Positions 1 through 64,000 of a stretch of 64,000 bases of DNA are shown here, one piece after another. Source of the DNA: a plasmid. The notes beneath the pieces are model-generated. The model was not told the DNA's origin. It did not search any database and saw only the letters and a program-made list of their open reading frames with translations. The translations under genes were made by a program, and so were the position numbers. How positions within the stretch are numbered: the first letter of the stretch is position 1; every line of letters starts with the position of its first letter. The DNA is taken from sequence record NZ_CP104760.1. One strand, written 5' to 3'.

Positions 1-179
1 TTTTATCCCCTTTTAATCGGCGGGAAAATAGAGCGAATGCGGCGTGCATTAATTTCGCCAGCCGCGCCTGTTGATATTTCTCTTTAATAATGTCGATGGG
101 GCTGTTTAATTAATTGTCTCCAGGAATCTCCTGAAAATGCTTTTGCCTCTGCCTGGTTTGGACGCTATTTCCCACGCGA

Positions 180-539
180 TCACGCCTCTGCGGCAGGAAG
201 GCTCTCCGGTGAGGTGAAAATCTGCAGCCCCAGCGACTGGCCGAGGCGGACATCATTATCGGCGCCCTGCGACGCGCCAGGCATGCGCAGAATAGCGTCG
301 CAGCAGGCGATTAAGCGATGCGCGACCGGATAGAGAAAAGCCTCGCTGATCTCGTCGCCGATGCGCGTAGATCCGGCGGCGGCGGCCAGCGGCAGCGCCA
401 GCCACTCGCCGATAACAGGCGTATGGCCGCGTTGATAGATCGCCAGCGCCATACGGTTCATCTTCTCAAGGTTGGCGTGAATCAACGCCTGGTCGCCATT
501 CGTGCCGCTGCGAACCGGTCCTGCAATCAGAATCAGCAT
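180..539 (-). CDS. small hypothetical protein, possibly a nucleoside 2-deoxyribosyltransferase-like (DUF4406-like) fold; overlaps the nudK stop by 7 nt (translational coupling)
   Basis: 119-aa ORF beginning MLILIAGPVRSGTNGDQ...; a short Rossmann-like N-terminus reminiscent of DUF4406/NDT-like proteins (from memory only); its start overlaps the end of the upstream nudK gene on the same strand. Confidence 0.4.
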   Translation of the reverse strand: MLILIAGPVRSGTNGDQALIHANLEKMNRMALAIYQRGHTPVIGEWLALPLAAAAGSTRIGDEISEAFLYPVAHRLIACCDAILRMPGASQGADNDVRLGQSLGLQIFTSPESLPAAEA

Positions 540-1126
540 CGATTTTTCTCCTGAAAAATGTCGTTGAGCGCCAGGTACTGCAGCAAAATGATGGTTTTCG
601 CATCCTCAATCTCGCCGCTGCGTACCGCCTCCAGCGCGCGGCTGAAAGGCCATTCCAGCACGTCGATCTCTTCGCCTTCTTCCGCCAGTCCGCCGCCAGC
701 GCCGCGGCGATCGCTGTCGCTGTATTCGGCAATGAAAAAATAGAGTTTTTCCGTCACCGAGCCGGGGCTCATGTAGGCTTCCAGCACCTTTTCAATCTGC
801 GTGACCCGGAAGCCCGTCTCCTCTTCCGCTTCTGCCCTAATGCGCGCTTCTGGCGAAGCGTTATCAAGCAGACCCGCCGCCGCCTCGATCAAATAGCCGT
901 TGTGGCCGTTGATATAGACTGGCAGGCGAAACTGTCGGGTCAGCACCACGTGCTTTTTCGCGCGGTTGTAGAGCAGGATCACGGCGCCATTGCCGCGATC
1001 GTAGGCCTCGCGGCTCTGCTCCTGCCAGCTGCCATCGGCGCGCTGCTGTTCAAAGGTATATTTCTTTAGCGTGTACCAGTTATCGGATAACAGTTGCTCA
1101 CGCATATGGCGTATTTTCGGCTGCAT
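533..1126 (-). CDS. nudK: GDP-mannose pyrophosphatase NudK (Nudix hydrolase)
   Basis: 197 aa; near-collinear with E. coli NudK/YffH (YDRGNGAxILLYN...QFR...LxEAxAGLLDN...EETG...YMSPGxVTE...FFIAEYS); Nudix box present. Confidence 0.85.
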   Translation of the reverse strand: MQPKIRHMREQLLSDNWYTLKKYTFEQQRADGSWQEQSREAYDRGNGAVILLYNRAKKHVVLTRQFRLPVYINGHNGYLIEAAAGLLDNASPEARIRAEAEEETGFRVTQIEKVLEAYMSPGSVTEKLYFFIAEYSDSDRRGAGGGLAEEGEEIDVLEWPFSRALEAVRSGEIEDAKTIILLQYLALNDIFQEKNRC

Positions 1127-1206
1127 GTTTTCTCCTCAAGGTAGTGACAGAAAGCACGCTATCATGCACAATCGTGCAATATCAAGAAAAAACAAAGGTT
1201 ATAATT

Positions 1207-1956
1207 ATGCTGAGTTCACAGCGCAAACAGCAGATTCTGGCGATCCTTGCCGCAGAGAAACAGGTCATGTCCAGCGAGCTGAGCCAGCGATTTAACGTCT
1301 CAGAAGACTCTGTTCGGCGCGATCTGCGGGAGCTGGCGGCAGAAGGGTTGCTACAGCGCGTACACGGCGGCGCGTTGCCGGTTTCAGCCGCAGTCGCCCC
1401 GTTTGAAACACGCAAAAACGTGCAAACAGGCTCAAAAAGGCTCATCGCGCAAAAAGCGGTCGGGCTTATTCAGCCGGGGCAGGTCGTGATTATTGACGGT
1501 GGCACGACCACTGAGGCGATGGTGCGCCAGCTGCCACAGGATCTGGCGTTTACTGCCGTGACCCACAGCCCGAGCATCGCCGTGGCGCTGGTCGATTATC
1601 CTCAGGTCGAGGTGATTATGATTGGCGGCCTGCTCTATCGTCATTCCGTGGTCGCGGTCGGCGCATCGGTGCTGGAGTCCGTGGCGCGCATCAATGCCGA
1701 TCTCTTTTTTATGGGCGTGACGGGCGTACACAAAAGCGCGGGATTAACCACCGGCAACTACGAAGAGGCAGGGGTTAAACGGGCACTGGCGGCGCGCGCG
1801 TCGGAAACGGTGGTGATGGTTTCGCAGGAGAAGATGAATTCAGCCTCGGCATTTGCCATCGGCGATTTGACGCTGGCCAGCACGCTGGTGGTCGACGGCA
1901 AGCCGGATGCGGAGATGCGTGAACTGCTGGCACAAAAGCAGATTGCGGTTATCTGA
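1207..1956 (+). CDS. DeoR-family HTH transcriptional regulator
   Basis: N-terminal HTH (QRKQQILAIL...VMSSELSQRFNVSEDSVRRDLRELAAEGLLQRVHGGA) plus a C-terminal DeoR sugar-phosphate-binding domain; start moved to the ATG at 1207 (AAGG 8 nt upstream) rather than the ORF-track start at 1144. Confidence 0.8.
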   Translation: MLSSQRKQQILAILAAEKQVMSSELSQRFNVSEDSVRRDLRELAAEGLLQRVHGGALPVSAAVAPFETRKNVQTGSKRLIAQKAVGLIQPGQVVIIDGGTTTEAMVRQLPQDLAFTAVTHSPSIAVALVDYPQVEVIMIGGLLYRHSVVAVGASVLESVARINADLFFMGVTGVHKSAGLTTGNYEEAGVKRALAARASETVVMVSQEKMNSASAFAIGDLTLASTLVVDGKPDAEMRELLAQKQIAVI

Positions 1957-1994
1957 GCAGGCGGCGGGCGTCGCTCGTTGCGCCCGCCGCCTGC
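1957..1994. terminator. GC-rich hairpin (14-bp perfect arms GCAGGCGGCGGGCG/CGCCCGCCGCCTGC, 10-nt loop) between convergent genes; likely bidirectional terminator
   Basis: seen directly in the sequence immediately after the DeoR stop and before the 3' end of the minus-strand hydrolase gene. Confidence 0.5.
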
Positions 1995-2005
1995 TCTATG
2001 AAACG

Positions 2006-2758
2006 TTACTGTGACAGCTGCTGCGCCGCGCGTTCGATAACCGCGGCGATTTTCGCCGGCTGTGAGGCGTAAATCGCATGGCTGCCCTCCACCTCAGATG
2101 TCTCACTGTGGGCGCGCGTCGCCATAAAGCGCTCCAGTTGAGGATTGATGGAGCGGTCTTGAGTAGCAACGATGGCCCAGCTTGGCTTGACGCGCCAGGC
2201 GGGCTGCCCGGCGGCACTGTTAAACGCGGCGACCGCAGGCATCACCTGGGCGCGCGCCATCATTGCGGCCTGTTCGGCAGGGAGATCCGCGGCGAAATCG
2301 GCGCGGAATTTCTCAGGTTTGATAAAGAGAAAGTGATCCGGCGTTTCAGCGATCGCCTTGCCCGCGGGCGGGTACTTGCCCGCCAGGCTGAGCAGACTTT
2401 CGCCCTTGTCAGGCTGAAACGCCGCGACGTATACCAGACCGGCCACCGACGGGCTGTTTCCCGCATCGCTGATGATCATGCCGCCGTAGCTGTGTCCGAC
2501 CAGCAATGTTTTGCCACTCTGCTGAGCCAGCACGCGTCGGGTTGCGGCGACGTCATCGGCCAGTGAGGTTTGCGGCTCCTGCACGATAGCGACCTTATAG
2601 CCATCTTTATCCAGAATACGCGCCACCGGATCCCAGCCGGAACCGTCGGCGAAGGCGCCATGCACCAGCACTACATTTTTAACCGGCTCGGCCAGCGCGC
2701 TTTGCGCATAAGCAGAGACCGCCAGGCTGAACGCCAGCGCAGCAAAAGATTTTTTCAT
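2006..2758 (-). CDS. secreted alpha/beta-hydrolase fold protein
   Basis: 250 aa; signal peptide MKKSFAALAFSLAVSAYAQSALA; GHSYGG nucleophile elbow; HGAFADGSGWD. Confidence 0.7.
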   Translation of the reverse strand: MKKSFAALAFSLAVSAYAQSALAEPVKNVVLVHGAFADGSGWDPVARILDKDGYKVAIVQEPQTSLADDVAATRRVLAQQSGKTLLVGHSYGGMIISDAGNSPSVAGLVYVAAFQPDKGESLLSLAGKYPPAGKAIAETPDHFLFIKPEKFRADFAADLPAEQAAMMARAQVMPAVAAFNSAAGQPAWRVKPSWAIVATQDRSINPQLERFMATRAHSETSEVEGSHAIYASQPAKIAAVIERAAQQLSQ

Positions 2759-2833
2759 TATTCTCTTCTCTCATCAGGTCTGGAAACGGCCGTCGCACGC
2801 TTTCGCTCAGCCGGGACAGTGAATTAGTCGATT

Positions 2834-2855
2834 CTGCGGCGGCGCGCCGCCGCAG
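2834..2855. terminator. 22-bp perfect GC palindrome CTGCGGCGGCGCGCCGCCGCAG just downstream of the DJ-1 gene stop; hairpin/terminator-like
   Basis: seen directly; no clear U-tract, so intrinsic termination is uncertain. Confidence 0.35.
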
Positions 2856-2864
2856 GCTAAGCGA

Positions 2865-3545
2865 TTATTTAGCTAACGTTTTCAGCAGCTGCGCCGCCGC
2901 TGCCGCCGAAGAGCCCGGGTTCTGGCCGGTGATCAGCAGGCCATCCTGAACGACATACGACCCCCAGTCTTCGCCTTTAGAATAGAGGCCCCCTTTGGCG
3001 ATCAGCTCGTCTTCCACCAGGAAAGGCACGATGTTCGTCAGGCCAACGCCCTCCTCTTCGCTGTTGGCGAAGCCGGTGACTTTTTTGCCCTCGACCAGCG
3101 GACGGCCCGCTGAGGTTTTCACATGGCGCAGTACGCCTGGCGCATGACAGACCAGCGCAACGGGTTTGCCTGCTTCGATAAAGCGTTCAATCAGGGCGAT
3201 TGAGTGACTGTCTTCCGCCAGGTCCCATAACGGGCCGTGACCGCCCGGATAGAACACCGTGTCGAAATCAGCGGCGGAAACGCTATCCAGGCGCACCGTC
3301 GACGCCAGCTGCGCGTTGGCTTCCGCGTCCGCTTCAAAGCGATGCGTCAGCTCTGTCTGGAAATCGGGCTCATTGCTTTTTGGATCCAGCGGCGGGTTGC
3401 CGCCTTTCGGCGAGGCCAGGGTAATATCGGCGCCAGCATCTTTGAAGGCGTAGTAAGGCGCGGCCAGCTCTTCCAGCCAGAAGCCGGTTTTACGTCCGGT
3501 ATCGCCCAGCCGATCGTGTGAGGTCAAAACCATAAGTACTTTCAT
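2865..3545 (-). CDS. DJ-1/PfpI (ThiJ) family class-I glutamine amidotransferase-like protein
   Basis: 226 aa; VALVCHAPGVL nucleophile-elbow Cys motif; DJ-1/PfpI-family fold. Confidence 0.8.
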   Translation of the reverse strand: MKVLMVLTSHDRLGDTGRKTGFWLEELAAPYYAFKDAGADITLASPKGGNPPLDPKSNEPDFQTELTHRFEADAEANAQLASTVRLDSVSAADFDTVFYPGGHGPLWDLAEDSHSIALIERFIEAGKPVALVCHAPGVLRHVKTSAGRPLVEGKKVTGFANSEEEGVGLTNIVPFLVEDELIAKGGLYSKGEDWGSYVVQDGLLITGQNPGSSAAAAAQLLKTLAK

Positions 3546-3582
3546 ATCCGTTCTCCGCGTTGTGAATGTGACATTTAAATAG

Positions 3583-3597
3583 TAGACCAGTCGTCTA
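3583..3597. promoter_or_regulatory. operator-like inverted repeat TAGACCAGTCGTCTA (arms TAGAC/GTCTA) in the TetR-stop to DJ-1-start intergenic region
   Basis: near-identical second copy at 4272-4286 upstream of the TetR gene; typical TetR-family operator layout. Confidence 0.45.
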
Positions 3598-3645
3598 GAT
3601 TTTGCTGATAAAAAAAAGCCGTCTCCGACCTGTTGTGCTGCCTCC

Positions 3646-4251
3646 TCAGGAGGCAGCGTTAAGACTTTGCTGCGTCAGCACCATGGCTGACTCAAAGGGC
3701 TGCTTGTTGCGAACAATCTTGACCATCACGCTGGCACCCAGCCAGAGCTGATAAAGACTTTCCGCCACAACGTCTGGCTTCTGTTCGATATGGAGCGAAC
3801 CTTCCGCTACACCCGCCTCAATGGCGTCAGTCAGACGTGCTACGATCCCGGCTGTTCCCTTTTGCAGGGTCTGCCGCATCGCCTCAGAGAGATCGGCGAC
3901 TTCAGCGCCCAGCTTGACGGCCAGACATTTGCCCTGGCAGTCCTGAAAAGATTGCGTATCCTGCCACTGTTGCCAGTAATGCATAAGCCTTTGCTGCATC
4001 GTGCAGTTGGGCTGGCCCAGCGTCTTATCCATACTGGCGAGATACTCTTCAAAATAGCTTTCCAGCATGGCGACGCCAAAAGCGTCTTTCGAACCAAAGT
4101 AGTGATAGAAAGAGCCTTTCGGCACGCCTGCTTCGGTCAGGATCTCGTTGAGACCGACAGCCGAGTATCCTTTGCTGGCCATAATGCGTTGGCCTGTCGC
4201 AAGAATATGTTCGCGGATGTCTTCTCTGTGTTTGTGAGCGACTGTGTTCAT
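3646..4251 (-). CDS. TetR/AcrR-family transcriptional regulator
   Basis: 201 aa; N-terminal TetR HTH (GYSAVGLNEILTEAGVPKGSFYHYFGSKDAF). Confidence 0.85.
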   Translation of the reverse strand: MNTVAHKHREDIREHILATGQRIMASKGYSAVGLNEILTEAGVPKGSFYHYFGSKDAFGVAMLESYFEEYLASMDKTLGQPNCTMQQRLMHYWQQWQDTQSFQDCQGKCLAVKLGAEVADLSEAMRQTLQKGTAGIVARLTDAIEAGVAEGSLHIEQKPDVVAESLYQLWLGASVMVKIVRNKQPFESAMVLTQQSLNAAS

Positions 4252-4271
4252 GGGATAAAGATAGCCTTTAT

Positions 4272-4286
4272 TAGACCGGTCGTCTA
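4272..4286. promoter_or_regulatory. second copy of the operator-like motif TAGACCGGTCGTCTA, about 20 nt upstream of the TetR start (autoregulation site candidate)
   Basis: seen directly; differs at 1 nt from the copy at 3583-3597. Confidence 0.45.
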
Positions 4287-4366
4287 GAGGTAATGGTGAT
4301 TTTTTTGCGTCTACTCTACCACGTATCGCGGTAAAGCGTTAAACGTCTTTTTAATCAAGGATATAG

Positions 4367-5188
4367 GTGATGAAAAGAAAAGTGGCCTGTACGATTTTTC
4401 AGGGCGTCGCTGGCGACCACAACGATCTGGCGATACCGGGCGCAAAAGCTCTCGGCGAACAACTGGCGCAACGCAGCGGCGCTACGCCGGTGGTTATCGG
4501 CTCCCCCGCGGCGGCGACCAAAGCGGACTGGCGTGAAGCGCTGACGGCAGCGCTGCCCGATTTGCAGGCGATGCGCGCCCGCTTTGAACAGATTTTCAGC
4601 GCCGGGGCGATCTCCGTGGCCGCCACCAGCCGCTGCGCCGTCTCGCTGGCGACCCTGCCCGCGCTGGCGAAATATCATCCTGACGCCTGTGTGTTGTGGT
4701 TTGACGCCCATGGCGATCTCAATACGCCTGAATCGTCCACCTCAGGGTTTCTGGGCGGCCTGGCACTCTCGGGGCCCGCCGGGCTGTGGCTTTCCGGGCT
4801 GGGAAGCGGGCTGCGTCTCGATCAGCTGGTGCTGGTCGGCCAGCGCGATCTCGACCCCTTTGAAAAGGATCTGATCGCACAGCATAACATCCCGCTGATT
4901 GCGCCCGGACCCGATGTTGCGGAACGCCTGCGAAAAGCGGTGGCTGGTCGGCCGGTTTATCTGCATCTGGACTGCGACGTGCTGGAACCGGGTATCGTCC
5001 CGACGGACTACCGCTCAGAAGGCGGCCTGACGCTGGCGGATCTCTCCGCCTGCTGTGACGCGCTCGCAGAGAGTCCCTTTTCAGGCATTGAGATTGCGGA
5101 GTTCCAGCACGCCTGGCGGTCGGGCGGCGCGCCGGTGTCGCCCGAACCGCTCCTTGAGGCGCTGACGCCCTTGTGGAGAAGGCTTTAA
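4367..5188 (+). CDS. arginase/agmatinase/formiminoglutamase-family ureohydrolase
   Basis: 273 aa; metal-binding motifs [12 protein letters not shown] and [10 protein letters not shown] typical of the arginase family; AAGGA RBS. Confidence 0.75.
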
Positions 5189-6060
5189 CGTCCTTTCTTT
5201 TTGCGTCCTGGCTGGGTAAAGCGTTTGCGGTTGCCTGCGCGCTCATCGCTCTTTTCGCTTTTCTTCGGCGCGCTGCTGATTACCGGCTTTTTCACCGCGC
5301 TGCTTTTGGCCGGCGTTTTTTTCTTCGCGGGTTTATCCTCGGAGGAGGAGTTTTCGACCAGCTTAAACAGCTCAGCCAGTTCGTCGTCGGTAAGATCGCG
5401 CCATTCGCCCAGCGGGATACCTTTGAGGTTAACGTTCATGATGCGCGTGCGCTCCAGCTTCGTCACCTCAAAGCCGAAGTGCTTGCACATGCGGCGAATC
5501 TGGCGGTTCAGGCCCTGCACCAGCGTAATGCGAAACACGAAAGCGGACTCTTTGACCACCTTGCATTTTTTAGTCACGGTGCCGAGCATCGGCACGCCTG
5601 CGCCCATGCCGACGATAAACTCGTCGGTGATCGGCTTATCCACGGTCACCACATACTCTTTCTCATGGTTATTGCCCGCACGCAGGATCTTGTTGACCAG
5701 ATCGCCGTTGTTAGTCAGGAAGATCAGCCCCTGGGAATCTTTGTCCAGGCGGCCAATAGGGAAGATGCGTTCGCTGTGGTTGACGAAGTCGCGGATATTG
5801 TCGCGCTCGCCCTCTTCCATCGTTGTGATAATGCCGACCGGCTTGTTCAGCGCAATCAGCACCAGATTCTCTTCGCTGCGCGGCTCGATCAGTTGGCCGT
5901 TTACCTTGACGCTGTCACCCGGAAAGACCTGCGCGCCGACAGCGGCACGTTTGCCGTTGATAAACACGTTGCCCTGTTCGATATAGCGATCGGCGTCGCG
6001 GCGTGAACAGATACCGCTTTCGCTGATGTATTTGTTCAGGCGTGTGGATGAGTTAAGCAA
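5185..6060 (-). CDS. rluF: 23S rRNA pseudouridine synthase RluF
   Basis: collinear with E. coli RluF ([33 protein letters not shown]...[21 protein letters not shown]); S4 domain plus RsuA-type catalytic domain; start set to the TTG at 6060 (GGAGG 6 nt upstream), which matches the E. coli N-terminus, rather than the upstream ATG at 6120. Confidence 0.85.
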
Positions 6061-6370
6061 GGGAAACCTCCAAAAAGCGCGGACTATACAATAATCTTGC
6101 GGGTAAATCCTGCGCTTCATGCAGGTTAGCCCGTTCTTCTCAACCTGCCCCGTTTATCACGACGGCGGAGTGCGCTTATGTAGCATATTCCCGCTTTCTT
6201 TTCTCCTGTTCCTGATGTCAGGCTTGCCAGCGCCATCACAATTTCCAATGACCCGCCGCCTTGTAAGTTTTACAGCCGCATGACAACATCCGTACATGTA
6301 TATACATCTTGCATCACAACGGTTAACAAAGGGCAGATAATAACTAACAACCCAGCTTAGCGAGGAAACT

Positions 6371-7810
6371 ATGTCAGCGGAACTTCCTGCAACAGAGCGT
6401 TCGGACAGCGAGAGCAAGCGGCTTTCTGAAACCCGATCGATTGATTTTATTCCCCACCGCGAACGCCACGGACATCCGTTCAGTCAGTTCACGCTATGGT
6501 TTGGCGGCAACCTGCAAATTACGGCTATTGTGACCGGCGCGCTCGCCGTGGTGCTGGGCGGCGATGTGATCTGGTCGCTGATCGGCCTGCTTGTCGGCCA
6601 GATTATCGGCGCGGCGGTAATGGCGCTGCACGCCGTACAGGGGCCGCGTCTGGGCCTGCCGCAGATGATCACCAGCCGTATCCAGTTTGGCGTGTTCGGC
6701 GCGGTGATCCCGCTGGTGCTGGTGTGCATTATGTATATCGGCTTCTCCGCCAGCGGCACGGTGCTCGCCGGCCAGGCGATGGCGAAGCTGCTGCATATCA
6801 ATAATGCCGCCGGTATGATCCTGTTCAGCCTGATTATTGTGGTGATTGCGGTACTGGGCTACCGGGTGATCCATAAGCTGGGTAAAGTCGCGAGCGTTAT
6901 TGGCGTACTCGCTTTCCTTTATCTGTTTATCACGCTGCTGTCGACGCACGACCTGACGCAGGTCTGGCAGAACCGCCACTTCGCCTTCTCCACCTTTTTA
7001 CTCGCCGTCTCCCTCTCGTCCTCATGGCAGATCGCATTTTGTCCCTACGTCTCTGACTATTCGCGCTATCTGCCGGAAGATGTGTCCGCCAGGCGCTTGT
7101 TCGGCTCCGTGTTTTTCGGCACCGTGCTGGGCACGCAGGCCTCAATGACGCTCGGCGTTATCGTCGCGGCCATCGCGGGCAGCGCGTTTTCCGGCAATGA
7201 GGTCGGCTATATCGTTGGATTAGGCAGCAGCGCCACTATGGCGATGGTGATCTATTTCGCTATCTGCTTCGGCAAGATTACCTTTACCACGCTGAATGCC
7301 TACGGCAGCTTTATGTCGCTGACCACGATTGTTTCCGGCTTCAGTCGCCAGACCTCTCTGAGCCAGCGCGGACGGATTAGCTTTGTGGTGCTGATGGTGG
7401 CGATCGCCTGCGTTATCGCGCTGGTCAGCGAGCCCGCTTTCCTCAAGTCCTTTACCCATTTCCTGCTGTTCCTGCTGGCGTTTTTCGTACCCTGGAGCGC
7501 CATCAGCCTGACCGATTTTTACCTGATCACCAAAGGCCATATTGATATCCCCGCGCTGTCGCAGCCTGACGGACGGTATGGCCGCTGGAACTGGCCGGGT
7601 ATTGCGACCTACTTTATCGGCGTCCTGATCCAGCTGCCGTTTATCGACAACCCGCTGCACCATGGCTCGCTGACCTGGATTTTCGCCGGGAATGATGTCT
7701 CCTGGATCATCGGCTGGTTCGCTACGGCGCTGCTGTGGCTGGGCATGAGGCGTTTCGACCGTCGCGGCGTATTAACAGAAACGGTTTATCCGACGCGGAC
7801 AAGCCTCTAG
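6371..7810 (+). CDS. NCS1-family (purine-cytosine/allantoin/thiamine-type) nucleobase:cation symporter
   Basis: 479 aa multi-TM protein; N-terminal PHRERHGHPFSQFTLWFGGNLQITAIVTGA motif typical of CodB/NCS1 permeases. Confidence 0.75.
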   Translation: MSAELPATERSDSESKRLSETRSIDFIPHRERHGHPFSQFTLWFGGNLQITAIVTGALAVVLGGDVIWSLIGLLVGQIIGAAVMALHAVQGPRLGLPQMITSRIQFGVFGAVIPLVLVCIMYIGFSASGTVLAGQAMAKLLHINNAAGMILFSLIIVVIAVLGYRVIHKLGKVASVIGVLAFLYLFITLLSTHDLTQVWQNRHFAFSTFLLAVSLSSSWQIAFCPYVSDYSRYLPEDVSARRLFGSVFFGTVLGTQASMTLGVIVAAIAGSAFSGNEVGYIVGLGSSATMAMVIYFAICFGKITFTTLNAYGSFMSLTTIVSGFSRQTSLSQRGRISFVVLMVAIACVIALVSEPAFLKSFTHFLLFLLAFFVPWSAISLTDFYLITKGHIDIPALSQPDGRYGRWNWPGIATYFIGVLIQLPFIDNPLHHGSLTWIFAGNDVSWIIGWFATALLWLGMRRFDRRGVLTETVYPTRTSL

Positions 7811-8340
7811 CGACCAGCGATCGTTTTATTCTTTTCTGCTTTAGTGAAAGAACCAGGCCCCATCGGGCCTGGTTTTAATTATTCGGCGCAGGCGCCAAAC
7901 CGGAGGCATAAGATGGCAGGCTGGCATAGTGTAAACCAGCAAATTTCTGAATCTGCCTGTTCCGCTCCCTAAATATATCCTCATCTGGATCTGCTTGTTA
8001 ATCAGCTGTTGCCCTGGCGGCGTTGTTTTCCCTTTATACGTCCCTTTAATAAGGGAAGGTGCAATTAATTAACTTCATCATTACTTCCTTTCTAATGCGG
8101 GAGTGGATTATGGCCTGCACTGGGTATCCCGACCGTTTTCAAATGTTATCATGCCTTGAAACCTGAATTACCTTAACGATTAACGTCATATCGTTATAAA
8201 AACGTTGCGAAACATGTTTTTAGCCTTTTGTGTTTCGCAGCATATTCAGGTTTAACGCGAGGTCATAATATTAAGTTTTTAAATCGATATTATTTTCATG
8301 ACCCTTTCGTACGGGAATCTTTAATAAAGAAAGGAATACT

Positions 8341-9033
8341 ATGCGCAAGATTATTTTATCCTCTGTTATTTCTGTAGCGTTGGGAACGGCGAGTTTTGCA
8401 GGTTTTGCTGCGACCACTGCCACGCTGGCTGTAAAAGGTTCCATAGAACCGACATCCTGCGATATTTCGCTGAGCACTGCATCCATTGACTTTTCTACTA
8501 TCTCTGCTGCAAGCCTGACGGACCCTGTTAATTCAAGAATGGGCGCTCCATTTACCCTGAATCTGACCTGCAGTGGGGCCACTGCCGTCGCGGTTCAGAC
8601 GACTGACAACCGTGCTGCCAGCGCAATGACCACAGCGGAAGTTCTGAGCGATATGGGCGTAAACATGGGCACCACAGTGGCTAATGCATCGCTTTTTGGC
8701 ATTGGCACCCACAACACAGATAAAAAAGTCGGCTTTCTGCAGTTGAGCATGAGTGAGGCGAATCTGAATGGCACCGCCAGCAGCAATCTGCTCACAAGCA
8801 GTGATAAACGAACCTGGAATAGTAAGACAGTTTCATCAAGCAAGCGATTTTCTTTAGAGAAGGACGGTTATTTTTCCCTCGCGAGCAGCGCCAGTTCCAG
8901 TACGCCGGCAGCGGCTACCAGCGCCAGCTATACCCTTACGCCTGCAATTGTTCTGAAGCACGGCGATCATTATCCAGGAGGCGAAGCGGTCAATATTGAC
9001 GGCAACGTGACATTCTCAGTGGTCTATATCTGA
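8341..9033 (+). CDS. secreted fimbria-associated protein (DUF1120-like pilin/adhesin); first gene of a chaperone-usher operon
   Basis: 230 aa; signal peptide; Cys pair; immediately followed by the chaperone and usher genes. Confidence 0.5.
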   Translation: MRKIILSSVISVALGTASFAGFAATTATLAVKGSIEPTSCDISLSTASIDFSTISAASLTDPVNSRMGAPFTLNLTCSGATAVAVQTTDNRAASAMTTAEVLSDMGVNMGTTVANASLFGIGTHNTDKKVGFLQLSMSEANLNGTASSNLLTSSDKRTWNSKTVSSSKRFSLEKDGYFSLASSASSSTPAAATSASYTLTPAIVLKHGDHYPGGEAVNIDGNVTFSVVYI

Positions 9034-9094
9034 TTTTTACTTTTTTGCGAAGGCATATTGCCTTCGCTTATTTTTTTCAAATGATACTAATCCT

Positions 9095-9775
9095 ATGTTA
9101 CTTAAAAACAGCCTTATTATTGCTCTTCTCTTTTTATCCGCTTCCAGCGCTATTGCGGCGGGTATGAAACCTCAGGTTCCGGTGTTATTTATTGACGATG
9201 AAAATCGTGAGGCGACCATTACTGTAGAGAATACAGACAGCAGCCCAGCCTTACTGCACAGCAGCCTGCAAACTATTCCGGAAGATCGCGAAAACAAATT
9301 AATTCTCACGCCGCAGCTTGCACGGGTTGAGGCCGGCGATAAGCAGCAGGTACGGGTGGTTTTAAAGGAGGGCATCACGCTGACCACTCAAACCATGCAG
9401 CGCATTAATTTCACCCCTGTGCCCACTGACGACGGCAAGAAAAACCGTGCGCGCGTGACTATCGGCCAGAATATTCCCGTTATTCTCTCTCCGGCGAGCC
9501 TGCCGCTGAATACCACGCCGTGGCAAGGGCTAACAGCCCAGCGTGCCGGCACGTCCCTCTTTATTAACAATCCAACGCCCTATATCGTCCGGCTGACGAC
9601 GCAGATCGATCTGCTGCCAGGCAAAACCAGGGTGGAATTGCCGAAAACCTATATTTTGCCACACGAATCGATCACGCTTGCGCTGCCCCAAGGTGCCAGT
9701 CACGCGCAAAGCCTCCGGTTGCATCCCGTTACCCGGTTCGGCATTCTGACGGCGCCTTATGAGCTAAGGCTGTGA
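9095..9775 (+). CDS. periplasmic fimbrial chaperone (PapD-like)
   Basis: 226 aa; signal peptide; PapD-like two-domain pattern; stop overlaps the usher start. Confidence 0.8.
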   Translation: MLLKNSLIIALLFLSASSAIAAGMKPQVPVLFIDDENREATITVENTDSSPALLHSSLQTIPEDRENKLILTPQLARVEAGDKQQVRVVLKEGITLTTQTMQRINFTPVPTDDGKKNRARVTIGQNIPVILSPASLPLNTTPWQGLTAQRAGTSLFINNPTPYIVRLTTQIDLLPGKTRVELPKTYILPHESITLALPQGASHAQSLRLHPVTRFGILTAPYELRL

Positions 9776-12144
9776 CTGACATGATAAGAATGGCGATCTT
9801 CACAGCTTCGGTGATAGCCTCAGCCAGCGCGGCGGCGACGGTAAAATATGACAAAGAGATGCTCGCATCGCTTGGTTACGATCCCAGCGCAGCGGCGTTA
9901 TTTGAGGCTGGCGCACATTTCTTTCCCGGCGAGAACGCCGTGAATATTAGCGTCAACGGGAAAAATAAAGGCGTGCATCGGGTCATTTTTGACAGCGCTG
10001 GCTCGCCCTGCTGGAACGAGGCGCTGCTGCGCAAGCTGGGCATCGATTCGCTCAGCTTTGATGGATACAGACCTGCCTGCCTGAAGCCGCTGGCGAGCAG
10101 TAAAATAAACATCAAAGAAGAGGTCAGGCGTAGCCGTTTGCAGCTACAGGTCCCCGTTAGCAGCCTGCTGCGGGAGGTACAGTATGCGACCGGCGGCAAG
10201 GCGGCTATCGTTAATTACGATGCCAGACACTATCAGTTTCAGAGCCGTAGCGGCGAAAACCATCATTCTCAATCGCTGACGTCAGAAGTCGGCGCGAATA
10301 TCAGCCACTGGATCCTTCGCAGCGGGCAGAGCTATTCGGCGCTTGATAATCAAAACACCTTCACCCGCCTTTACAGCTACGGGCAGCGATCGGTTCCTGC
10401 CTGGGCGTCGGTTATACAGGTCGGTGAAATTATCTCCAGCGACGCCCTCTTCTCAGGCATCACGCTGACCGGCGCACAAATTGTGCCGGAACGCGCCACC
10501 CAAAACGGCGGCATGAATCTTGTCAGTCTCAACGTGCTTATTCCCCAGACAGGCAGCGCTGAAGTCTGGCAGGGCAACGTTTTGCTAAAAACTTTTACCG
10601 TCACTGCCGGTATGAACAGACTGAGCAGGATCCCCGCGCTTAACCAGCAGGATGATTTTGTTATCATCATTCGCGATGAGAGCGGTAATCAACAACAGCA
10701 AACCTTTCCCGTTATCCAGGCGATGCCGGAAACGCTCCTGCTTGATATGGGGACCTCTCTGGCGCTGGGACAGCTGCGTTTGACGCAAGAGAAATATCCG
10801 TTGCTGTTGGGGTCAACGGGCGTTTTTCAGCATCCGAGGATGGCGGTTGGCGTTGGCGGGCTGGTAAGCGAAGCCTATCAGGCAGGAGGCTGGCGCGCCT
10901 CTGTACGGCTTTCCGAATACCTGCTGGCGACCCTGTCGCAGACCTGGTCCCTTGCGCATAAGGGCGCAGATAGCGAAGGAAGAAAGCAGGGACTTAATCA
11001 TCAGGCCGGGCTGATTTATCCCGTGACGCAGCGACTCTCGCTGACCGCCTCAATGAATACCCGCAGCCGTAACTATGTTGATACCAGCAGCTCCTGGTCC
11101 TCTCATAAAACCGCTGCAGAAACCGGGCAAATCAAATCGCAATATGCGGCAGGCGTGAGTTACAGCCATGAGTGGCTGGGCGTTTTCTCGTTTACCGGCA
11201 GTCAGGCTCGCAGCTGGCAAGGCAGCGATATGCTGGGGTATACGCAGGCATGGGGACGGGCCTTTGGCAAGGTCAACGTCAACCTGGGCGTACAGAAAAA
11301 CCGGCTGACAAGCGATCGGCGTCATTATGATAATCGTTACGCTTATCTCAGTTTTTCGCTGCCGCTGGGAGAAAACCGCAGCCTGCGCAGCTGGATTAAC
11401 AGCAATGACGGGAGATCGCAGGGCGGCATCGGCTACGATCAAAGCCTGAACGATAAATTCGCATGGAGCCTGTCGAGCGAGAAAAATCAGCGCGACGATC
11501 CCTCTCTGGCTGGATCAGCCAGCTGGACAAGTAAATATACCCAGCTAAGCGGCGGCGCGTCCCGCAGCGATACCAGCACCAGCTTTAATGCTGGCGCGCG
11601 CGGCGGCGCGGTGCTGCATAGCGAAGGGCTGACCTTCACGCCGCGTAGCGTGGGCGATACGTTTAGTGTTATTTCACTCAACAATGCCCTGCCGGACGTC
11701 GAGATGCGGACGCCCGCCGGCGCCGTGTGGAGCGACCGCGGCGGCTATGCCATTTCATCATGGATGCCCTGGCAGAAGAATACGGTGCACATCAACCCGA
11801 CAAGCCTGCCGAAAAATGTTCAGGTTCCTGGCGGCATTATTGACGTCTTGCCCTACCGCGGCGCTGTTGTTCCTGTGACGCTTCCCGCTTTCACCGTGCG
11901 TCGCACGCTGCTGAGCTTTCCTGCCAATGAAAAGCCCGCGCCGGGCAGCGCCGTAAAAGATGAAAAAGGGCTGCTGCTGGCATTTGTTAACGAAGACGGC
12001 ACGATCTTTTTCGACGATCTGCCTGACGGCAGGCTTTACGTGCAGCGGTCCGACGGCAAACGTTGCGTTATCACGCTGACTTCGCCATGGGCTGCGGGCC
12101 CAGGCGCCCTTTATGCCTCCCTTTCTGCGAGATGTGTAACGTGA
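9772..12144 (+). CDS. fimbrial outer-membrane usher protein
   Basis: 790 aa (GTG start at 9772, or ATG at 9781); usher family features: N-terminal plug and beta-barrel, C-terminal Cys pair. Confidence 0.85.
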   Translation: MTDMIRMAIFTASVIASASAAATVKYDKEMLASLGYDPSAAALFEAGAHFFPGENAVNISVNGKNKGVHRVIFDSAGSPCWNEALLRKLGIDSLSFDGYRPACLKPLASSKINIKEEVRRSRLQLQVPVSSLLREVQYATGGKAAIVNYDARHYQFQSRSGENHHSQSLTSEVGANISHWILRSGQSYSALDNQNTFTRLYSYGQRSVPAWASVIQVGEIISSDALFSGITLTGAQIVPERATQNGGMNLVSLNVLIPQTGSAEVWQGNVLLKTFTVTAGMNRLSRIPALNQQDDFVIIIRDESGNQQQQTFPVIQAMPETLLLDMGTSLALGQLRLTQEKYPLLLGSTGVFQHPRMAVGVGGLVSEAYQAGGWRASVRLSEYLLATLSQTWSLAHKGADSEGRKQGLNHQAGLIYPVTQRLSLTASMNTRSRNYVDTSSSWSSHKTAAETGQIKSQYAAGVSYSHEWLGVFSFTGSQARSWQGSDMLGYTQAWGRAFGKVNVNLGVQKNRLTSDRRHYDNRYAYLSFSLPLGENRSLRSWINSNDGRSQGGIGYDQSLNDKFAWSLSSEKNQRDDPSLAGSASWTSKYTQLSGGASRSDTSTSFNAGARGGAVLHSEGLTFTPRSVGDTFSVISLNNALPDVEMRTPAGAVWSDRGGYAISSWMPWQKNTVHINPTSLPKNVQVPGGIIDVLPYRGAVVPVTLPAFTVRRTLLSFPANEKPAPGSAVKDEKGLLLAFVNEDGTIFFDDLPDGRLYVQRSDGKRCVITLTSPWAAGPGALYASLSARCVT

Positions 12145-12689
12145 AACAACCTCTACTCCTTTCCCTGACGCTGGCGGCTGGGGTGCTTGCCACTGCCGAC
12201 GCCAGCGCAGCGTGCCAGCTCCAGCTCAGCGACGCGCAGATTATTTATGCTCCGGTTACCCGCGGCGAACTGCTGACACGCGCAGGCAACCATTTCTCCG
12301 ACAGCGAGCTGCGCGTCGGAGAACCGCGCGATCTGGATATTCTCATGACCTGCGATCGCCCTGCCCGGCTGACGCTGCAGTTTATCGGACCAGCAAAAGA
12401 GAGCGGCAGTTACCGATTTGGCGCCTCGGGCCGGGCGACGCTGCTGCTGCACGATCTCTTTATCGACGATCGTCAGGCGAAAATCGGCAACGCGGGCAAA
12501 GAGGAGAACGAAATGGCCTTTACGCCGGGAGCCGTGCTGACCTTCTGGCAGGATGGCCGTCCCGCCACAGGCAGGGTTATGCGCGCTAAAGTGACGATCG
12601 CCGCATGGATGCCCGCCGACGCGACTAACGTGAATGAGCAGGAGAGCTGGCAACTCAACGGCAGCTTTGTTTCAGGCGACGACAGTTAA
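12132..12689 (+). CDS. secreted fimbrial subunit/adhesin-like protein (DUF1120-like); last gene of the CU operon
   Basis: signal peptide MKQPLLLSLTLAAGVLATADASA (ATG 12132, or GTG 12141 overlapping the usher stop); ~185 aa. Confidence 0.5.
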   Translation: MCNVKQPLLLSLTLAAGVLATADASAACQLQLSDAQIIYAPVTRGELLTRAGNHFSDSELRVGEPRDLDILMTCDRPARLTLQFIGPAKESGSYRFGASGRATLLLHDLFIDDRQAKIGNAGKEENEMAFTPGAVLTFWQDGRPATGRVMRAKVTIAAWMPADATNVNEQESWQLNGSFVSGDDS

Positions 12690-12703
12690 AGCCAGGGACG
12701 CAG

Positions 12704-15406
12704 CTATACGTAACCCATCATTTTCAACATCGATTGCGCCTGATGCATCGCTTCGGCGCGCTGGGTCACGCCCAGCTTCTGATAGAGGTTACGGATATGG
12801 GTTTTAATGGTGGTAGCGGCGACATCAAGCTCGCTGGCGATTTGATCGTTGCTGTAGCCGGAGTAGATCAGGCCCAGTACCTGCCATTCGCGCTGCGTAA
12901 GGGGACTGGTGCGGATCAGCTCCGGCACGTCAGGATGATTCAGTAAGCGGCTGACGAAGCCCTCATCGAAATGGGCAAACTTATGGCGATGGTATTTATT
13001 GATCTCATTGAGGATGCGGCGCGCGCGATGGTTGTCCAGCTCCTCCAGCGTGTTGAGCTGAATAAGCTGACGCAGCTGCTGCGCCATGATCTCGCCTTCA
13101 ATAACAAAGTGGCTGATAAAGCCGGTGCTGCGCGCCAGCTTCAGGGCTTCGATTAACGTGCGCTGCGCTTCGGCTTTACGCCCGGTCTGCCAGTAAATCT
13201 GATTGAGCAGCAGCAGGTTGCGGTTCATATCGCTCATCAGGCGCAGCGCGCGTGCGTTCTCGTTGAGCTCTTCCAGCACCACTTCCGCCTGAGTAAGATT
13301 TCCCTGCAGGATCTGCGCCCGCGCCACGTTGCGCCACTGTCCCTGTAAGAAGTGATTATTGGCAAAGGCGGGCTTGGCGGTATGCCGCATCCAGTGGCTG
13401 GCGCTCTGCGCATCGCCCGTCATCTGCCAGTAGATCACTCTGACCTTGTCGGCGTTAGCGATCCAGTCGCTGTGCAGGCTGCCGTTGTTCAGCAGATTTT
13501 CCAGACGGTTAAGATAGCTGCGCGCGTTATCCAGATTGCCGCGCGCCAGCGAGCACTGCACCAGCAGCCCCAGACACTGGATCTGCTGCTGCGGCGGGTA
13601 GCCTTTCAATACTTTCATTCCTTCACGCGCCGCCTGCTCCGCCTCGTCCAGCCGGCCCCACGCCCACATCAGCTGGGCGCGAATGCGCAGCAGAAACTCG
13701 TGCAGCGGGAACTGCGCCAGATGCTGCTCGCCCACCAGCACGAACCCTTTCTCCTGAATCTCCCAGGCGGCCTGCAGGAATCCCTGCGCGAAAAGGATTT
13801 CGCTTTGCTGGATCAGACTCCAGAGCACGTAGTGCCAGGCTTCATCTCGCCGCGCCATCTGTTCGGTCTGACGCATCAGCGCCAGCGAACGACTCAGCTC
13901 GCCTTTGCAGTGCATCACTTCGCCATGCACCGATGTAGCGACGATGCGGCTGTAGCGACGGGTTTCAGGCAGCGTCTCCAGCGCCAGCTGGGCAAGCCGC
14001 TCCGCCTCCTCGGTGTTGCCGTCGTTGATCGCCACCTGTGCGCGCACGGCGTTGAATTCGCCCTGCAGCGCCGCGTCGATCTCGCAGTTGCACGCCTGCT
14101 CGAACTTCGCCAGCAGCAGGTTGACTTCAGAAAAGCGATGCTGGCTCTGCATCAGCCAGGCCTGCAGCAGCACCAGCCTGGGATTTTCCAGCAGCATCGT
14201 CCAGGGCAGCGCCTTAAGGGAGGTCTCCAGCAGCGCCAGCTCGCTCTGATTAAACAGCGTCCAGGCGTGCTCCAGCAGCACGTCGCGCAGCATATCGACA
14301 TCGCCGGAGGCGAGCGCATGACCAATCGCCTCGCCGGGAAATCCCTGCGCCACCCAGCTTTCGGCTGCCGCGCGATGCACCGCAGGCAGCTCGGCTGCCA
14401 GCTCCCACTGACAGCGCTGGCGCAAAAAAGAGCCAAACAGCGGGTGATAGCTGAACCACTGTCCTGAATCATCCATACGCTGCAGGAAGAGTCCCTGCCG
14501 CTCAATCTCCTCCAGCCGCATGCGCCCGTTGGCTTCACCCGTCACGCTGGCGACGAGCGCATCATTCATGGAGCGCAGCAGTGCGGTCTTCAGCAGAAAA
14601 TGACGCGTCGCGTCGTCGACATTATCCAGCACCTCTTCCACCAGATAGTCGGCAAGGTGGCTGGCGTTAATGCCGGAGAGCCGTCGGGCGGAATCCTGCG
14701 CCGAGCCGCCGCCCTGACGCGCGGAGAGCGCGATCAGCTGCAGCGCGGTCGCCCAGCCCGCGACATCGTCGCACAGGCGTCCGCTCTCCTCGGTGGCGAG
14801 CGGCGCGCTCAGCCGACGGTCAAAAAACTGCTTCGCTTCGTGATGGGTAAACGCCAGCTGCTGACTGCCCAGTTCAAGCAGCTGCTCGCGCACGCGCAGA
14901 TTGGCGATGCCGAGCTGCGGCAGATTGCGCGACAGCACCACCAGCGTAAGGTTGTCGGGCTGATGGCGCAGAAAAAAACGCATCGCCTCATGGATCGCGG
15001 GATTAGTGATGTGATGATAGTCATCAATAATCAGCCAGAGCGGCTGCCGCCATTCGGTCAGCTCAATAAACAGCTGGGCGAACAGCGCGTTGAGGTTAAC
15101 GTACTGCCGCTTTTGCGCCAGCGTTTCGCTGCGACGGCAGCCGCCCTGCGTCGCCTGTTGCAGCGCCGCAATAAGATAATCAGCAAAACGCTCCGGCTGA
15201 TTATCGCCCTCGTCTAATGAATACCAGCCCAGCTCCTTTTTATCCGCCGCCCACTGGGATACCAGCGTGGTTTTGCCGTAACCCGCCGGGCTGGTGATCA
15301 AAACCAGCCGATAGTTGGCCGCTGCGGTGAGCTTTTGCAGCAGGCGATCGCGGGTGACGGTGCTTTCAAGGCGAACGGGTCGACTGAGTTTCGAGGGTAT
15401 TAACAT
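12704..15406 (-). CDS. malT: maltose regulon transcriptional activator MalT
   Basis: near full-length collinearity with E. coli MalT ([13 protein letters not shown]...[10 protein letters not shown]...C-terminal LuxR HTH); start set at the internal Met matching the E. coli N-terminus. Confidence 0.95.
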
Positions 15407-15589
15407 GGGCGCACGCTTCTCCATTAACGTTTAGCGCATCATTTTTTTACGCTTCGTAATTAATCTTCATACACGTTCAGCGATTCGATGACTGAATGCA
15501 AGCAAACCTGTAAGGCAGCCTTAACAAAAGCGAGTGTAATCACACTACTGCGCCGCTTTCAGATTTACCCTGGCTTCTCCGCCCTCGTT

Positions 15590-15625
15590 ATCCTCCCTGC
15601 TGAATTTGATGCGGGAGGAGGAGCG
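15590..15625. promoter_or_regulatory. putative MalT boxes (GGAGGA on both strands) in the malT-malP divergent promoter region
   Basis: motifs TTATCCTCCC and GGGAGGAGGAG 60-100 nt upstream of malP; MalT box consensus GGA(T/G)GA. Confidence 0.4.
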
Positions 15626-15687
15626 CCAGAACCACGGCAGGCACACTGGCACGCATACCCTTTTCGTTCTGACAGGAAGCACAACAC

Positions 15688-18090
15688 ATGAACCCGCAAT
15701 CCTTCGACACCGACCGTTTTACCGCCGCGCTTACGCGCCAGTGGCAACGCTTTGGTCTGCGCGACGCGCAGGAGATGAATCCTCAACAGTGGTGGCACGC
15801 ACTCAGCGGCGCGCTGGCCGAGCTGATGGCTGACCTGCCTGCGCAGGCGGCAAACGGGCCACAGCGCCACGTTAACTATCTCTCCATGGAGTTTCTGACC
15901 GGGCGGCTGACGGGAAATAACCTGCTCAACCTGGGCTGGTATCAGCCGGTCAGCGACGCGCTCGCCGGTTGCGGCGTTGACTTGAGCGAGGTGCTGGAGC
16001 GCGAGACCGATCCGGCGCTCGGCAACGGCGGCCTGGGTCGACTGGCGGCCTGTTTTCTCGACGCCATGGCGACCACCGGGCAGCCTGCTATCGGCTACGG
16101 CCTGAACTACCAGTACGGCCTGTTTCGTCAGCATTTTGTCGAGGGCGCGCAGCATGAGCAGCCGGACGACTGGGGGCGTGACCGCTACCCCTGGTTTCGT
16201 CACAACGCCGCGCTGACGGTGCAGGTCGGCCTGGGTGGCAAGGTCACGACGGAGAACGGCCTTCCGCGCTGGGAACCCGCTTTTCTGTTGCAGGGCGAAG
16301 CCTGGGATCTGCCCGTTGTCGGCTACCAGAACGGCGTGATCCAGCCGCTGCGCCTCTGGCAAGCGAAACATGCGCATCCTTTCAATCTGCAACGCTTTAA
16401 CGACGGCGATTTTCTGCGTGCCGAACAGCAGGGTATCGATGCGGAGAAGCTGACGAAGGTGCTCTACCCCAACGACAACCATCTGGCGGGGAAAAAGCTG
16501 CGCCTGATGCAGCAATATTTCCAGTGCGCCTGTACCCTGGCTGATATCCTGCGACGCCATCATCAGGCGGGCCGCGCGATTGAGTCGCTGCCCGACTATG
16601 AGGTGATCCAGCTTAACGATACCCACCCGACGCTGGCGATCCCTGAGCTGCTGCGCCTGCTGCTCGACCAACATCAGCTGTCGTGGGAGCAGGCGTGGCG
16701 CATTACGCAGCGCACCTTCGCCTACACCAACCATACGCTGATGCCGGAAGCGCTGGAGTGCTGGAACCTGCGTCTGGTACGCACGCTGCTGCCGCGCCAT
16801 ATGATGATTATCAACACCATCAACGCACAGCTGAAAAAAGAGGTGGAGGCGCGCTGGCCGGGCAACGAAGCGATCTGGGCGAAGCTGGCGGTAGTGCATA
16901 ATCAGCAGCTGCGCATGGCGAACCTTTGCGTGGTCAGCGGCTTCGCGGTCAATGGCGTAGCGGCCCTACACTCGAAGCTGGTGGTGCAGGACCTCTTTCC
17001 GGCGTATCACGCGCTGTGGCCGGAGAAGTTCCATAACGTCACTAACGGCATCACGCCGCGCCGCTGGATCCAGCAGTGCAACCCGGCGCTGGCCGCGCTG
17101 ATCGGCAAAACCCTACGTCGCCCCTGGCTTAACGATCTGGATGCGCTCAGCGATCTGGCACCGCTGGCGGAGGATGCGGCGTTTCGCGCGGAGTATCGTG
17201 CCATCAAACAGGAGAACAAGGCCGCTCTGACGCGCTGGATCGCCGAACAAACCGGTATTCACGTTCAGCCCGACGCGCTGTTCGACGTACAGATTAAGCG
17301 TTTGCATGAATATAAGCGCCAGCATCTGATGCTGCTGCATATCATCGCCCTGTGGCAAACCCTGGTCAGCGATCCGCAGGCGAACTTGACGCCGCGCGTA
17401 ATGCTGTTCGGTGCCAAAGCAGCGCCGGGCTATGCGCTGGCGAAAAATATCATCTATGCCATCAATAAGGTGGCCGCGGTGGTCAACGCCGATCCGCGCG
17501 TCGGCGATCGCCTTAAAATCGTGTTTATTCCCGACTACAACGTCTCTGTAGCGGAGCGGCTTATCCCGGCCGCCGATCTCTCCGAACAGATCTCTACGGC
17601 AGGCAAAGAGGCTTCCGGCACCGGCAATATGAAGCTGGCGCTCAACGGCGCGCTGACAATTGGCACGCTGGACGGCGCAAATGTGGAGATTGCCCAGCAG
17701 GTCGGCGAGGAGAATATCTTTATTTTCGGTCATACCGTCGAGCAGGTCAGCGCGCTGAAGCAGGCGGGTTACGCACCGACGACGTGGCGTAAAAAAGATC
17801 CGCAGCTTGATCGGGCGCTGACCGCGCTGGAGGACGGTACGTTCAGCGACGGCGACCGGACCGCCTTCGCCGCGCTGACGCGCAGCCTGGGGCCGGAGGG
17901 CGGCGATCCTTATCTGGTGCTGGCCGATTTCCGTCACTATCTCAACGCCCAGCAGCAGGTTGAAGCGCTGTGGGCCGATCGGGACGCCTGGACGCGCGCC
18001 GCTATTCTGAACACCGCGCGCTGCGGCATGTTCAGCGCCGACCGCGCCATCCGCGACTATCAGCAACGCATCTGGCAGGCCGCGCGCTGA
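15688..18090 (+). CDS. malP: maltodextrin phosphorylase MalP
   Basis: 800 aa; collinear with E. coli MalP (glycogen-phosphorylase family, GT35). Confidence 0.95.
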
Positions 18091-18098
18091 GGATCGCC

Positions 18099-20168
18099 AT
18101 GAAACCAAAAAACCACCTTGATCTTGCGGCGGATGGCCTGATTGCGCCTGATTATATTGACGCCCACGGGCGGCCGCAGCAGGTATCTTCCTTTACCCGC
18201 GAGCGGCTGCTGGGGCTGATGCAGCCGTTGAGTGGCAGCGCGTCGCCGCTGCCGCCTGCAGCCATCTTTCGCCAGGGGGAGCCGCTGGCGCTCACGCCGG
18301 TTCTTTTCGCTGCGGCCGACTGGCAGCTGACCAGCGAAGCGGGCGAATGCTGGTCTGGCCGCTGTGCGGTCGGCGAGACGCTTTCGCTGCCGCTTTTGCC
18401 GGATGGCTACCACCAGCTGACGCTGGAGCATGAGGCGCAGCGCTACCGCTGCTGCATTATCGTCGCGCCGCCGCGCTGCTATGAGCCGGCCGCGCTGCTG
18501 GCGGGCGAATCGCTGTGGGGCAGCTGCATTCAGCTTTATACGCTGCGTTCGGCGAATAACTGGGGCATCGGCGACTTTGGCGATCTGCGGCAGATGATCG
18601 GTGAGACGGCGAAACGCGGCGGCGCCTTCGTCGGGCTGAACCCGCTGCACGCCCTCTTTCCTGCCGAGCCGGAGAGCGCCAGTCCTTACAGCCCCTCTTC
18701 CCGCCGCTGGCTCAATATTCTCTACATTGACGTCAACCAGATAGCTGATTTTCAGCAGAGCGACGCGGCGCAAACATGGTGGCGGCTTGAGGCGACGCAG
18801 CAGGCGCTGCAGGCGGCGCGCAGCGCTGAATATGTCGATTACCGCGCCGTGACGCGCCTGAAGCTGGAAGGGTTGCGGCTGGCCTGGCAGCAGTTTCGGC
18901 GTCGCGGCCCAGAGGATGCGGAGACGGCGGCGTTTGATGCCTTCGTCGAGGCGGGCGGCGACAGCCTGCTCAGCCAGGGACTGTTCGATGTGCTGCACGC
19001 CGAGCGGCGCGAGCAGGATAGCGACTGCCACGGCTGGCAAAGCTGGCCGGAAGCCTTTCAGCATCCTGACAGCGCCGCCGTGCTGGCGTTTCGCATCGAA
19101 CAGAGCGACGAGGTGCGCTTCTGGCTCTGGCTACAGTGGCTGGCGGCGCAGCAGTTCGCAGGCTGCTGGCAGCTTTGTCAGCAGCAGCAGATGCCGATTG
19201 GGCTCTATCGCGATCTAGCGGTAGGGGTGGCGCGCGACGGCGCTGAGACATGGCGTGAGCGGGAGCTTTACTGCCTTGAGGCGAGCGTCGGCGCGCCGCC
19301 CGATATTCTTGGCCCGCTGGGGCAAAACTGGGGGCTGCCGCCGATGGATCCGCAGGCAATGGCGGCGCGCGCCTTCGAGCCCTGGATTACGCTGCTGCGT
19401 GCCAGTATGCAGGACTGCGGCGCGTTGCGTATCGACCATGTGATGGCGCTGCTGCGTCTCTGGTGGATCCCGCAGGGCGAAAGCGCGGCTGAAGGTGCCT
19501 ATGTTCACTACCCGGTGGACGCGCTGCTGGCGATCCTGGCGCTGGAGAGTCAGCGCCACCGCTGTATGGTGATAGGCGAAGATTTAGGCACTGTGCCCGC
19601 GGCGATTGTCGATAAGCTGCGCGACGCCGGCGTTTACTCCTACAAGGTGCTCTATTTCGAGCAGACGTCGAAGCAGGCTTTCCGCCCGCCAGCGCAGTGG
19701 CCGCGTCAGGCGATGGCGGTCACCACTACCCACGATATGCCGACTTTGCGCGGCTGGTGGCGAAGCGACGATCTCCGTCTGGGAAGCGAGCTTGGCCTCT
19801 ATCCCGATAAAACCATTCTGGCCGGGCTTTACCGCGACAGACAGACGGCGAGACAAGCGCTGTTGCGAACCCTGCTGCGTAGCGGCGCGCTGCCGTCGCG
19901 TCAGCGGTTTCAGCGCGGCCGCGCGCGTATGACCGGGACGCTCAGCCGGGCGATACTGGGTTATCTGGCGGGGACGCAGAGCGCGCTGCTTGGCCTGCAG
20001 CCGGAAGAGTGGCTGGATATGGCAACACCGGTAAACGTGCCGGGCACCACTGATGCCTATCCCAACTGGCGACGCAAACTCAGCGCAACGCTGGAGGAGA
20101 TGTTCAGCGACGCTGCGGTCGATGCGCTGCTGGCGCAGGTTAACAGAGGCAGAAAAGAGGTTAAGTAG
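18099..20168 (+). CDS. malQ: 4-alpha-glucanotransferase (amylomaltase) MalQ
   Basis: collinear with E. coli MalQ (CYEP...LWGSCIQLYTLRS..NWGIGDFGDL...GLNPLHALFPA.PESASPYSPSSRRWLN); start set to the ATG at 18099 (the ORF track begins inside the malP tail). Confidence 0.95.
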   Translation: MKPKNHLDLAADGLIAPDYIDAHGRPQQVSSFTRERLLGLMQPLSGSASPLPPAAIFRQGEPLALTPVLFAAADWQLTSEAGECWSGRCAVGETLSLPLLPDGYHQLTLEHEAQRYRCCIIVAPPRCYEPAALLAGESLWGSCIQLYTLRSANNWGIGDFGDLRQMIGETAKRGGAFVGLNPLHALFPAEPESASPYSPSSRRWLNILYIDVNQIADFQQSDAAQTWWRLEATQQALQAARSAEYVDYRAVTRLKLEGLRLAWQQFRRRGPEDAETAAFDAFVEAGGDSLLSQGLFDVLHAERREQDSDCHGWQSWPEAFQHPDSAAVLAFRIEQSDEVRFWLWLQWLAAQQFAGCWQLCQQQQMPIGLYRDLAVGVARDGAETWRERELYCLEASVGAPPDILGPLGQNWGLPPMDPQAMAARAFEPWITLLRASMQDCGALRIDHVMALLRLWWIPQGESAAEGAYVHYPVDALLAILALESQRHRCMVIGEDLGTVPAAIVDKLRDAGVYSYKVLYFEQTSKQAFRPPAQWPRQAMAVTTTHDMPTLRGWWRSDDLRLGSELGLYPDKTILAGLYRDRQTARQALLRTLLRSGALPSRQRFQRGRARMTGTLSRAILGYLAGTQSALLGLQPEEWLDMATPVNVPGTTDAYPNWRRKLSATLEEMFSDAAVDALLAQVNRGRKEVK

Positions 20169-20180
20169 CGGTTAAATGTT

Positions 20181-20199
20181 AGCCCGCCGCGTGCGGGCT
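20181..20199 (+). terminator. hairpin AGCCCGC-cgcgt-GCGGGCT after malQ; probable malPQ terminator
   Basis: seen directly 13 nt after the malQ stop, followed by a T-containing stretch. Confidence 0.5.
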
Positions 20200-20439
20200 G
20201 ACTTTCTTGCGCCAGCGATATTCGTGGCGCAGTCGGGCGCCAGGCTAATGCGGCCCTGGTCAACGGCCAGCAGCGATCCTTTCGCTATTCCAGCATCATG
20301 ATAATCAATGGCTTTTCTGACAAATTCTATACATTAAGGCGACAGATGCACTAAACGCCAAAGCTAAAATGCTGCGCTGCATAGCCTGCCACCCTTTGAT
20401 AATTTCAATTTCAGAGGATATAAAGTACGTAATTTCTTC

Positions 20440-21129
20440 TCAAAATAAATCGCTCGTTCCAAATATACGATTAAGGTTCGTTTTCCCAACCTTAGTGACA
20501 AAAACGGCGCGGCTGTTTTTTTTCTTTATAATCCATTCTGATTTAACGAATCGATCTGCAAGAATATTTCCCAGAAAGCCGCCAAGGTGCGGGACGCGTT
20601 CAGTCCAGTCCATACACTGGATTGCAACTTTTTCTGGGATTGACTCCGGGCCAGCTGGAAGCAAATTATGATAGCTAAACCAGTCAGCCCCGTTACTGGT
20701 CAAATGAATAGTCTTAGAATGACCTTCAGTCTGAATGTAATGTAATTCGAGCAACTTTTGATAAATTAAAACGCCAAGATGTCCAGCCAGATGATTAAAA
20801 CAATAACGAGCCTGACATATTTCATTTTCAGGTAACTTCCGGTGTATTCCTTTACTACTGGCAAGATACATAACCGACTCTACAACAGAGGCTACATCAG
20901 AGGAGCTGAGCGTAAAATACTTAAATTTACCTTGCTTAAAGGTTTTCACAAGGCCGCTGTCAACAAGTGCTTTAAGATGAGCCGTTGCGGCTGAAGGCAG
21001 AAGGCCAGTTCCGTATGCCAGCTCTTTTGCCGTGAAATATCGTCCCTCCATCATCAGAACTAACATTTCAAGTCTGCGCTGATTCCCTAAGGCTATAGCT
21101 AACTGATTTAAAACATTTTTATTAAACAT
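20440..21129 (-). CDS. two-domain ArsR/SmtB-like winged-helix regulator (C-terminal Cys/His-rich domain), divergent from the RiPP-like operon
   Basis: 229 aa; N-terminal ArsR-type HTH (RRLEMLVLMMEG..FTAKELAYGTGLLPSAATAHLKALVDSGLV); shares the C-terminal motifs CFNHLAG and CMDWTERVPHLGG with the paralog at 40704-41414. Confidence 0.7.
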   Translation of the reverse strand: MFNKNVLNQLAIALGNQRRLEMLVLMMEGRYFTAKELAYGTGLLPSAATAHLKALVDSGLVKTFKQGKFKYFTLSSSDVASVVESVMYLASSKGIHRKLPENEICQARYCFNHLAGHLGVLIYQKLLELHYIQTEGHSKTIHLTSNGADWFSYHNLLPAGPESIPEKVAIQCMDWTERVPHLGGFLGNILADRFVKSEWIIKKKNSRAVFVTKVGKTNLNRIFGTSDLF

Positions 21130-21191
21130 AGTTCATCCTTGACTGAATGGTTAAAACTTGAAACATATCCTGAAACGTTCTAATTGTATTT

Positions 21192-21212
21192 TTGCATTGT
21201 ATCTAAATGCAA
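21192..21212. promoter_or_regulatory. inverted repeat TTGCATT-N7-AATGCAA in the divergent promoter region; candidate operator
   Basis: seen directly about 40 nt upstream of the sORF ATG. Confidence 0.25.
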
Positions 21213-21248
21213 TACAAGTTTATTTCATTTAATTATAGGGGGTTCATT

Positions 21249-21302
21249 ATGAAATTTACAAAATTTAATGCGTCAAATGCAACTCTGGCTGCTGTAGGTT
21301 GA
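21249..21302 (+). CDS. 17-codon sORF (MKFTKFNASNATLAAVG) with a strong RBS; candidate RiPP precursor peptide
   Basis: AGGGGG 7 nt upstream of the ATG; sits directly upstream of the MccB-like gene in the position mccA occupies; a hairpin follows it as in mcc operons; but it ends in Gly, not the Asn required by canonical MccB. Confidence 0.45.
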   Translation: MKFTKFNASNATLAAVG

Positions 21303-21320
21303 TTTGGCCACTAAGAATTA

Positions 21321-21341
21321 AAGGGCCTGTAACAGGCCCTT
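21321..21341 (+). terminator. stable hairpin (AAGGGCCTG-taa-CAGGCCCTT) between the sORF and the MccB-like gene; partial terminator or attenuator candidate
   Basis: seen directly; analogous to the mccA-mccB intergenic terminator of E. coli microcin C operons; followed by TTCT, not a strong U-tract. Confidence 0.5.
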
Positions 21342-21372
21342 TCTAAGGGATTTAGTTAAAAGGGAGTTTATT

Positions 21373-22476
21373 ATGGATGTCATGAAGGTGTGTCTTAAAC
21401 CTACGGTTCTTTTATACAAAAACAACCCCAATAAAGTAGTGTTAAGGTTCTGTTCAGAAATAATAGAATTTGATGATGAGCGTGGCGATATACGGTTTTT
21501 CTTCGGTTTACTATGTGGAGCGTACACCTCGAAAGAAATCCTTGATGAGTATGCCAAAAAATATCCATATGATTCAGGCAGAGCCAGAGATTATCTGGAT
21601 ACGCTTAATGAACTGAAACTGATTGAACTACAACCTCAGGATTATAGCCCACTAAGTGACGCTCAGAAAGAAAGATATTCGCGAAACTTTGAATTCTTTA
21701 ATTCAGCTTTGCCAGTTGGAATGAACAAATATGGCATTCAGTGTTCCTTACTTGACAGTCGGGTAGTCGTATTAGGATGTGGAGGACTCGGTAGCCATAT
21801 CATTCTTGAACTCGCCGCGTTGGGAGTCGGAAACCTGACTATCGTTGACTTTGATCTGATTGAACTTAGTAACCTGAACAGGCAGATTCTATACAGAGAA
21901 GCAGATCTCGGACGAAAAAAAGTGTTTGCTGCAAGAAATAATGCCCTTACTTTCAACTCCAGTATTAATATCACCCCCGTTGAAAAGAAAATTGAATCAG
22001 TTTTAGATATAAAAGAAATAATTGTTGATCATGATCTTGTAATCTGCGTTGCAGATAAACCGCGAAACAGTATGGTTAAATGGCTTAATGAAGCCTGCTG
22101 CAAAGCAAAGATACCTTACATCAATGGCGGGCTTGATATTCGTAAGGCTGTTTTCTATTCGGTTATCCCTGGTGAAACCGGCTGCACAGAATGCTGGAAA
22201 TCATTTTTGCCCGAACAAAACAGGAAAGTAATCGATGAGGATAGCAGTACCCAAAATGATTATATGACCCCAGCCCCGGCTCTTTCAGCTCTCGTGTCTG
22301 TGACAACGGGCGCTATGATCTGTGAAGCAATTAAACTGTTAACTGATCTACAGCCACCCTCGCTGACAAACAATCTTAAAACCTTCTCTTTTGATGATTT
22401 GACTATCACTACAACTGAAAAGTGGAGGTTAAATCCAGAGTGTCATTGCTGCGAAATTATCGAAGGCCGAAAATGA
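21373..22476 (+). CDS. MccB-like ThiF/HesA/MoeB-family (E1-like) adenylyltransferase with an N-terminal peptide-binding domain
   Basis: 367 aa; RYSRNF motif then Rossmann VVLGCGGLGSHIILELAALGVGNLTIVDFDLIELSNLNRQ; later PYINGG...PGETGCTEC (CxxC) and a C-terminal CHCC, parallel to MccB (RYSRNF...ILGCGGIGNHV...QPYINAG...PGKTGCYEC...CSVC); ~105-aa N-terminal clamp/RRE-like domain. Confidence 0.8.
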   Translation: MDVMKVCLKPTVLLYKNNPNKVVLRFCSEIIEFDDERGDIRFFFGLLCGAYTSKEILDEYAKKYPYDSGRARDYLDTLNELKLIELQPQDYSPLSDAQKERYSRNFEFFNSALPVGMNKYGIQCSLLDSRVVVLGCGGLGSHIILELAALGVGNLTIVDFDLIELSNLNRQILYREADLGRKKVFAARNNALTFNSSINITPVEKKIESVLDIKEIIVDHDLVICVADKPRNSMVKWLNEACCKAKIPYINGGLDIRKAVFYSVIPGETGCTECWKSFLPEQNRKVIDEDSSTQNDYMTPAPALSALVSVTTGAMICEAIKLLTDLQPPSLTNNLKTFSFDDLTITTTEKWRLNPECHCCEIIEGRK

Positions 22477-23642
22477 ACAAACTTATTTTATCTTATGCCA
22501 ACACTTCTTTTGGCTTCTGGTTGATATCATTTCTTATACCACTCATTGTTCTTGACATTAGTGGTTCAGCTTTTCTTGTCTCTCTTTCCTATGCGCTGAA
22601 TGTTTTTCCTTATATAGTAATAACCCCTCTCGCAGGGGTTGTTTGTGATACATATAACAGGAAAAATATCATTATGGCAGGGGAGTTATTTTGCTGTATT
22701 ACATCATTGTTACTGTTTTTTATTATCGATTTTAACCCTTCTGCTTATCTTGTTATAGGGCTAGGTTTTATTGTCTCATCCTTGTCAGCGATGCATCACC
22801 CTGTTTTTCAGTCGTTGATACCTGACCTGTATGAGCAAAATGAAATCAAGAATATTAACGCAAGCGTTGGCGTTATCGACAGCACCGTCAGTATACTTGC
22901 TCCGGTTATTTTAGGGGCGTTATTCTATAAATTCTCTAAGCAATCCGCATTGCTCCTTGTTACCCTTTGTTATTTTTTATCTTTTATAACCATTTTAACT
23001 ATACCTTATCACGGTCATAAGTCACAGGCGATATTGTCTTTGCAACACATCTGGGGTTCTTTACGGAAAGGTTTTGAATATGTCTTACATCAGAAAGCGT
23101 TATTCAATTTATCCTGCCTTTTTTTCTTTATTAATATGGGTATCAGGGTTATATTCCCCAACCTGATTTGGATTTATAGCGCCCAGTTTCATTTGAGCTC
23201 AGAGCAAATTGCTATAATGTTTGTGATTATTGGATTTGGCTCTATTTTAGGTGCGCGCATCGGGGCAGCTCTAATTGGACGGTTTGCCGATGTTTCTATC
23301 ATTATCTATTGCTCAATGATCATTGGCTTATGCAGTATACTGTTACTGGCCGCAAATAGTGCTCTGATGCACGCCATTACCTGGGCACTATCATCTTTAG
23401 TTCAATCGATTATTGTTGTTACCTATTTTACCTACAGACAAAAAGTCACAGAGCCTTATATACTCGGGAGAGTAGTATCAGTTACAAGATTAATATCTTA
23501 TATGGCTATACCTCTGGCTTCGGTATCAAGTGGCTGGGCAATATCAGTTTATGACTCTGTAACTGTTATTTATATTTTCAGCGCGCTGGTAATTCTGGTG
23601 CCGCTTTTATTCTATTGGCTGGCTACTCGAAAAGCAGTCTGA
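22473..23642 (+). CDS. MFS-family efflux transporter (MccC/PaaC-like exporter), translationally coupled (ATGA overlap) to the E1-like gene
   Basis: ~389 aa hydrophobic protein with 12 predicted TM segments; start ATG 22473 overlaps the TGA of the upstream gene. Confidence 0.8.
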   Translation: MNKLILSYANTSFGFWLISFLIPLIVLDISGSAFLVSLSYALNVFPYIVITPLAGVVCDTYNRKNIIMAGELFCCITSLLLFFIIDFNPSAYLVIGLGFIVSSLSAMHHPVFQSLIPDLYEQNEIKNINASVGVIDSTVSILAPVILGALFYKFSKQSALLLVTLCYFLSFITILTIPYHGHKSQAILSLQHIWGSLRKGFEYVLHQKALFNLSCLFFFINMGIRVIFPNLIWIYSAQFHLSSEQIAIMFVIIGFGSILGARIGAALIGRFADVSIIIYCSMIIGLCSILLLAANSALMHAITWALSSLVQSIIVVTYFTYRQKVTEPYILGRVVSVTRLISYMAIPLASVSSGWAISVYDSVTVIYIFSALVILVPLLFYWLATRKAV

Positions 23643-23854
23643 AAGGTAAGAAGTCATTTCAATGCCTGCCTTTGGCAGGCCTGATGGTAAGAAATTAATC
23701 CTCTAAGATCTGGTGCTTTAAGCCTTGTAAATACTCCCTTTTGCTATGTTTTCATCGCCTCAGATTCCTGAGACTGAGCCGATGAAAAAGAAGAACAACC
23801 CTACGCCCTCACCATCCGTTCCCTGATAGCGATTAACCTCTCCGCAGTCGCTCA

Positions 23855-23879
23855 TAAAAAAGGTGCGCCGTAGCGCACC
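23855..23879 (-). terminator. rho-independent terminator of the malK-lamB-malM operon (GGTGCGC-tacg-GCGCACC followed by T6 on the minus strand)
   Basis: seen directly about 35 nt downstream of the malM stop. Confidence 0.6.
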
Positions 23880-23911
23880 AGGTGGGGCAACTCAGCACTG
23901 TCGGGGCAGCT

Positions 23912-24826
23912 TCACCCCTTGCCTTTAACACTGCTGATAAAGGTTTTACGCGCCGACGTCGAACCCAGTCGTTCCGCCTCGTCCAGCAGCCTGAGCGCCT
24001 TGTCGATATTGCCCTGATCCACCGCCTGACGAATGCTCTGATTAAAGTAACTTTCGGTGTCGCTCACCAGCGGCGCCGACGGCGTCGCGGGCGCGGTACG
24101 GACCGTCGCCTGCGTAACCGGCTGAGCGCTGCCGATCGTGACCGGCGCCGGGCTGGCGGAGCCAAACAGCGGGCCGACCAGAATCGAGGAGGCGGAGCTG
24201 GTAGAGACTTTCAGCTTAATCTTGCCGTCTACGCCGTGACGCGCGACGGGATCGGGAATATCGGGCACCGCATGGCCGGTGCCTCTGGCGTAGGCTTTTG
24301 CCGGATCGACCAGCGTGGTGGTCTGGTTGAGATCCTGCGCGGTGGTGAAGACCAGCAGATAAATTTTCTGCTGACCCGGCGCGGGCGTCAGCTTCATCAC
24401 CCCTTCCAGACGGTCGGCGCTCATGACGCCCGGCTGCTGATAGGTAAAAAAGCGGCTCGGAAACCAGGCGGCGGGACGCAGATTCTCGTCAAGCACCAGC
24501 ACGTTAGGGGCGAATACCTGATTGTGCGACACTTCGCTGCTCAGCGTTACCGTCATTTCGCCCTGGCTGGCGGGCAGGCTGTAGGCGGCGACCGGCCCGG
24601 TGATGCCGCTGGCCTCAAGCTGGGTACCGCTGGTGGCCAGCGTGGTGATCTGTGGACGCGAAGCATCAACGGGCTGCCAGTTCAGGCGCTGCAGGCTCGC
24701 TGTCGGAATAGTGGGCGCGGCAGAGAGATCCTGCGGCACCAGATTGATCTCAGCATGCGCTGGCAAGGCGAGGCTCGTCAGCAGCGCGGCGCTCAGACAG
24801 AGCGCGGTAAGCGTTTTCTTTTTCAT
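23912..24826 (-). CDS. malM: maltose operon periplasmic protein MalM
   Basis: 304 aa; collinear with E. coli MalM (LDEAERLGSTSAR.TFISSVKGKG C-terminus). Confidence 0.9.
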   Translation of the reverse strand: MKKKTLTALCLSAALLTSLALPAHAEINLVPQDLSAAPTIPTASLQRLNWQPVDASRPQITTLATSGTQLEASGITGPVAAYSLPASQGEMTVTLSSEVSHNQVFAPNVLVLDENLRPAAWFPSRFFTYQQPGVMSADRLEGVMKLTPAPGQQKIYLLVFTTAQDLNQTTTLVDPAKAYARGTGHAVPDIPDPVARHGVDGKIKLKVSTSSASSILVGPLFGSASPAPVTIGSAQPVTQATVRTAPATPSAPLVSDTESYFNQSIRQAVDQGNIDKALRLLDEAERLGSTSARKTFISSVKGKG

Positions 24827-24942
24827 TTTAGGTTCTCAACAGGCTATCGGGCAGCCGCTCTGGCCTGGCAATGGCCGCTGCCGCCCAGAAAATGCCGTAC
24901 GCTGAACGTACGGCTTCTGCTTGCTTTACAGGACGAGGCGGC

Positions 24943-27395
<2,453 letters not shown>

Positions 27396-27755
27396 TGCTT
27401 TCCTCTCCGCTTGCTCACTCTTGCCCGCATCGCCGCAGGCAGACTCCGGCGACCACTATGGGAAAGGTTCAGTCGCCGCACATCCTCCGCCGTGGACGGT
27501 TTAGCTGGGGGATGAGAGAGGAGGAGGAGATCGTCGCGCAGGACGGTGCGAAGGCGGCAACCTGCTGTTTTTTGTGATCGAACGCGCAGAGTCGCGGCGA
27601 CGAGAGTGTGCGCCAGCCCGTGATAACGGTGCCGTTTTGCAACGGCGATCACGGCTTTGCGTCAGCAGGCGTAGAGTGCGGGAGGATGAGAAGCCGCAGC
27701 GGATCGCCACAATGTGCGGGAAAACGATTTCCGTTTCCGCTAACAGGATGGAGTT
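27396..27755. promoter_or_regulatory. divergent malK / malE control region with MalT-box-like motifs (GGAGGA/GGATGA) and CRP half-sites
   Basis: CATCCTCC (27461-27468), GGGGATGAGAGAGGAGGAGGAG (~27498-27520), GGGAGGATGAG (~27673-27683), TGTGATCGAA; individual site calls are uncertain. Confidence 0.55.
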
Positions 27756-28946
27756 ATGAAAATGAAAACCGGCGCACGTATTTTTGCCCTTTCCGCCCTT
27801 ACGGCCATGCTGTTTTCGGCCTCGGCAATCGCGAAGATAGAAGAGGGAAAACTGGTTATCTGGATCAACGGCGACAAAGGCTATAACGGGCTCGCCGAGG
27901 TGGGTAAAAAGTTTGAGCAGGATACCGGCATTAAAGTGACGGTAGAGCATCCGGATAAGATGGAAGAGAAGTATCCGCAGGTGGCCGCCACCGGCGACGG
28001 CCCGGATATTATCTTCTGGGCGCACGACCGTTTTGGCGGCTACGCCCAGTCAGGCCTGCTGGCGGAGATTTCGCCGGATAAAAGCTTCCAGGAGAAGCTC
28101 TTTCCCTTCACCTGGGATGCGGTGCGCTTTAACGGCAAGCTGATTGGCTATCCCGTGTCGGTCGAATCGCTGTCGCTGATTTACAACAAAGACCTGCTGC
28201 CCACTCCGCCGAAAAGCTGGGAAGAGATGGCGGCCGTCGACAAGCAGCTGCGCGCGAAAGGCAAAAGCGCCATTATGTTCAACCTGCAGGAACCCTATTT
28301 CACCTGGCCGCTGCTGGCCGCAGGCGGCGCTTACGCCTTTAAAAAGACCGACAGCGGCTACGACGTTAAAGACACCGGCGTAGATAACGCTGGCGCGAAG
28401 GCGGGCATGCAATTCCTTGTCGATCAGGTCAAAGCCAAAACCCTCAACGCCGACACCGATTACTCTATCGCTGAAGCCGCCTTCAATAAGGGGCAGACCG
28501 CGATGACCATCAACGGCCCCTGGGCCTGGAGCAATATCGACAAGAGCGGCATCAACTATGGCGTAACGCTGCTGCCGACCCTCAACGGCAAGCCATCGAA
28601 AACTTTTGTTGGCGTGCTCAGCGCAGGCATCAACGCGGCCAGCCCGAATAAAGAGCTGGCGAAAGAGTTCCTGGAAAACTACCTGCTGACCGACGCCGGT
28701 CTGGACGCGGTGAACAAAGATAAGCCGCTGGGCGCGGTGACGCTGAAGTCGTTCCAGCAGACGCTGGAAAAAGATGAGCGTATCGCCGCCACCATGAACA
28801 ACGCGCGCAGCGGCGACATTATGCCAAATGTTCCGCAGATGGCGGCGTTCTGGTATGCGATGCGCACCGCCACGCTTAACGCCCTGAGCGGTCGCCAGAG
28901 CGTAGACGCCGCGCTGAAAGATGCGCAGGCGCGCCTGAATAAGTAA
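27756..28946 (+). CDS. malE: periplasmic maltose-binding protein MalE
   Basis: 396 aa; [46 protein letters not shown] collinear with E. coli MalE. Confidence 0.95.
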
Positions 28947-29004
28947 TGCCCCCTCGAAGCCGGCTTGCGCCGGCTTATCACTGGCTGTTAAGGAACACCG
29001 AATC

Positions 29005-30537
29005 ATGTCAGGAAAACCGAAAACAGGAGGCGCCAGCCAGCTGCTGAAGCGCGTTCTCGTCGGGATCTGCTGTCTGCTGGTCGGCTACCTTCTGGTGCTG
29101 ATGTATGCGCAGGGCGAATATCTGTTTGCGCTGGTGACGCTGATTGTCAGCGCGGCGGGCATCTGGATTTACGCTAACCGGCGCGCCTATGCCTGGCGCT
29201 ATGTCTATCCCGGCCTCGCCGGTATGGCGCTGTTTGTGCTCTTCCCCCTCGCCTGCACCGTGGCGATCGCTTTTACCAACTACAGCAGTACCAACCAGCT
29301 TACCCAGGCGCGCGCGCAGCAGGTGCTGCTGAGCCGTCAGTATCAGGACGGCGCGGGAATGAACTTCGCGCTCTATCCGGCGGGCAGCCGCTGGCAGCTG
29401 CTGTTAGCCAGCGAGAGTGAAAATTACGTTTCGCCGCCGTTCGATTTTGGCGGCGATCAGCAGCTCAGTATGACCCGCGCCGCGCCGCCTGCGGGCCAGC
29501 GCGCAACGCTGAAGGTCATCACCAGCAATCGCCAGGCGCTCAGTCAGATCCGCGCCCGGCTGCCGGACGGCCGCGAGCTGGTGATGAGTTCGCTGCGGCA
29601 GTTCTCCGGCACGCGCCCGCTCTATCTGCTTACCGCCGACCAGCAGTTGAAAAATCAGCAAAGCGGCGAGCTGTATCAGGCGAATGATAAAACCGGCTTC
29701 TTCCAGCGCGTCAACGCCGACGGCAGCTGGGGCAGCGAGCAGCTTAGCCCGGGCTTTACGGTGAATGCGGGCTGGAAGAACTTTGTGCGCGTCTTTACCG
29801 ATGAGGGGATCCAGAAGCCTTTCCTGGCGATCTTCGGCTGGACGCTGCTCTTCTCGCTACTGACCGTGGTGCTGACCGTCGCCGTCGGCATGGTGCTCGC
29901 CTGCCTGGTGCAGTGGGAAGCATTAAAGGGGAAAGCGATCTATCGCGTGATGCTGATCCTGCCCTATGCCGTCCCGGCCTTTATCTCGATACTGATATTT
30001 AAGGGCCTGTTTAACCAGAGCTTCGGCGAGATCAACGTGCTGCTCAACGCGCTGTTCGGCTTCCAGCCCGCCTGGTTCAGCGACCCTCTGCTGGCGCGCG
30101 CCATGTTGGTGATCGTCAATACCTGGCTGGGCTATCCCTACATGATGATCCTCTGCATGGGGCTGTTGAAGGCGATTCCAGACGACCTGTACGAAGCTTC
30201 GGCGATGGATGGCGCAGGACCGTTGCAGAATTTCTTTTTGATTACGCTGCCGCTGTTGTTGAAGCCGCTTATGCCGCTGATGATCGCCAGCTTCGCCTTT
30301 AACTTTAACAACTTTGTGCTGGTGCAGCTGCTGACCAACGGCGGCCCCGATCGGCTTGGCACCACAACGCCTGCGGGCTATACCGACCTGCTGGTGAACT
30401 ATACGTGGCGCATCGCCTTTGAGGGCGGCGGCGGGCAGGATTTCGGTCTGGCAGCGGCGATCGCGACGCTGATCTTCCTGCTGGTAGGCGCGCTGGCGGT
30501 GATTAACCTGAAAGCCGTGCGGATGAAGTTCGACTAA
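29005..30537 (+). CDS. malF: maltose ABC transporter permease MalF
   Basis: 510 aa; collinear with E. coli MalF including the periplasmic P2 loop and the EAA motif region. Confidence 0.95.
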   Translation: MSGKPKTGGASQLLKRVLVGICCLLVGYLLVLMYAQGEYLFALVTLIVSAAGIWIYANRRAYAWRYVYPGLAGMALFVLFPLACTVAIAFTNYSSTNQLTQARAQQVLLSRQYQDGAGMNFALYPAGSRWQLLLASESENYVSPPFDFGGDQQLSMTRAAPPAGQRATLKVITSNRQALSQIRARLPDGRELVMSSLRQFSGTRPLYLLTADQQLKNQQSGELYQANDKTGFFQRVNADGSWGSEQLSPGFTVNAGWKNFVRVFTDEGIQKPFLAIFGWTLLFSLLTVVLTVAVGMVLACLVQWEALKGKAIYRVMLILPYAVPAFISILIFKGLFNQSFGEINVLLNALFGFQPAWFSDPLLARAMLVIVNTWLGYPYMMILCMGLLKAIPDDLYEASAMDGAGPLQNFFLITLPLLLKPLMPLMIASFAFNFNNFVLVQLLTNGGPDRLGTTTPAGYTDLLVNYTWRIAFEGGGGQDFGLAAAIATLIFLLVGALAVINLKAVRMKFD

Positions 30538-30546
30538 GGAGGCGTT

Positions 30547-31437
30547 ATGGCTATGGTACAACCTAAATCGCAGAAGCTGCGTTTGCTGCTGACTCATCTG
30601 CTGCTGCTCGCGTTTATCGCCGCGATTCTTTTCCCGCTGCTGATGGTTATGGCAATTTCACTGCGCGCCGGTAACTTCGCGACCGGCAGCCTGATCCCGG
30701 AGCAGATATCCTGGGAGCACTGGCGGCTGGCGCTGGGGTTCAGCGTCACCCATGCCGACGGCCGCGTGACGCCGCCACCTTTCCCGGTGCTGCTGTGGCT
30801 GTGGAACTCCGTTAAGATCGCGGGCATCAGCGCGATTGGCATAGTGGCGCTTTCCACTACCTGCGCCTATGCTTTTGCTCGCATGCGCTTCGCTGGACGC
30901 GCCAGCCTGTTGAAAGGGATGCTCATTTTCCAGATGTTCCCTGCCGTTCTCTCGCTGGTGGCGCTCTACGCTTTGTTCGATCGGCTGGGGCAGTATTTGC
31001 CTTTCCTCGGGCTGAATACGCATGGCGGCGTGATTTTCGCCTACCTTGGCGGCATCGCGCTGCATGTCTGGACGATTAAAGGTTATTTCGAAACCATCGA
31101 CGGTTCGCTGGAAGAGGCGGCCGCGCTGGACGGCGCGACGCCGTGGCAGGCGTTCCGGCTGGTGCTACTGCCGCTCTCGGTGCCGATCCTGGCGGTGGTG
31201 TTTATTCTGGCGTTTATCGCCGCGGTAACAGAGGTGCCTGTCGCCTCGCTGCTGCTGCGGGACGTTAACAGCTATACCCTGGCGGTCGGTATGCAGCAGT
31301 ATCTGAATCCACAGAACTATCTGTGGGGGGACTTCGCTGCCGCCGCTGTGCTCTCTGCTATCCCGATTACGCTGGTGTTCCTGCTGGCGCAGCGCTGGCT
31401 GGTCAGCGGCCTGACGGCGGGAGGCGTTAAGGGCTAA
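30547..31437 (+). CDS. malG: maltose ABC transporter permease MalG
   Basis: 296 aa; collinear with E. coli MalG. Confidence 0.95.
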
Positions 31438-31495
31438 TCTCTTCATCAATGCAGTGCCACTGCTTCCTCAATACTAACCATAATTGAGGGTTTTT

Positions 31496-31519
31496 GGCGG
31501 CCTTCGGGCCGCCGTTTTT
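31496..31519. terminator. rho-independent terminator after malG (GGCGGCC-ttcg-GGCCGCC followed by TTTTTATT), flanked by T5 on the left so possibly bidirectional
   Basis: seen directly. Confidence 0.7.
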
Positions 31520-31659
31520 ATTGGGCTTAAACCCGGCGTTCGGCATATTCGGTGCCTGACAGGTTCAGCGCGCTGATGCCTGGCAGTTCAGATCGAGCGG
31601 GTACATTTGCCGAACGTGAGGCTTTTAATACGCCTTCGTACGTTCTGAGGAAGAGCGGG

Positions 31660-32085
31660 CTAAAGGAGTCCTTTTTGTGCAAAAGTCACCCGGGTCGCCT
31701 CATTAAGATCCATGCTTTTCAGAACGTCAGGGGAAACCCAGGCAACCTCCTGAAATTCTTCGTTAAACGTAATCGCCCGGTTTGAACTTATGCAGTCAAA
31801 TATAAGGTAAATCATGTAAATTTCTTCGGTGGCGCCGTCCGGATAGGTTTTAGTTCGGATATCATCACGAAAAGCCCAGGGTTTAACCTCGGTGATAAGC
31901 AGTTCCTTCCCTAACTCTTCCATGATTTCCCGCCTCAGGGCGATTTCCATCGTTTCGCCAGGCTCCATGCCACCGCCAGGCAGAGCCCATTGCCCCGGGA
32001 AAACCCCACGATCTGAGGCCATTTTACAAAGTAAAAATTCACCTTCATTTTGTATTACTGGGCATACGATTACTCTCTGACGCAT
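31660..32085 (-). CDS. nudI: nucleoside triphosphatase NudI (Nudix)
   Basis: 141 aa; collinear with E. coli NudI/YfaO ([35 protein letters not shown]...ALRREI.EELG). Confidence 0.85.
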
Positions 32086-32664
32086 GTTAGCTCCTTATTA
32101 AAAGGCCTGAGTTCCATTGGGATGAATACCTGTCACCACTTGATATCGAAGATATACCGGAAAGTTATCTGTAAATTGCTGATATTGCGCATGACAGTCG
32201 GCAATCTTTTTAAGCCTGGTCGCCGGTCAGCTATTTCGTGCGGACGTAGAGGCTTTCAGGCTAAAGCCTGCTGAACTGACGGAGCATAGCCACAGTCAGC
32301 AACAGCGTGCCGACAACGCTGCACAAGGCGCTAACTGTTTCGCCTCTTCTGTTACGCTGTCACGTAAAAAGAGGTGGCAAGGGTTGATTTTGCATTTTTC
32401 TCTAAGGCGCTTACGCCAGGCGAAAGAAGGAGATGCCAGTAGCCAGGCAGGCGTACGCGTTTGTACGGCACTGCGCAGGGACGCGAGAGGTTCGCTACAA
32501 GGTTTTGTGAAAAGTTTAACTGAATACCTCAGGCTTATTGCCAGGAAATTGTCTTTTCCTGCAAAGCGCTGATGAAGCAGACCTGTCTGTTTAACCGTTG
32601 CGAAGGTATTAAAGCGTGAGTGCTGCTGGATAAGGCTGACCACATCGCGTGGCCAGCCAGAGGC

Positions 32665-33750
32665 TTATTTCTGCGCCTGGTCTTTGCGTTCGTCGAGAGT
32701 CTGGCGATATTCATCCAGGAAGGGTTGTTCAGCTGGATCGATGCGATCCATGCCGCTGGTGAAGCGGTGCCAGTAGGGATAACGCGGAGCCGGACGCGTC
32801 ACTTTTTCAATGCGCTGACGCTGCTCATCGCTGAGGGTTAGCTCAAAGGCGTTCAGGTTTTCACGCAGGTGTGTTTCGCTGCGGTTGCCGACGATAAGCG
32901 CGCTGACCCCAGGCCGATCCGCCAGCCAGGCCAGACAGACCTGGGCAATAGAGGCGTTAATTTCTTTGCCGACCTGCTCCAGCACCTCGATAACGTTATA
33001 GGCGTGTTCCATATCGTGCACATAGGGTTCTGGCCAGCCGCTGCCCTGACGGGTCGACTCAGGCGCTTTGCCGTTACGGCTGACCGCGCCGGTCAGCAGG
33101 CCTTCGCCCAGCGGCCCCCAGATCAGCGTGCCGATCTCCTGGTCGAGCGCCATCGGCAGCAGCTCGAACTCTGCTTCACGTGATTCCGGCGTGTAGTAAA
33201 TTTGCTGGCTGACAGGCTTGAGCAGGTGTCGCTCGCTGGCGCAGCCCAGGGTCTTCATCATCTGCCAGGCGGTGTAATTAGAAGTACCGAAGTAACGGAT
33301 TTTGCCGCTCTTCACCAGATCTTCGAGCGCGCGCAGCGTCTCTTCTACCGAGGTGACGCCATCCCAGTTATGGATCTGATAAAGGTCAATATGGTCGGTT
33401 TTAAGTCGGCGCAGGCTCGCTTCGCACGCCTTGATAAGGTGGTAACGGCTGGCGCCGCTCTCATTCGGGCCATCGCCGAGCGGGCTGCGCGCTTTGCTTG
33501 CCAGAATGACATTGTCGCGCTTGTCGCCGAGCGCTTCGCCGACAACCTCTTCTGCGCCGCCCATGGAGTAGAGATCGGCGGTATCGATCATATTAACGCC
33601 GTGATCCAGCGCGATATCGATAAAACGGCGCGCTTCGCTGGCGTTAACGTTGCCGGTTTTTTCAAACCCCGCTTTGCCGCCAAACGGCACGGTACCCAGC
33701 ACGAATTTTGAGACCAGCAGGCCCGAGTGGCCCAGTTTCCTGTATTGCAT
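32665..33750 (-). CDS. aldo/keto reductase family oxidoreductase
   Basis: 361 aa; AKR signatures (MQYRKLGHSGLLVSKFVLGT...IDTADLYS...). Confidence 0.85.
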   Translation of the reverse strand: MQYRKLGHSGLLVSKFVLGTVPFGGKAGFEKTGNVNASEARRFIDIALDHGVNMIDTADLYSMGGAEEVVGEALGDKRDNVILASKARSPLGDGPNESGASRYHLIKACEASLRRLKTDHIDLYQIHNWDGVTSVEETLRALEDLVKSGKIRYFGTSNYTAWQMMKTLGCASERHLLKPVSQQIYYTPESREAEFELLPMALDQEIGTLIWGPLGEGLLTGAVSRNGKAPESTRQGSGWPEPYVHDMEHAYNVIEVLEQVGKEINASIAQVCLAWLADRPGVSALIVGNRSETHLRENLNAFELTLSDEQRQRIEKVTRPAPRYPYWHRFTSGMDRIDPAEQPFLDEYRQTLDERKDQAQK

Positions 33751-34266
33751 TTACTTTCCTCCTTTACAGCTTAAAAAGGCGATCGTAGTCGCAACGGTTT
33801 ACGCATGTTTAAGGGGAAAAGCGTAGGAGAGGATTAGGGGTGGTGCAAACATGATTGGGGCTTAAGGCAGAGTTTTCGGTGAAAAATATCTATAAATTCA
33901 GATTATTATAGGAATTGGTTTTGCAGGGGCTTTATATTTTAAGCAAGCGGTAAACTACTTTAATAGTGGTCTTAAACTGTTCTAAACCCATTAAACCCTT
34001 AAGATGGGATCTCATATGCCTGTTACCATTTAACGCTTGTCTGCATTCGCATAATGAAGAAATACGTAATAGGGCATGAAATTCGCTTAATGCTATTTAT
34101 GTTAAATCAAAGCCTCGGCTTGGGAAATTTGAGCATCAGACCTCCCTTAACTCAAATTGGGGATATAAAAAAATGAAAATCGATAGCTTATAAGTTAATA
34201 AATACTTTAGTAATAGTGGATTTTTTTATATATTGTGTTGGTCTGAACTACTAGGAAACATCGATA

Positions 34267-35409
34267 ATGTCTACTGCTATTGGAAGTATGGAAGAAAGAA
34301 ATCCTTCATTAGAAACCAGTTCTAATGATGAACAGTTGATTGATACCTTAAGTCAAAGCGATATAGGTTCATTATATATTTTTGTCATGAGAGGGCACTG
34401 GGATTTTTTAAGGGAATTTTTACGTAAAATTAATCTTGAAGCGGCAATGAGTAATGGTAGGTTAGCAACGTTTGAAAAGCTAAAACTGTCGATGAATGAA
34501 ATGAAGAAAAGAAACACCGTATCCTTTGAAGGAGTGATGCGGAGCATTAAGAAATTATCACTGTCACTATTAACTATTAATAATAAAGCAGTCTACCTCC
34601 TTAATATCCCAAGTGATTATTTTGCCGAAATACAAGGAAAATTAAAGGGAAAGGATAAAAAAGATGCATTTCATGTTGTCGACACGTCTGAAAATCTGAC
34701 TGAGTCAAATGAAAATCCTGTTTGGATTGATTACGAAGGGAACTATGCTTGCTTATTCCCCTCTATTAAGGAAGCGAATAAAAGAGTAAAACTGGATCCC
34801 AAAAATATACCAGGAATGGAAATGTTTGATTCATTATATGGCTTTGAAACCAAAAAAAATCAGTATATTGACTGCCTGATTATTAAAAATAATAAAGCTT
34901 ATTTGTTAATCGATGTTACTGATGAAGATAAGGCAGACTTTTGTTTAGAGGCTAAACTTAAAACTTTGCCAAGATTAAAAATAGAATTAGATAAATTAAA
35001 GAAAACTCAGCCCATTGAAACAAAAGATATATTCAATGTGATTGAAAAGGTTTGCATCCAATCAGAATCACCTTATAAAGAAAGTAATTATTCTGTTCAT
35101 GAAATGGATTTCGTAAGTCCGGAGCTTTCACGATATTCTGGAAGTAAATCACCAAATAGACCTGATATTAGAAATGATGCATTTAATAAAGCGGGGCTAC
35201 AAAAAACCAAAAGCTCATTAATATATTATAAAGTGTCATTCAACTTCGATAGGCGGCACCCAGTGGTGGGCTTTCCTTATAAACTTATTGTGGGAATACC
35301 TGGAACTTATAAAAGAGCAGCTACTGGAAATGGGCGGGTGGATTATTTTTTATCAAATAATTTCTTTACCGTTGATGATTTTAATTTAATTGAACCTTTG
35401 ATTTTCTAA
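34267..35409 (+). CDS. hypothetical protein (first gene of an AT-rich three-gene operon); no recognisable domain
   Basis: 380-aa ORF; AT-rich, Lys/Asn/Ile-rich composition; no P-loop; stop 2 nt before the start of the next gene. Confidence 0.6.
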   Translation: MSTAIGSMEERNPSLETSSNDEQLIDTLSQSDIGSLYIFVMRGHWDFLREFLRKINLEAAMSNGRLATFEKLKLSMNEMKKRNTVSFEGVMRSIKKLSLSLLTINNKAVYLLNIPSDYFAEIQGKLKGKDKKDAFHVVDTSENLTESNENPVWIDYEGNYACLFPSIKEANKRVKLDPKNIPGMEMFDSLYGFETKKNQYIDCLIIKNNKAYLLIDVTDEDKADFCLEAKLKTLPRLKIELDKLKKTQPIETKDIFNVIEKVCIQSESPYKESNYSVHEMDFVSPELSRYSGSKSPNRPDIRNDAFNKAGLQKTKSSLIYYKVSFNFDRRHPVVGFPYKLIVGIPGTYKRAATGNGRVDYFLSNNFFTVDDFNLIEPLIF

Positions 35410-35411
35410 CT

Positions 35412-35855
35412 ATGAATATAGATGGATGCATAAAGCTACTAAAAGGTAGAATCTCATCATTACTTATATATGATGAGATTGAACAAGATCTGATAAAATT
35501 TGCATCAAAAGTTTTAGAGCTAAATGATGATGCGAATAGCATCATTTTAACTAAAGTTTTGATAGAAAAGATAATTAAAGAATACGGTATTGAGTTAAAT
35601 TATTTAAAGATAATTACAGCGCTAACGCATCCAGATGTTGATTTTCTAAGATTAGAATATCTTTTGTTTATCGATGATGAAAGTATAGAGCTTAGCAATG
35701 AAGATATGCAGCGTGCTTATGATCTTGGGTTTTTACGCAACCCCAAAGATCCTGATCTAATAATAGAAAATTATATGGAGCTAGTTGCGCCTATATTCTT
35801 GATTTCTAAAAACTTTATTAAAGAAATAAGCCAAGGTAAGACTAATGGGTACTGA
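35412..35855 (+). CDS. hypothetical protein (middle gene of the three-gene operon)
   Basis: 147-aa ORF translationally coupled to its neighbours (11-nt overlap with the downstream gene). Confidence 0.6.
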   Translation: MNIDGCIKLLKGRISSLLIYDEIEQDLIKFASKVLELNDDANSIILTKVLIEKIIKEYGIELNYLKIITALTHPDVDFLRLEYLLFIDDESIELSNEDMQRAYDLGFLRNPKDPDLIIENYMELVAPIFLISKNFIKEISQGKTNGY

Positions 35856-36480
35856 TATTTTTAGTCTGCTACAGAACATGAGCCCAGAAGAATTGAAAGT
35901 TTTTCAAAACATTACTATGTTTAGAGAAGCTAGAAAATCGTGGGAATGCTTTGAAGAAGTTTTACATAAATTATTACTTAAAGCCTCAGTATCGTTAGCT
36001 CAATCACGAAATCATCTTACCTTCGATAAAACTTCTGAGGATGGGTATTCGGATGTTTTGTTAAAAATTCTTGAACAGTATAAAGATTACGGATTAATTA
36101 CCACTAGAGAAGAAAATAATGGTGGCCATTGTGATATATCTATAAGTTTTGGTGGATTTAAATGGCTTGGCGAGGCAAAAAAAGCAAAAAGTTATGATTG
36201 GGTTTATGATGGTTTTCTTCAGCTTTGCACGCGTTATTCCACCTGCGATTCCTTATCCAAATCAGGTGGGTTAATTATTTATTGTGGGCAAAAGAAGGCG
36301 GGTACGTTTATGACATCTTGGATGGCTCACTTAAAACTTAAATTTAATGACATACAAGATCATGAAAACCATACCGAAGACCCTAATATAAAAATCACCA
36401 AACATACTCATGGTGTTAGTGAAAATACATATAAGGTTATTCATATCCCAGTATATTTGAATTACACCCCTGAAAAGTGA
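35845..36480 (+). CDS. hypothetical protein with a possible PD-(D/E)xK nuclease-like motif
   Basis: 211 aa; GGHCDISISFGGFKWLGEAKKAK gives D-x13-E-x-K spacing typical of restriction-endonuclease-like folds; by eye only. Confidence 0.5.
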   Translation: MGTDIFSLLQNMSPEELKVFQNITMFREARKSWECFEEVLHKLLLKASVSLAQSRNHLTFDKTSEDGYSDVLLKILEQYKDYGLITTREENNGGHCDISISFGGFKWLGEAKKAKSYDWVYDGFLQLCTRYSTCDSLSKSGGLIIYCGQKKAGTFMTSWMAHLKLKFNDIQDHENHTEDPNIKITKHTHGVSENTYKVIHIPVYLNYTPEK

Positions 36481-36487
36481 CTTGCAT

Positions 36488-36519
36488 AAAGAGAAATATT
36501 GGAAATTATATTTCTCTTT
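36488..36519 (+). terminator. 12-bp perfect-stem hairpin (AAAGAGAAATAT-N8-ATATTTCTCTTT) immediately after the three-gene operon
   Basis: seen directly 8 nt after the stop at 36480; AT-rich stem. Confidence 0.45.
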
Positions 36520-36742
36520 ATGTCATTGATTGGTATTATAACCCTCATATCTAAAATTTATTTTTTATAAATATTTATGAAAGCTAGGTTAATTCCTACG
36601 ATATGAAATTTTCTTTTTTTCATTTGCTTTTCGCCTTACTTCAACCGTTAATAACTATTTGTGATTAGGATGTTATTAGTCCAACCAGTTCAGTTCTAAT
36701 GTGTCTATGCACTGTAATCCCCATAAGTCGGTCAAAGTTCTA

Positions 36743-36845
36743 ACTTCATATAATTAGGATTTTAACAGCCAAACCTTTGTGTACTAGCGCTCTACTTCTT
36801 TTGAAAAGTGCTTAAAATCCTGACTTTATATAATTAGACTTATAC
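36743..36845. repeat. two direct copies of a ~20-nt motif (CTAACTTCATATAATTAGGATTTTA / CTGACTTTATATAATTAGACTTATA) upstream of the integrase gene; possible recombinase arm-type or att-associated sites
   Basis: seen directly at ~36743-36767 and ~36822-36846. Confidence 0.3.
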
Positions 36846-37084
36846 AAACCCAGCGACACACCTTGTGAAACCCGGTATCATGTGGATCCGGGCCAGATCC
36901 TGCGCTGATGGCGCTGTTTACTCTTATGCTTTGGCCTGGAAATCGATGACCGGGCATCCTGAAAGGCGCGTGCGCCCCTTTAAAATGACAACGCTACGTA
37001 AAATCTGCAGGAGTCTACCCCTGCTTTTTTCTCAGAATTCACGTAGCGCGATCAAAGATTAAATTGCGGATAAATTAAACAAAT

Positions 37085-38116
37085 ATGGATGGAATCATCG
37101 CCACAAACGCCCTGCTGCCCCTTTCTCCGTCGGATGACGACCTTACACAGCGCCTGCGTGAGTTTGTTCAGGATAAAGACGCCTTTGCGCCCAACACCTG
37201 GCGGCAGCTGATGAGTGTGATGCGCGTTTGTCATCGCTGGGCAACGGCCAATAATCGTACTCTGCTGCCCATGTCGCCAGAAGATCTGCGTGACTATCTC
37301 AGCTACTTGCAATCGATCGGGCGTGCCTCTTCGACCATTGGCACGCATCAGTCGCTGATAGCGATGTTACACCGTAACGCGGGGCTGGTTCCTCCTTCCA
37401 CTTCACCGCTGGTATCGCGAGCGGTAAAAAAGATCAATCGCGTTGCGGTAGTCTCCGGCGAGCGCACCGGTCAGGCACTGCCGTTCCGGCTGAGTGATTT
37501 GCAGAAGGTGGAAGCCGCGTGGGCGGATAACCAGAGTTTGCAGAATATGCGCGATCTCGCTTTCCTTCATGTGGCTTACAGTACGCTGATGCGTATCAGC
37601 GAAGTGGCACGTTTTCGGGTTGGGGATGTCATGCGCGCTGAAGATGGTCGCATCATTCTCGAAGGGTCGTGGACCAAAACTATCCTGGATACCGGCAGCC
37701 TGGTAAAAGCGCTGGGTTCGAAGTCATCCGCGGTGCTGACGAAATGGATTGTCGCATCGGGCTTAATCCATGAACCCGATGCGTTTCTCTTTGCCCCGGT
37801 TCACCGGTCAGGCAAAGTGATGGTCGTGACCGACGAACCGATGAGCACGCCTGCGCTTAAAAGCATTTTCACCCGCGCCTGGGAGGCAGCCGGCCATACC
37901 ACCACTGCGAAGCCAAACAAAAACCGTTACCGGCGCTGGAGTGGTCACAGCGCACGCGTCGGCGCGGCACAGGATCTGGCACGTAAAGGTTATTCGGTAC
38001 CGCAGATTATGCAGGAAGGAACCTGGAAAAAACCTGAAACGCTGATGCGCTACATTCGCTATGTGGAAGCTCACAAGGGAGCAATGGTCGATCTGATGGA
38101 AAATAATGAAGAATAA
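37085..38116 (+). CDS. tyrosine-type site-specific recombinase/integrase
   Basis: 343 aa; N-terminal SAM-like core-binding domain; C-terminal catalytic residues in RWSGHSARVGAAQDL...LMRYIRY (H-x-x-R ... Y). Confidence 0.85.
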   Translation: MDGIIATNALLPLSPSDDDLTQRLREFVQDKDAFAPNTWRQLMSVMRVCHRWATANNRTLLPMSPEDLRDYLSYLQSIGRASSTIGTHQSLIAMLHRNAGLVPPSTSPLVSRAVKKINRVAVVSGERTGQALPFRLSDLQKVEAAWADNQSLQNMRDLAFLHVAYSTLMRISEVARFRVGDVMRAEDGRIILEGSWTKTILDTGSLVKALGSKSSAVLTKWIVASGLIHEPDAFLFAPVHRSGKVMVVTDEPMSTPALKSIFTRAWEAAGHTTTAKPNKNRYRRWSGHSARVGAAQDLARKGYSVPQIMQEGTWKKPETLMRYIRYVEAHKGAMVDLMENNEE

Positions 38117-38386
38117 GCCGCTTAGTTATCCACAGAAAAAGTGGACAGCCTGTGTGAAACTCCGGGAAAAGATGCGACGAACTGCGCATTGATACAGGAC
38201 ATCAGTCTATTTTGGGAATGAATTAATACGCAAATACATCGGGTTACCCGCTCCTGATTGAGCTATGCGTTTAAGTCATATCTCCAGGCACACGAACTCA
38301 CAAATTTGACCGCATTTTTTCATAATGGTTCAGATGAATTCGCCTGAAGGTGCATGTTTACCTTCTGTCCTGTCGAAAGACTATGC

Positions 38387-39283
38387 TTACGCTTCCCGGT
38401 AGCGCAGCGCGTTGATGACCTCAACAAGGGCAGGCATCATCTGGCGGCGGTTTGCATAGTAAAGATGGTATCCCGGAAAATGTGGCCACCACTCTTTTAG
38501 AACGGGGAGTAACTGCCCGGCTTCAATGTGCTTCTGCGCAAGATCCAGCGGAACATAAGCAAGCCCCGTTCCATCCAGCGCCGCCTGTAGCATAAGGAAG
38601 GTGTTGTTAAAAACGGTCTGGCCCTGCACCCGCACCGATAACGTCTTGCCCTCTTTTTCAAAGTCCCATGCATAGAGCCCGCCACGTGTAGGAAGCCGCA
38701 GATTGATACACTGATGCTCGGTCAAATCAGCGGGTGTTTCAGGCATCTTTTTATCCTGCAGATAGTCTGGCGAACCGACCACTGCCATATGAAAGTCGGG
38801 TCCGATCCTGACGGCTATCATATCCTTATCAACCACATTGCCGACCCGGACGCCAGCGTCGAACTGCTGCGCCACAATATCCGTCAGGGCATAGTCCACG
38901 CTTAACTCGATATGAATGTCCGGGTATCGCTTCAGTAAGGGCTGCAGTCGTGGCCAGAGCACAGAGGCGATCGCGTGATCGTGTGCGGTAATGCGAACGG
39001 CGCCCGCCGGTTTCTCGCCCATCGCGCGCAGAGACGCCAGTTCGCTGTCCAGCTCGCTTAGCATTGGCATTAACCGGTTATACAGACGCATTCCGGCTTC
39101 CGTAAGTGAAACGCTGCGTGTTGTGCGCGTCAGTAATCTGACGCCGAGCCGCGCCTCCAGCGCCGTAATCGCATGGCTTAATCCCGAACGCGATATACCA
39201 AGCTGAGCTGCTGCGCGGGTAAAGTTTTTTTCGCGCGCCACAATTTGAAAGGCGCGCAGGTCATTAAGATTTTCATGCGCCAT
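38387..39283 (-). CDS. LysR-family transcriptional regulator
   Basis: start set at MAHENLNDLRAFQIVAREKNFTRAAAQLGISRSGLSHAI (LysR HTH); the ORF track extends it upstream; divergent from the cupin/CMD genes. Confidence 0.8.
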   Translation of the reverse strand: MAHENLNDLRAFQIVAREKNFTRAAAQLGISRSGLSHAITALEARLGVRLLTRTTRSVSLTEAGMRLYNRLMPMLSELDSELASLRAMGEKPAGAVRITAHDHAIASVLWPRLQPLLKRYPDIHIELSVDYALTDIVAQQFDAGVRVGNVVDKDMIAVRIGPDFHMAVVGSPDYLQDKKMPETPADLTEHQCINLRLPTRGGLYAWDFEKEGKTLSVRVQGQTVFNNTFLMLQAALDGTGLAYVPLDLAQKHIEAGQLLPVLKEWWPHFPGYHLYYANRRQMMPALVEVINALRYREA

Positions 39284-39415
39284 TGGTGAATCTCCTGCAC
39301 ATAGGCGTTCATATTTGCCCATCTTATCAAACAATACGCCTGAGCCTAAACTGAACTGACTATTCATCGGCAGGCCAGCGCCTGACCCATTTAACTTACT
39401 GGTAAAGGGGATCGT

Positions 39416-39901
39416 ATGAAGAGACTTGCTGCTGCTGCGCTGTCCCTCGCGCTTGCCTGTTCCGCCGTTCACTCAAAGGAGTACACACCTGTGATCACCG
39501 TAATGCAAAGTGGAGAAAAACCTTCAGTAAAAGGTTCGCCTGACTATTTCACCGGAACGGTACGAATTGACTCTCCGTTTCAGGGAAGTGAGCCAGCCCG
39601 TATAGGCGGCGCGACCGTGACGTTTGAGCCTTCTGCCCGCACAGCCTGGCATACGCATCCCCTTGGCCAGACGCTGATTGTCACCGCAGGCCTTGGGCTC
39701 GTTCAGGAGTGGGGAGAGCCGGTACGCGAAATCCGGCCTGGAGATATTGTATGGATACCGGCTGGCGTGAAGCACTGGCATGGTGCCGCGCCAGAAGTGA
39801 GCATGTCGCATATCGCTATTGCTGAAGCGCAGGAAGGCAAAGTGGTTGACTGGATGGAGCAGGTCAGCGACGAGCAGTATGCCGGCGTTGAAAAATCGTA
39901 A
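39416..39901 (+). CDS. secreted cupin-domain protein
   Basis: 161 aa; signal peptide; cupin motifs ([15 protein letters not shown] ... VKHWHGA). Confidence 0.7.
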
Positions 39902-39908
39902 GGGCATA

Positions 39909-40661
39909 ATGATGAAGCGGAGTATAGCTGCCGGTCTGATGTTATGCGCCGCTCTGGTTTATTCCGGCAGCGCTGCCGGAGAGCGCGACACCCACGCTTC
40001 GATAAAGAGTAACGCCATGCTAATTCAACAGAAACATCCTCTTACCGCGCAGCAAAAGCAGACGGCGGTTATCGCCGCGTATGCCGCGACGGGTGATATC
40101 CCTGCGCTACATGATGCTCTGCAGCAGGCGCTGGACGCCGGTCTGACCATCAGCGACTGCCGTGAGATCCTGGTTCAGCTTTATGCCTATGCTGGTTTTC
40201 CCCGTAGCCTGAATGCGCTGGCTGAGTTGATGAAAGTCATTGATGCGCGTCGGGAACAGGGCATAAAAGATGCAGAAGGCAGAGCGCCTGGCCCGCTGCC
40301 GAAACCCGAAGAGATGCTGGCGGCCGGAACGCAGAACCAGACAACCCTCGCAGGCAGCCCGGTCAAAGGCGCCCTGTTCGATTTCGCGCCTGCGATAGAT
40401 CACTATCTGAAGGTCCATCTGTTCGGCGATATTTTCAGCCGCGACAACCTCGACTGGAAAAGCCGCGAGCTTGCTACCGTTGCTGCGCTGGCGGCCATGA
40501 CCGGCGTGGAATCGCAGCTGAAAGCGCACCTGGGCATAAGCAAAAACGTCGGGCTGACGGATGCGCAGCTCGCAGAGCTTATTCCTCTGTTTGAAAGCAG
40601 AGGCGAGAACAGCACTGCGCAACGGCTCCAGGGTGCGCTGGACGCGGTGCGCGATCGCTAA
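39909..40661 (+). CDS. carboxymuconolactone decarboxylase (CMD/AhpD-like) family protein, secreted
   Basis: ~250 aa; signal peptide; two CMD-like repeats; start set at the ATG at 39909. Confidence 0.7.
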   Translation: MMKRSIAAGLMLCAALVYSGSAAGERDTHASIKSNAMLIQQKHPLTAQQKQTAVIAAYAATGDIPALHDALQQALDAGLTISDCREILVQLYAYAGFPRSLNALAELMKVIDARREQGIKDAEGRAPGPLPKPEEMLAAGTQNQTTLAGSPVKGALFDFAPAIDHYLKVHLFGDIFSRDNLDWKSRELATVAALAAMTGVESQLKAHLGISKNVGLTDAQLAELIPLFESRGENSTAQRLQGALDAVRDR

Positions 40662-40703
40662 CAGGATCATGCTGCGCCGCTGTCTGCGGCGCAGCAGCTT
40701 TAC

Positions 40704-41414
40704 TCAGGGCTGACAGATTCCGAACAGGCGATGCATCGCCTTTGTGCCTTCTTTCGTTACCGTGACTTCACGATATCCGGGCACGCGAAGCAGCCACGCA
40801 TGCTGCAGAAAGCATGTCAGCAGCGCATGACCTGCGTCTCCTCCCAAATGAAAGCGCCTTTCACTCCAGTCAAGACATGAACAACAGGCTTTGCGCCTTG
40901 CTTCAGGATGCAGTACCGCCCCCAAATCATGAAACTGCGTTTTACCAACAGACGTAAGAGATGATCCGTCAGGCTCCAGCCACTTTTCCTGCAGCATAAA
41001 TGCGTAAATATTCACAGCAAGTTCGCCAGCAAGGTGGTCGTAGCAGGTGCGCGCGTAGCGTAAATGCTCAGGAGTGCGCGGCGGTGGCAAAGCGCGGCTG
41101 TGGGTGGATACGCCCATCAGGTTTTCCAGCAGTCCGGCAATGTGATGCCCGGCCAGGCTGTAATAGCGGTGACGTCCCTGAGAGAGGCAGATGATCAGCC
41201 CGCTGCTGAGCAGCCGCGCAAGATGGCCGCTGGTGGTCGAAGCGGCAACAGAGGCTGCCGCGCTGAGCTCGGTGGCGGTCCAGGCCCGTCCATCCATAAG
41301 CGCGCAGAGGATAGTGACCCGGGACGGATCAGACAGGGCGGCAGCCACGAGCGACATCGATTTTTCCAGACCGCTCTCGGGGAGCGAGTCATGTTCACTC
41401 TGCAACAGGCTCAT
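40704..41414 (-). CDS. two-domain ArsR/SmtB-like regulator (paralog of 20440-21129)
   Basis: 236 aa; ArsR HTH ([42 protein letters not shown]) plus C-terminal CYDHLAG and [13 protein letters not shown] motifs shared with the island copy. Confidence 0.7.
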
Positions 41415-41802
41415 TCAACACTGTCTCCCATTTTCTGGTGACTTCAGCAGCCCGAACATCATCATCCGTAAGAAGTATGAGCCGGTTGCTGTGATCGCTA
41501 TACTGTACTCGAATATTAATGCCGCTCCGGCCCAGAGCATCAGCGAGTTCGCCCAGCTCTCCGGGACGTTCCTGAGGCAGCTTGCGGATCAGCGGGCGGC
41601 ACAGTGCTTTAACGTCAAATCCCGCTTCCGTCAGCACCCGCCGGGCCTTTTCTCCATCCTCAACAAGGTAATGGGCGTGTCCACCGTCGGAGGTGGTAAA
41701 AACGCCGCCGCCTTCAAGTCCGATGCCGTTTTTCCCCAGCGTACCGCCCAGTAAGGCAAGCGCGCCTGGCCTGTTGCTCAGAACGATGTGGATATCATAC
41801 AT
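41395..41802 (-). CDS. ACT-domain-like small protein
   Basis: start set at [20 protein letters not shown]; ACT-like beta-alpha-beta-beta-alpha-beta pattern; family assignment tentative. Confidence 0.5.
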
Positions 41803-42118
41803 GCTGATGCGCTTCCTTATCTGAAGAGTAATCGCGGAACACGTGGGCGACCCGTATTCTGTAGCTGGCGAAAATAGATCCCCTGCCCTCTTTTTGCGCA
41901 GCCTGATGCATAACGTTTTGCTTCCAGCGCGCCACGGCATCTTCGTCTTCCCACCAGGAAAGAGACAATATTTTTCCTGCTGTACTCAGGCTTTGAAAGC
42001 GCTCAACTGAAATAAATCCTGGTGCATCAGCTAATAAAGGCTTCAGCTCCGCGGCAAGCTGCAGGTAGTGCTCCTGCGCGTCAGGAAGGGCATTCGCTTC
42101 AAATATTACGGCAATCAT
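41795..42118 (-). CDS. antibiotic-biosynthesis-monooxygenase (ABM) domain protein
   Basis: 107 aa; ABM/ferredoxin-like fold pattern (MIAVIFEA...FISVERFQS...[15 protein letters not shown]). Confidence 0.7.
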
Positions 42119-42258
42119 TTGCTGTCTCCGGTATGAAATACGCCGTTCAGCTTATGGTGTGCCACAGCCCGATGCTTCGGTGTACGCCGAAGTATGCGTT
42201 TGTCTGACTGAGGAAGGTTAGCGCTGCATAAACCCGCTTTTCTTAAGCCGTTAACAAA

Positions 42259-43182
42259 CTAAACAGGCGGCTGTTTTTGTGCCTCGCCCGATGGCACTGG
42301 CTCCGTTTCATGGATCAGTTTAAGTAAGTGCGTTACCGTTCTGGCCGTATTGCTGCGTCGCCAGGCAAAGGCGATATCCGTAAAGAGCGTATTGTTCTCT
42401 ATCTCGCGAAAGACAATGTGCGGGTTGTTCACACAGCACATGGATGCAGGCACCAGCGCGATACCGCAGTTAGCCCCCACCATGCCGAGGGAAGAGGTAA
42501 TCTGGGGCGCCTGCTGAAATCGCGCCGTATTGAATCCCGCGCGCAGACAGGTACTCACGATCAGTTCATAGAGGCTGGGGGAAACATCACGCGGAAAGAT
42601 GATCAGCGCTTCGTCCGATAGCTCTGACAGCGCAATGGTGTGCTGATGGCTGAGGGCATGATTCGCTGGCAAGGCGATTAACATTCTCTCGGTGGCGATC
42701 ACCTTCAGGTTAAATGCTCTGCTGCTTTCGCAGGGCAGCCGGATAAAGGCCGCATCGAGCATTCCCTCTCGCAAGTCCTGCATCAGCAACGCCATATTCT
42801 CTTCCCGCGTGATGAGCTCCATCGCGGGATAACGCGCCTTAAAACGGCGAATAAGATCGAATACCGGCTCGCTAAACGCCACCGAACTGGCAAAACCCAG
42901 CGACATCTGTCCACTTATGCCCCGCGCCACGCCGCGGGCTTTTTCCAGCGCGAGATCGGCCTGCTGCACAATCTGTATCGCATCAGGCAGAAAAGCGCTA
43001 CCCGCCTCGGTGAGCTCCACGCCACGCGTCAGTCGCTTCAGCAAAGGCGTGCCGATCTCATGCTCCAGACGCTGAATTTGCTGACTCAGGGGAGGTTGAG
43101 AAATGCCAAGCATCTCCGCTGCGCGGGTGAAGTGCAGCGTCTCGGCCACAGCAACGAAATAACGTAGATGGCGAAGTTCCAT
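42259..43182 (-). CDS. budR: LysR-family regulator of the acetoin/2,3-butanediol operon (BudR/AlsR-like)
   Basis: 307 aa; LysR HTH MELRHLRYFVAVAETLHFTRAAEMLGISQPPLSQQIQRLE; divergent from budABC. Confidence 0.8.
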   Translation of the reverse strand: MELRHLRYFVAVAETLHFTRAAEMLGISQPPLSQQIQRLEHEIGTPLLKRLTRGVELTEAGSAFLPDAIQIVQQADLALEKARGVARGISGQMSLGFASSVAFSEPVFDLIRRFKARYPAMELITREENMALLMQDLREGMLDAAFIRLPCESSRAFNLKVIATERMLIALPANHALSHQHTIALSELSDEALIIFPRDVSPSLYELIVSTCLRAGFNTARFQQAPQITSSLGMVGANCGIALVPASMCCVNNPHIVFREIENNTLFTDIAFAWRRSNTARTVTHLLKLIHETEPVPSGEAQKQPPV

Positions 43183-43286
43183 ATCAAAAACGTCTCAAAG
43201 TTAACTGGTTTAGCTATTGGATTCTGTGAGCTATCTGGCCCACCATGATATTAACACGGCTTAACTATTGGTTTGTGAGGCAGCAT

Positions 43287-44069
43287 ATGTGTAATTTTGT
43301 ATCTGACTGTTCATGTGAGGATCAGCTAAAGGAGACCCTTAGTAAACTTGCAGATGAATCACCAGAAAAAGTTATCTATCAGACATCGCTGATGAGCGCG
43401 CTGCTTAACGGCGTTTACGACGGCTCTACCACGGTTTCTGACCTGTTGCGGAAAGGCGATTTTGGCCTGGGTACGTTCAACCAGCTTGATGGCGAGCTGA
43501 TCGCCTTTGACAGCAACGTTTATCAGTTACGTTCCGATGGCAGCGCGCGCCCTGCCCGTCCTGAACAAAAGACGCCGTTTGCCGTCATGACCTTCTTTAA
43601 ACCTGAGTATCAGCATCAGTTTGCCGAAACCGCAACGCGTGACGATGTGCACCGCGTTATCGACAGCAAAATCACCTCAGATAACCAGTTCTGCGCGCTG
43701 CGCATCAGCGGCCGCTTCCGCACTGTCGAGACGCGAACCGTGCCCTGTCAGTGCCGTCCTTATCGCACCATGCCTGAAGTGCTGGGCAATCAGCCTACGT
43801 TTAGTTTTAGTGAGAGTGAGGGTGAGCTGATTGGTTTTCGCACACCGCAGTATATGCAGGGAATCAACGTAGCGGGCTACCACGAACATTTTATTACCGA
43901 GGACCGCCAGGGCGGCGGACACATTCTCGATTACGTACTGGAGCAAGGCACGCTGACTTTCGGCGCCATCAGCCAGCTGGTGATTGATCTGCCACAGGAC
44001 AAGGATTTTTTGCAGGCCGATCTCAATCCCCACGATCTTGATGAAGCCATTCGGGCTGTCGAAAGCTAA
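43287..44069 (+). CDS. budA: alpha-acetolactate decarboxylase
   Basis: collinear with Klebsiella BudA ([40 protein letters not shown]...[22 protein letters not shown]); start set at the internal Met matching the BudA N-terminus. Confidence 0.9.
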
Positions 44070-44083
44070 CAAGAGAGGTAAAG

Positions 44084-45763
44084 ATGAACACGCGAAAAAA
44101 CAACGCGCAATGGAACAGCGGTGCCGATCTCGTGGTGGCGCAGCTTGAGGCGCAGGGCGTCAATCATGTATTTGGCATTCCTGGCGCTAAAATCGACAAG
44201 GTGTTTGATTCTCTTCTGGACTCTCCCATTCAGCTTATCCCCGTCAGGCATGAAGCCAATGCGGCCTTTATGGCTGCGGCCGTCGGCCGACTGACTGGCA
44301 ACGCCGGCGTGGCGCTGGTCACTTCCGGGCCGGGCTGTTCGAATCTGGTTACCGGCATGGCTACAGCCACCAGCGAAGGCGATCCCGTCGTGGCAATTGG
44401 CGGAGCGGTAAAACGGTCGGACAGCGCCAAACAGGTGCATCAGAGCATGGATACCGTGTCGATGTTTCGGCCGGTCACTAAATTTGCTGTTGAGGTCACC
44501 GAGTCCTCTGCGCTGGCCGAATGTATCTCGAATGCGTTTCGACATGCTGAAAACGGACGTGGGGGCGGCTCTTTTATCAGCCTGCCGCAGGATATTGTCG
44601 ATCAGCCGGTAACCGGCACGCCGCTGCAAAACAAAGGGCGCGTAACGCTGGGCGCTGCGCCCGACGCTCTGATTGAGTCTGTGAGCCGTGAAATCGCGCG
44701 GGCAAAAAATCCGGTGATCCTGCTGGGCCTGATGGCGAGCCAGCCGGAGAACAGCGCGGCGATACATGAGCTGCTGACGAAAAGCCGCATACCCGTGACC
44801 AGCACCTATCAGGCCGCTGGCGCAGTCAGGCAGGAACACTTCTCGCGTTTCGCCGGACGTATCGGCCTGTTTAATAACCAGGCAGGAGACCGGCTGCTCC
44901 AGCAGGCTGACCTGATTATCACGATTGGCTACAGCCCGGTTGAGTATGAACCGGCAATGTGGAACAGCGGAAAAGCGCGCCTGGTGCATATTGATGTTCT
45001 GCCGGCAGACACAGATAACCGCTACCAGCCCGACGCTGAGCTGGTCGGCGATATCGCGCAGACCGTACGTAAAATCGCTGCGCGCATCACTTCGCCGCTG
45101 CAGCTCAGCGACGCTGCCGCCTCAATTCTGGAGGATCGTCAACAGCAACGGCAGCTACTGGCGATGCAGGGCGCCAGCCTGAATCAGTTTGCGCTGCATC
45201 CGCTGCGCATCGTCCGTGCGATGCAGGACATTATCAATAATGACGTCAGCCTGACGGTGGATATGGGCAGCTTTCATATCTGGATAGCCCGTTATCTTTA
45301 CAGCTTCCGGGCGCGGCAAATCATGATTTCTAACGGGCAACAGACGATGGGTGTGGCGTTGCCATGGGCGATCGGTGCCTGGCTGGTCGACCCTTCGCGC
45401 AAAGTCATTTCTGTTTCTGGCGACGGGGGATTCCTGCAGTCCAGTATGGAGCTGGAAACCGCCGTCAGGCTGAAAGCCAATATTCTGCACATTATCTGGG
45501 TCGATAATGCTTACAACATGGTCGCCATTCAGGAAGAGAAAAAATATCAGCGCCTTTCTGGCGTCAACTTTGGCCCGGTTGACTTTAAAACCTATGCCGA
45601 GGCGTTTGGCGCGGCCGGTTTTGCAGTAAACAGCGCGGCAGAGCTCGAGCCGACGTTACGTCAGGCGATGGATGTGAACGGGCCGGCAGTGGTCGCAGTT
45701 CCGGTCGATTACAGCGACAACCCGTTGCTGATGGGACAGTTGCATCTCAGTCAACTGCTTTGA
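44084..45763 (+). CDS. budB: catabolic acetolactate synthase
   Basis: 559 aa ThDP-dependent enzyme, collinear with AlsS/BudB. Confidence 0.9.
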
Positions 45764-46561
<798 letters not shown>

Positions 46562-46638
46562 CGCCAGCGGCGTTACGTTAAGTTAATCTCCTTCTGAGCC
46601 GGTCTGCCTGTTTCCAGGCAGACCGTTACCTTAAGTCA

Positions 46639-47640
46639 CTAAAGCTGTGTGCCTGAGTGCCTGGAGAAGGTCTGCTCGGGAAGGGGGTCACCCAGCGATA
46701 CGCGTGGTTTTTTCCGCGAATAGAGCGCTGGCTGCCCCTCTGGACGCGTTTTAAAGCGTCGATGCAGCCACATATATTGCTCTGGTGCCAGCAGCACCGC
46801 CTCTTCAATCGCCTGGTTCATCAGTCGCGCTACCGTCTCTTTGTCCGCGCCTTTCAGCGTGTCGCCGATATCTGGCAGAATAATCAGCTCATAACCTGTG
46901 CCATCAGCTTTACGTCGCGGGACAAAAGGGATTACGGCCGGGCTGGCGCTTTTCACCAGCATGTAACTGCCCGCCGTGGTTGCGGCATCCGGTACGGCAA
47001 AAAAGGGGACAAACACGCTGTTGTTTTTGCCGTAGTCGTGATCGGGCGCGTACCACAAGATTTCATTCTGTTTTAACGCGCGGATCATGCCCTTCAGATC
47101 ATAACGGTCCAGCATCGTCTTGTTCGAGCGTAGCCTGCCTCGCGTCTGCAACCAGTCGAGCAGGGCGTTGTTATTGGGGCGATAGACGCCCACGCCGGGG
47201 TTAAGCATACCGAAGATGCGGGCACCCAGTTCCAGCGTGAGAAAATGCATACCGATCAGCACCACGCCCTGGCCGCGTGTACGCGCCCTTTCCATATGCT
47301 CATACCCGCTGACGGTAAAACATTTACGCACACGCCATTCAGGCCAGAACCATGCCATACCGGTTTCGATAACGCCCATTCCTACGGATTCAAAATTACG
47401 CAGCAGCAACGATTCGCGTTCTTGCTCACTCATCTGCGGAAAGCAAAGCGCAAGGTTACGACGAGCTATCTCTGCCCGACGCGGTAGCATACGCAAAGCT
47501 AAACGTCCAAGAAGGTGGCCTGTTTTAAACAGCAGAGGATATGGCAGCTGTACCAGGCTCCAGAGGGCGGCAATTCCCAGCCAGCTAAGCCAGTAACGCG
47601 GATGCAAGAAAGCGGCTGAAAACTGAGGCAATTTGGTCAT
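46639..47640 (-). CDS. lpxL: lipid A (Kdo2-lipid IVA) late acyltransferase, LpxL/LpxP family
   Basis: collinear with E. coli LpxL over ~300 aa (LLHPRYWL.WLGI..LW..VQLPYP...[10 protein letters not shown]), with a ~27-aa C-terminal extension. Confidence 0.85.
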
Positions 47641-48505
47641 GACTCGCTTGTTCCTTAACTATTCTGCTTTAAATCATGGTTAAACCATGCTGTTGCCGTT
47701 GATTTATAAGATTTAGTTCAGAAGCGCGAAGTGTAAAGGCATAAGCACCTCTTACTTTTATCCTTTATTGCGAATTCGCATGTTCTTTGTCAGCCGTTTC
47801 GGCTGCTAACGTAAAACGCCAACATAATTTATAAGGCGGTTGGGTAATGCACCGCAGATGAAAGACAACGCCAGGGATCATGCATCCTGTCAGGCCTCTT
47901 TAAATAGCGGGCTTTCAGGCGCACTGAACCCGTACGGTCGAAGACAGGAATATTTTCAGCGGCACGACTTACAGCAGCTCCCCAAGTTAGTTACAGCATT
48001 CAATAGTCAGTAATAACAACACCGGCCCTGCGGGCCGGACGGCGACGGCTGTTCAGTGGGGGCAACCGGCCTTCAGGTACAGCTCCGGTTTTTAGGTTTT
48101 TGTCAGAAAGGGGCATAATGTCTAAATAAGTGCTCGGAGAGGAAGCAAAAAAGTTAAAAGGATGATGTAACTAAGAACAGCAACGGATGGCCTGCACGGT
48201 TCGAGTGCCGGAGGAAAACATGCCCTCTGAGAGGTGATATTCCTTATCGCCCTGGGTTGAATTTAAGCCTGCCCTCTTCCTCGCTGACCACAGCCGCTTT
48301 AACTTTCCCTCATCGGATTCAAGCGCAGATGCCGTTTTTACTTTTTCGCCAGTTGCTTTGCCGTACCGCGATTAATACCGCTTGATAACGCTACCGCAAT
48401 GACGCATAAGCGACTCCCCTGCCCCGGATCGCCATCGCCATCTCCTCTCTGGGTTCAATTTAAAAAGGTCTGTCACCTGAACCTGTGATACATCCAGGTG
48501 CGATA

Positions 48506-49381
48506 TCAGGTAATAAACCATCCTCCAGGAAATTGTTTGCAGATGAAATCGACAAAGGCCTTTACCTTAGGGCTCTGCAGACGGCGAGAGGTATGCAGAA
48601 TCCAGAGTTCCGTGGGGTTGCCGACTTCTCCCCATGACACAAGCTCCCCGCTCTCCAGCTGACTACTGATAATGGATTGCGGCAATATCGCCGCGCCGGC
48701 GCCCGCTGTAACGGCGTCGCGAACGGTCAGCAGCGAAGAAAGCTGCATTACCGGCTGCGGCGAAAAGCAAATCTGGCCATTATGCAGAGTCCAGGTCTCT
48801 CCATCCTGATAAGACGGCATAACGACCGCCGCAACAGGAACGGGCGCCCCGCTGTCGGCCTTCGGCATATCGAACGTGGGCGAAGCCGCCAGAATCAATC
48901 TGTCTCTGGCGAAACACCTGCCAACCAGCGTGCTCTCCTTGTTCGGGTTAACGCGCACGGCAATGTCAAAATGCTCATCAACCAGATCGCTGAGTCTGTC
49001 TTCGGAGACTACTTCGATCCGCACTTCTGGATAGATCGCACAAAATCCGGCCGCAAGACGCCCCAGGGCAACCTGTGAAAACAGTACGGGGGCCGCAATA
49101 CGAAGATGTCCCCTGGGCTTAGCGGAACCTTCCTGTACCAGCGTAACCGCTTCGTCAATTTCACTGACCGGACTGATGGTGCGGGACAGTAGCAGCTGCC
49201 CCGCTTCGGTGATTTCAAGCCTGCGACTGCCTCGTTCAATCAGGCGTACACCTAATGCCTCTTCCAGCTCAGCCAGCCGACGCGACAGCGTCGCCTTCGG
49301 CCTTCCACTGGCGCGGCTGGCTGCGCCAATTCCCCCCGATGTCGCAATCAAATGAAAATCTTTTAAAGCGTTGAGGTCCAT
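48506..49381 (-). CDS. LysR-family transcriptional regulator
   Basis: HTH (MDLNALKDFHLIATSGGIGAASRASGRPKATLSRRLAELE); divergent from the NmrA-like gene. Confidence 0.75.
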   Translation of the reverse strand: MDLNALKDFHLIATSGGIGAASRASGRPKATLSRRLAELEEALGVRLIERGSRRLEITEAGQLLLSRTISPVSEIDEAVTLVQEGSAKPRGHLRIAAPVLFSQVALGRLAAGFCAIYPEVRIEVVSEDRLSDLVDEHFDIAVRVNPNKESTLVGRCFARDRLILAASPTFDMPKADSGAPVPVAAVVMPSYQDGETWTLHNGQICFSPQPVMQLSSLLTVRDAVTAGAGAAILPQSIISSQLESGELVSWGEVGNPTELWILHTSRRLQSPKVKAFVDFICKQFPGGWFIT

Positions 49382-49490
49382 AGCCTGTCTCATTTGTGGA
49401 ACGATCTGTCACGATAATAGCGACTATTCGAACAAAATGGGACAGAGTAAGGTTTGTTTACACCAACCCAGTCACCATGGAGTAAACATC

Positions 49491-50354
49491 ATGACCATCC
49501 TTGTTACCGGAGCCACCGGCCGCGTCGGCCGCCATGTCGTCAATCAGCTTATCAGCCGCGACGCCGATTTCCGCGTTCTGACCCGCGATCCTGCCCATGC
49601 TGGCTTTCCAGCGGGCGTAAACGTTATTCAGGGAGATTTGCTCGATATCGGTTCGCTGCGCGCCGCGTTCTCTGGCATCAGCACCCTCTTTCTGCTGAAC
49701 GCCGTGTCAGCCGATGAATTCACGCAGGCGATCATCACCTTGAACATCGCCCGGGAGTGCGGCATTGAACGGGTCGTCTACCTCTCGGTTTTTGACGCTG
49801 AAGGTGCTGTGAGTGTCCCTCACTTCGCTGTTAAATCCGGGGCGGAACGGATGCTTAAGGCGATGGACTTTAGCGCCACCATTTTGCGCCCTACCTATTT
49901 TATCGATAATGAAATCATGATCAGGGAGGTCATAGTGGATCATGGCATTTACCCTATGCCCATCGGTAATGTGGGGCTCGCTATGGTAGACGCGCGCGAT
50001 ATCGCTGAGGTCGCCGCTATCGAGCTGATACGGCGTGAGCAGGCCGCTGGAAAATTACCGCTTGAGACGATTAACCTTGTCGGACCCGACACGCTGACCG
50101 GCACACAGGCAGCCGCAGTATGGGCTGACGTGCTGGGTCGGTCAGTCGTCTACGGCGGCGACAATCCTGACGCGTTTGAAGCGAATATGGCGGGCTTCAT
50201 GCCGACATGGATGGCGTATGAGATGCGACTGATGGCCGAGCGTTTTGTCAGCGAAGGCATGATTCCCCAGGAGGGTGACCGCGAGCGTCTGGTTACTTTA
50301 CTCGGACGTCCGCTGCGCTCATACCGGGAGTTCGCCGTCATGCTTGCTGGCTGA
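49491..50354 (+). CDS. NmrA-family NAD(P)-binding protein
   Basis: start at MTILVTGATGRVGRHVV (GGAG RBS); atypical-SDR Rossmann motif. Confidence 0.75.
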   Translation: MTILVTGATGRVGRHVVNQLISRDADFRVLTRDPAHAGFPAGVNVIQGDLLDIGSLRAAFSGISTLFLLNAVSADEFTQAIITLNIARECGIERVVYLSVFDAEGAVSVPHFAVKSGAERMLKAMDFSATILRPTYFIDNEIMIREVIVDHGIYPMPIGNVGLAMVDARDIAEVAAIELIRREQAAGKLPLETINLVGPDTLTGTQAAAVWADVLGRSVVYGGDNPDAFEANMAGFMPTWMAYEMRLMAERFVSEGMIPQEGDRERLVTLLGRPLRSYREFAVMLAG

Positions 50355-50511
50355 TAGGGTACGGCAATCGATAGCGGGATAGCCACATCCCCTTTTTCTG
50401 GTGACAGGACAGGGATCGCTTATCTGGAGCAGAGCGATTCCTGTCTGTTAGTTAAGACGGCAGAAAAGATGTCGCTGGCCTCTTTGTCTGCGAACCGGCA
50501 ACCTTAAAAAG

Positions 50512-51471
50512 CTAGCCCAGTTTTTTTCTGCGCTTTTCGGAATACATTACGCTGTCGCTCTCTTTGATCATCTCATTCAGCGAGGCATATTTGCCGGGGC
50601 TGGCGCTGATAACCCCGTAGGAGTAGTTAATATTGTAAGGCTTGCTGGTATGCTGATTAAAAGCATTAAGGCTTTCGCGCAGCCTGTTCAGGAACGTCGC
50701 AGGCTCGTTGCCGCTGGCAAGTAATACGGCAAATTCATCGCCCCCAAGCCGTCCAACAATATCTTTTGGCCCCAGCAGTTTTCGCAGCTGAGCAGAAAAA
50801 ACTTTCAACACCTCATCGCCCTCAGCATGTCCCCACATATCGTTAATAGGTTTGAACTTATCAAGGTCAAAATAGAGAATGCTTAGTGCTTTGTCGCTTT
50901 GCTGAAACTCGCTGAATCGCTTTTCACCGCTGTGGTAGAAACCGCGTCGGTTAGGAATATCAGTCAGGCTGTCGGTCATGGCCATATTAATGATCTGAAA
51001 CTCATCTTCCACGATGAAGGCTAAATCTTTCAGCGAAGCGATATCCTGTTCGGTGAAAACGCGAGGCTCGCTGTTAACCAGGCATAATGTCCCTGCTACC
51101 GAACCGTCTGGCAAGTGAACCGGATAACCGGCATAGAACCGAATAAACGGCTCGCCCGTTACCAGCGGGTTGTCGTGGAAGCGTTCATCAAGGCGCGCAT
51201 CGCTTATGATAAGCGGTTCTTTTTGCAGAATCGCATGGCCACAAAAAGAGATGTCACGTTTCATTTCACGCCCGCTGAGTCCCTGGCAGGCCAGCGTCCA
51301 CTGACGATCGCGGTCAAGAAGGTTAATCGCCGCTATCGGTACCTGAAACAGTTTTTGTCCGATGCGCGTTAGCCTTTCAAAGCGTTCATCATCCCTGGTA
51401 TCGAGCAGGTCGATCATATAGACCGACTTCAGTCGCTCTTCTTCATTTTCCGGAATACCAGGGAATTTCAT
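50512..51471 (-). CDS. GAF-GGDEF diguanylate cyclase
   Basis: start set at MKFPGIPENEEERL (GAGG RBS); N-terminal GAF-like region; C-terminal GGDEF (RLGGDEF) with the SLTDIPNRRGF motif. Confidence 0.8.
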   Translation of the reverse strand: MKFPGIPENEEERLKSVYMIDLLDTRDDERFERLTRIGQKLFQVPIAAINLLDRDRQWTLACQGLSGREMKRDISFCGHAILQKEPLIISDARLDERFHDNPLVTGEPFIRFYAGYPVHLPDGSVAGTLCLVNSEPRVFTEQDIASLKDLAFIVEDEFQIINMAMTDSLTDIPNRRGFYHSGEKRFSEFQQSDKALSILYFDLDKFKPINDMWGHAEGDEVLKVFSAQLRKLLGPKDIVGRLGGDEFAVLLASGNEPATFLNRLRESLNAFNQHTSKPYNINYSYGVISASPGKYASLNEMIKESDSVMYSEKRRKKLG

Positions 51472-51780
51472 ATTTACCTCAACATCATCAGTGATACGCA
51501 CATTGTTTTGTCGAACAGCGCTATTTTGACAAACAAAACTTCTTTTCAAATCCAGGAGTACAGAAAGCAAAAGCGCCCTTTTCGTTTTTGCACGCCACTC
51601 CAGCTCGCCCTGAACCTCTCATGCTTTATATAAGTGCTAAACCTCTTCTCCCGGCGTTGATCAAATCATCTGCCAGAAAGATTATTACATCCTTAACTGG
51701 TAAAACGTGGACCACCGGAAGCATAAAAGCGTGAGGCGCGACAGAGCTTAAAGAGGTTTTACAACGCAACGCTGCAGCGC

Positions 51781-52668
51781 TTAGCTCATCCCAGGCAGCG
51801 TTTTCAAAAGAGACTCAATCATTTCTACGATGCGCCTTACTCTCAGGGGAATAAAACGCGCGTCAGGAAATACCGCATACAAAAAACGATCGGGCAGACG
51901 CCAGGCTGGAAGCACCTGAACCAGCGTACCGGTGTGCAGTGCCTGAATGACAAGCGGCAACTGCATACCGCCGATGCCGATACCAGCCTGTATCGCCTGT
52001 AGTAGTCCTTCGCTACTGTTCGCCCGGAAAACGGTATTGGCCGTCAGCTCAACCGTTTCATTTTCTGATATCAGCCGAAGCGGTGCAGCGTGCGCGATGC
52101 CGCTGAACCGGATGTACGGCAGCACGGCCAGATCTTCTGGCGAATTAACCGGCGCAAAACCGGGTGCAGCAAAGAGGGGAGTTTTAATGCGCGCCAGCAT
52201 ACGCGCCGCTAGCAAATCCGGCGGCTCGCCGCTGAGCCGTAGCGCAACATCAATACCTTCGCTTACCAGGTCTGACACACGGTCATCAAGCGACAGCGTC
52301 ATATGCAGACCGGCATTGTCCTTTTGTAGCGCCAGCAGATGCGGCAGGAAAATCTGTCCCAGCCCGCTCGGCAGCTGTATATGCACGCGGCCCTGCCATT
52401 GCTGTTGAGTGGGGCGCAGCTGGCTTTCCATCTCCTGCATCGCATCCAGCAGCGGCTGTATCTGGCGGCGGTAGCGTTCGCCCTGTTCAGTAAGTGCCAT
52501 AGCACGCGTGGTACGGTGCAATAACACTACGCCAAGTTCCTCCTCAAGCGCTGCAATCTGCTGGCTGACGGCAGACTGCTTCATGCCGGTCTGACGCGCC
52601 GCTTCGGAAAACGAACCCGCTTCTGCAACCCGCAGAAAGGTAGAAATCGCGTTGAGCTTGTTTTTCAT
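51781..52668 (-). CDS. LysR-family transcriptional regulator
   Basis: start set at MKNKLNAISTFLRVAEAGSFSEAARQTGMKQSAVSQQIAALE; divergent from the SDR gene. Confidence 0.75.
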   Translation of the reverse strand: MKNKLNAISTFLRVAEAGSFSEAARQTGMKQSAVSQQIAALEEELGVVLLHRTTRAMALTEQGERYRRQIQPLLDAMQEMESQLRPTQQQWQGRVHIQLPSGLGQIFLPHLLALQKDNAGLHMTLSLDDRVSDLVSEGIDVALRLSGEPPDLLAARMLARIKTPLFAAPGFAPVNSPEDLAVLPYIRFSGIAHAAPLRLISENETVELTANTVFRANSSEGLLQAIQAGIGIGGMQLPLVIQALHTGTLVQVLPAWRLPDRFLYAVFPDARFIPLRVRRIVEMIESLLKTLPGMS

Positions 52669-52765
52669 TTCGTGGTTTTTCTTATAAGTGACATCAGCCC
52701 AGGGGGATATATGGCGAAAATTATATATATCACACTGAGCCTGTTCCTTTCTCTGGAGAATAAAC

Positions 52766-53824
52766 ATGAAACAGACAGGTAAGCTCAACGTAGCGCTGGT
52801 GGCAGGCGCCAGCGGCATTGTCGGAAGTCAGTTGATTAACACCCTATTGCATCACGAATGGCAGGTTGTCGGGCTGTCACGTCAGAGTTCAGCTTCTACA
52901 GATAATGTCACGACAGTGAATGTCGATCTGCTCAATGCAAAGCAGAGCGCACAGGCGCTGAAACCACTCAGTCAGGTGACACATATTTTCTACAGCGCCT
53001 GGCTTAACGCAGCGAACTGGACAGAAATGGTTGAGCCGAATGTCACCATGCTGCGCAATCTGGTAAGCAATATGGAACGTATCGCGCCATTAAAAACCGT
53101 TAGTCTGATGCAGGGCTATAAAGTGTATGGCGCGCATCTCGGGCCGTTTAAAACGCCAGCGCGGGAGAACGACCCCGGCGTACCGGGAGCGGAATTTAAC
53201 GCCGCGCAGCTTCGCTGGCTAAACGACGCACAGCAGGGTAAAGCCTGGCACTGGAATGCGCTGCGGCCTGGCGTCGTGGGCAGTGCAGTCCCAGGCAATG
53301 TAATGAACCTGGCGCTGAGCCTTGCGCTGTATGCCTCGCTATGCAAGACCGAGGGATTACCCTTTCGTTTTCCTGGGTCGCAACAAAACTGGCACAGCAT
53401 CGTTGATCATACGGATGCGGCTTTACTGGCTGAAGCGACGCTATGGGCGGCAACGGTACCCGAAGCAAGAAATCAGGCCTACAACGTCAATAACGGTGAT
53501 ATCTGGCGCTGGAGTGAACTCTGGCCAGTTATTGCCCACTGGTTTGGGCTAGAGTGCGCGCCGCCGGTCAGGCTTTCATTCCAGCAGTTATTCATAGACT
53601 ACCGTACAACGTGGCGCGATCTGGCAGAACGCCATCAGTTACAGGAAAGGGATATTTTGCAGCTTAACAATGGTCAGTTTGCAGACTTCGTTTTTGGCTG
53701 GGATTACGACATGTTTGGCGATGGAAGCAAATTACGCCGGGCAGGCTTTACGCACTATCGCGCGACGGACGAGATGTTTCTCAGTTTATTTGCCCGGTTC
53801 AGGGAAGCCCGCATTATCCCCTGA
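52766..53824 (+). CDS. atypical SDR / NAD-dependent epimerase-dehydratase-like protein
   Basis: 352 aa; N-terminal Rossmann motif VALVAGASGIVGSQL. Confidence 0.65.
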   Translation: MKQTGKLNVALVAGASGIVGSQLINTLLHHEWQVVGLSRQSSASTDNVTTVNVDLLNAKQSAQALKPLSQVTHIFYSAWLNAANWTEMVEPNVTMLRNLVSNMERIAPLKTVSLMQGYKVYGAHLGPFKTPARENDPGVPGAEFNAAQLRWLNDAQQGKAWHWNALRPGVVGSAVPGNVMNLALSLALYASLCKTEGLPFRFPGSQQNWHSIVDHTDAALLAEATLWAATVPEARNQAYNVNNGDIWRWSELWPVIAHWFGLECAPPVRLSFQQLFIDYRTTWRDLAERHQLQERDILQLNNGQFADFVFGWDYDMFGDGSKLRRAGFTHYRATDEMFLSLFARFREARIIP

Positions 53825-54569
53825 CAGTCTCGCCGTGATCGTTTCTTTATACCAGCGTTGTCAGAGGCTGGCTGATGCTGGTGCCGACGCTCCTCAGACG
53901 GTGCGCTTGTTGGCCCGCCAGGCGCGCAACAAAGCAGGGCGTTTGCTGTATGCCGGTTTGCAACTGCCGGTATGCAGCCGCTGCCCGGTCCGCTGCCTAA
54001 TGAGGTGATATTTAGCCAGCGCGCACGAAGGTGATATAGAACGGCACGATCCTATTGATGGCTATGCGGGCAGGGTAGTCCGCGCTTTGTTTCTGATAAA
54101 ACACAAATCAACCATCAGCATCAGCAACAGGTGCACCACAGCGTAATTCTGCATTCTGGCTTTTCAGGCGAGCCGGCCTTCGCTTTAAAGAGCGACACCC
54201 AACAGGTAAAGCCTGCCGCTGTTAGCAATATGCTGACCCCAGTTAAGCCCATCTACTTCTCTTTTCACTACAGCAGAACGCTAACTGCTGATATCGATTA
54301 CAGCCATTCACATGTACGAGGGATAAAGCCATGTCTCTTTCAGCTGCCTGTTAAAGATAGTCAGGTCCATGAAGCTCCCTGGGAATTTCAATCTGAAATA
54401 AATTTAAAATTACTATATATATCAAATAGTTAAATATGAAAAAGGTGTGGGCAATCTGTACCTTTTCAACAGCAAAATAGCGGAGAGAAAGGGGGCTTAA
54501 AGTGATAAATAGCTAAAAGGAAGACGCCTTCGCCAGAGTATAAAAGAGTGCGCGCAACGCACTGAATGA

Positions 54570-54583
54570 GCAAAATATTTTGC
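54570..54583. promoter_or_regulatory. 14-bp perfect palindrome GCAAAATATTTTGC about 90 nt upstream of parA; candidate par operator within the promoter
   Basis: seen directly; type Ia ParA proteins autoregulate through palindromic operators. Confidence 0.35.
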
Positions 54584-54671
54584 TTTGTACAATTTTTTGC
54601 TGAAATCATAAAAATGTTGCACATAGCAGGATGATCTGTACACTGTCCTGAAATATTGCCAACGGAGCGGA

Positions 54672-55886
54672 GTGATGAAAAGTAATTACGGTGGGGTAGA
54701 CGAAACGGCGCGCAGGGCAAACGCCATGTTACGCAGCATGAGTGATGACATTATCGACAAGCGTCACGAATTTGGCCTCGATCAGTATTACCAGACCTTC
54801 ACCCGCAATTCAGTTGCTAATCTGCCCAGACTAAGCCGCCGAGCGGTAGAACAGGCGATTGAAGAAATGGAATCAAAAGGGCACGTGTTCGGCAAAAAGG
54901 ATGCGGGCAATACCAAACATTACGCGCTGACCGTTCAGGATGTCGTCGATATCTATGCCCATCGTAAAGTACCCAAGTATCGCGATATACATAAAGGTGA
55001 GGGGCCATTTGTTATTTTTGTGGTCAATCTCAAGGGCGGTGTATCCAAAACGGTCAGCACCGTTACTCTGGCGCACGGCCTGCGCGTCCATCCCGATCTG
55101 CTGCAGTACGATCTGCGCAACCTGGTTATCGACCTTGATCCCCAGGCCTCAAGCACCATGTTTCTGAACCATGCGAACAGCATCGGCTCGATTATGGAAA
55201 CCGCCGCGCAGGCGATGCTTAACGATCTGGATGCAGAACAACTTCATAAAGATATTATTCAGCCCACGATTATCCCAGGCGTGGATATCATTCCGGCATC
55301 CATTGACGACGGCTTTGTTGCCAGCCAGTGGAACGATCTGGTTCGCGAACATCTGCCAGGCGTACTGCCTTCGGAAGTGTTACGTCGTAACATCATCGAC
55401 CGTGTCGGTGATGACTATGATTTCATCTTTATTGATACAGGGCCGCATCTTGATGCGTTCATGCTCAACGCCATCGCCGCAAGCGATCTGCTGCTCACGC
55501 CGACGCCGCCCGCTCAGGTTGATTTTCATTCCACGCTCAAATATCTGACCCGCCTGCCAGAAATGCTCGAACAGCTGGAAGAAGAGGGCATCAATCCGCG
55601 TATCAAAGGCAATATCGGGTTTATGTCGAAAATGACGTCCAAACGCGATCACGAGATGACGCACGGCTTAGCACGTGACGTATTTACCTCTTACATTCTT
55701 GATGCTGCATTACCACGGCTCGATGGCTTCGAGCGCTGCGGGGAGACATTCGACACTATCGTCAGCGCTGATCCTCAGTCTTATCCAGGCAGCGCAGAAG
55801 CGCTCAAAAATGCCAAGCGCGAGGCGGAGCGTTTTACCCAGGCGGTTTTTAAACGGATTGAATTTGTCAGGAGTTCACAGTCATGA
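54672..55886 (+). CDS. parA: type Ia plasmid partition ATPase ParA (P1 ParA/SopA-like; N-terminal HTH plus deviant Walker A)
   Basis: 404 aa; deviant Walker A NLKGGVSKT; ~100-aa N-terminal extension typical of large ParA proteins. Confidence 0.9.
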   Translation: MMKSNYGGVDETARRANAMLRSMSDDIIDKRHEFGLDQYYQTFTRNSVANLPRLSRRAVEQAIEEMESKGHVFGKKDAGNTKHYALTVQDVVDIYAHRKVPKYRDIHKGEGPFVIFVVNLKGGVSKTVSTVTLAHGLRVHPDLLQYDLRNLVIDLDPQASSTMFLNHANSIGSIMETAAQAMLNDLDAEQLHKDIIQPTIIPGVDIIPASIDDGFVASQWNDLVREHLPGVLPSEVLRRNIIDRVGDDYDFIFIDTGPHLDAFMLNAIAASDLLLTPTPPAQVDFHSTLKYLTRLPEMLEQLEEEGINPRIKGNIGFMSKMTSKRDHEMTHGLARDVFTSYILDAALPRLDGFERCGETFDTIVSADPQSYPGSAEALKNAKREAERFTQAVFKRIEFVRSSQS

Positions 55887-56863
55887 AAGAAATGAAAAAA
55901 ATGGGCCGTACGCTGGGTAACTCGAGTTTTTCCCGCATGCTGAGCGAAACGGAAAGCACGCGCGTTTTCATCCTTAAGTCCGGTGCTGAAGCGCGCTTTG
56001 CCCTTACTAAGATTCTGCATGATGATATTGAAGCGCAGACCTATGTCGATGCCGCGGTGAATGGCCGCGACCAGGCTTTCCTTACGCCAGAGTCGGTCAG
56101 CGATATTTCCCGGACGATTAAACTGCAGCAGTTCTTTCCAGCTATTGGTCGCGAAGTGGATGGACGTATCGAAGTGCTGGATGGCTCTCGCCGACGCGCT
56201 GCCTGTCTTTACAACGGCACGCCGTTCGAAGTGCTTGTCACTAAAGATGACCTCTCGCTGGCTGATGCGCGCCAGCTGGCTATCGACATTCAGACCGCAA
56301 AAGAGCACACCCTACGCGAACTTGGCAAACGTCTTATGCTGATGTACCCGGAGAACATGAATCAGTCTGAGATCGCCAGGGCAGAAGGGCTTTCCGCGGC
56401 GAAAATCAGTCGTGCATTTCAGGCGGCCTCTGTACCTGACGAGATGATTGCACTCTTCCCATCCGTGGGCGATCTCTCTATCAATGATTACCAGACGCTG
56501 CTTGATATCGCGGAAAAAGTTGAAGCCCGACATGGCAGTCTGAGCGACCTGGTTGAAGCGGTACGTGAGCGCATCGAAGGGGATGCAACGCTGGATCCGC
56601 ATGACCCGTCGTCTAAAAACAAAATTATTGGCTTTATCCGCTCGGTAAACAGTAGTGCAAAAAGCACTAAGGCTGATAAAAGAGTCGTGACGGAGAAGAT
56701 GGCTGAGTTCGCGGATAAAAAGCAGTTTGCTCGTAAGAAAACAGATGCGGACAAGCGTCTGGTCACCTATGAGTTTTCGCGCATTCCTGCGCACTATCAG
56801 GCTGAGCTGGATGCGGCAGTAAAAGCTATCCTGGAAAAAATGCAGGCCGACAGTAAAAATTAA
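55883..56863 (+). CDS. parB: plasmid partition protein ParB (P1 ParB-like)
   Basis: 326 aa; start overlaps the parA stop (ATGA); ParB/Srx-like N-terminal region and HTH. Confidence 0.85.
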   Translation: MKEMKKMGRTLGNSSFSRMLSETESTRVFILKSGAEARFALTKILHDDIEAQTYVDAAVNGRDQAFLTPESVSDISRTIKLQQFFPAIGREVDGRIEVLDGSRRRAACLYNGTPFEVLVTKDDLSLADARQLAIDIQTAKEHTLRELGKRLMLMYPENMNQSEIARAEGLSAAKISRAFQAASVPDEMIALFPSVGDLSINDYQTLLDIAEKVEARHGSLSDLVEAVRERIEGDATLDPHDPSSKNKIIGFIRSVNSSAKSTKADKRVVTEKMAEFADKKQFARKKTDADKRLVTYEFSRIPAHYQAELDAAVKAILEKMQADSKN

Positions 56864-57004
56864 ATCATAAAAGATAAAGGCCTGAAGCCGTGAGCACTGC
56901 TCCGCACAGGCCTTGATTTTATGCTTCCTGAGCCGCAAAAACCCTGCCAAATACCCACCAAAATAACCTTATAACTTACTGTTTAATAAAAATATAGGCT
57001 AAAA

Positions 57005-57019
57005 ATTTCAACCTGAAAT
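57005..57019. promoter_or_regulatory. parS-like centromere core: inverted heptamers ATTTCAA-C-CTGAAAT, resembling the P1 parS box-A pair
   Basis: seen directly ~140 nt downstream of parB; compare P1 parS AATTTCAAGGTGAAATC (from memory). Confidence 0.45.
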
Positions 57020-57506
57020 TCCCGTCGTTTAACGTGCAAAAAGATGCAGTAATGCGCCTGGGGCTCTGTGACGACATTAAGACACCAACGTGACGTTGTA
57101 TCTTATTGCTCTTTCCTGCTCTCTGCTTCTTCTTGAAACTGTTTGCGTAAAAGAGGGAAATGCAATTAATGCTGTTATCTCAGTCAGTTAACATAGAATG
57201 CATTTCCGGCACCCGGGAACAGTTAACCGTTCACAATGTGTATCTTCACTATATCTCGTTTGTATTGTCCTGAATGTCGTTAACGTCAGGCGTGCATATG
57301 CAGGACAACAGGCCCTGTGCGCCGCGCATCGACTGAACCTGCACTGTAGTAAGTAAATTGTCTCGGCTAGCTTCTCAGGATGTGTTTAACGACGCATGCC
57401 TGCGCGACTCCGAAGCTGTTCTTTGAGAGGTGAAGACGATTGCTAACCTGTGCGCTCAGGCAAAAGCTGCAGTCTGTTTTTTACGAGAGAGAAAGCAGGG
57501 GGAGTA

Positions 57507-58018
57507 ATATAAGCTGTAGTGAGTGAGTTACTCATTACAGCTTATATTACTCACTACAGCTTATGATATAAGCTGTAGTGAGTTCGGACTGCTTTTCTGG
57601 ATCTGTATAAGCTGTAGTGAGTAAAAGGAGCACGTAACTCGCAGCGTAGACAGGGTGCAAGCTCGCGAGGCGATGATTCAGGTTCGTCCAGAGATAATGG
57701 CAGGCCATGAAAGAGGTGTTGCAGCAGGCGCTGGCAGTCGACAACAGAGTAAACAGGCTGTCTACCCTGATACTGGCAGAGGATGCGTGTAAGAAAGGAT
57801 ATAAGCTGTAGTGAGTAACTTACTCACTACAGCTTATATACAGAAGATTCGTGCCAGAAGAACGCTCTTGTTGAGACGAATCATCTTTTTGATTTAGCGG
57901 TATATTTCGCATTTACAGGTAACACAGAAAGAAACGGCAGCCCCTGAAAGGCGCCAGTAGTGGAGCGGTCGAGGACGCTTTTACTCACCAGAAGCTATAT
58001 AAGCTGTAGTGAGTAAAA
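57507..58018. repeat. array of ~8 iterons (consensus ATATAAGCTGTAGTGAGTAA, both orientations) on the 3' side of repA; incA-like copy-control locus
   Basis: copies at ~57507, 57531(rc), 57548(rc), 57566, 57605, 57799, 57820(rc) and 57997. Confidence 0.7.
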
Positions 58019-58071
58019 TGCCTTGTAAAATGGGCATGACGGCGCCTGCCTGCATTTACCATCCGATGCAA

Positions 58072-59094
58072 CTATTTGGTTTTAAATAGTTTTTCCAGAT
58101 CGTCCATCGTAATGCCCAGTTTCTCCAGAACCTCGAGCTTTTTCGCCAGTTCAGGATCGGGCGTTGCCGGGGCAGGGGATGTTGTCGGGATAGTTTCTTC
58201 ACTCTCGTTTTTAGGCGCTTTAAGCTTAGGACGCCGGTAATGCACATTAAAGAAGACCGCACGGCCTCTCTGGACCTCGGTGTAGTCCAGATAGCCAATC
58301 TCCTTTAACTGCTCCATAGCGCGCCGTACGGTCTGATTTTGAGAGAATACAGGGGACTTCAGGTTGAGCCGTGCGCGCAACCGCGCCAGCGATATAGGAG
58401 CAGGGTTTTTGGGCAGGCTTTCGATAAAGGTATAAATTGCCTGCGCTGACTCGCGCCGTTTCAGTACGTTAATGGCTTTGAGCTGTAAAAGGACTTTACG
58501 ATCAAACTGATACAACTCAAACAGACGAGGATCGGCCTGCAAAATCACGATATCTTTCGCAGTGTCGTAGTAAGCAGACTGCACAAGGTGGGTTACGTAC
58601 TCTTTAGAATGCTCTTTGGTGTTTGCCGTGAACGAGATGACCGTACCCGCAATACGCTTCAGAGAAGGGCTTATACGCTCTCTGAGCTTCTTAGAGGAGC
58701 GATTTGAAGGTATCCCACAGAGCTTGGCAAACTCAACAAACGGAAGCTGTACCTTATCGCCGATAACTTTATGCTTCGCGAACGAATGGATAATGCCTAC
58801 CCAGGTTTTGAAATCGTTATCCATGTCCAGCCGGGGGCCGACAATTTCGACTTTATCAAAGCCTTCCGCTTTAGCCAGCGAAAGCCGGGACAGCTCTTCA
58901 GTCGCATCCGTCACTGACATGGTATTTTTTTTGCTATTTTTTAGCGACTTAAGGGTAGGAACAAAAACACCGAGCCTCATAAGCGCAACCGGCTGCACCG
59001 TATTATTGGCATTGGGCGTCAGCGTAACCAGCTCGCCAGTGGATTTGTCCAGCTCCTGAAAAAGAGCGTCAAGATCTATGCTTTCGTTATCCAA
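58072..59094 (-). CDS. repA: plasmid replication initiator RepA (RepFIB/P1-like iteron-binding Rep)
   Basis: 340 aa; strong resemblance to RepFIB RepA ([38 protein letters not shown]...); flanked by iterons on both sides. Confidence 0.85.
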
Positions 59095-59281
59095 AACAGG
59101 CTCCGGATCCTAATCGTTAACGATGTAACTCGATAATTTTTATACTAAAAAGTAGTAAAATCACAAAAAGCGAGCAGCTCTGTATAGCTTCTTCAGATCC
59201 GCTGAGCCTGTGGATCAAAAATGGATGATCCGAACATAACAAACAGGGCTGCGTTTAGCATCATGAAATCAAAGGTAAAAA

Positions 59282-59530
59282 TTATCCACAGTTGAACAGA
59301 GAAAACCGTGACTGAACTCACTATAGCTTATCTTGTTTGCAGATTACAGCTTATGCTTTACGCCTTATAGCTTATGCTTTGCTTGTTACAGCTTATATTC
59401 TGCTTATTACAGCTTATGCGATCACCCTTTTAGGCCAGAGCTGACAAGGCCTGCGACGATCGGGGATCTCTTTAGGATCTAATAGGGATCATATAAGGAT
59501 CGTATTGTTGGGATCTATTCAGTGGATAAG
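59282..59530. promoter_or_regulatory. oriR-like origin upstream of repA: DnaA box TTATCCACA, ~4-5 iterons (NTTACAGCTTATGC), a cluster of five GATC-containing 7-mers, and a second DnaA-box-like site
   Basis: DnaA box at 59282-59290; iterons at 59327-59420; GATC sites at 59465, 59476, 59487, 59498, 59512; TTATCCACt on the minus strand at 59521-59529; organisation parallels P1 oriR. Confidence 0.6.
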
Positions 59531-60022
59531 TTGATTCATCAGAGCGCTCCGGAGGCGCGATGACGACCACGATCCTTTTGACGCCCTCCTGAAGAGCGTT
59601 TTTTACAACACGCCTGACAACCAGGGAATCGCTCGCTCTGCTGCCCGTCTGGGCACTGAACAGATACGCCACGGTATCCACACAACGCTAAAACAATCAG
59701 CAGGCTTCGATCTCTCTTAACGCAATGATGCCACAACCCAGGGGAGTTCTGAGTCGTACACTAGCCGCCCTGGCGTTTTCCATTTGTTGTCTGGAAGCAT
59801 GAGTCTGACCGTCTGCTAAGCGTGAACAGCTAAGCAAGCCTGAGCTGCAGAAATCAGCTAATTAAGGTTCAGGTTGTAACTGCGCGGTAGCAGAGACAGG
59901 TAGCTCTTACGCCAGCCCACCTGTTCACGGATATCAAAGGGATAGCCTGACGCAGGAGTTATGCCAGGAAGCAACTGTCAGGCCTGATGGCTTTTTCGGT
60001 TTACACAGCTAAAAAGCGCCGA

Positions 60023-60679
60023 TTATATTAATTCCTGAGCAAAGACATACTTTATTAACTCAGTATTGGAATGCAGCTGAAGTTTACGCATCGCATTATA
60101 TTTCTGTGTCGCCACAGTGCTTACGCTACGCTGACGGACCTTAGCAATGTCCATCAGGCTATAACCGATGGCAAAAAGCCGAATAACTTCCAGCTCTGAT
60201 GGTGACAGCAGAGTTTTAACAGAACCAGTAAGATGATCGCTCATCAGATGCTTCATCTGCTCAGAATAATAGGTGCCGTCTTTTCTCGACAAGATCCAGT
60301 GAAGGGCCTGAACCAGCTCATGACAATCATCTCGTTTGCTGACAATAGCATTTACTGGCACTTGTAATGCTTTTTGTAAAATAGCCGGGTTTGTCTGGGC
60401 AGTGAACACAATAATCTTCAGTTCGGGTAACTGATTATGGATCTTTTCAATTTTCCTTATGCCATTAAAGTCATTGCGCTCAAAACTGATGCGGAAATCG
60501 ATAATTAATATATCTGGCGTATGCTCCTTAAGGCGCATCAGCAAAGTCTCTGCATCCACCGGATAAGTGCACATTTCCTGACACAAAAATTCGACTGCCA
60601 GTATCGACTGGATTGAAGAGATAATAAACGGGCTTTCATCAGATACACCAATCTGAACTGCTCTTTTTTTCTGAGGCAT
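60023..60679 (-). CDS. LuxR/FixJ-type regulator (receiver-like N-terminus plus C-terminal GerE HTH)
   Basis: 218 aa; C-terminal LSPSELEVIRLFAIGYSLMDIAKVRQRSVSTVATQKYNAMRKL; AT-rich gene. Confidence 0.7.
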   Translation of the reverse strand: MPQKKRAVQIGVSDESPFIISSIQSILAVEFLCQEMCTYPVDAETLLMRLKEHTPDILIIDFRISFERNDFNGIRKIEKIHNQLPELKIIVFTAQTNPAILQKALQVPVNAIVSKRDDCHELVQALHWILSRKDGTYYSEQMKHLMSDHLTGSVKTLLSPSELEVIRLFAIGYSLMDIAKVRQRSVSTVATQKYNAMRKLQLHSNTELIKYVFAQELI

Positions 60680-62522
60680 ACCGTCTTAAAAATCCTTTAG
60701 TCAGTGAATAGATGGGCTCCTTAAGGCCCTGCTAATGCTGTCAGCTGACTACCGCATTGGTTGTTCCTGAACAGATCGCGGGAGCAGTCTGAACCTGCAG
60801 CGCCTTTAGCAACGCATAAAGCTGAAGCATTCTCATAACCCTGCATAATGCTTTTGTCTGAGAAAGCCGCCAGGACCATTCTCTGCTGAAGTGACTCCAG
60901 CTCAACATTCAGGCGAAGCACCTTTTAGATCTATTGCCAGTTCGTTTATCCAGCAAAGGGTAATATGTTGAATAAAAATAGCTGTTCACTGCTATTACAT
61001 TCGATAAGGCTGCAATAACATGCCATTTGTATTTTATGCGTTAACTATAGGTTCATGAACACTGGTCAGGGTAAAAATAAGGGCTCATAACAGTAACAAC
61101 AGTGCTGTCTGCTGTAAAATAAAAATGGTTACCTTTGCCAGGGCGTTCTGTCAACGTAACGTAAGGAAACCGGTGTTTTCTGATAAACGAGAAAATTTCG
61201 AATTTGACCTTATTAAAGGCGCGTTAAACTGAAGCTAAGTAAAACAGGTAATGGCGTACTGCTCGCTGTTAACGCATGAAAAATTTTTACTTTTTCTCGT
61301 AATTGCGCTCAAACATAGCTATTCCACCTGCCTGAAAAAAGGACAAAGGAATAACGGTTGCTTAGTGGACCCACCCCTTTAGTATAATAATCAGTTTGCG
61401 CAGAATGTATAGAATAGTTGCCTGTGAGTATATTTTGGGCCTGGGTAAAATTGTGTCCCCTCTGGGTAGTAGCTTACTCTTTTTAAAGAAAACCAGACGG
61501 ATAAGCGTTCCCAAATGAGACTAAAAATATTTAATGCCAGCCCCGGTAAAGCTTTGTCAGAGTGGTATTTTCTTTTAAAGCTCATTTTACCATTATCAGG
61601 CAAAGTAAATTCAGCCTTCACTTTTTGTAAGCACCTGGCCATTTACAATCCATTAACTTGCATTGTAATACAGGGTGACTTGTTAAATTTTTCCAGGTGC
61701 AATTGCTGGTTATTATTCGAACATTTAACATGGCACTTCTGCCAAAAAGCAAAATGCTTTTTAGCAAAGGCTATTTTGGCGTCAGGAATAAGAACAGGTT
61801 TTAAGTGCTATCACTAAAAGGGGGGATAGCAGCCTCTTTAAAGAGTTGGTAATATTTTGTTGACTTGCGGTGTCAAACTGGTTTTAGATTTATCACCTGA
61901 ATCTTTTCGTTTGGTGTCTGGCTAACGTGTGAATAATCGCAGGGATAAAAAGTGTGTCTGATTTTTTTTAATTTTTGCTTGGTTATTTTTAATGAGGCGT
62001 TTTCCTCTCCCGGACATGTATCTCATTCAGAACGCCTGTTTCGCTGTCAGTAATTAACATTCGTTCCATAATGATTAGAGACATTGCATGTGTGCTTGTT
62101 TCTTTGCCGAAATGTTTAGTTGGTTATTGGATAGTGCATATACATAACATCGACTCATCAAATGATAACGGATAGTCAATTTTTTCAGAAAAAAGTTATA
62201 GCACAAGCAGCTGTCTCTTTTTACAGGCACTATGGCCTATAAAAAATCCATACATCTGGTTTAATGTATGGCTGTTTTGTCTTAGTAAGGTTTTTAATGC
62301 TTTCTTTCGGCTGGTTTTGGGGATTGAATTTTATGACCGGGCTCTTATTATACCAAAACAGCTAAATGAATACATTTGAGACGAAAAAACAGGAGATGAC
62401 GCAAAACAGGCACAATACTTCGGGGAAAATGCACAAGTTATAACAAAGTTTTTTTCTATTTTATGTTAATCACTGCGCACGAAGCATGGCTACGTGGCGT
62501 CAGATAGATTGAGTTAATCGAT

Positions 62523-63113
62523 ATGCACAGAGTGACTGAAAATCATGAGCGAATCATCGACGCGTTAGCAGGCTATACGCAAATCGCAGAACCAGATGAG
62601 ATTTCGCGAGGCAAACGCCGTTATCATTTAACTAAGGATAATGTACGTCGGGTTCTGTTCATTCTTGACGGCGATTTTTTGTTAAAACTGAAAAGTGAAA
62701 ACAAAGTACTTAATATTCTTTCTGCGCCTTTTGTGGTCGGCGTCACGCCTGCACTGGATGAACCACCCGTTTATCTGGAGAGGATTGATTATGGAAAAGT
62801 AAGCTTCGTCGACTACGAAACCTTCTGGCGACTGGTCTTTGAAAAGAACCTTTTCAACGACGCCATGTCAATTTTATCAGGTCAATACTCTGACTTAATG
62901 GACTATCTACAGTTACCAAAAAGTAATTCCCACGATGAGGTGGTTTCTCTGATTGAACGCTGGGGGAAACTGCCACCGCATTTGAAAAAACGATTTTCTG
63001 CGCTCTATCTGCTTGAAAACAGCTCGCATCTTTCCAAAAGTTCGATTTGCCGGGTGTTAAAGGATCTGAAAGACAAGGGAGAGCTGGTGCTGGTTAACGG
63101 TAAGTTTGTCTAG
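62523..63113 (+). CDS. putative transcription factor with a C-terminal Crp/Fnr-like HTH
   Basis: 196 aa; C-terminal SSICRVLKDLKDKGELV resembles the Crp-family recognition helix; N-terminus unassigned. Confidence 0.4.
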   Translation: MHRVTENHERIIDALAGYTQIAEPDEISRGKRRYHLTKDNVRRVLFILDGDFLLKLKSENKVLNILSAPFVVGVTPALDEPPVYLERIDYGKVSFVDYETFWRLVFEKNLFNDAMSILSGQYSDLMDYLQLPKSNSHDEVVSLIERWGKLPPHLKKRFSALYLLENSSHLSKSSICRVLKDLKDKGELVLVNGKFV

Positions 63114-63167
63114 TTTTGCATTTGTGTCCGAAAATTTTGGGATGCCTGATGCTAAAAGGAACAGAGT

Positions 63168-63857
63168 ATGGATATTAAGGTCATTTGCACGGACGAAAAT
63201 TATTATTTCAGACTCGGCATCTCCAAAATTATTGAAGAAGCGCTCTTATTAGGTGGAAGTGTAGCGTTCTTATCAGGATTCGATAGCGAAAATTTGCGCA
63301 AGGCTGACATTATATTAGTCAGTGTCTCACAGTGGCGTCTGTTTATGTGCCAGCCAGCTTATCGTTTTCGCAAGCCTGGCAGCATACTTCTGGTGTTCGT
63401 TAATCATATTGAAAACATTATTTCAGATCAGCTCCCGGTATGTTATCAATCCTTAACCCTCATATCCAGAAGCGATGCGGTCAGGAGTATCAGAGATAAG
63501 ATAACTAAAGCCTGGCTGATCGCCAGAGATCAGAAAACGAACGCATTTGCACCAACGGACTGCATGAGATGTAATTATGCCCGAATATCACTGATACAGC
63601 TGCAGGTAATGAGCTTTTTGAAAAGTGGATGCTCGGTTAATCAGACCGCTAAATCTCTGGGGTTGTCTGTTAAGACAATCTATGCGCACAAGTACAATGT
63701 AATGCGTAAGTTTGATCTTAAAGGTGACTGTGATTTTTATTCTTTTCTTAGCGATTTGTCTCTGCTTGACTTATATAAAGGCGTGATTGGCGAGAAAGAA
63801 AACTTCAGGAGGGAGAAGTATATTATCCCTTGTCATCAACAGTCATGCCAGGAATAA
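63168..63857 (+). CDS. LuxR-family (GerE HTH) transcriptional regulator
   Basis: 229 aa; C-terminal LQVMSFLKSGCSVNQTAKSLGLSVKTIYAHKYNVMRKF. Confidence 0.7.
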   Translation: MDIKVICTDENYYFRLGISKIIEEALLLGGSVAFLSGFDSENLRKADIILVSVSQWRLFMCQPAYRFRKPGSILLVFVNHIENIISDQLPVCYQSLTLISRSDAVRSIRDKITKAWLIARDQKTNAFAPTDCMRCNYARISLIQLQVMSFLKSGCSVNQTAKSLGLSVKTIYAHKYNVMRKFDLKGDCDFYSFLSDLSLLDLYKGVIGEKENFRREKYIIPCHQQSCQE

Positions 63858-63918
63858 ACGGTCATTAATTAAATTGAACGAAAAGGTGTGTTTTATTCTT
63901 TTTGTTTAAGAGGCGATT

Positions 63919-64000
63919 ATGAAAAATGAAATGCAACGTAATAACACCCTTCTTACTATCCCACTTAAAGTTGTCACAGGAATGATTATTGGCCTTTTAA
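63919..64000 (+). CDS. 5' end of an ORF (MKNEMQRNNTLLTIPLKVVTGMIIGLL...) truncated by the window edge
   Basis: ATG with upstream GAGG; hydrophobic start suggests a membrane or secreted protein. Confidence 0.3.
   Translation, partial: MKNEMQRNNTLLTIPLKVVTGMIIGLL

What the first reader, a model, noticed from the sequence alone, without database searches (positions are those of the whole stretch)
20290..23750. Microcin-C/pantocin-like RiPP cassette (regulator, sORF, hairpin, MccB-like E1, MFS exporter) inserted in the maltose regulon
A ~3.4 kb AT-rich insertion between malQ and malM carries four elements.
- A MccB-like ThiF/E1 adenylyltransferase gene. Its protein has the RYSRNF motif, a GCGGLG Rossmann segment, a CxxC plus C-terminal Cys cluster, and a ~105-aa N-terminal peptide-clamp domain.
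- An MFS exporter gene translationally coupled to it (ATGA overlap).
- A 17-codon sORF with a very strong RBS, followed by a hairpin exactly where mccA and its partial terminator sit in mcc operons.
- A divergently transcribed ArsR-like regulator.

This is the minimal architecture of peptidyl-nucleotide (microcin C) or E1-dependent RiPP (pantocin A) antibiotic loci, but it lacks mccDEF/paaB homologues. The candidate precursor lacks the C-terminal Asn that canonical MccB needs. The product may therefore be a new E1-derived peptide natural product, with its immunity and export mechanism unknown.
Basis: partly seen in the sequence, partly recalled or inferred. Interest (0 to 1): 0.88.

Follow-up and report, generated by a model that had tools for sequence, protein, structure and literature searches.

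The report
Uncharacterised MccB-like peptide antibiotic-type cassette
A 3.2-kb mobile cassette on a Pantoea piersonii plasmid encodes an unannotated 17-residue peptide, a microcin-C-type activating enzyme, an export pump and a regulator; it belongs to a widespread, so far uncharacterised family of modified-peptide gene clusters whose peptides end in glycine rather than asparagine and so probably use different chemistry from microcin C.

Summary
Window 20240-23852 is an AT-rich strain-specific segment between malQ and malM. Sister strains carry a MazE/PIN toxin-antitoxin pair at that position.

The segment holds four elements:
- an ArsR-type regulator
- a 17-codon sORF (MKFTKFNASNATLAAVG), followed by a hairpin
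- an E1 gene
- a translationally coupled MFS gene

The E1 is MccB-type, not MoeB/ThiF-type. Its best sequence match in the PDB is MccB. Its AF2 model (pLDDT 95) superposes on MccB over the full length, including the N-terminal peptide clamp.

The sORF is real. Homologous 15-19-aa peptides lie just upstream of the orthologous E1 in about 45 loci from six or more phyla. They share Ser at -9 (39/43), Ala at -7 (38/43) and a C-terminal Gly (34/43). The same MFS type almost always follows the E1.

The cassette fails the defining microcin C test (no C-terminal Asn) and the pantocin A test (no Glu-Glu-Asn, no PaaB). The pump is unrelated to MccC. No curated model and no held paper describes this family.

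Most likely mechanism: the E1 adenylates the Gly17 alpha-carboxylate, which is the peptide's only carboxylate. An intramolecular nucleophile, possibly Ser9, then resolves the acyl-AMP, and the MFS exports the product. This is inferred, not shown.

I rate it a new variant of a known kind.

The parts
20240..23852 (.). Strain-specific variable segment between the malQ terminator and the malM terminator (3613 bp, AT-rich)
   Evidence: blastn against sister-strain locus L089: homology ends at 20239 and resumes at 23853. L089 has a 729-bp MazE/PIN module there. GC profile.
20426..23638 (.). Transferable four-gene cassette (regulator, precursor, E1, MFS)
   Evidence: 80.6% nucleotide identity over 3218 bp with metagenomic locus L081, which sits in an unrelated genomic context.
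20440..21129 (-). Divergent ArsR/SmtB-type winged-helix regulator, 229 aa, with an uncharacterised duplicated C-terminal domain (invariant C110, H113, C172, H181)
   Evidence: Pfam HTH_5 and NCBIfam HTH_metalloreg. Only the N-terminal ~90 aa of the AF2 model match CzrA/HlyU/SmtB. Alignment A4. Syntenic homologues in L081, L083, L085, L087. A same-type HTH_20 regulator sits upstream of the E1 in L096.
21130..21248 (.). Divergent control region with the sORF Shine-Dalgarno (AGGGGG 21237-21242) and an 11-nt inverted repeat (21204-21214 / 21221-21231)
   Evidence: Sequence. Inverted repeat. Blocks conserved with L081. A minus-strand promoter-like site at 21261-21232. No operator or plus-strand promoter has been demonstrated.
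21249..21302 (+). Precursor peptide gene, 17 codons: MKFTKFNASNATLAAVG
   Evidence: Conserved upstream of the orthologous E1 in about 45 loci. 5 synonymous and 1 non-synonymous differences against L081 (alignment). Apparently not annotated in the source record, since the regulator and E1 protein accessions are consecutive (inference).
21320..21342 (+). Intercistronic 10-bp stem-loop between the precursor and the E1 (attenuator or transcript stabiliser, inferred)
   Evidence: A strong hairpin of unrelated sequence occupies the same position in 8 of 8 lineages folded.
21373..22476 (+). MccB-type E1 / ThiF-like adenylyltransferase: N-terminal peptide-clamp (RRE-like) domain (~aa 1-95) plus adenylation domain with a Cys4 site
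22473..23642 (+). MFS transporter (MFS_3 / TIGR00900, EntS-Mef-like), translationally coupled to the E1 by an ATGA overlap. Presumed exporter and self-protection.
   Evidence: A homologue lies directly downstream of the E1 in nearly all family loci. No significant similarity to E. coli MccC.

Best explanation
This is a minimal, horizontally mobile RiPP (ribosomally synthesised, post-translationally modified peptide) operon. It belongs to an uncharacterised family that is a sister to the microcin C systems.

Proposed sequence of events:
1. The 17-aa peptide MKFTKFNASNATLAAVG is translated from an unannotated sORF. An intercistronic hairpin probably keeps its message in excess over the enzyme message.
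2. The MccB-like E1 binds the peptide through its N-terminal clamp domain.
3. The E1 uses ATP/Mg2+ to adenylate the alpha-carboxylate of the C-terminal Gly17. This is the only carboxylate in the peptide.
4. There is no C-terminal Asn, so the succinimide and N-P chemistry of MccB cannot follow. The peptidyl-AMP is instead resolved by a nucleophile. The most likely candidate is intramolecular: the near-invariant Ser at position -9 (Ser9). That would give a 9-residue C-terminal macrolactone with an 8-residue tail, a loss of 18 Da.
5. The coupled MFS pump exports the product and protects the producer.
6. The divergent ArsR-type regulator controls the operon.

Shown here: the anatomy, the enzyme class and fold, conservation of the precursor, co-inheritance of E1 with MFS, and mobility.
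Inferred: C-terminal adenylation (about 0.8), some intramolecular cyclisation (about 0.5), Ser9-Gly17 ester specifically (about 0.3), and an antibiotic rather than a signalling role (open).
For: Enzyme class.
- MccB is the best PDB sequence match.
- The AF2 model has pLDDT 95.1 and pTM 0.92. It aligns to MccB over 360 columns at TM 0.80, ahead of PaaA (0.71) and MoeB/ThiF (0.56-0.60, about 270 columns).
- The ATP/Mg residues and the Cys4 site (R101, R104, N105, GxGGxG, D161, N169-R170-Q171, K183, D228, C271, C274; C357 and C360 at 90% or more) are invariant or nearly invariant in 92 homologues.

Precursor.
- Peptides of 15-19 aa lie upstream of the E1 in Proteobacteria, Bacteroidota, Cyanobacteria, Actinomycetota and Bacillota.
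- In 43 distinct peptides, position -9 is Ser 39 / Thr 3, position -7 is Ala 38, and position -1 is Gly 34. The C-terminal residue otherwise varies (N, T, S, A, L, F, Y). This fits chemistry that needs only the alpha-carboxylate.
- The Ser-to-C-terminus spacing stays constant while the N-terminal length varies.
- The window peptide has no Asp or Glu (sequence).
- Nostoc and Vibrio carry tandem triplicate precursor genes.
- Window versus L081: 5 synonymous changes against 1 non-synonymous.

Co-variation.
- E1s that sit next to such peptides score a median of 196-307 bits against each other, but only 92-142 bits against E. coli MccB.

Exporter.
- A homologous MFS lies directly downstream of the E1 in nearly all family loci.

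Chemistry precedents.
- E. coli MccB O-AMPylates MccA-N7G/A/S/T, and the intermediate is captured by other nucleophiles (PMC11118369).
- GrcB, IndF and EnfB resolve an adenylated carboxylate with a cis nucleophile (PMC12250964, PMC12150305, PMC12596934).

Biosynthetic context.
- Extended clusters add an M3 oligopeptidase, a haem-oxygenase-like/PqqC-type oxidase, an ABM monooxygenase or a methyltransferase.
Against: No product has been observed, so every chemical step is inference.

The conserved Ser and its fixed spacing could reflect clamp recognition and the distance to the active site, as with the fixed 7-aa length of MccA, rather than a nucleophile role. One family member (L007) has Leu at -9.

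An ester-linked macrocycle made by a ThiF-like enzyme has no precedent in the papers I read.

Two family members end in Asn (L002, L005) and might perform MccB-type chemistry.

The Pantoea cassette has no peptidase or tailoring gene, so the mature form is unknown. No plus-strand promoter was identified by the consensus scan, and expression is untested.
Confidence: 0.6

Rival explanations
1. The peptidyl-AMP is resolved by a different intramolecular nucleophile. Options are a backbone amide (macrocyclic imide as proposed for EnfB, or a C-terminal oxazolone), a Lys side chain (lactam), or the N-terminal amine (head-to-tail cycle).
For: EnfB is reported to form an imide with a backbone amide, and OxzB forms oxazolones (PMC12250964, PMC12596934). 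Lys occupies -11 in 21 of 43 peptides, and Lys residues are common in the N-terminal half.
Against: No Lys position is conserved in register with the C-terminus. The window peptide has Asn at -11. The EnfB structure itself is considered unconfirmed (PMC12150305, PMC12596934).
Confidence: 0.2
2. The activated C-terminus is captured intermolecularly, by an amine, a thiol or another cellular nucleophile. The product would be a C-terminally amidated, thioesterified or conjugated linear peptide rather than a macrocycle.
For: EnfB amidates its substrate with exogenous amines (PMC11256085). MccB with MccA-N7G is captured by thiols, hydroxylamines and hydrazines (PMC11118369). A C-terminal Gly is the hallmark of E1 substrates that are transferred onward (figure legend in PMC11118369).
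Against: The conserved core (precursor, E1, MFS) contains no gene for a donor nucleophile or a ligase/E2-like partner. The near-invariant Ser at -9 would be left unexplained.
Confidence: 0.15
3. It is a true microcin C-type Trojan-horse system that makes a peptidyl-nucleotide phosphoramidate.
For: Same gene order (short peptide, hairpin, MccB-type E1, MFS). MccB is the closest solved structure. Two family members end in Asn.
Against: The C-terminal residue is Gly in 34 of 43 peptides, including this one. MccB gives no N-P product when Asn7 is replaced (PMC11118369). The peptide is 17 aa, not 7. The MFS is unrelated to MccC. The E1 clade is separate from MccB.
Confidence: 0.04
4. The E1 is a housekeeping sulfur-carrier activator (MoeB/ThiF-like) or an inactive docking domain, and the sORF is fortuitous.
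For: NCBI names it only 'ThiF family adenylyltransferase'. NCBIfam lists MoeB/ThiF models as the top hits.
Against: All those hits are far below their cut-offs. The extra N-terminal clamp domain matches MccB and PaaA. No ThiS/MoaD, rhodanese or YcaO partner is present. The sORF is conserved across phyla. The cassette is an accessory island absent from sister strains. NCBI gives the genuine MccB the same generic name.
Confidence: 0.01

Closest known systems
Microcin C (mccABC) systems; E. coli MccB (PDB 3H5A, 6OM4)
   Same: Operon logic is the same: a tiny precursor gene, an intercistronic hairpin, an E1 with an N-terminal peptide clamp, then an overlapping MFS gene. MccB is the best sequence match (32.5% over 277 aa) and the best structural match (TM 0.80, full length). 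The ATP/Mg and Zn-Cys4 residues are the same.
   Different: The precursor is 17 aa and ends in Gly, not 7 aa ending in Asn. It has a conserved internal S-x-A motif. The clamp domain cannot be aligned to MccB's by sequence. The MFS has no significant similarity to MccC. There are no mccD/E/F genes. The E1 forms a separate clade. A phosphoramidate product is therefore not expected.
Enterofaecin (EnfA/EnfB, WWIII type) and the uncharacterised 'VEGR type' of Wang et al. 2024 (PMC11256085)
   Same: A short (~21 aa) precursor without a dedicated peptidase. An RRE-ThiF enzyme activates the C-terminal carboxylate and forms a ring with loss of water. The leader motif (V/I)RKA resembles the R-K-[AT]-S segment of the Gram-positive members of this family. 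A 26-aa stretch of EnfB deduced from the published primers resembles the window E1 (VDYDIVELGNLHRQFLYRENDIGKKK against VDFDLIELSNLNRQILYREADLGRKK). This is a lead only.
   Different: EnfA ends in WWIVI and relies on two Trp residues. The VEGR type is said to end strictly in Arg. Those clusters use ABC transporters and quorum-sensing regulators.
IndF (indolylamide) and GrcB (thiolactone) ThiF-like macrocyclases
   Same: The same general mechanism is proposed: adenylation of a carboxylate followed by attack of a side-chain nucleophile from the same peptide (PMC12150305, PMC12250964).
   Different: IndF is only distantly similar (65 bits over 116 aa, using an OCR-derived sequence). The nucleophiles are Trp indole N and Cys thiol, and the precursors are longer with cleaved leaders. 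GrcB works alongside radical-SAM enzymes.
Pantocin A (PaaPABC) of Pantoea agglomerans
   Same: Same genus. PaaA is an E1 with an N-terminal RRE-like domain, and the cluster also includes an exporter. PaaA is the second-best structural match (TM 0.71).
   Different: PaaA aligns by sequence only over aa 75-202 (E 9e-19). The precursor has no Glu-Glu-Asn and indeed no acidic residue. There is no PaaB oxygenase.

Membership tests
Microcin C-type peptidyl-nucleotide clusters (mccABC) | MccB-type E1 with an N-terminal peptide-clamp domain and an intact adenylation site | tested here: met
   PDB sequence search: best hit MccB, E 1.9e-36. Foldseek: 360 aligned columns, TM 0.80. Catalytic residues invariant.
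Microcin C-type peptidyl-nucleotide clusters (mccABC) | Precursor peptide ending in Asn, required for the succinimide and the N-P bond | tested here: not met
   The peptide ends ...AAVG. Gly is C-terminal in 34 of 43 family peptides. The Asn requirement is documented in PMC11118369 and PMC4010828.
Microcin C-type peptidyl-nucleotide clusters (mccABC) | MccC-type MFS exporter adjacent to mccB | tested here: inconclusive
   An MFS gene is adjacent and translationally coupled, but BLASTP against E. coli MccC gives E 0.8. The role is analogous but the gene is not orthologous.
Microcin C-type peptidyl-nucleotide clusters (mccABC) | Product is a peptide-nucleotide phosphoramidate that inhibits Asp-tRNA synthetase | not testable with these tools
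   Needs LC-MS and bioassay.
Pantocin A-type clusters (PaaPABC) | Precursor with an internal Glu-Glu-Asn core | tested here: not met
   MKFTKFNASNATLAAVG contains no Glu or Asp.
Pantocin A-type clusters (PaaPABC) | PaaA orthologue plus PaaB oxygenase | tested here: not met
   PaaA matches only aa 75-202 (71 bits). No further biosynthetic ORF lies in the 3.6-kb segment.
ThiF-like adenylyltransferase (TLAT / RRE-ThiF) RiPP clusters, broad class | ThiF-domain enzyme fused to an N-terminal peptide-recognition domain, with an adjacent conserved short precursor gene and a transporter | tested here: met
   enzyme; precursor; transporter. The class is as defined in PMC12150305 and PMC12250964.
ThiF-like adenylyltransferase (TLAT / RRE-ThiF) RiPP clusters, broad class | ATP-dependent modification of the precursor by the enzyme | not testable with these tools
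   Requires in vitro reconstitution.
MoeB/ThiF sulfur-carrier E1 enzymes | Score above the curated equivalog cut-off; ubiquitin-like ThiS/MoaD partner; no peptide clamp | tested here: not met
   NCBIfam MoeB 123 bits against a cut-off of 449, ThiF 120 against 275. An extra N-terminal domain is present. No ThiS/MoaD gene lies in the island.
Enterofaecin/WWIII-type and NWYFI (Ind)-type TLAT RiPPs | Trp-containing C-terminal core (WWIVI / NWYFI) | tested here: not met
   None of the 43 family peptides contains Trp. No such peptides occur upstream of the E1 in the fetched loci.

The most novel reading that the evidence does not exclude
The cassette represents a previously unrecognised and very widespread RiPP class. 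It occurs in Salmonella, Xenorhabdus, Histophilus, Vibrio, Pseudomonas, Burkholderia, Legionella/Coxiellaceae, Streptococcus mitis, Streptomyces, Nostoc, Bacteroidota and Rickettsiales endosymbionts. In it, an MccB-fold E1 acts on 15-19-aa peptides that end in Gly, as ubiquitin-like proteins do. It would install a linkage not yet known for ThiF-like enzymes, for example a Ser-O-acyl C-terminal macrolactone (lariat depsipeptide). This would make it a natural bridge between ubiquitin-type C-terminal Gly activation and microcin-type peptide antibiotics.
Probability: 0.4. Interest if true: 0.78.

Novelty: new variant of a known kind. Interest (0 to 1): 0.62.

Why it matters
ThiF-like (E1-type) enzymes are an expanding source of peptide chemistry. 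Five reaction types are known so far: phosphoramidate, indolizidinone, thiolactone, imide and indolylamide.

This family is minimal (one enzyme, one 17-aa peptide, one pump), so it is easy to reconstitute. It is taxonomically very broad and includes pathogens and symbionts. Its precursor genes are below annotation thresholds, so the clusters appear in databases only as 'ThiF family adenylyltransferase + MFS transporter'.

Defining the product would do three things:
- add, or firmly exclude, a sixth chemistry;
- show how an MccB-type clamp handles Gly-terminated peptides, which bears on E1 evolution and on MccB-based protein C-terminal ligation tools;
- possibly yield a new narrow-spectrum antibiotic or signal from a plasmid-borne, horizontally mobile cassette.

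Tried and rejected
1. A phmmer search of the 100-aa N-terminal clamp against 1.8 billion representatives, meant to size the family. It returned only 5 hits, and 3 of them are repeat-protein artefacts (P0187, P0189, P0190). The clamp is too divergent in sequence for this approach.
2. A megablast of the island against PLSDB found no match. A protein-mode search found only 55%-identical Salmonella plasmid copies and the true mcc plasmids.
3. Scans of N-terminally padded precursor peptides against NCBIfam and Pfam found no model.
4. I tried to tie the family to the published 'VEGR type' or to EnfB. The supplementary tables and sequences are not held. Only primer-derived fragments of EnfB could be compared, so the relationship remains open. 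A scan for Trp-rich EnfA/IndA-like peptides in the fetched loci was negative.
5. Regni et al. 2009 (PMC2711183) is not held, so I made no residue-by-residue comparison of the Asn7-binding pocket.
6. The consensus promoter scan found no convincing plus-strand promoter upstream of the sORF.
7. The regulator's C-terminal domain has no PDB match by sequence or by fold.
8. I considered modelling a peptide-linker-E1 fusion and rejected it.
9. Six literature searches found no description of this precursor family. Papers in subscription journals are not covered.

Full report
**Source and setting.** The window proteins match, residue for residue, entries from a 261,771-bp plasmid contig of Pantoea piersonii: E1 WBG93456.1, MFS WBG93457.1, regulator WBG93455.1. 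The flanks are the maltose genes: malP at 15688-18090, malQ ending at 20168, malM at 23912-24826 (-), lamB and malK. GC drops from 0.60-0.67 to 0.36-0.42 across about 20300-23700.

**The island is a strain-specific replacement.**
- Three contigs encoding an identical LamB (L089-L091) have MazE plus a PIN-domain toxin between malM and malQ.
- blastn shows 98.6% identity up to window 20239 and 99.3% identity from 23853 onward.
- Between those points the window holds 3613 bp and L089 holds 729 bp.
- A metagenomic contig (L081) carries the same four genes in an unrelated neighbourhood. It is 80.6% identical over window 20426-23638, which delimits the mobile unit.
- The same arrangement (regulator, sORF, E1, MFS) recurs at different sites in Salmonella plasmids (next to KfrA and ParDE), the [Enterobacter] lignolyticus chromosome and Xenorhabdus bovienii.

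**Anatomy.**
- Regulator: 20440-21129 (-).
- Shine-Dalgarno: AGGGGG at 21237-21242.
- sORF: 21249-21302, encoding MKFTKFNASNATLAAVG.
- Stem-loop: 21320-21342.
- E1: 21373-22476.
- MFS: 22473-23642, with an ATGA overlap onto the E1 stop.

**The enzyme.**
- Pfam ThiF scores 5.9e-50 over aa 123-358. All NCBIfam MoeB/ThiF equivalogs fall far below their cut-offs.
- Against PDB sequences, MccB is best (E 1.9e-36, aa 88-360), then MoeB (4e-26) and PaaA (9e-19, aa 75-202 only).
- An AF2 model built on 92 homologues has pLDDT 95.1 and pTM 0.92.
- Foldseek aligns the model to MccB over about 360 columns (TM 0.80), N-terminal domain included. PaaA gives TM 0.71. MoeB and ThiF align over only about 270 columns (TM 0.56-0.60).
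- The nucleotide/Mg2+ residues and the CxxC...CxxC site are invariant or nearly invariant.
- The protein is therefore a catalytically competent MccB/PaaA-type peptide-modifying E1.
- IndF is much more distant: 65 bits over 116 aa, using an OCR-derived sequence.

**The precursor.**
- A genome-wide scan returned 80 loci. In the roughly 45 whose E1 is closest to the query, a 15-19-aa ORF with a good ribosome-binding site precedes the E1.
- Examples:
  - Salmonella: MKFTKHATSNAKLALVG
  - Xenorhabdus: MKVTKVKASNAGIADVG
  - Vibrio mangrovi (three tandem copies): MAIKFTKASNATLSAVG
  - Histophilus somni: MKFKKYQASDAKLASVG
  - Pseudomonas: MTFEKASSAGDSQIG
  - Nostoc (three copies): MKVRIHKATFAGRSAVG
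  - Streptomyces: MTVALRVRKTSIAGQSNEG
  - Streptococcus mitis: MLKQKRVHSASIAGIAVEG
  - Legionella: MEFEVDFIPVSLAGSAVPY
- Anchored at the C-terminus, 43 distinct peptides show position -9 as Ser 39 / Thr 3, position -7 as Ala 38, position -6 as Gly 28 and position -1 as Gly 34.
- The motif is about 80-fold enriched upstream of the E1 relative to the rest of 1.13 Mb (my estimate from the hit counts and the sequence searched).
- Window versus L081 differs by five synonymous changes and one non-synonymous change.
- E1s associated with such peptides form a discrete group. They score 196-307 bits (median) against each other and 92-142 bits against E. coli MccB. Other E1 loci score 126-190 bits against the group.

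**Other conserved features.**
- An MFS homologous to the window's (24-37% identity) sits immediately downstream of the E1 in nearly all family loci.
- It is an MFS_3 / TIGR00900 (EntS/Mef-like) transporter and shows no significant similarity to MccC.
- A strong hairpin of unrelated sequence lies between the precursor and the E1 in all eight lineages folded. A hairpin at this position in the mcc operon is, from my own knowledge (Zukher et al. 2014, not read here), a ribosome-controlled partial terminator.
- Accessory genes vary by lineage:
  - an M3 oligopeptidase in Streptomyces and Burkholderia;
  - a haem-oxygenase-like/PqqC-type oxidase in Pseudomonas, Amoebophilaceae and Burkholderia;
  - an ABM monooxygenase in L081, L082 and L083;
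  - a methyltransferase in an ...AVAT subgroup.

**The regulator.**
- It recurs in Enterobacterales. A homologue, 33% identical, lies close to a more distant E1 in a Pediococcus locus. A same-type HTH_20 regulator precedes the E1 in Burkholderia L096.
- Its N-terminal ~90 aa adopt the ArsR/SmtB fold.
- Its C-terminal part consists of two beta-beta-alpha-beta-beta-alpha repeats with invariant C110, H113, C172 and H181. This part has no PDB counterpart.

**Mechanism.**
- E1 enzymes adenylate carboxylates. The window peptide has no Asp or Glu, so Gly17's alpha-carboxylate is the only possible substrate group.
- MccB needs a C-terminal Asn for the succinimide and N-P bond, but it still O-AMPylates N7G/A/S/T variants. 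Their acyl-AMP is then captured by other nucleophiles (PMC11118369).
- GrcB, IndF and EnfB resolve an adenylated carboxylate with a cis nucleophile (PMC12250964, PMC12150305, PMC12596934).
- The only residue conserved in register with the C-terminus that has a nucleophilic side chain is Ser at -9. I therefore propose, at moderate to low confidence, a Ser9-Gly17 macrolactone.
- Other cis nucleophiles, or intermolecular capture, remain live alternatives.
- The variability of the last residue (G, N, T, S, A, L, F, Y) argues against side-chain chemistry at the C-terminal residue.

**Comparison with known systems.**
- The cassette works like a minimal mccABC operon but fails the defining Asn test, and its exporter is not orthologous to MccC.
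- It fails the pantocin A tests.
- It meets the criteria of the broad RRE-ThiF (TLAT) RiPP class.
- Bantysh et al. 2014 already noted that many MccB/PaaA-family genes lack an identifiable Asn-containing precursor peptide (PMC4010828).
- Wang et al. 2024 listed several uncharacterised precursor types, including a 'VEGR' type that ends in Arg (PMC11256085).
- Rajput et al. 2025 counted 27,400 RRE-ThiF candidates (PMC12150305).
- None of the papers found, and no Pfam or NCBIfam model, describes the S-x-A-G...Gly family.

**Verdict.** It is a new variant of a known kind. Interest is moderately high because the family is broad, minimal, unannotated and probably uses new chemistry, but the chemistry is entirely inferred.

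Noticed in passing
window 20239/20240 and 23852/23853; L089 11393-12121: The malQ-malM intergenic gap is a cargo hot spot. Sister P. piersonii strains with an identical LamB carry a MazE-antitoxin/PIN-toxin pair exactly where this strain has the RiPP cassette. The breakpoints lie just inside the two convergent terminators.
   Followed up: yes
window 20240-20425 and 23639-23852: Two stretches of about 200 bp lie inside the variable segment but outside the cassette shared with L081. They match neither the sister strain nor L081. The left one begins GC-rich like the host. Their origin is unknown and no integrase, IS element or repeat was seen.
   Followed up: partly
L008 5445-5810 (Nostoc calcicola); L095 3543-3882 (Vibrio mangrovi): The precursor gene is present as three identical tandem copies, each with its own ribosome-binding site. 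The copies are spaced 156 nt apart in Nostoc and 143 nt apart in Vibrio.
   Followed up: partly
window 20440-21129 (-), protein residues 100-229: The regulator's C-terminal half is an internal duplication (two beta-beta-alpha-beta-beta-alpha units). It carries invariant Cys-x2-His and Cys...His pairs plus a DW.E motif, and has no match in Pfam or the PDB. It may be a metal-binding or redox/ligand-sensing module.
   Followed up: partly
L093 (P. agglomerans plasmid pNBBC01-5, NZ_CP099733.1 7640-16734): A different ThiF-family enzyme (32% identical, full length) sits in what looks like a non-RiPP small-molecule cluster. Its neighbours are an EctB-like transaminase, a TauD/TfdA dioxygenase, a GNAT, a CapA-family protein, an ATP-grasp protein and a PurD-like ligase.
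   Followed up: no
L096 4001-9092 (Burkholderia ubonensis); L012, L018, L022, L029 (Streptomyces and an actinobacterial MAG); L001, L007: Extended versions of the cluster add an M3 (oligopeptidase F-like) peptidase and/or a haem-oxygenase-like/PqqC-TENA-type iron oxidase. These are candidate leader-peptidase and tailoring steps that the Pantoea cassette lacks.
   Followed up: partly
L092 4189-6527 (E. coli plasmid MccC7-H22): RefSeq names the genuine MccB 'ThiF family adenylyltransferase' and MccC 'MFS transporter', the same labels given to the window genes. Annotation therefore cannot distinguish these systems, and mccA-type sORFs go unannotated.
   Followed up: yes
P0187, P0189, P0190: Large repeat proteins (1000-2000 aa, 7-9 matched stretches) scored against the 100-aa clamp domain. 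On reading the sequences, these look like compositional or repeat artefacts rather than homologues.
   Followed up: partly
L063 (Pediococcus cellicola) 2113-5444: A homologue of the window regulator (33%) and of the window MFS (33%) lie together near a more distant E1 (32%). The regulator-pump pairing may therefore predate, or move independently of, this E1 clade.
   Followed up: no

What the first reader, a model, noticed from the sequence alone, without database searches (positions are those of the whole stretch)
21249..21341. Candidate precursor sORF ends in Gly, not Asn, and is followed by a mcc-style attenuator hairpin
The sORF MKFTKFNASNATLAAVG has an AGGGGG Shine-Dalgarno sequence at ideal spacing. 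It is followed 19 nt later by a 9-bp GC-rich stem (AAGGGCCTG-taa-CAGGCCCTT), then the RBS of the E1-like gene.

In E. coli mcc operons a ribosome-dependent partial terminator between mccA and mccB over-produces the precursor message, and the same layout is seen here. However, all known MccB substrates end in Asn, and pantocin A derives from an internal EEN motif. Neither is present here (there is an internal FNASNAT segment). This argues for altered substrate chemistry, processing before modification, or a different true substrate.

An in-frame upstream ATG at 21207 would give a 31-aa peptide, but it has no RBS.
Basis: partly seen in the sequence, partly recalled or inferred. Interest (0 to 1): 0.7.

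Follow-up and report, generated by a model that had tools for sequence, protein, structure and literature searches.

The report
Conserved Gly-ended precursor peptide for MccB-like enzyme
The 17-codon open reading frame is a real, strongly conserved precursor-peptide gene, followed by a conserved RNA hairpin, at the head of a three-gene peptide-modification operon found in at least five bacterial phyla, and its chemistry cannot be that of microcin C and appears never to have been characterised.

Summary
ATG 21249 to TGA 21302 encodes MKFTKFNASNATLAAVG behind an AGGGGG Shine-Dalgarno. A 10-bp G+C-rich hairpin (21320-21342) and the E1-like gene (21373) follow.

The sORF is not a chance ORF:
- About 50 loci encoding relatives of the E1-like protein (Pantoea, Salmonella plasmids, Histophilus, Pseudomonas, Nostoc, Bacteroidota, Streptomyces, Bacillus, Streptococcus mitis) carry a 15-19 aa sORF at the same place.
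- Counting from the C-terminus, the peptides share Ser/Thr(-9) in 46 of 47, Ala(-7) in 40 of 47 and Gly(-1) in 35 of 47.
- dN/dS among close relatives is 0.03-0.3.
- A Shine-Dalgarno-like motif is present in 48 of 53 loci.
- A strong stem-loop of unrelated sequence follows the stop codon in all 51 non-redundant loci (median z -5).

The enzyme models as full-length MccB (peptide clamp plus adenylation domain). An MFS exporter follows it in 29 of 32 loci tested.

Asn is not conserved, and many peptides, including this one, have no Asp or Glu. I therefore infer that the enzyme adenylates the C-terminal carboxylate and a non-Asn nucleophile captures it, most likely Ser(-9), giving a macrolactone. 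That last step is speculative.

No paper, Pfam model or NCBIfam model describes this precursor family. I rate it a new variant of ThiF-like RiPP systems.

The parts
20290..23830 (.). Low-G+C island (about 36-42% G+C) inside 60-67% G+C DNA, next to malM/lamB/malK. It carries the whole cluster. Boundaries are approximate.
   Evidence: Composition profile; sequence of the edges. The host is a Pantoea piersonii plasmid of about 262 kb, by exact protein look-up.
20440..21129 (-). Divergently transcribed ArsR/SmtB-type winged-helix regulator, 229 aa, with an uncharacterised C-terminal half. It is conserved next to the cluster in enterobacterial relatives.
   Evidence: Pfam HTH_5 and NCBIfam HTH_metalloreg hits. 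The same 224-229 aa gene sits in L081, L082 and L085-87. tblastn identity is 79% to L081 and 44% to Salmonella.
21184..21217 (.). Nested palindrome TTGTATT..TTGCATT-GTATCTA-AATGCAATACAA between the regulator gene and the sORF. It is a candidate operator (inferred).
   Evidence: Inverted repeats I5 and I6. A TTGCATT-N7-AATGCAA palindrome is also present in L082, and GTTGCAT..ATGCAAC in H. somni L089.
21237..21242 (+). Shine-Dalgarno sequence AGGGGG of the sORF, 6 nt before the ATG.
   Evidence: Sequence. A Shine-Dalgarno-like 4-mer lies at -18..-4 in 48 of 53 family loci, against 0.19 at random positions.
21249..21302 (+). Precursor-peptide gene, 17 codons plus stop: MKFTKFNASNATLAAVG. Residues 1 to about 8 are probably a leader or clamp-binding strand. 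The last 9 residues, S-N-A-T-L-A-A-V-G, are the conserved core.
   Evidence: Sequence. Orthologous sORFs in L081, L082, L084, L085 and L089 and in about 45 more distant loci. dN/dS 0.03-0.3. Motif control. Position frequencies.
21320..21342 (+). Stem-loop AAAGGGCCUG-UAA-CAGGCCCUUU (-15.5 kcal/mol), 17 nt after the sORF stop and 30 nt before the E1-like start codon. It is probably a partial terminator or a 3'-end stabiliser that raises the ratio of precursor mRNA to enzyme mRNA.
   Evidence: A structurally equivalent hairpin of unrelated sequence occurs in 51 of 51 non-redundant loci (median z -5.0 against shuffles). L081 and L082 have the same stem followed by TTTTT.
21373..22476 (+). MccB-like E1/ThiF-family adenylyltransferase, 367 aa. 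It has an N-terminal peptide clamp (RRE-like, about residues 1-90), an adenylation domain and a CxxC...CxxC motif.
   Evidence: Pfam ThiF 5.9e-50. All NCBIfam hits fall below their cut-offs. The best solved relative is MccB at 2e-36; PaaA scores 9e-19. AF2 model pLDDT 92.6. Foldseek aligns 361 columns to MccB with TM 0.80. Invariant residues are listed.
22473..23642 (+). MFS (MFS_1/MFS_3, EntS/MccC-type) exporter, 389 aa from ATG 22473. That ATG overlaps the E1-like stop as ATGA, which suggests translational coupling.
   Evidence: The orthologous MFS lies directly downstream of the enzyme in 29 of 32 loci tested across phyla.

Best explanation
The sORF is the translated precursor peptide of an uncharacterised, widely distributed clade of MccB-like (peptide clamp plus E1/ThiF adenylyltransferase) RiPP operons. 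The conserved core is precursor - stem-loop - enzyme - MFS exporter.

**Proposed mechanism**
1. The operon is transcribed from a promoter controlled by the divergent ArsR-type regulator (inferred).
2. The stem-loop after the sORF stops part of the transcripts or stabilises the 3' end of a short precursor mRNA. The 17-mer is therefore made in excess over the enzyme (layout shown, function inferred).
3. The N-terminal half of the peptide binds the enzyme's peptide clamp, and the enzyme uses ATP to adenylate the C-terminal alpha-carboxylate of Gly17. This step is inferred. The window peptide has no Asp or Glu, so this is its only carboxylate, and E. coli MccB is known to O-AMPylate a Gly-terminated MccA.
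4. With no C-terminal Asn, no succinimide or phosphoramidate can form. A different nucleophile captures the glycyl-AMP. The best candidate is the hydroxyl of the nearly invariant Ser/Thr nine residues from the C-terminus (Ser9 here), which would give a nine-residue C-terminal macrolactone, a lariat peptide (speculative).
5. The product leaves the cell through the MFS pump (inferred).

The biological role, antibiotic or signal, is unknown.
For: **The sORF is real and belongs with the enzyme**
- It is conserved at the same place in close relatives and distant relatives.
- Between close relatives, differences fall mostly at third codon positions (5 of 6, 7 of 8 and 9 of 12 for the three closest), and dN/dS is 0.03-0.3 across pairs.
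- A Shine-Dalgarno-like motif is present in 48 of 53 loci.
- The motif control gives 44 of 54 against 1 of 54 and 1 of 49.
- Nostoc carries two identical precursor copies.

**Enzyme**
- It has the full-length MccB fold including the peptide clamp.
- The ATP-binding and catalytic motifs RxxRN, GxGxxG, NRQ, K183 and D228 are invariant.

**C-terminal activation**
- 16 of 47 peptides, including the window's, lack Asp and Glu.
- 25 of 47 lack Asn.
- 35 of 47 end in Gly.
- MccA-N7G is O-AMPylated by E. coli MccB and the adenylate is captured by added nucleophiles (PMC11118369, PMC13255007).
- Other RRE-ThiF enzymes (GrcB, EnfB, IndF) adenylate a carboxylate that an internal nucleophile then captures (PMC12250964, PMC12150305).

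**Ser(-9) as nucleophile**
- It is the most conserved residue after Met1 (Ser 43, Thr 3 of 47).
- Its distance to the C-terminus stays fixed whatever the last residue is (G, T, S, A, F, Y, N).

**Hairpin and exporter**
- The hairpin is present in 51 of 51 loci with non-homologous stems, parallel to the mccA-mccB terminator (PMC4231749).
- The exporter follows in 29 of 32 loci.
Against: - No experiment exists. Translation, adenylation, the product and termination are all inferred.
- The fixed Ser-to-C-terminus distance could reflect only the geometry between the clamp-binding motif and the active site. In Gram-positive and actinobacterial members Ser(-9) directly follows an (I/V/T)RKA motif. 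That motif resembles the (V/I)RKA leader motif of EnfA, which sits at the same residues 7-10.
- One peptide (L007) has Leu at -9.
- 12 of 47 peptides do not end in Gly.
- Only 12 of 51 hairpins have a T-rich tail. The window's tail is weak, and no ribosome-sensitive alternative structure was found.
- Accessory genes differ between subclades (ABM, AlkA_N-like, methyltransferase, FAD-binding protein, M3 peptidase). Final products may therefore differ.
Confidence: 0.6

Rival explanations
1. C-terminal activation is the same, but the capture is different. Options are a backbone amide nitrogen near the C-terminus (a cyclic imide as proposed for EnfB), a Lys side chain, or the N-terminal amine. In this reading Ser(-9) is part of the leader or recognition motif rather than the nucleophile.
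For: EnfB and IndF close small rings within the last 3-4 residues. EnfA has a (V/I)RKA motif at residues 7-10, as do many peptides here, for example MSVAMKTRKASIAG, so RKA-S may be a binding motif. Lys is present in 39 of 47 peptides.
Against: Ser(-9) (46 of 47) is far better conserved than R(-12), K(-11) or A(-10) (14, 19 and 21 of 47). Lys is not in a fixed register: -13 in the window, -11 in most others. Eight peptides have no Lys. The N-terminus is at a variable distance and is probably formylated and held by the clamp, as in MccA.
Confidence: 0.2
2. Capture is intermolecular. The glycyl-AMP is attacked by a cellular amine or thiol, or by an enzyme cysteine or persulfide. The result is a C-terminally amidated or conjugated peptide, or a peptide thiocarboxylate, in the manner of a miniature ThiS/MoaD/ubiquitin-like carrier.
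For: E1-type enzymes classically act on Gly-terminated substrates. EnfB amidates its peptide with many amines in vitro. MccB-generated Gly-AMP is captured by thiols. The Cys equivalent to ThiF Cys184 (by my own recall of the ThiF literature, not checked here) is invariant (C242).
Against: The conserved core has only one enzyme and a dedicated exporter, with no sulfurtransferase or rhodanese domain and no partner enzyme. C242 is also present in MccB, which forms no thioester. A 17-mer has no beta-grasp fold. This reading gives no role to the strictly conserved internal Ser at a fixed distance.
Confidence: 0.13
3. It is a genuine microcin C-type peptidyl-nucleotide, made from one of the internal Asn residues (FNASNAT) or after proteolytic trimming that exposes a C-terminal Asn.
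For: The enzyme's closest solved relative is MccB. The operon layout is mccABC-like. The window peptide has Asn7 and Asn10. Three of 47 family peptides end in Asn.
Against: 25 of 47 family peptides contain no Asn at all, for example Pseudomonas MTFEKASSAGDSQIG. The Asn positions of the enterobacterial peptides are not conserved even in Salmonella or H. somni. The core cluster has no peptidase. No short Asn-terminated ORF is conserved in the intergenic region: the TTG-started MATKN at 21304 is absent from L081.
Confidence: 0.04
4. The sORF is not a substrate. It is a leader peptide or regulatory uORF, or a chance ORF, and the hairpin is simply an attenuator controlling the enzyme and pump, which act on some other molecule.
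For: Short ORF plus hairpin resembles classical leader-peptide attenuators. No curated model recognises the peptide.
Against: The amino-acid sequence itself is under purifying selection and conserved across phyla with a fixed C-terminal register, which a regulatory uORF does not need. The enzyme carries a peptide-clamp/RRE domain. No alternative antiterminator pairing exists. Some genomes carry duplicated precursor copies.
Confidence: 0.03

Closest known systems
Microcin C operon core mccA-mccB-mccC (E. coli; homologues in H. pylori, L. johnsonii and others)
   Same: A tiny precursor ORF comes first, followed by a stem-loop or terminator, then an MccB-type enzyme with N-terminal peptide clamp and E1 adenylation domain, then an MFS exporter. 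MccB is the best sequence match (2e-36) and best structural match (TM 0.80). No leader peptidase is present.
   Different: The precursor is 15-19 aa rather than 7. It ends in Gly rather than the universally conserved Asn, so the succinimide and N-P phosphoramidate route is impossible. There are no mccD, mccE or mccF genes. Family members score 211-828 bits to the window enzyme against 130 bits for MccB. No ribosome-sensitive antiterminator is evident.
Enterofaecin EnfA/EnfB (WWIII-type ThiF-like RiPP; PMC11256085)
   Same: It has a short (21 aa) leader-plus-core precursor with no peptidase. Its (V/I)RKA motif at residues 7-10 resembles the (T/V/I)RKA of many members here. An RRE-ThiF enzyme adenylates the C-terminal carboxylate using one ATP, and capture follows.
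   Different: Its core is WWIVI, with Trp essential, whereas this family has S-x-A-G-x-x-x-x-G and no Trp. EnfB is reported as only 22% identical to MccB. The enterofaecin cluster has four transporters and quorum-sensing-type regulators. The proposed product there is a small cyclic imide.
IndF (indolylamide) and GrcB (thiolactone) ThiF-like macrocyclases of Streptococcus pneumoniae (PMC12150305, PMC12250964)
   Same: An RRE-ThiF enzyme adenylates a carboxylate, which is then captured intramolecularly by a side-chain nucleophile with loss of water.
   Different: The nucleophiles are Trp indole N or Cys thiol, and neither residue is present here. Those precursors are longer, and their clusters have an M16 peptidase or radical-SAM partners. 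An O-nucleophile (Ser) lactone has not been reported for a ThiF-like enzyme in the reviews read.
Pantocin A paaPABC (Pantoea agglomerans)
   Same: Same genus. It also has a small precursor, an E1-like enzyme with a peptide-binding domain, and an MFS exporter.
   Different: This cluster has no EEN motif and no PaaB oxygenase. PaaA is a much weaker match (9e-19; TM 0.69) than MccB.
ThiS/MoaD-ThiF/MoeB and ubiquitin-E1 activation
   Same: An E1-fold enzyme acts on a substrate whose C-terminus is Gly, and the first step is an acyl-adenylate.
   Different: Those substrates are beta-grasp proteins of about 66-90 aa ending in Gly-Gly. Here the substrate is a 17-mer ending in Val-Gly, the enzyme carries a peptide clamp, and the operon has an exporter and no sulfur-transfer partner.

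Membership tests
Microcin C-type (MccA/MccB) peptidyl-nucleotide RiPP | MccB-type enzyme: E1 adenylation domain plus N-terminal peptide clamp | tested here: met
   phmmer against PDB gives MccB at 2e-36. The AF2 model (pLDDT 92.6) aligns over 361 columns to MccB with TM 0.80, N-terminal domain included.
Microcin C-type (MccA/MccB) peptidyl-nucleotide RiPP | Precursor ends in Asn, which is required for the succinimide and the N-P bond | tested here: not met
   The window peptide ends in Gly. 35 of 47 family peptides end in Gly, 3 in Asn, and 25 contain no Asn. The literature states that C-terminal Asn is universal in MccA.
Microcin C-type (MccA/MccB) peptidyl-nucleotide RiPP | Precursor is typically 7 aa (major clade) or 17-56 aa (minor clade) | tested here: inconclusive
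   17 aa here, 15-19 in most of the family and 21 in one member. This lies outside the heptapeptide clade and at the lower edge of the long-precursor clade.
Microcin C-type (MccA/MccB) peptidyl-nucleotide RiPP | Terminator hairpin between the precursor and enzyme genes; MFS (MccC-like) exporter | tested here: met
   The hairpin is conserved in 51 of 51 loci and the MFS in 29 of 32. Termination activity itself was not tested.
Microcin C-type (MccA/MccB) peptidyl-nucleotide RiPP | Product is a peptidyl-AMP or peptidyl-CMP phosphoramidate that inhibits AspRS | not testable with these tools
   This needs mass spectrometry of the product and bioassay.
Pantocin A (PaaP/PaaA/PaaB/PaaC) | Precursor with an internal Glu-Glu-Asn motif, plus a PaaB oxygenase | tested here: not met
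   The window peptide has no Glu at all. The island has only regulator, sORF, E1-like and MFS genes.
Enterofaecin / WWIII-type (EnfA/EnfB) | C-terminal WW(I/V)xI core with essential Trp residues | tested here: not met
   None of the 47 peptides contains Trp in the core. The requirement is described.
Enterofaecin / WWIII-type (EnfA/EnfB) | Leader (V/I)RKA motif at residues 7-10 of a peptide of about 20 aa | tested here: inconclusive
   The motif is present as (T/V/I)RK(A/T) in actinobacterial and Firmicute members. In the window peptide it is replaced by TKFNA.
IndF (NWYFI) / GrcB ThiF-like macrocyclases | Trp or Cys nucleophile in the core; M16 peptidase or radical-SAM partners | tested here: not met
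   The window peptide has no Trp or Cys, and no such genes are in the island.
ThiS/MoaD-type sulfur carrier with ThiF/MoeB | Beta-grasp carrier protein ending in Gly-Gly; enzyme reaches ThiF/MoeB equivalog scores | tested here: not met
   The substrate is a 17-mer ending in Val-Gly. NCBIfam MoeB and ThiF scores are 93-123 bits against cut-offs of 159-449. MoeB and ThiF structures cover only the C-terminal domain.
Generic RRE/peptide-clamp-ThiF-like RiPP cluster | ThiF-like enzyme fused to a peptide-binding domain, an adjacent conserved short precursor, and a transporter | tested here: met

The most novel reading that the evidence does not exclude
This is a previously unrecognised RiPP class in which an MccB-like E1 enzyme natively activates a Gly-terminated 15-19-mer and closes a nine-residue Ser-O-to-C-terminus macrolactone. 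That reaction type is not yet known for ThiF-like enzymes. The class is encoded by a mobile three-gene operon spread over at least five phyla, including Salmonella plasmids, Histophilus somni, Streptococcus mitis, Pseudomonas and Streptomyces.
Probability: 0.3. Interest if true: 0.8.

Novelty: new variant of a known kind. Interest (0 to 1): 0.62.

Why it matters
- **Definition of MccB-like enzymes.** MccB-like enzymes are defined in the literature by Asn-terminated substrates. Earlier genome mining looked for Asn-ending ORFs and left many MccB homologues without a predicted peptide.
- **What this locus adds.** It shows a large, cross-phylum clade whose natural substrates end in Gly and share a different conserved core. 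That predicts new chemistry for the E1/ThiF fold and a new family of exported peptides, on plasmids and islands of plant-associated, animal-pathogenic and commensal bacteria.
- **Practical use.** These would be natural Gly-C-terminus-activating peptide ligases with cognate tags. That is the activity recently engineered from MccB for protein thioesterification (PMC11118369).
- **Annotation gap.** The precursor gene is missing from the RefSeq-derived gene table of the one record checked here, Salmonella plasmid NZ_CP045058.1 (that table is incomplete), and no Pfam or NCBIfam model matches the peptide.

Tried and rejected
1. **Alternative tiny ORF ending in Asn.** TTG 21304 MATKN, whose stop overlaps the hairpin, is not conserved in L081 or L082. 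Rejected.
2. **31-aa form from ATG 21207.** It has no Shine-Dalgarno, and the upstream ATG is absent in L081. Rejected.
3. **N-x-S/T sequons (NAS, NAT) as glycosylation sites.** They are not conserved in Salmonella, H. somni or more distant members. Rejected.
4. **Hairpin as a dispersed repeat.** It occurs once in the window. Rejected.
5. **Known RNA family.** Rfam gives nothing relevant.
6. **mcc-style antiterminator pairing with upstream RNA.** Forcing the 3' arm single-stranded leaves the 5' arm essentially unpaired. No support.
7. **ABM monooxygenase remnant next to the window's regulator.** None was found. The only ABM homologue lies 20 kb away.
8. **Pfam and NCBIfam models for the peptide.** None match.
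9. **Full-text search for six peptide strings.** No relevant paper.
10. **Supplementary tables of PMC11256085, to compare with its 'VEGR type'.** They are not held.
11. **Plasmid collection.** It returned only the Salmonella relatives at 66% identity. The Pantoea plasmid is not in it.
12. **Single-linkage clustering of neighbouring ORFs.** It was too noisy because of antisense ORFs. A direct Pfam scan of the downstream genes replaced it.
13. **Identity of the 'H. somni MccB' used as a tool enzyme in PMC13255007.** Whether it is the family member P0036 could not be settled from the text.
Full report
**1. What is in the window**

One search shows the features at the stated coordinates.
- AGGGGG lies at 21237-21242, with a 6-nt spacer.
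- ATG 21249 opens a 17-codon ORF, MKFTKFNASNATLAAVG, with stop TGA at 21300-21302.
- 17 nt later comes a perfect 10-bp stem, AAAGGGCCTG-TAA-CAGGCCCTTT (21320-21342). It folds at -15.5 kcal/mol alone.
- An AAGGGAG ribosome-binding site follows, then the ATG of a 367-aa gene at 21373.
- That gene's stop overlaps, as ATGA, the start of a 389-aa gene (22473-23642).
- A 229-aa gene is transcribed divergently (20440-21129).

Pfam and NCBIfam call the three proteins a ThiF-family adenylyltransferase (below every curated equivalog cut-off), an MFS_1/MFS_3 transporter, and an ArsR/SmtB-type winged-helix regulator.

The four genes sit in an island of about 3.5 kb at 36-42% G+C, inside DNA of 60-67% G+C, beside malM-lamB-malK/malEFG. 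Exact-sequence look-ups place the window on a plasmid of about 262 kb in Pantoea piersonii, where the enzyme is annotated only as 'ThiF family adenylyltransferase'.

**2. The enzyme**

- Against solved structures the best sequence match is E. coli MccB (2e-36, residues 88-360). PaaA is far weaker (9e-19).
- An AlphaFold2 model built on 35 homologues has mean pLDDT 92.6.
- It superposes on full-length MccB over about 361 columns (TM 0.80), including the N-terminal 'peptide clamp'. MoeB and ThiF cover only the C-terminal domain.
- The RxxRN, GxGxxG, NRQ, Lys183 and Asp228 motifs and the CxxC...CxxC motif are invariant across 35 homologues.

It is therefore an MccB-type peptide-binding E1-like adenylyltransferase.

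**3. The sORF is a conserved gene**

A protein search found a large family: 1796 hits, with 211-828 bits for the top 120 against 130 bits for MccB. I fetched 80 loci from species-representative genomes and ten more loci through exact-protein and plasmid look-ups.

Close relatives carry the sORF at the same position:

| Locus | Enzyme identity to window | Peptide |
|---|---|---|
| L081 | 83% | MKFTKFNASNATLSAVG |
| L082 | 73% | MKFTKFNASNATLASVG |
| L084 | 62% | MKFTKSDATNATLAAVG |
| Salmonella plasmids | 56% | MKFTKHATSNAKLALVG |
| Histophilus somni | 48% | MKFKKYQASDAKLASVG |

- Nucleotide differences fall mostly on third codon positions: 5 of 6, 7 of 8 and 9 of 12 for the three closest relatives, and 8 of 16 for Salmonella. 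dN/dS is 0.03-0.3 across pairs.
- The upstream in-frame ATG (21207) and an alternative TTG-started MATKN ORF are not conserved.

Distant loci carry recognisably related peptides:

| Source | Peptide |
|---|---|
| Pseudomonas | MTFEKASSAGDSQIG |
| Nostoc | MKVRIHKATFAGRSAVG (two copies) |
| Streptomyces | MSVAMKTRKASIAGQANEG |
| Bacillus | MVRKTVIKSSVAGLGLEG |
| Streptococcus mitis | MLKQKRVHSASIAGIAVEG |
| Bacteroidota | MNIIVASMAGEIGVN |

- A simple motif score reaches 5 or more in 44 of 54 upstream regions. It does so in 1 of 54 reverse complements and 1 of 49 control stretches.
- A Shine-Dalgarno-like motif precedes the start in 48 of 53 loci, against 0.19 at random positions. Three of the five exceptions are the Bacteroidota loci.

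**4. The conserved pattern**

Aligned from the C-terminus, the 47 unique peptides show:

| Position | Residue | Count of 47 |
|---|---|---|
| -9 | Ser 43, Thr 3 | 46 |
| -7 | Ala | 40 |
| -6 | Gly | 29 |
| -1 | Gly | 35 |

- Subclades end in T, S, A, F, Y, L or N.
- The Ser-to-C-terminus distance stays at nine residues whatever the last residue is.
- 25 peptides contain no Asn.
- 16 peptides, including the window's, contain no Asp or Glu. For these the alpha-carboxylate is the only group an E1-type enzyme could adenylate.

**5. The hairpin and the rest of the operon**

- In all 51 non-redundant loci, the strongest 40-nt hairpin between the sORF stop and the enzyme gene is much more stable than in dinucleotide shuffles. 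The median z is -5.0 and every z is below -1.5.
- The stems are 9-17 bp, unrelated in sequence, and usually start 5-20 nt after the stop.
- L081 and L082 keep the window's stem with loop changes and a TTTTT tail.
- Only 12 of 51 have a T-rich tail.
- In the window, no upstream sequence competes with the stem.

The layout matches the mccA-terminator-mccB arrangement, which in E. coli gives an abundant, stable mccA transcript (PMC4231749). Termination and its ribosome dependence are not shown here.

Directly downstream of the enzyme gene, 29 of 32 tested loci encode an orthologous MFS transporter.

Accessory genes vary:
- an ABM-domain protein in L081, L082, L084 and Salmonella;
- an AlkA_N-like protein in Salmonella and L084;
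- a methyltransferase in the Streptomyces '...AVAT' subclade;
- FAD-binding proteins;
- an M3 peptidase.

The window has the minimal set and no ABM remnant.

**6. Mechanism**

- **Shown:** a conserved precursor, stem-loop, MccB-fold enzyme and exporter module.
- **Inferred:** the peptide's N-terminal half binds the clamp, and the enzyme adenylates the C-terminal carboxylate.

This inference has direct precedent. E. coli MccB O-AMPylates MccA-N7G, and the glycyl-adenylate is then captured by added nucleophiles (PMC11118369, PMC13255007). GrcB, EnfB and IndF all adenylate a carboxylate and close a ring with an internal nucleophile (PMC12250964, PMC12150305).

With no C-terminal Asn, the succinimide and phosphoramidate route is closed.

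The most economical capture is by Ser/Thr(-9), the best-conserved residue at a fixed distance, giving a nine-residue macrolactone. This is speculative. In many members Ser(-9) follows an (I/V/T)RKA motif that resembles the EnfA leader motif at the same residues 7-10. The fixed register could therefore be a binding constraint. Imide formation, Lys capture or intermolecular capture remain possible.

**7. Comparison with what is known**

The reviews and primary papers read list five ThiF-like RiPP chemistries: phosphoramidate, pantocin bicycle, thiolactone, cyclic imide and indolylamide. They also name the bioinformatic clades WWIII, NWYFI, VEGR, NICxxxK, CxxxC and GxxQY. None matches this S-x-A-G...G family.
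- Earlier MccB mining searched for Asn-containing ORFs and left branches without a predicted peptide.
- Six peptide strings occur in no relevant paper.
- No Pfam, NCBIfam or Rfam model matches.
- The sORF is not in the RefSeq-derived gene table of the Salmonella plasmid NZ_CP045058.1, which is incomplete.

The library lacks most subscription-journal papers, so prior description elsewhere cannot be excluded.

**8. Verdict**

This is a precursor gene with an mcc-like layout whose Gly terminus signals chemistry different from microcin C. I rate it a new variant of a known kind, the peptide-clamp/RRE-ThiF-like RiPP operon. It is of real interest to RiPP and E1 enzymologists, but the product and its function are unknown.

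Noticed in passing
window 40704-41414 (-) and 41795-42118 (-): A second ArsR-type 236-aa regulator (42% identical to the Salmonella cluster regulator, 33% to that of L081) and an ABM-domain protein (60% identical to the Salmonella cluster's ABM) lie 20 kb from the island, in DNA of native G+C. The regulator-plus-ABM pair seems to be a module that exists independently of the peptide cluster.
   Followed up: partly
window 21184-21217: Nested palindrome TTGTATT..TTGCATT-GTATCTA-AATGCAATACAA lies between the divergent regulator gene and the sORF. Similar TTGCAT..ATGCAA palindromes occur in L082 and in H. somni L089. It is a candidate operator.
   Followed up: partly
window 22473-22476: The E1-like stop codon and the MFS start codon overlap as ATGA, which suggests translational coupling of enzyme and exporter.
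   Followed up: no
L085/L088 (Salmonella plasmid NZ_CP045058.1), L085 7333-8226; L084 7450-8301: A 283-297 aa protein with an AlkA_N-like (DNA glycosylase N-terminal) domain sits just after the MFS gene in Salmonella plasmids and in L084. In Salmonella an ABM gene follows it. It could be an immunity or tailoring function. It is absent from the window.
   Followed up: partly
L088 4101-4347 (NZ_CP045058.1): The conserved sORF MKFTKHATSNAKLALVG is not in the gene table held for this Salmonella plasmid record (a RefSeq-derived table that PLSDB distributes and that is incomplete). The Salmonella copies lie on conjugative MOBF plasmids of about 270-290 kb, next to parDE and kfrA.
   Followed up: yes
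L008 4601-4654 and 4757-4810; L063 4617-4667 and 4690-4749: Nostoc carries two identical precursor copies. Pediococcus carries two copies of a related peptide, MTLTKTTASAVEPSGR, ending in Gly-Arg. This may correspond to the published but uncharacterised 'VEGR type'.
   Followed up: no
L054-L056, L059, L061, L072, L075, L079: A sister clade in Solirubrobacterales has a different conserved precursor, such as MKISKAEHAIPSISIHKIG or MKVTKTEKPIVPASSIQKGA. It is also followed by very strong hairpins (for example L055, z -10).
   Followed up: no
L038, L043, L045, L047, L049: A Streptomyces subclade with the identical peptide MSIVLKTRKTSIAGRAVAT (ending in Thr, not Gly) has a SAM-dependent methyltransferase directly after the enzyme gene. 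Tailoring therefore differs between subclades.
   Followed up: partly
window 21337-21349: A second small stem, CCCTTTCTAAGGG, shares the CCCTTT of the main hairpin's 3' arm. The two structures are mutually exclusive. Its significance is unknown.
   Followed up: no

Follow-up and report, generated by a model that had tools for sequence, protein, structure and literature searches.

The systems described so far that lie closest to the three-gene cassette considered here come from phage exclusion, prophage-borne defence and addiction. Lambda RexAB is an exclusion system carried by a prophage, in which the effector, RexB, is a membrane channel and RexA has a DNA-binding fold that is shared with CENP-L, RdgC, Iml3, CENP-N and Chl4 (PMC11077077). 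The hotspot between gpA and gpQ of P2 prophages is home to several validated defence systems, along with partition and toxin genes (Rousset 2022), and from this hotspot comes Rst_3HP ('hp+hp+hp'), which protects against P1 (Rousset et al. 2022). Among the nuclease-bearing systems, Hachiman (HamAB) contains the helicase HamB, McrBC contains the GTPase/AAA+ protein McrB, and Shedu/KELShedu carries the DUF4263 sequence signature. The PDC entries of the defence catalogues are candidates that were proposed through guilt-by-embedding in known defence systems; one of these, PDC-S54, is a single-gene candidate. Finally, type II toxin–antitoxin pairs are carried on plasmids and prophages, have a small acidic protein encoded directly upstream of, and overlapping, the toxin gene, and use a toxin that is typically an RNase.

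The cassette lies on a Pantoea piersonii plasmid within a stretch of 64,000 nucleotides, which is referred to here as the window. A sequence-only reading of the window had described an operon of three tightly coupled, AT-rich genes in a GC-rich backbone. The ORF list holds all three, here named A, B and C, on the plus strand with the claimed coordinates and sizes (Table 1), and the coordinates give a gap of 2 nt between A and B and an overlap of 11 nt between B and C. The base composition is likewise as described, at 32% against 57% GC (0.325 for the cassette and 0.570 for the flanks), with a GC profile of 0.30–0.34 over 33750–36750 and of 0.55–0.62 on either side. An AGGAAA Shine–Dalgarno-like motif is found 9–14 nt 5' of the ATG of gene A, and the leader before it contains only ORFs of 40 aa or fewer. 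A scan for consensus sigma-70 promoters called no match upstream of gene A, so the promoter is a presumed one. The perfect 12-bp hairpin that had been reported at the end of the operon does exist, but it is longer than was claimed, being a perfect 15-nt inverted repeat (36485–36499 and 36508–36522) that folds as RNA into a 16-bp stem (–18.5 kcal/mol, z = –5.06 against shuffles). It begins 4 nt past the stop codon of gene C, has no U-tract and was not called by the intrinsic terminator scan; possibly it forms the transcript end or acts as a stabiliser. A search of Rfam with 33600–37200 found no RNA family.

Table 1. Features of the cassette and of its right-hand surroundings, in window coordinates
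Feature	Position	Strand	Basis and remarks
AT-rich inserted segment, ~2.97 kb, cassette carrier	33850..36816	.	GC profile and plasmid homology breakpoints
AT-rich non-coding leader 5' of gene A, presumed promoter region	33850..34266	+	sequence
gene A	34267..35409	+	380 aa, pI 8.1, predicted DNA-binding protein
gene B	35412..35855	+	147 aa, pI 4.5, small acidic protein
gene C	35845..36480	+	211 aa, predicted PD-(D/E)xK (restriction-endonuclease-fold) nuclease
AT-rich 16-bp stem-loop	36484..36523	+	inverted repeat I10 and RNA fold
lox/pox-like 34-bp site CTGACTTTATATA-ATTAGACT-TATACAAACCCAG	36819..36852	.	repeats D1, D2, I1 and pattern search; context, outside system
resident Cre/Panto-type tyrosine recombinase, 343 aa	37085..38116	+	phmmer vs PDB Cre and synteny; outside system

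The trio is a genuine co-inherited module, as its relatives support. A word-index homologue search returned no more than 7 clusters for C, 3 for A and 1 for B, and an exhaustive HMMER search with A only 6 representatives; the relatives were gathered through C-anchored loci and local jackhmmer. Of 68 related loci, 62 have the three genes on one strand in the order A-B-C; the remainder are contig ends (L008, L057 and L058), loci in which A was undetected (L066, and L065, which has a 365-aa ORF at the position of A) and one locus where C is disrupted by an IS. Gene junctions across the loci mostly fall between –4 and +12 nt, the three proteins co-diverge (their pairwise identities correlate with r = 0.86–0.91) and the GC content of the cassette is below that of its flanks in 60/60 loci. 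The conserved order and the co-divergence bear out the description of the three ORFs as an operon of unknown proteins. Its hosts include Enterobacterales, Moraxella, Xanthomonas and cyanobacteria, and within E. coli it was counted in just 21 and 23 out of 5,426 complete genomes.

For protein C, a D-x13-E-x-K arrangement resembling the PD-(D/E)xK nuclease core had been noted. The motif holds up but its spacing is x12 rather than x13 (D97-x12-E110-x-K112), and the resemblance is supported by both conservation and predicted fold. The residues E65, D97, E110, K112 and Q126 are invariant in 32 homologues of 23–61% identity, which makes them candidates for the catalytic residues, and protein C has the catalytic pattern of the superfamily, with D and (D/E)-x-K on beta2/beta3 and an upstream acidic residue. 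The predicted model contains the alpha-beta-beta-beta-alpha-beta restriction-endonuclease core fold, and the fold search matches include Hjc-type and NucS. Pfam scans of the relatives of C gave only isolated weak matches, to PDDEXK_9 and HamA. The conserved motif together with the modelled fold thus supports the assignment of C as a PD-(D/E)xK nuclease, with an activity that is predicted from these same features.

That the proteins had no recognisable domain proved correct as far as sequence databases are concerned, but not for protein A once its structure was predicted. Pfam and NCBIfam scans of the plasmid's own three proteins yielded no significant match, per-member Pfam scans of 29–32 relatives left A and B without a match (for A, 30 homologues with an E cut-off of 0.01), and profile searches with all three against all PDB sequences gave no match. 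The predicted model of A, which like the other structure predictions was built from shallow alignments, has a disordered stretch (residues 1–24), a SAP-like helical domain (~30–103) and an RdgC/CENP-L/RexA-type alpha/beta body (~105–380). Its fold search matches are CENP-L, RdgC, Iml3, CENP-N, Chl4 and RexA, with a SAP-domain match as well, and the search also brings out TBP-like modules that are common to AlkA-type DNA-lesion readers. The best matches in BFVD are phage proteins annotated 'recombination-associated protein RdgC', a likeness that is structural only, as the RdgC Pfam family gave no match to A at E up to 1. The conserved residues are D202, D216, D300, R302, G310 and G346, and the most conserved motif, D300-L-R-x-E...G310, falls where the model has low confidence. 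Protein A is basic and is predicted to bind DNA; none of the usual sensor domains, such as an NTPase, is found in the cassette.

Protein B is acidic in all 66 of its 66 homologues (median pI 4.61), and its gene is constantly placed between A and C. It matches phrog_11490 (3e-5), and the PHROGs matches of the cassette proteins are to families of unknown function only. Searches of Pfam and PDB with B gave no match, and Pfam scans of its relatives did not detect an antitoxin DNA-binding domain. As read from its sequence B would be soluble, and it is a candidate inhibitor or adaptor of C.

Set against the catalogues, the cassette falls outside the named defence systems, as had been surmised at the outset and as is now borne out against PADLOC-DB v2 and, with hhalign, against Rst_3HP. 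The PADLOC check that had been proposed for the region gave no match to the plasmid's three proteins (PADLOC-DB v2.0.0, E up to 1), nor to 30 relatives of A, and the PADLOC models of Hachiman, Shedu and McrBC matched none of A, B or C. The likeness to PDC-S54 lies in the C family, where 4 of 32 relatives match it weakly (best E 2.6e-5); the catalogued candidate has no A or B partner and is not matched by the plasmid's C. In the literature on the WP accessions, the PHROG families, PDC-S54 and RdgC-like defence, a description of the cassette was not found. Rst_3HP is similar in that it has three domain-less genes in the same P2 gpA-gpQ hotspot, one of whose products is weakly HamA/nuclease-like by HHpred. 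However, its proteins have 336/352/226 aa against 380/147/211 aa for the cassette, and homology of the two is rejected by hhalign probabilities of 0.1–0.6% in 9/9 comparisons of A, B and C with Hp1, Hp2 and Hp3 of E. coli E1114 (pFR109; Rousset Table S2A).

The helicase of Hachiman is absent from the cassette and the weak HamA match (0.0072) occurs in one relative of C only, which speaks against membership. The McrBC-like (type IV) systems do not fit either, the pair of an McrC-like nuclease with a GTPase/AAA+ McrB partner being absent, and the DUF4263 signature of Shedu is missing too. The likeness to lambda RexAB is of another kind, as both are cargo of prophages and protein A is predicted to share, at the structural level, the RexA/RdgC/IML3-CHL4 (CENP-L/N) DNA-binding fold. 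Unlike RexAB, the cassette seems to have no multi-pass membrane effector of the RexB type next to the sensor, B being an acidic protein of 147 aa that is soluble as read from its sequence and C, by its model, a globular nuclease, so that the effector would be a soluble PD-(D/E)xK protein. The cassette further differs in the extra SAP-like domain of A, in its third, acidic protein and in the lack of sequence similarity.

The genomic settings of the relatives bear on what the cassette does. There are 24 loci between P2 gpA and gpQ and 13 beside lambdoid Q, with the cassette of some Stx phages lying antisense between Q and stx1; other settings are conjugative plasmids, Col plasmids, an ICE and toxin–antitoxin clusters, and the trio also occupies non-phage chromosomal sites, including those of cyanobacterial chromosomes. 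The adjoining genes encode TacAT, ParDE, YafO, RES, PIN-MazE, AbiEi, Fic, an AAA_15/21 ATPase and ArdC, and defence and MGE families occur, but do not predominate, among 121 neighbours of the chromosomal loci. A position in the P2 hotspot is not proof of defence, and the E. coli copies there (WP_021580613/4/5) appear in Table S5A of Rousset 2022 only as "hypothetical", outside its tested set. The neighbourhood check of homologues leads to sites where defence or addiction cargo is typically found, as the first reading had anticipated, and given its presence in prophage defence hotspots, on plasmids and in toxin–antitoxin islands, the trio is probably an anti-phage or addiction system.

Our preferred interpretation, to which we attach about as much belief as doubt, is that the three genes form an immunity module complete in itself, which moves horizontally as cargo of prophages, plasmids and ICEs. 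Its target is most likely phages or other DNA that invades the cell, and abortive infection is a possible mode of action. In the working model, where we infer the nuclease activity of C, what A and B do, what sets the system off and the defence phenotype itself, C would be the effector, a Mg-dependent PD-(D/E)xK endonuclease, and A, a basic protein, would bind DNA as a sensor or targeting subunit. The SAP-like domain of A and its RdgC/RexA-type body would read a DNA feature made during infection, which may be a replication or recombination intermediate, or foreign or modified DNA. The small acidic subunit B, translated just before C, would keep C inactive or bridge A and C, and binding of the ligand by A would end the hold of B and allow C to cut DNA.

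Of the alternatives, a tripartite toxin–antitoxin module with carrier stabilisation as its main role, in which C would be the toxin, B the antitoxin and A a regulator or third component, is unlikely but the most probable. The layout of B and C, with a small acidic protein, an 11-nt overlap and a nuclease, is like that of type II pairs, the trio is the main cargo of a 6.1-kb Col plasmid, on which it and a RelE/ParE make up the sole cargo, and on IncFII and other plasmids the relatives stand among ParDE, TacAT and RES modules. However, many copies reside in hotspot prophages and cyanobacterial chromosomes, where addiction pays little, and A, a DNA-binding gene product by prediction, is the largest and is strictly co-inherited, which is unusual for a plain toxin–antitoxin regulator and gives the cassette an obligatory third gene that type II pairs lack. 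Nor does the predicted DNase-type fold of C match the RNase toxins typical of type II, or B their DNA-binding antitoxins, and toxin–antitoxin and defence roles can coexist.

It is decidedly improbable that the trio performs a modification-dependent (type IV-like) or other self/non-self restriction, with A reading modified or unusual DNA and a BamHI/McrC-like C cleaving it without killing. No methyltransferase lies beside the cassette, as for type IV enzymes, and the TBP-like modules of A recur in readers of DNA lesions; yet the cassette has neither an McrB-like GTPase nor SRA/YTH/ASCH-type readers (the Pfam scan of the A homologues being empty), and the conserved acidic B would be left without explanation. 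The RdgC matches of A, in the fold search and at the top of BFVD, together with the resolvases and recombination exonucleases among PD-(D/E)xK nucleases, would suit a recombination or DNA-maintenance accessory of the element itself, combining an RdgC-like modulator of RecA or recombination with a structure-specific nuclease. This is very improbable, as the cassette is variable cargo at the low E. coli frequency given above, occupies the P2 accessory hotspot, lies antisense between Q and stx1, is also found at non-phage chromosomal sites and is unmatched by the RdgC Pfam family. H-NS typically targets very AT-rich DNA in GC-rich hosts, and the composition of the cassette and the single plasmid from which its exact version is known would fit decaying, non-functional foreign DNA with ORFs as remnants, possibly silenced by H-NS, but this is barely credible with 3/3 ORFs intact and every family-invariant residue, the coupling and the terminal hairpin retained.

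If the immunity module is indeed anti-phage, it would be an uncharacterised, taxonomically broad three-gene addition to the defence repertoire and would fill one "hypothetical x3" entry of the P2 hotspot catalogue. Its position between Q and stx1 in some Shiga-toxin phages may also bear on the biology of these prophages. A bolder and rather doubtful version is that the trio represents a new, widespread innate immune class, in which a DNA-structure sensor of the RdgC/RexA fold, responding to replication or recombination intermediates of phages, licenses a restriction-fold nuclease restrained by an acidic partner. It would then correspond to lambda Rex in a soluble form armed with a nuclease, common to proteobacterial prophages and plasmids and to cyanobacterial chromosomes, and would open a biochemical route to the ligands of RexA-type sensors. 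The decades-old question of the signal for RexA could be easier to approach with a soluble complex of A, B and C that has a nuclease as its read-out, A being a sensor candidate with the predicted fold of RexA and RdgC.

On the Pantoea megaplasmid the cassette is a recent insertion. The inserted segment is missing from a sister P. piersonii plasmid, a P. agglomerans plasmid has oxlT in its place, and homology with one related plasmid (L002) stops near 33848 and restarts at 36813, while that with another (L001) begins at 36817. The neighbours on the plasmid are malFG, a NUDIX gene, an aldo-keto reductase and LysR and cupin genes; as these are metabolic, a defence island around the cassette in the 64-kb window, which the first reading had offered as one option, is rejected. 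The integrase gene, supposed to share the foreign segment, begins 605 nt downstream of the cassette, where the foreign DNA has ended (~36816). Its product matches PDB Cre over its full length (phmmer, E 4e-77, residues 10–341). Its GC of 0.54–0.57 is at backbone level and it is conserved in syntenic position on cassette-free Pantoea megaplasmids, so that it is a resident recombinase of the plasmid backbone and not part of an island.

The right junction of the insert falls in a lox-like site that stands 233 nt upstream of this recombinase gene. One arm of the 34-bp site resembles rox/pox (names as in Karimova 2016). A corresponding site at the left junction was rejected, the only candidate being an unconvincing half-site with 3 mismatches at 33893. 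Related half-sites lie at 36741–36754 and about 36652, and in an alignment of three plasmids the right arm of the site is conserved, the left arm varies and the sequence to the left of it is unrelated. The position of this junction, at a lox-like site of the Cre/Panto type, suggests that cargo is exchanged there on Pantoea megaplasmids, through a recombination that is presumed from these sequences.

The AT-rich cassette formed by genes A, B and C is an intact, widespread and uncharacterised three-gene module, in which a predicted nuclease effector is paired with a partner of predicted RexA/RdgC fold, and it occupies sites typical of defence cargo. The three ORFs have the sizes, positions and coupling put forward by the sequence-only reading, A and B being 2 nt apart and B and C overlapping by 11 nt, and are labelled as hypothetical proteins N5580_21135/40/45 on a Pantoea piersonii plasmid of 261,771 bp. 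The description of an AT-rich trio in a GC-rich backbone is also borne out: mean GC is 0.325 in the cassette and 0.570 in the flanks, and the GC profile lies at 0.30-0.34 over ~33750-36750 versus 0.55-0.62 on both sides. The terminal hairpin is present and perfect but is longer than the 12 bp first described, consisting of a 15-nt repeat 3' of the C stop codon that is predicted to fold as RNA into a 16-bp stem (-18.5 kcal/mol, z = -5.1 vs shuffles); it has no U-tract, and a terminator scan made no call. The proteins are indeed unfamiliar ones, as Pfam, NCBIfam and PADLOC scans of the window's A, B and C returned zero matches, and the PHROG matches (phrog_12777, phrog_11490 and phrog_9664, respectively) are all to families of unknown function.

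Features of the cassette and its right-hand border in the window
Feature	Coordinates	Strand	Description
Insert	~33850-36816		Extent from three-plasmid comparison
Gene A	34267-35409	+	380 aa ORF
Gene B	35412-35855	+	147 aa ORF
Gene C	35845-36480	+	211 aa ORF
Inverted repeat	36485-36499 / 36508-36522		Perfect, 3' of C
Extra half-site	~36652 (36652-36686)		Inside insert
Extra half-site	36741-36754		Inside insert
lox/pox-like site	36819-36852		34 bp, right breakpoint of insert; CTGACTTTATATA-ATTAGACT-TATACAAACCCAG
Cre-like recombinase	37085-38116		Downstream of cassette; full-length vs PDB Cre, E 4e-77

The resemblance of C to the PD-(D/E)xK core, noticed from the sequence, is upheld by both conservation and predicted structure, although the spacing of the motif is D97-x12-E110-x-K112 and not x13 as first given. 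Over 32 sequences that are 23-61% identical to the window's C, 15 residues are invariant (E65, G94, D97, W107, G109, E110, K112, G123, Q126, L127, R130, Y131, G141, Y146 and H200). Modelled with AlphaFold2 from 7 sequences (pLDDT 69, pTM 0.67), C has an alpha-beta-beta-beta-alpha-beta core in which D97 and E110/K112 are found on neighbouring strands. The best structural matches of this model, with their scores, are BamHI (8.7), OkrAI (8.5), BstYI (8.0), BglII (7.9) and McrC (7.9, 19% identity), followed at lower rank by CdiA-CT, CidB, Cap4, HamA, NucC and SduA. C is therefore, on the combination of its motif and predicted fold, a predicted PD-(D/E)xK nuclease.

Protein A is fast-evolving, with only D216 and G310 invariant and D202, D300, R302 and G346 nearly so, and an exhaustive HMMER search recovered six representatives among 1.84 billion. 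The earlier view that it contains no recognisable domain stands at the level of sequence, where Pfam gives no match to RdgC or any other family, but not at the level of predicted fold. Its model matches CENP-L (8.1), RdgC (8.0), TBP (7.1), Iml3 (6.4), CENP-N (5.8), Chl4 (5.1), the SAP domain of PIAS1 (5.0, 60/65 residues aligned), FAN1 (4.8) and lambda RexA (4.6), and RexA, RdgC, IML3 and CHL4 have been described as sharing a single DNA-binding fold (PMC11077077). Against viral models, the top Foldseek matches are to phage entries named 'recombination-associated protein RdgC' (probability 0.94-0.98, with low TM-scores). The protein is basic (median pI 8.5 across the family), and we conclude from the modelled fold that A probably binds DNA and combines a SAP-like domain with an RdgC/RexA-type body. 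Its best conserved stretch, K-x5-D-L/I-R-x-E/D-x-F/Y-H/N-x-x-G at residues 294-310, is also where model confidence is lowest (pLDDT < 50 at 297-299 and 303-308), and may become ordered only upon binding of a partner or DNA. Outside its family B has no detectable relatives and matches nothing in Pfam or the PDB, and within the family none of its residues is invariant; it is acidic in 66/66 homologues (median pI 4.61, range 4.29-5.72).

Searches with C as the query yielded 3 phage records, 19 genome loci and 46 IMG/VR loci (L numbers below denote these and other loci compared), in which A-, B- and C-type genes were assigned by a local jackhmmer search over every ORF. The three occur together, in the order A-B-C and on one strand, in 62/68 loci, so that the co-occurrence check suggested by the sequence-only reading comes out in favour of the trio as a conserved module. 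The six exceptions are three loci at contig ends (L008, L057 and L058), two where A, probably through divergence, was undetected (L065 and L066, the former with a 365-aa ORF at A's position) and one in Pseudanabaena with an interrupted C. The number of independent lineages is lower than 68, because many IMG/VR loci are near-identical. Hosts include Pantoea, Enterobacter, Klebsiella, E. coli, Proteus, Tatumella, Rosenbergiella, Gilliamella, Moraxella, Kangiellaceae, Cellvibrionaceae, Xanthomonas, Pseudomonas, Vibrio, Rhizobium and several cyanobacteria. Plasmid copies in Pseudomonas and Vibrio share the layout (351/126/242 and 369/132/222 aa), and gene junctions across the family mostly fall between -4 and +12 nt. 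Matrices of pairwise identity computed for the three proteins are correlated (r = 0.86-0.91), and hence the genes diverge together. Flanking sequence sufficed for a GC comparison in 60 loci, and in every one of them the cassette is the more AT-rich, with a mean difference of 14 points. The sole clearly decayed copy seen is in Pseudanabaena sp. Salubria-1 (L023 5420-9546), where A and B are intact and C lies in three fragments, split by insertions with minus-strand ORFs of 380, 254 and 327 aa that are probably mobile elements.

The cassette adjoins P2 gpA and/or portal and terminase genes in 24/68 loci and a lambdoid Q antiterminator in 13, three of which also have stx1A; the remainder are in other phages, chromosomes, plasmids or an ICE. 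In Klebsiella 'phage KP12_3' and E. coli TUM13066 it sits between the gpA replication endonuclease (with DinI) and the portal gpQ, a defined hotspot in which several anti-phage systems have been validated and which also contains non-defence genes (Rousset et al. 2022, PMC9122126). The E. coli copies WP_021580613/4/5 are listed in Table S5A of that study as 'hypothetical + hypothetical + hypothetical', and are absent from the cloned systems of its Table S2. Among 5,426 complete E. coli genomes, 21 contain the P2-type version and 23 the Stx/lambdoid version, with every copy labelled hypothetical. Within Stx1a phages the cassette runs opposite to Q and stx1AB, between which it is located (L004 4373-6480, LC567825; L078 3001-5108), and is thus antisense to the toxin-driving late transcript.

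In line with the sequence-only reading, no named system in PADLOC-DB v2 matches the window's A, B and C. The database holds no model that matches A, and for C gives weak PDC-S54 matches in 4 of the 32 aligned relatives (best E 2.6e-5), the window's own C not among them; PDC-S54 belongs to a set of 145 untested candidates that were put forward by guilt-by-embedding (bioRxiv 10.1101/2024.01.29.577857). Rst_3HP, which comprises three hypothetical proteins from the same hotspot, gave a profile-sequence probability < 1% in every pairing and is therefore a different system; its proteins are of 336, 352 and 226 aa. The cassette lacks the defining helicase partner of Hachiman and the membrane partner of RexAB, and its proteins go unmentioned in the literature searched.

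An anti-phage or anti-MGE nuclease system has about an even chance of being the correct reading. The cassette would be mobile immunity or addiction cargo in which A binds DNA, recognising an infection-associated DNA feature, C is the DNA-cleaving effector, and the acidic B, whose translation immediately precedes that of C, holds C back or bridges it until A is engaged. A pure addiction toxin-antitoxin module is unlikely. A type IV-like direct restriction system is slightly less likely again; C is predicted to share a fold with McrC, and the GTPase partner that defines McrBC is missing. That the genes serve as a recombination accessory module is very unlikely; in its favour, RdgC is among the fold matches of A. 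Inert foreign DNA is the least probable reading. We regard the module as a family that is new, though the kind of system is known, with a function that we only infer, and the finding as real and meriting follow-up.

The neighbouring recombinase had been taken for an integrase on the foreign segment, but it has a backbone-like GC and starts beyond the end of the insert. It is assigned to the Panto type known from Pantoea (PMC4957104) and, on other Pantoea plasmids that are free of the cassette, is again found beside these LysR and cupin genes. Since its GC and synteny are those of the backbone, the recombinase was ruled out as a component of the system. Homology to the P. agglomerans plasmid ends near 33848 on the left, and homology to both comparison plasmids begins at 36813-36817 on the right. 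The right arm of the lox/pox-like site is kept in 3/3 Pantoea plasmids, while its left arm is variable and the DNA farther left unrelated. The slot between the aldo-keto reductase and Cre-like genes varies among Pantoea megaplasmids, holding the cassette in the window, oxlT in P. agglomerans p33.1_2 (L002 4150-5928) and an MFS transporter with other genes in the sister P. piersonii p277859 (L001 ~4977-6000), which suggests cargo exchange at the lox/pox-like site. The proposed defense island does not hold for the window, where the cassette stands alone as an insert with metabolic genes around it.

Relatives of 60% identity are found in a chromosomal islet and on IncFII conjugative plasmids, next to a tyrosine recombinase, a DUF4145/AF_1680 gene and TacAT, ParDE and YafO modules. 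The closest A relative (51% identity) neighbours a RES toxin, a PIN-MazE pair, transposase fragments and an AAA_15/21 ATPase, and the copy of Pantoea sp. alder81 is accompanied by TraI_2, ArdC and integrases in a region resembling an ICE. The 121 neighbours of 15 chromosomal loci include, but are not dominated by, families of mobile-element and defence type (integrases, Uma2, DUF2887, PD-T4-6-like kinases, mad2/6, PDC-S03 and MkoA). The 6,115-bp Col-type mobilisable plasmid NZ_CP075557.1 of Klebsiella pneumoniae (L079) has the trio and RelE/ParE as essentially its sole cargo; its C has ~63% protein identity, and its gene A apparently spans the record start and is missing from the gene table. 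The DUF4145/AF_1680 gene (446 aa) co-travels ~1.3 kb upstream on the same strand in the IncFII plasmids and chromosomal islet of Enterobacter-type genomes (L071-L076 ~5813-7154), and possibly represents a defence gene that is linked to the cassette but distinct from it. On a plasmid of Pseudomonas sp. HS-18, an AbiEi antitoxin gene lies upstream of the cassette and an MvaT/MvaU (H-NS-like) gene directly downstream (L082 5630-5992), the latter being consistent with the AT-rich cassette as a target of xenogeneic silencing.

Follow-up and report, generated by a model that had tools for sequence, protein, structure and literature searches.

A RepFIB-type replicon and a P1-type partition cassette with two parS-like sites on a Pantoea piersonii megaplasmid

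Introduction

A complete set of plasmid replication and partition genes lies in the 64-kb stretch of DNA analyzed here (the window) beside genes that would normally be expected on a chromosome. The question raised by this locus is whether the module maintains a large secondary replicon or is a plasmid that has been integrated into the chromosome, and the original prediction, which described a P1/RepFIB-type module, allowed for both. The following parts, all listed in it, were found, far beyond chance expectation: ParA, ParB, RepA, the downstream iterons, the origin, the DnaA boxes, the GATC cluster and a parS-like palindrome. Very probably, the module is functional and provides both the basic replicon and the active-partition cassette for a megaplasmid of Pantoea piersonii that is non-mobilizable and has a low copy number.

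Results and Discussion

Location of the module

Over 5.3 kb, the region of the module shares 99.7% identity with p277859, a closed circular plasmid of 277,859 bp from P. piersonii URMC-2103A041; when the flanks are included, the identity is 98.7-99.7%. The RepA protein is 100% identical to RepA of the P. piersonii type strain IIIF1SW-P2, located on the 319-kb scaffold6.1. These two matches identify the replicon as a megaplasmid and not an integrated element, with a size of roughly 280-320 kb (278 kb in the closed plasmid, 319 kb for the type strain scaffold). The remaining window, including the mal, bud/als and lpxL-like genes, maps to p277859 in syntenic order and also to plasmids of 200-208 kb in two other Pantoea strains.

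The mal, bud/als and lpxL-like genes are chromosomal in many Enterobacterales, and this would favor a plasmid or plasmid remnant inserted in the chromosome among housekeeping-like chromosomal neighbors. However, the region and its flanks are found on the plasmids described above, and many Pantoea species carry the mal locus on a plasmid (PMC3505739). No integrase, junction or truncation was found at the flanks of the module in the window, and parA, parB and repA are all under strong purifying selection, with dN/dS values of 0.007-0.036 at dS of 0.7-1.1. Integration is therefore highly improbable. Thus, the first of the two predicted alternatives, a large secondary replicon, holds, while the second is abandoned: the match is to a circular plasmid and not to a chromosome with integrated-plasmid junctions.

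A different possibility is a true chromid, in which case the replicon would carry essential core genes and be an indispensable secondary chromosome; a megaplasmid, by contrast, would be dispensable. The replicon is large and non-mobilizable, has a plasmid-type replication system and carries metabolic and regulatory cargo. The window has a GC content of 52.9%, with no obvious foreign signature in its composition; in addition, the RepFIB-type LPP plasmids of Pantoea, with a copy number of 1, have been described as domesticated (PMC12612815). However, none of the genes in the window was identified as essential, and the lpxL-like acyltransferase there could be a paralogue. Rep/Par modules closely related to this one occur on plasmids that differ in cargo and size, and the plasmids of related strains differ by indels of tens of kb. 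We consider a chromid unlikely and retain the assignment to a megaplasmid. The URMC strain also harbors a 528-kb plasmid, p527820, with a sibling Rep/Par module.

The initiator gene repA

The gene repA (58072-59094, minus strand) encodes a RepFIB-family initiator of 340 amino acid residues with the Pfam domain Rep3_N. The most likely start, judged from the alignment, is TTG at 59094, because it takes the same position as the proven CTG start of the FIB rep gene; the FIB mechanism and its CTG start codon have been described (PMC11983097). This TTG is preceded by GGAG. The RefSeq homologue is annotated from a CTG at 59052, giving 326 residues. A simple scan found no sigma-70 consensus promoter for repA or for parA.

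The original prediction had proposed a comparison of RepA with RepFIB initiators, and this gives 81% identity to the E. coli IncFIB protein over the full 340 residues, with more than 5000 plasmid records matched, although the nucleotide identity of the genes is only 71%. The identity to P1 RepA is 49%. Together with the alignable iterons and origin described below, these values support the predicted P1/RepFIB-type oriR-repA-incA unit with a P1-type par cassette and define the replicon more precisely as RepFIB. Compared with the Rep proteins encoded on other large replicons of Pantoea, among them the co-resident 528-kb plasmid, RepA shows only 65-71% identity. The near-identical plasmid is typed by MOB-suite as rep_cluster_2061 and not as IncFIB. 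Neither the initiator nor its sites are degenerate, the dN/dS of repA being 0.018 and the iterons being invariant.

RepA is also 68% identical to the RepA of SSU5/pMT1 and, again at 68%, to that of the phage-plasmid Cyrano. These values, the identity to P1 RepA and the homology of ParA and ParB to the P1 proteins could point to a P1/SSU5-like phage-plasmid, that is, a prophage kept as a plasmid, in place of a metabolic megaplasmid. However, phage structural or lysis genes were found beside the module neither in the window nor on the annotated plasmid; its neighbors are regulators, oxidoreductases and sugar-utilization genes, and the closest relatives of RepA are the initiators of IncFIB plasmids. 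A phage-plasmid origin has hardly any probability, and the module is best regarded as that of a metabolic megaplasmid.

Origin and control iterons

The repA leader and promoter region (59095-59313, minus strand) contains three GATC sites at 59196, 59213 and 59227 and a proximal perfect DnaA box TTATCCACA at 59282-59290. The Pantoea relatives retain this box and a segment of roughly 100 bp, both of which E. coli FIB lacks, and P1 carries CTATCCACA at the equivalent place. The origin iterons follow as five incC-like direct repeats (59314-59419, minus strand), all in the direction of repA, with starts spaced by 23, 21, 21 and 21 bp. They have the common core ATAAGCTrTA and a diverged outer half, and can be aligned, position by position, with the five iterons upstream of rep in E. 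coli FIB.

The outer end of the origin (59458-59531, minus strand) has a GC content of 41% compared with 53% for the window, and is presumed to be where the DNA is unwound. It includes an AT-rich Dam-methylation cluster of six GATC sites in 60 bp (59458-59515), five of which are GATCC heptamers at intervals of about 11 bp, in agreement with the five GATC heptamers predicted. Nowhere else in the 64 kb are GATC sites packed so closely, the mean being 5 per kb. The distal DnaA box TTATCCACT, located at 59521-59529 on the minus strand, corresponds to the second DnaA-box-like site that had been predicted in addition to the perfect one. The Pantoea relatives and E. coli FIB both retain the GATCC repeats and the distal box, and the layout of GATC sites and DnaA boxes is the same as in P1 oriR.

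Downstream of repA, where about eight iterons had been predicted, an incA-like control array (57507-58016) contains eight 20-bp iterons in both orientations with the consensus ATATAAGCTGTAGTGAGTAA (at 57507, 57528, 57547, 57566, 57605, 57799, 57820 and 57997) and a ninth, degenerate copy at 57981-58000. A perfect ATAAGCTGTA core is found in all eight. A 16-mer search of the whole 64-kb window with up to three mismatches allowed gave 10 matches, compared with 0.41 expected, and all of them are within the module. Two Pantoea relatives have diverged in the spacers but show no change at the positions of the downstream iterons, a pattern found for the non-coding sites of the module in general, and the identical iteron sequence occurs downstream of repA in E. 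coli FIB. The repeats upstream of repA had been taken for a second iteron family. They belong to the same family as the downstream ones, since both share the core TAyAGCTTAT; only the outer half differs.

The partition genes

The par operon control region (54569-54671, plus strand) comprises a palindrome AGCAAAATATTTTGCT at 54569-54584, conserved motifs and a GGAG Shine-Dalgarno sequence. The motifs TGTACAA, TTGCACA and TGTACAC, in this order, are invariant across 10 aligned loci with diverging flanks, and are candidates for the par promoter and the ParA operator. The gene parA (54672-55886, plus strand) can start at a GTG, giving the 404 residues predicted, or at the ATG at 54675 after GGAG, giving 403. 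The N-terminal helix-turn-helix domain HTH_54 (5.8e-33) together with AAA_31 (1.8e-22) assigns the ATPase to type Ia, as was originally proposed. The protein is 53% identical to P1 ParA over 399 residues, and the dN/dS of the gene is 0.007. The start of parB (55883-56863, plus strand, 326 residues) overlaps the parA stop. This predicted centromere-binding protein matches PF08775 (ParB C-terminal, 4.1e-28) and TIGR00180 and is 42% identical to P1 ParB, with a dN/dS of 0.03. The genes parA and parB on the plus strand converge with repA on the minus strand, and this orientation, unlike that of P1, agrees with the prediction.

The parS-like sites

The P1 centromere has the order of elements B1-A1-IHF-A2-A3-B2. 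The parS-like site downstream of parB, parS-R (56950-57024, plus strand), is collinear with it. It consists of a box B1-like TACCCA (56952-56957), an IHF-like site TAACTTACTGTTT (56972-56984), the expected box A2-A3 palindrome ATTTCAA-C-CTGAAAT (57005-57019) and a box B2-like TTCCCG (57019-57024). The original prediction missed a previously unremarked site, parS-L (54381-54455, minus strand), an inverted copy of parS-R which, on its sequence, represents another complete parS of the P1 type, located upstream of parA. Read on the minus strand, its elements are a box B1-like CCCA, a degenerate box A1 TTTTCAT, a perfect IHF consensus TAACTATTTGATA (54420-54432), the exact box A palindrome ATTTCAG-A-TTGAAAT (54385-54399) and a box B2-like TTCCCA. 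The distance from the IHF site to box A is 33 bp in both sites, as in P1 parS. Both are present in 13 of 13 loci of the ParAB clade, which have three different arrangements of par relative to rep.

Although we favor a second centromere, ParB bound at parS-L might instead act in regulation, silencing or tuning the par promoter, which lies some 200 bp further downstream. The site is 270-290 bp upstream of parA and adjoins the conserved promoter and operator motifs, and other Pantoea par clades keep a similar palindrome only upstream of parA, at -280 to -337. However, parS-L has the full centromere layout with the P1 spacing, and its box A1 is better preserved than that of parS-R. The centromere and regulatory roles are not mutually exclusive.

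Proposed mechanism

Homology, architecture, sequence conservation and plasmid location are established directly, and for each biochemical step we infer the course from RepFIB and P1. By analogy with both, RepA monomers would bind the five phased origin iterons and host DnaA would occupy the boxes at both ends of the origin. The two proteins would jointly open the adjacent AT-rich region of GATC heptamers, where Dam methylation and sequestration of the GATC sites may restrict re-initiation. RepA would also repress its own promoter, while the eight or nine downstream iterons may titrate RepA and handcuff the origin, keeping the copy number near one. As in P1, ParB is predicted to assemble on parS through contacts with boxes A and B, aided by an IHF-induced bend, and the ParA ATPase to separate the partition complexes on the nucleoid. 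The par promoter would be repressed through the N-terminal HTH domain of ParA.

Comparison with known systems

Megaplasmids of Pantoea have been reported before to carry RepFIB-type replicons and P1-type par, the latter along with P1-type rep (PMC10999674). Except for the second, upstream parS copy, the module follows the well-known F/P1-type design and is real but ordinary.

The RepFIB replicons of the IncF plasmids P307, F, pO157 and E. coli IncFIB share with it a C-terminal extension of RepA, which is lacking in P1 RepA, the iteron sequence TTACTCACTACAGCTTATAT, five iterons upstream and a control array downstream of rep, an alignable distal DnaA box with GATCC repeats, and the position of the start codon after GGAG. 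However, the start codon is TTG here and the rare CTG in FIB, and about 100 bp with the proximal perfect DnaA box and three GATC sites are extra. The same core scan finds five downstream iterons in the E. coli plasmid examined compared with 8-9 over 510 bp here, and that plasmid has no adjoining P1-type par cassette.

The IncY replicon P1 (oriR-repA-incA-parA-parB-parS) has the same replicon parts in the same order, with DnaA boxes, five GATC heptamers, five phased iterons, repA and about nine control iterons, as well as a homologous ParB, a ParA with an N-terminal HTH, and a parS whose box A heptamers, box B hexamers and IHF site have the same spacing. In contrast, its iterons (GATGTGTGCTGGAGGGAAA) are unrelated in sequence, its RepA is only 49% identical and its box B is TCGCCA, where the module has T(A/T)CCC(A/G). 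P1 has one parS, downstream, whereas two inverted sites flank parAB here; the present par cassette is inverted and convergent with repA, and the element is not a phage.

The Pantoea LPP-1 and LPP-2 plasmids (De Maayer 2012; PMC12612815) are likewise non-mobilizable megaplasmids with a RepFIB-type rep, parAB and the mal locus as cargo, but their published RepB proteins are more distant from E. coli FIB, at 65% (LPP-1) and 63% (LPP-2) identity, than the present RepA, at 81%. The P1par-type P. agglomerans megaplasmid pPagL15_1 has P1-family ParAB and a parS with the same layout of box A, box B and IHF site. It is described with a single parS downstream of parB, and is incompatible with P1 because its box B2 is identical to that of P1 (PMC10999674). 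The different box B and the two sites found here therefore predict compatibility with P1-type cassettes, for example that on the co-resident p527820.

Replicon Identity and Plasmid Location

The replication and partition module of the window (parA, parB and repA with their iterons, origin and parS sites, approximately 54381-59531) is located on a megaplasmid of Pantoea piersonii, a species with isolates from human blood and the International Space Station. Over 5.3 kb, the module shares 99.7% identity with p277859 (NZ_CP115897.1), a closed plasmid of P. piersonii URMC-2103A041, which is circular, 277,859 bp long and non-mobilizable. The remaining window matches this plasmid at 98.7-98.9% identity, with indels, and matches 200-208 kb plasmids of two other Pantoea strains at 86-88%. 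The RepA protein is 100% identical to that of P. piersonii IIIF1SW-P2 scaffold6.1 (319,040 bp). The GC content of the whole window is 52.9%.

The original prediction offered two explanations for such a module lying on one contig with genes of the mal, bud and lpxL type: a large, chromid-like secondary replicon, or a plasmid integrated into the chromosome. The genes are present, and those parts of the window that match the Pantoea plasmids carry malT/P/Q, malEFGK, alsS/budA, a diacetyl reductase and a Kdo2-lipid IV(A) acyltransferase. Since the mal locus is plasmid-borne in many Pantoea species (PMC3505739), these housekeeping-like neighbours are normal cargo of Pantoea megaplasmids. This cargo and the existence of a closed circular homologue speak against integration, which was rejected, and a large secondary replicon is retained. 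The plasmid-type replication system expected of a chromid is found here as an iteron-type RepFIB replicon. A phage-plasmid was also considered and rejected, as phage genes are absent near the module.

Window positions 1-54000 are collinear with NZ_CP115897.1, yet large indels separate the two. Relative to the window, the URMC plasmid has about 23 kb extra between the mal block and the par module, and window positions 25001-36816 lie outside the main matching block.

RepA and Its Start Codon

The predicted repA gene is found at 58072-59094 on the minus strand, convergent with parAB on the plus strand as anticipated, and encodes a protein of 340 residues with the Pfam domain Rep3_N. RepA has 79-81% identity over its full length to E. 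coli IncFIB RepA proteins (81% over 340/339 residues), including that of an APEC plasmid typed as IncFIB. The identity is 68% to RepA of the SSU5 phage-plasmid and of the Y. pestis pMT1 type, and 49% to RepA of P1/P7. Homologues occur on more than 5000 plasmid records. An IncY replicon of the P1 kind, for which RepA should be about 72% or more identical to P1 RepA (PMC10999674), was ruled out by the 49% identity and by iterons unrelated in sequence to the P1 19-bp GATGTGTGCTGGAGGGAAA. The P1/RepFIB-type assignment of the original prediction is upheld by these identities, by an origin that can be aligned with that of the E. coli FIB replicon (RepFIB/IncFIB, as in P307, F and pO157) and by a layout equal to that of P1. 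Judged from sequence comparison, RepFIB is the precise label, and P1/RepFIB-type is also correct. In formal typing by MOB-suite, p277859 is assigned to rep_cluster_2061 and not to IncFIB; at the nucleotide level, repA and E. coli FIB are 71% identical. No NCBIfam model matched RepA, and a sequence search of RepA against solved structures gave nothing meaningful, the best match being prohibitin with E = 0.54.

The window sequence GGAG-N6-TTG (59094) aligns exactly onto E. coli FIB GGAGG-N5-CTG. For FIB rep, a 2025 study proved by mutation that CTG is the real start, found TTG functional in its place, and noted that most GenBank records wrongly begin at a GTG 14 codons downstream (PMC11983097). 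The window has TTG instead of the rare CTG, though the position and the GGAG are identical. The RefSeq homologue WP_271153548.1 (326 residues) starts where the FIB GTG sits; the window codon there is CTG (59052). P1 RepA, which has an ATG start, aligns from residue 2-3 of the 340-residue reading frame. Because the TTG falls on the proven FIB start and P1 RepA aligns in this way, the 340-residue product is the better call, and TTG 59094 following GGAG is the most likely start by these alignments. As was argued for E. coli FIB, the start annotated in RefSeq for this Rep family probably lies 14 codons too far downstream here too.

Iterons and Origin

The approximately eight iterons expected downstream of repA are present at 57507-58016 as eight copies in both orientations whose ATAAGCTGTA core is perfect; the array also includes a degenerate ninth copy at 57981-58000. 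A search of the 64 kb with the iteron 16-mer, allowing up to three mismatches, gave 10 matches against 0.41 expected, all of them within the module. Upstream of repA, five direct repeats in the direction of repA (59314-59419) are spaced by 23/21/21/21 bp. These had been taken for a second iteron family; however, the core TAyAGCTTAT is common to both sets and only the outer half has diverged, so that a single family is present.

Both DnaA sites of the original prediction were located: the perfect proximal box at 59282-59290 and the distal box TTATCCACT at 59521-59529 on the minus strand. The GATC cluster (59458-59515), with six GATC in 60 bp, is the densest in the window. Five of the six are GATCC heptamers about one helical turn apart, in agreement with the five 7-mers predicted. 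The GC content of this AT-rich region is 41%, compared with 53% for the window.

When the origins of the window and of E. coli FIB are aligned, each of the five iterons falls in columns shared by both, and so do the GATCC repeats and the distal DnaA box. FIB has two iteron sets of shared sequence flanking rep, BCDD'D'' upstream and E-K downstream, and the window has five and eight to nine copies in these positions. The downstream iterons of E. coli FIB are identical in sequence to those of the window, TTACTCACTACAGCTTATAT. Relatives with RepA 84-97% identical, which include Ca. P. alvi, Ca. P. deserta, [Erwinia] mediterraneensis, Ca. P. haifensis and Kosakonia, have the iteron consensus in common, with about five upstream and about eight downstream copies.

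A Pantoea-specific segment of about 100 bp, between the origin iterons and repA (59095-59313), contains the proximal perfect DnaA box as well as three GATC (59196, 59213 and 59227). It has no counterpart in the E. coli FIB origin and possibly serves as a promoter or for extra Dam control. In the whole window, DnaA-box-like 9-mers TTATCCACA with at most one mismatch number 25, against 9.4 expected from dinucleotide shuffles; the excess may be an effect of codon composition or a real enrichment. Another perfect DnaA box is found at 38126-38134.

The three genes are under strong purifying selection. Against two Pantoea relatives, dN/dS is 0.018 for repA (dS 0.8-1.1), 0.007 for parA (dS 0.74-0.80) and 0.03-0.04 for parB (dS 1.1). 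In the same comparison the iterons, the DnaA boxes, the GATCC repeats and boxes A and B of parS are invariant, while the spacers are scrambled. Low dN/dS and invariant sites amid scrambled spacers rule out a degenerate remnant, the possibility under which Rep and iterons would have been non-functional.

Partition Cassette

The parA gene (54672-55886, plus strand) encodes 404 residues from GTG, as predicted, or 403 from ATG 54675, which follows GGAG and is the more likely start. The parB gene (55883-56863, plus strand; 326 residues) begins in overlap with the parA stop. The Pfam domains of ParA are an N-terminal HTH_54 and AAA_31, a combination that places it in type Ia as proposed, and ParB has the C-terminal domain PF08775. 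A large HTH-containing ParA, a P1-type ParB C-terminal domain and an operon with overlapping stop and start are all features of the P1par (type Ia) family. The identities to the P1 counterparts are 53% for ParA and 42% for ParB; in NCBIfam, both score under the equivalog cut-offs.

The inverted heptamer pair ATTTCAA-C-CTGAAAT anticipated downstream of parB is found at 57005-57019, and is the box A pair of a larger site (56950-57024, plus strand), here called parS-R. This site is collinear with P1 parS, with a box B-like TACCCA in the left arm, an IHF-like site, A2-A3 and a box B2-like element. The IHF-like sequence is TAACTTACTGTTT, its P1 counterpart is TAACTGACTGTTT, and the distance from the IHF site to the A2-A3 inverted heptamers is exactly 33 bp, as in P1. 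In the box B2 position, however, TTCCCG is found where P1 has TCGCCA.

A second, complete P1-like site, parS-L (54381-54455, minus strand), which was absent from the original prediction, lies upstream of parA in inverted orientation relative to parS-R. Its parts are a box B, a degenerate box A1, the IHF consensus in perfect form (TAACTATTTGATA), the 33-bp spacing, an inverted box A pair (exact palindrome, 54385-54399) and a box B-like TTCCCA. The P1par elements ATTTCA-N3-TGAAAT, TTCCC(A/G), an IHF-like site 33 bp away and a left-arm (T)ACCCA are thus found at both sites. In place of a single parS directly after parB, parAB is flanked by two inverted sites whose box B differs from that of P1; this holds for each of the 13 loci whose ParAB resemble those of the window (ParA at least 90%, ParB 71-100% identical). 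These 13 loci, referred to as the clade, span Pantoea, Mixta, a Pluralibacter MAG and an "Enterobacter" isolate. The sites are kept despite flanking DNA that cannot be aligned, and the cassette takes at least three placements relative to rep genes: downstream of repA and convergent, as in the window; upstream of repA and co-directional; and downstream of a different Rep and co-directional. Box A1 is better kept in the upstream than in the downstream copy in most relatives.

Two parS sites are also frequent in P1-like cassettes that are more distant and have a CGCC box B. Another par clade, on other Pantoea replicons (five loci; ParA identity about 70%), has a TTTTCA-N3-TGAAAA palindrome 280-337 bp upstream of parA, and no matching palindrome was detected downstream in those five loci. 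Comparison of these sequences suggests that variable number and position of parS are common across the P1par family. A literature text search for P1-type systems that carry an upstream parS, with older P1par work outside its reach, returned nothing relevant.

The motifs TGTACAA, TTGCACA and TGTACAC (54586-54645), invariant upstream of parA in 10 loci of the clade, may serve as promoter and ParA operator. Apart from them, a perfect 16-bp palindrome, AGCAAAATATTTTGCT, occupies 54569-54584. In a scan for sigma-70 and terminator consensus, promoter-like sites were fewer than in shuffles and none was convincing for repA or parA, so that promoters are proposed from conserved motifs only. Two elements each consist of a hairpin and a T-run: GGCCTG...CAGGCC followed by TTGATTTTAT (56880-56925), between parB and parS-R, and CAACGTGACGTTG followed by TATCTTATTG (57086-57108), beyond parS-R. 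Either may act as a terminator of the par operon. No ORF of at least 60 residues is present in the 480 bp from parS-R to the iteron array, and an Rfam scan of the whole window at gathering thresholds gave no RNA families.

Proposed Mechanism

By analogy with RepFIB and P1, RepA monomers would bind the five phased origin iterons while host DnaA binds the boxes at both origin ends, and the two would act together to open the GATC region, which is rich in AT. Re-initiation may then be limited as the GATC sites are Dam-methylated and sequestered. RepA is expected to repress its own gene, and the downstream iterons could handcuff the origin; in FIB the downstream iteron block is the effective inhibitor (PMC11983097). 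A copy number of about 1 is expected, the value measured for Pantoea LPP plasmids, the large universal plasmids of the genus (PMC12612815). In partition, ParB and IHF would assemble on parS as in P1, ParA would segregate the ParB-parS complexes, and its HTH domain would repress the par operon.

A broader reading, which we consider improbable, is that the par cassette is a self-contained portable unit between two inverted complete centromeres, with the new box B specificity T(A/T)CCC(A/G). Both centromeres would be needed for function, for instance to load ParB on each side of the operon, and they would also mark the limits within which the cassette is exchanged between different Rep backbones. 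The specificity switch and divergent iterons would let two to three P1/RepFIB-type megaplasmids coexist in one Pantoea cell. If this were true, ParB on both sides of the operon could give stronger segregation complexes on very large replicons, and also silence parAB.

Comparison with Known Systems

The URMC strain has three plasmids. One of them, p527820 (528 kb, NZ_CP115896.1), carries a sibling module ordered as in P1: a DnaA box, a GATC cluster and five iterons, then repB, an iteron array, parA and parB, and two parS. Compared with the window proteins, its Rep is 65%, its ParA 57% and its ParB 43% identical; the same Rep is 66-73% identical to those of the other compared loci, and both of its parS sites lie downstream of parB with a box B identical to that of P1. 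Sibling modules with differing iterons and box B in one strain indicate that replicons of the same design coexist with different specificities. This cell, with at least two P1/RepFIB-type replicons, is a natural example of specificity divergence permitting coexistence. In p527820 (positions 1-7000) the array between repB and parA is unusually long, with about 20 or more CTGATTACAGTGAA iterons over 1.4 kb.

Earlier publications already describe Pantoea megaplasmids with replicons of the RepFIB type (PMC3505739, PMC12612815) and Pantoea plasmids with rep and par of the P1 type (PMC10999674), and RefSeq contains a near-identical plasmid. The module is an uncharacterised representative of this described replicon and partition type. 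What may be mildly new is limited to the conserved pair of inverted parS sites, whose box B differs from that of P1, the use of TTG as start, and the extra proximal DnaA box and GATC segment. The understanding of these systems is not changed by the module, the start codon, the double parS or the coexistence in one cell. The exact coordinates of origin, control iterons and centromeres can be used for mini-replicons, incompatibility prediction and plasmid curing, for which the downstream iterons are the effective element in FIB replicons.

The annotated oriR-repA-incA region of P1 has the same layout as the window, with DnaA boxes, five Dam sites, five origin (incC) iterons, repA and nine control (incA) iterons; the iterons themselves are of unrelated sequence. 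P1 has one parS only, while the window cassette has two predicted sites. The LPP-1 plasmids share a core of 46 CDS including thiOSGF and crtEYIBZ, plus repA/parAB at 70% or more amino acid identity (De Maayer 2012). The mal locus, repA and parAB are present in the window, and its RepA is only 65-71% identical to those of other large Pantoea replicons. The published LPP RepB proteins are 65% and 63% identical to E. coli FIB, whereas the window RepA is closer to it, at 81%.
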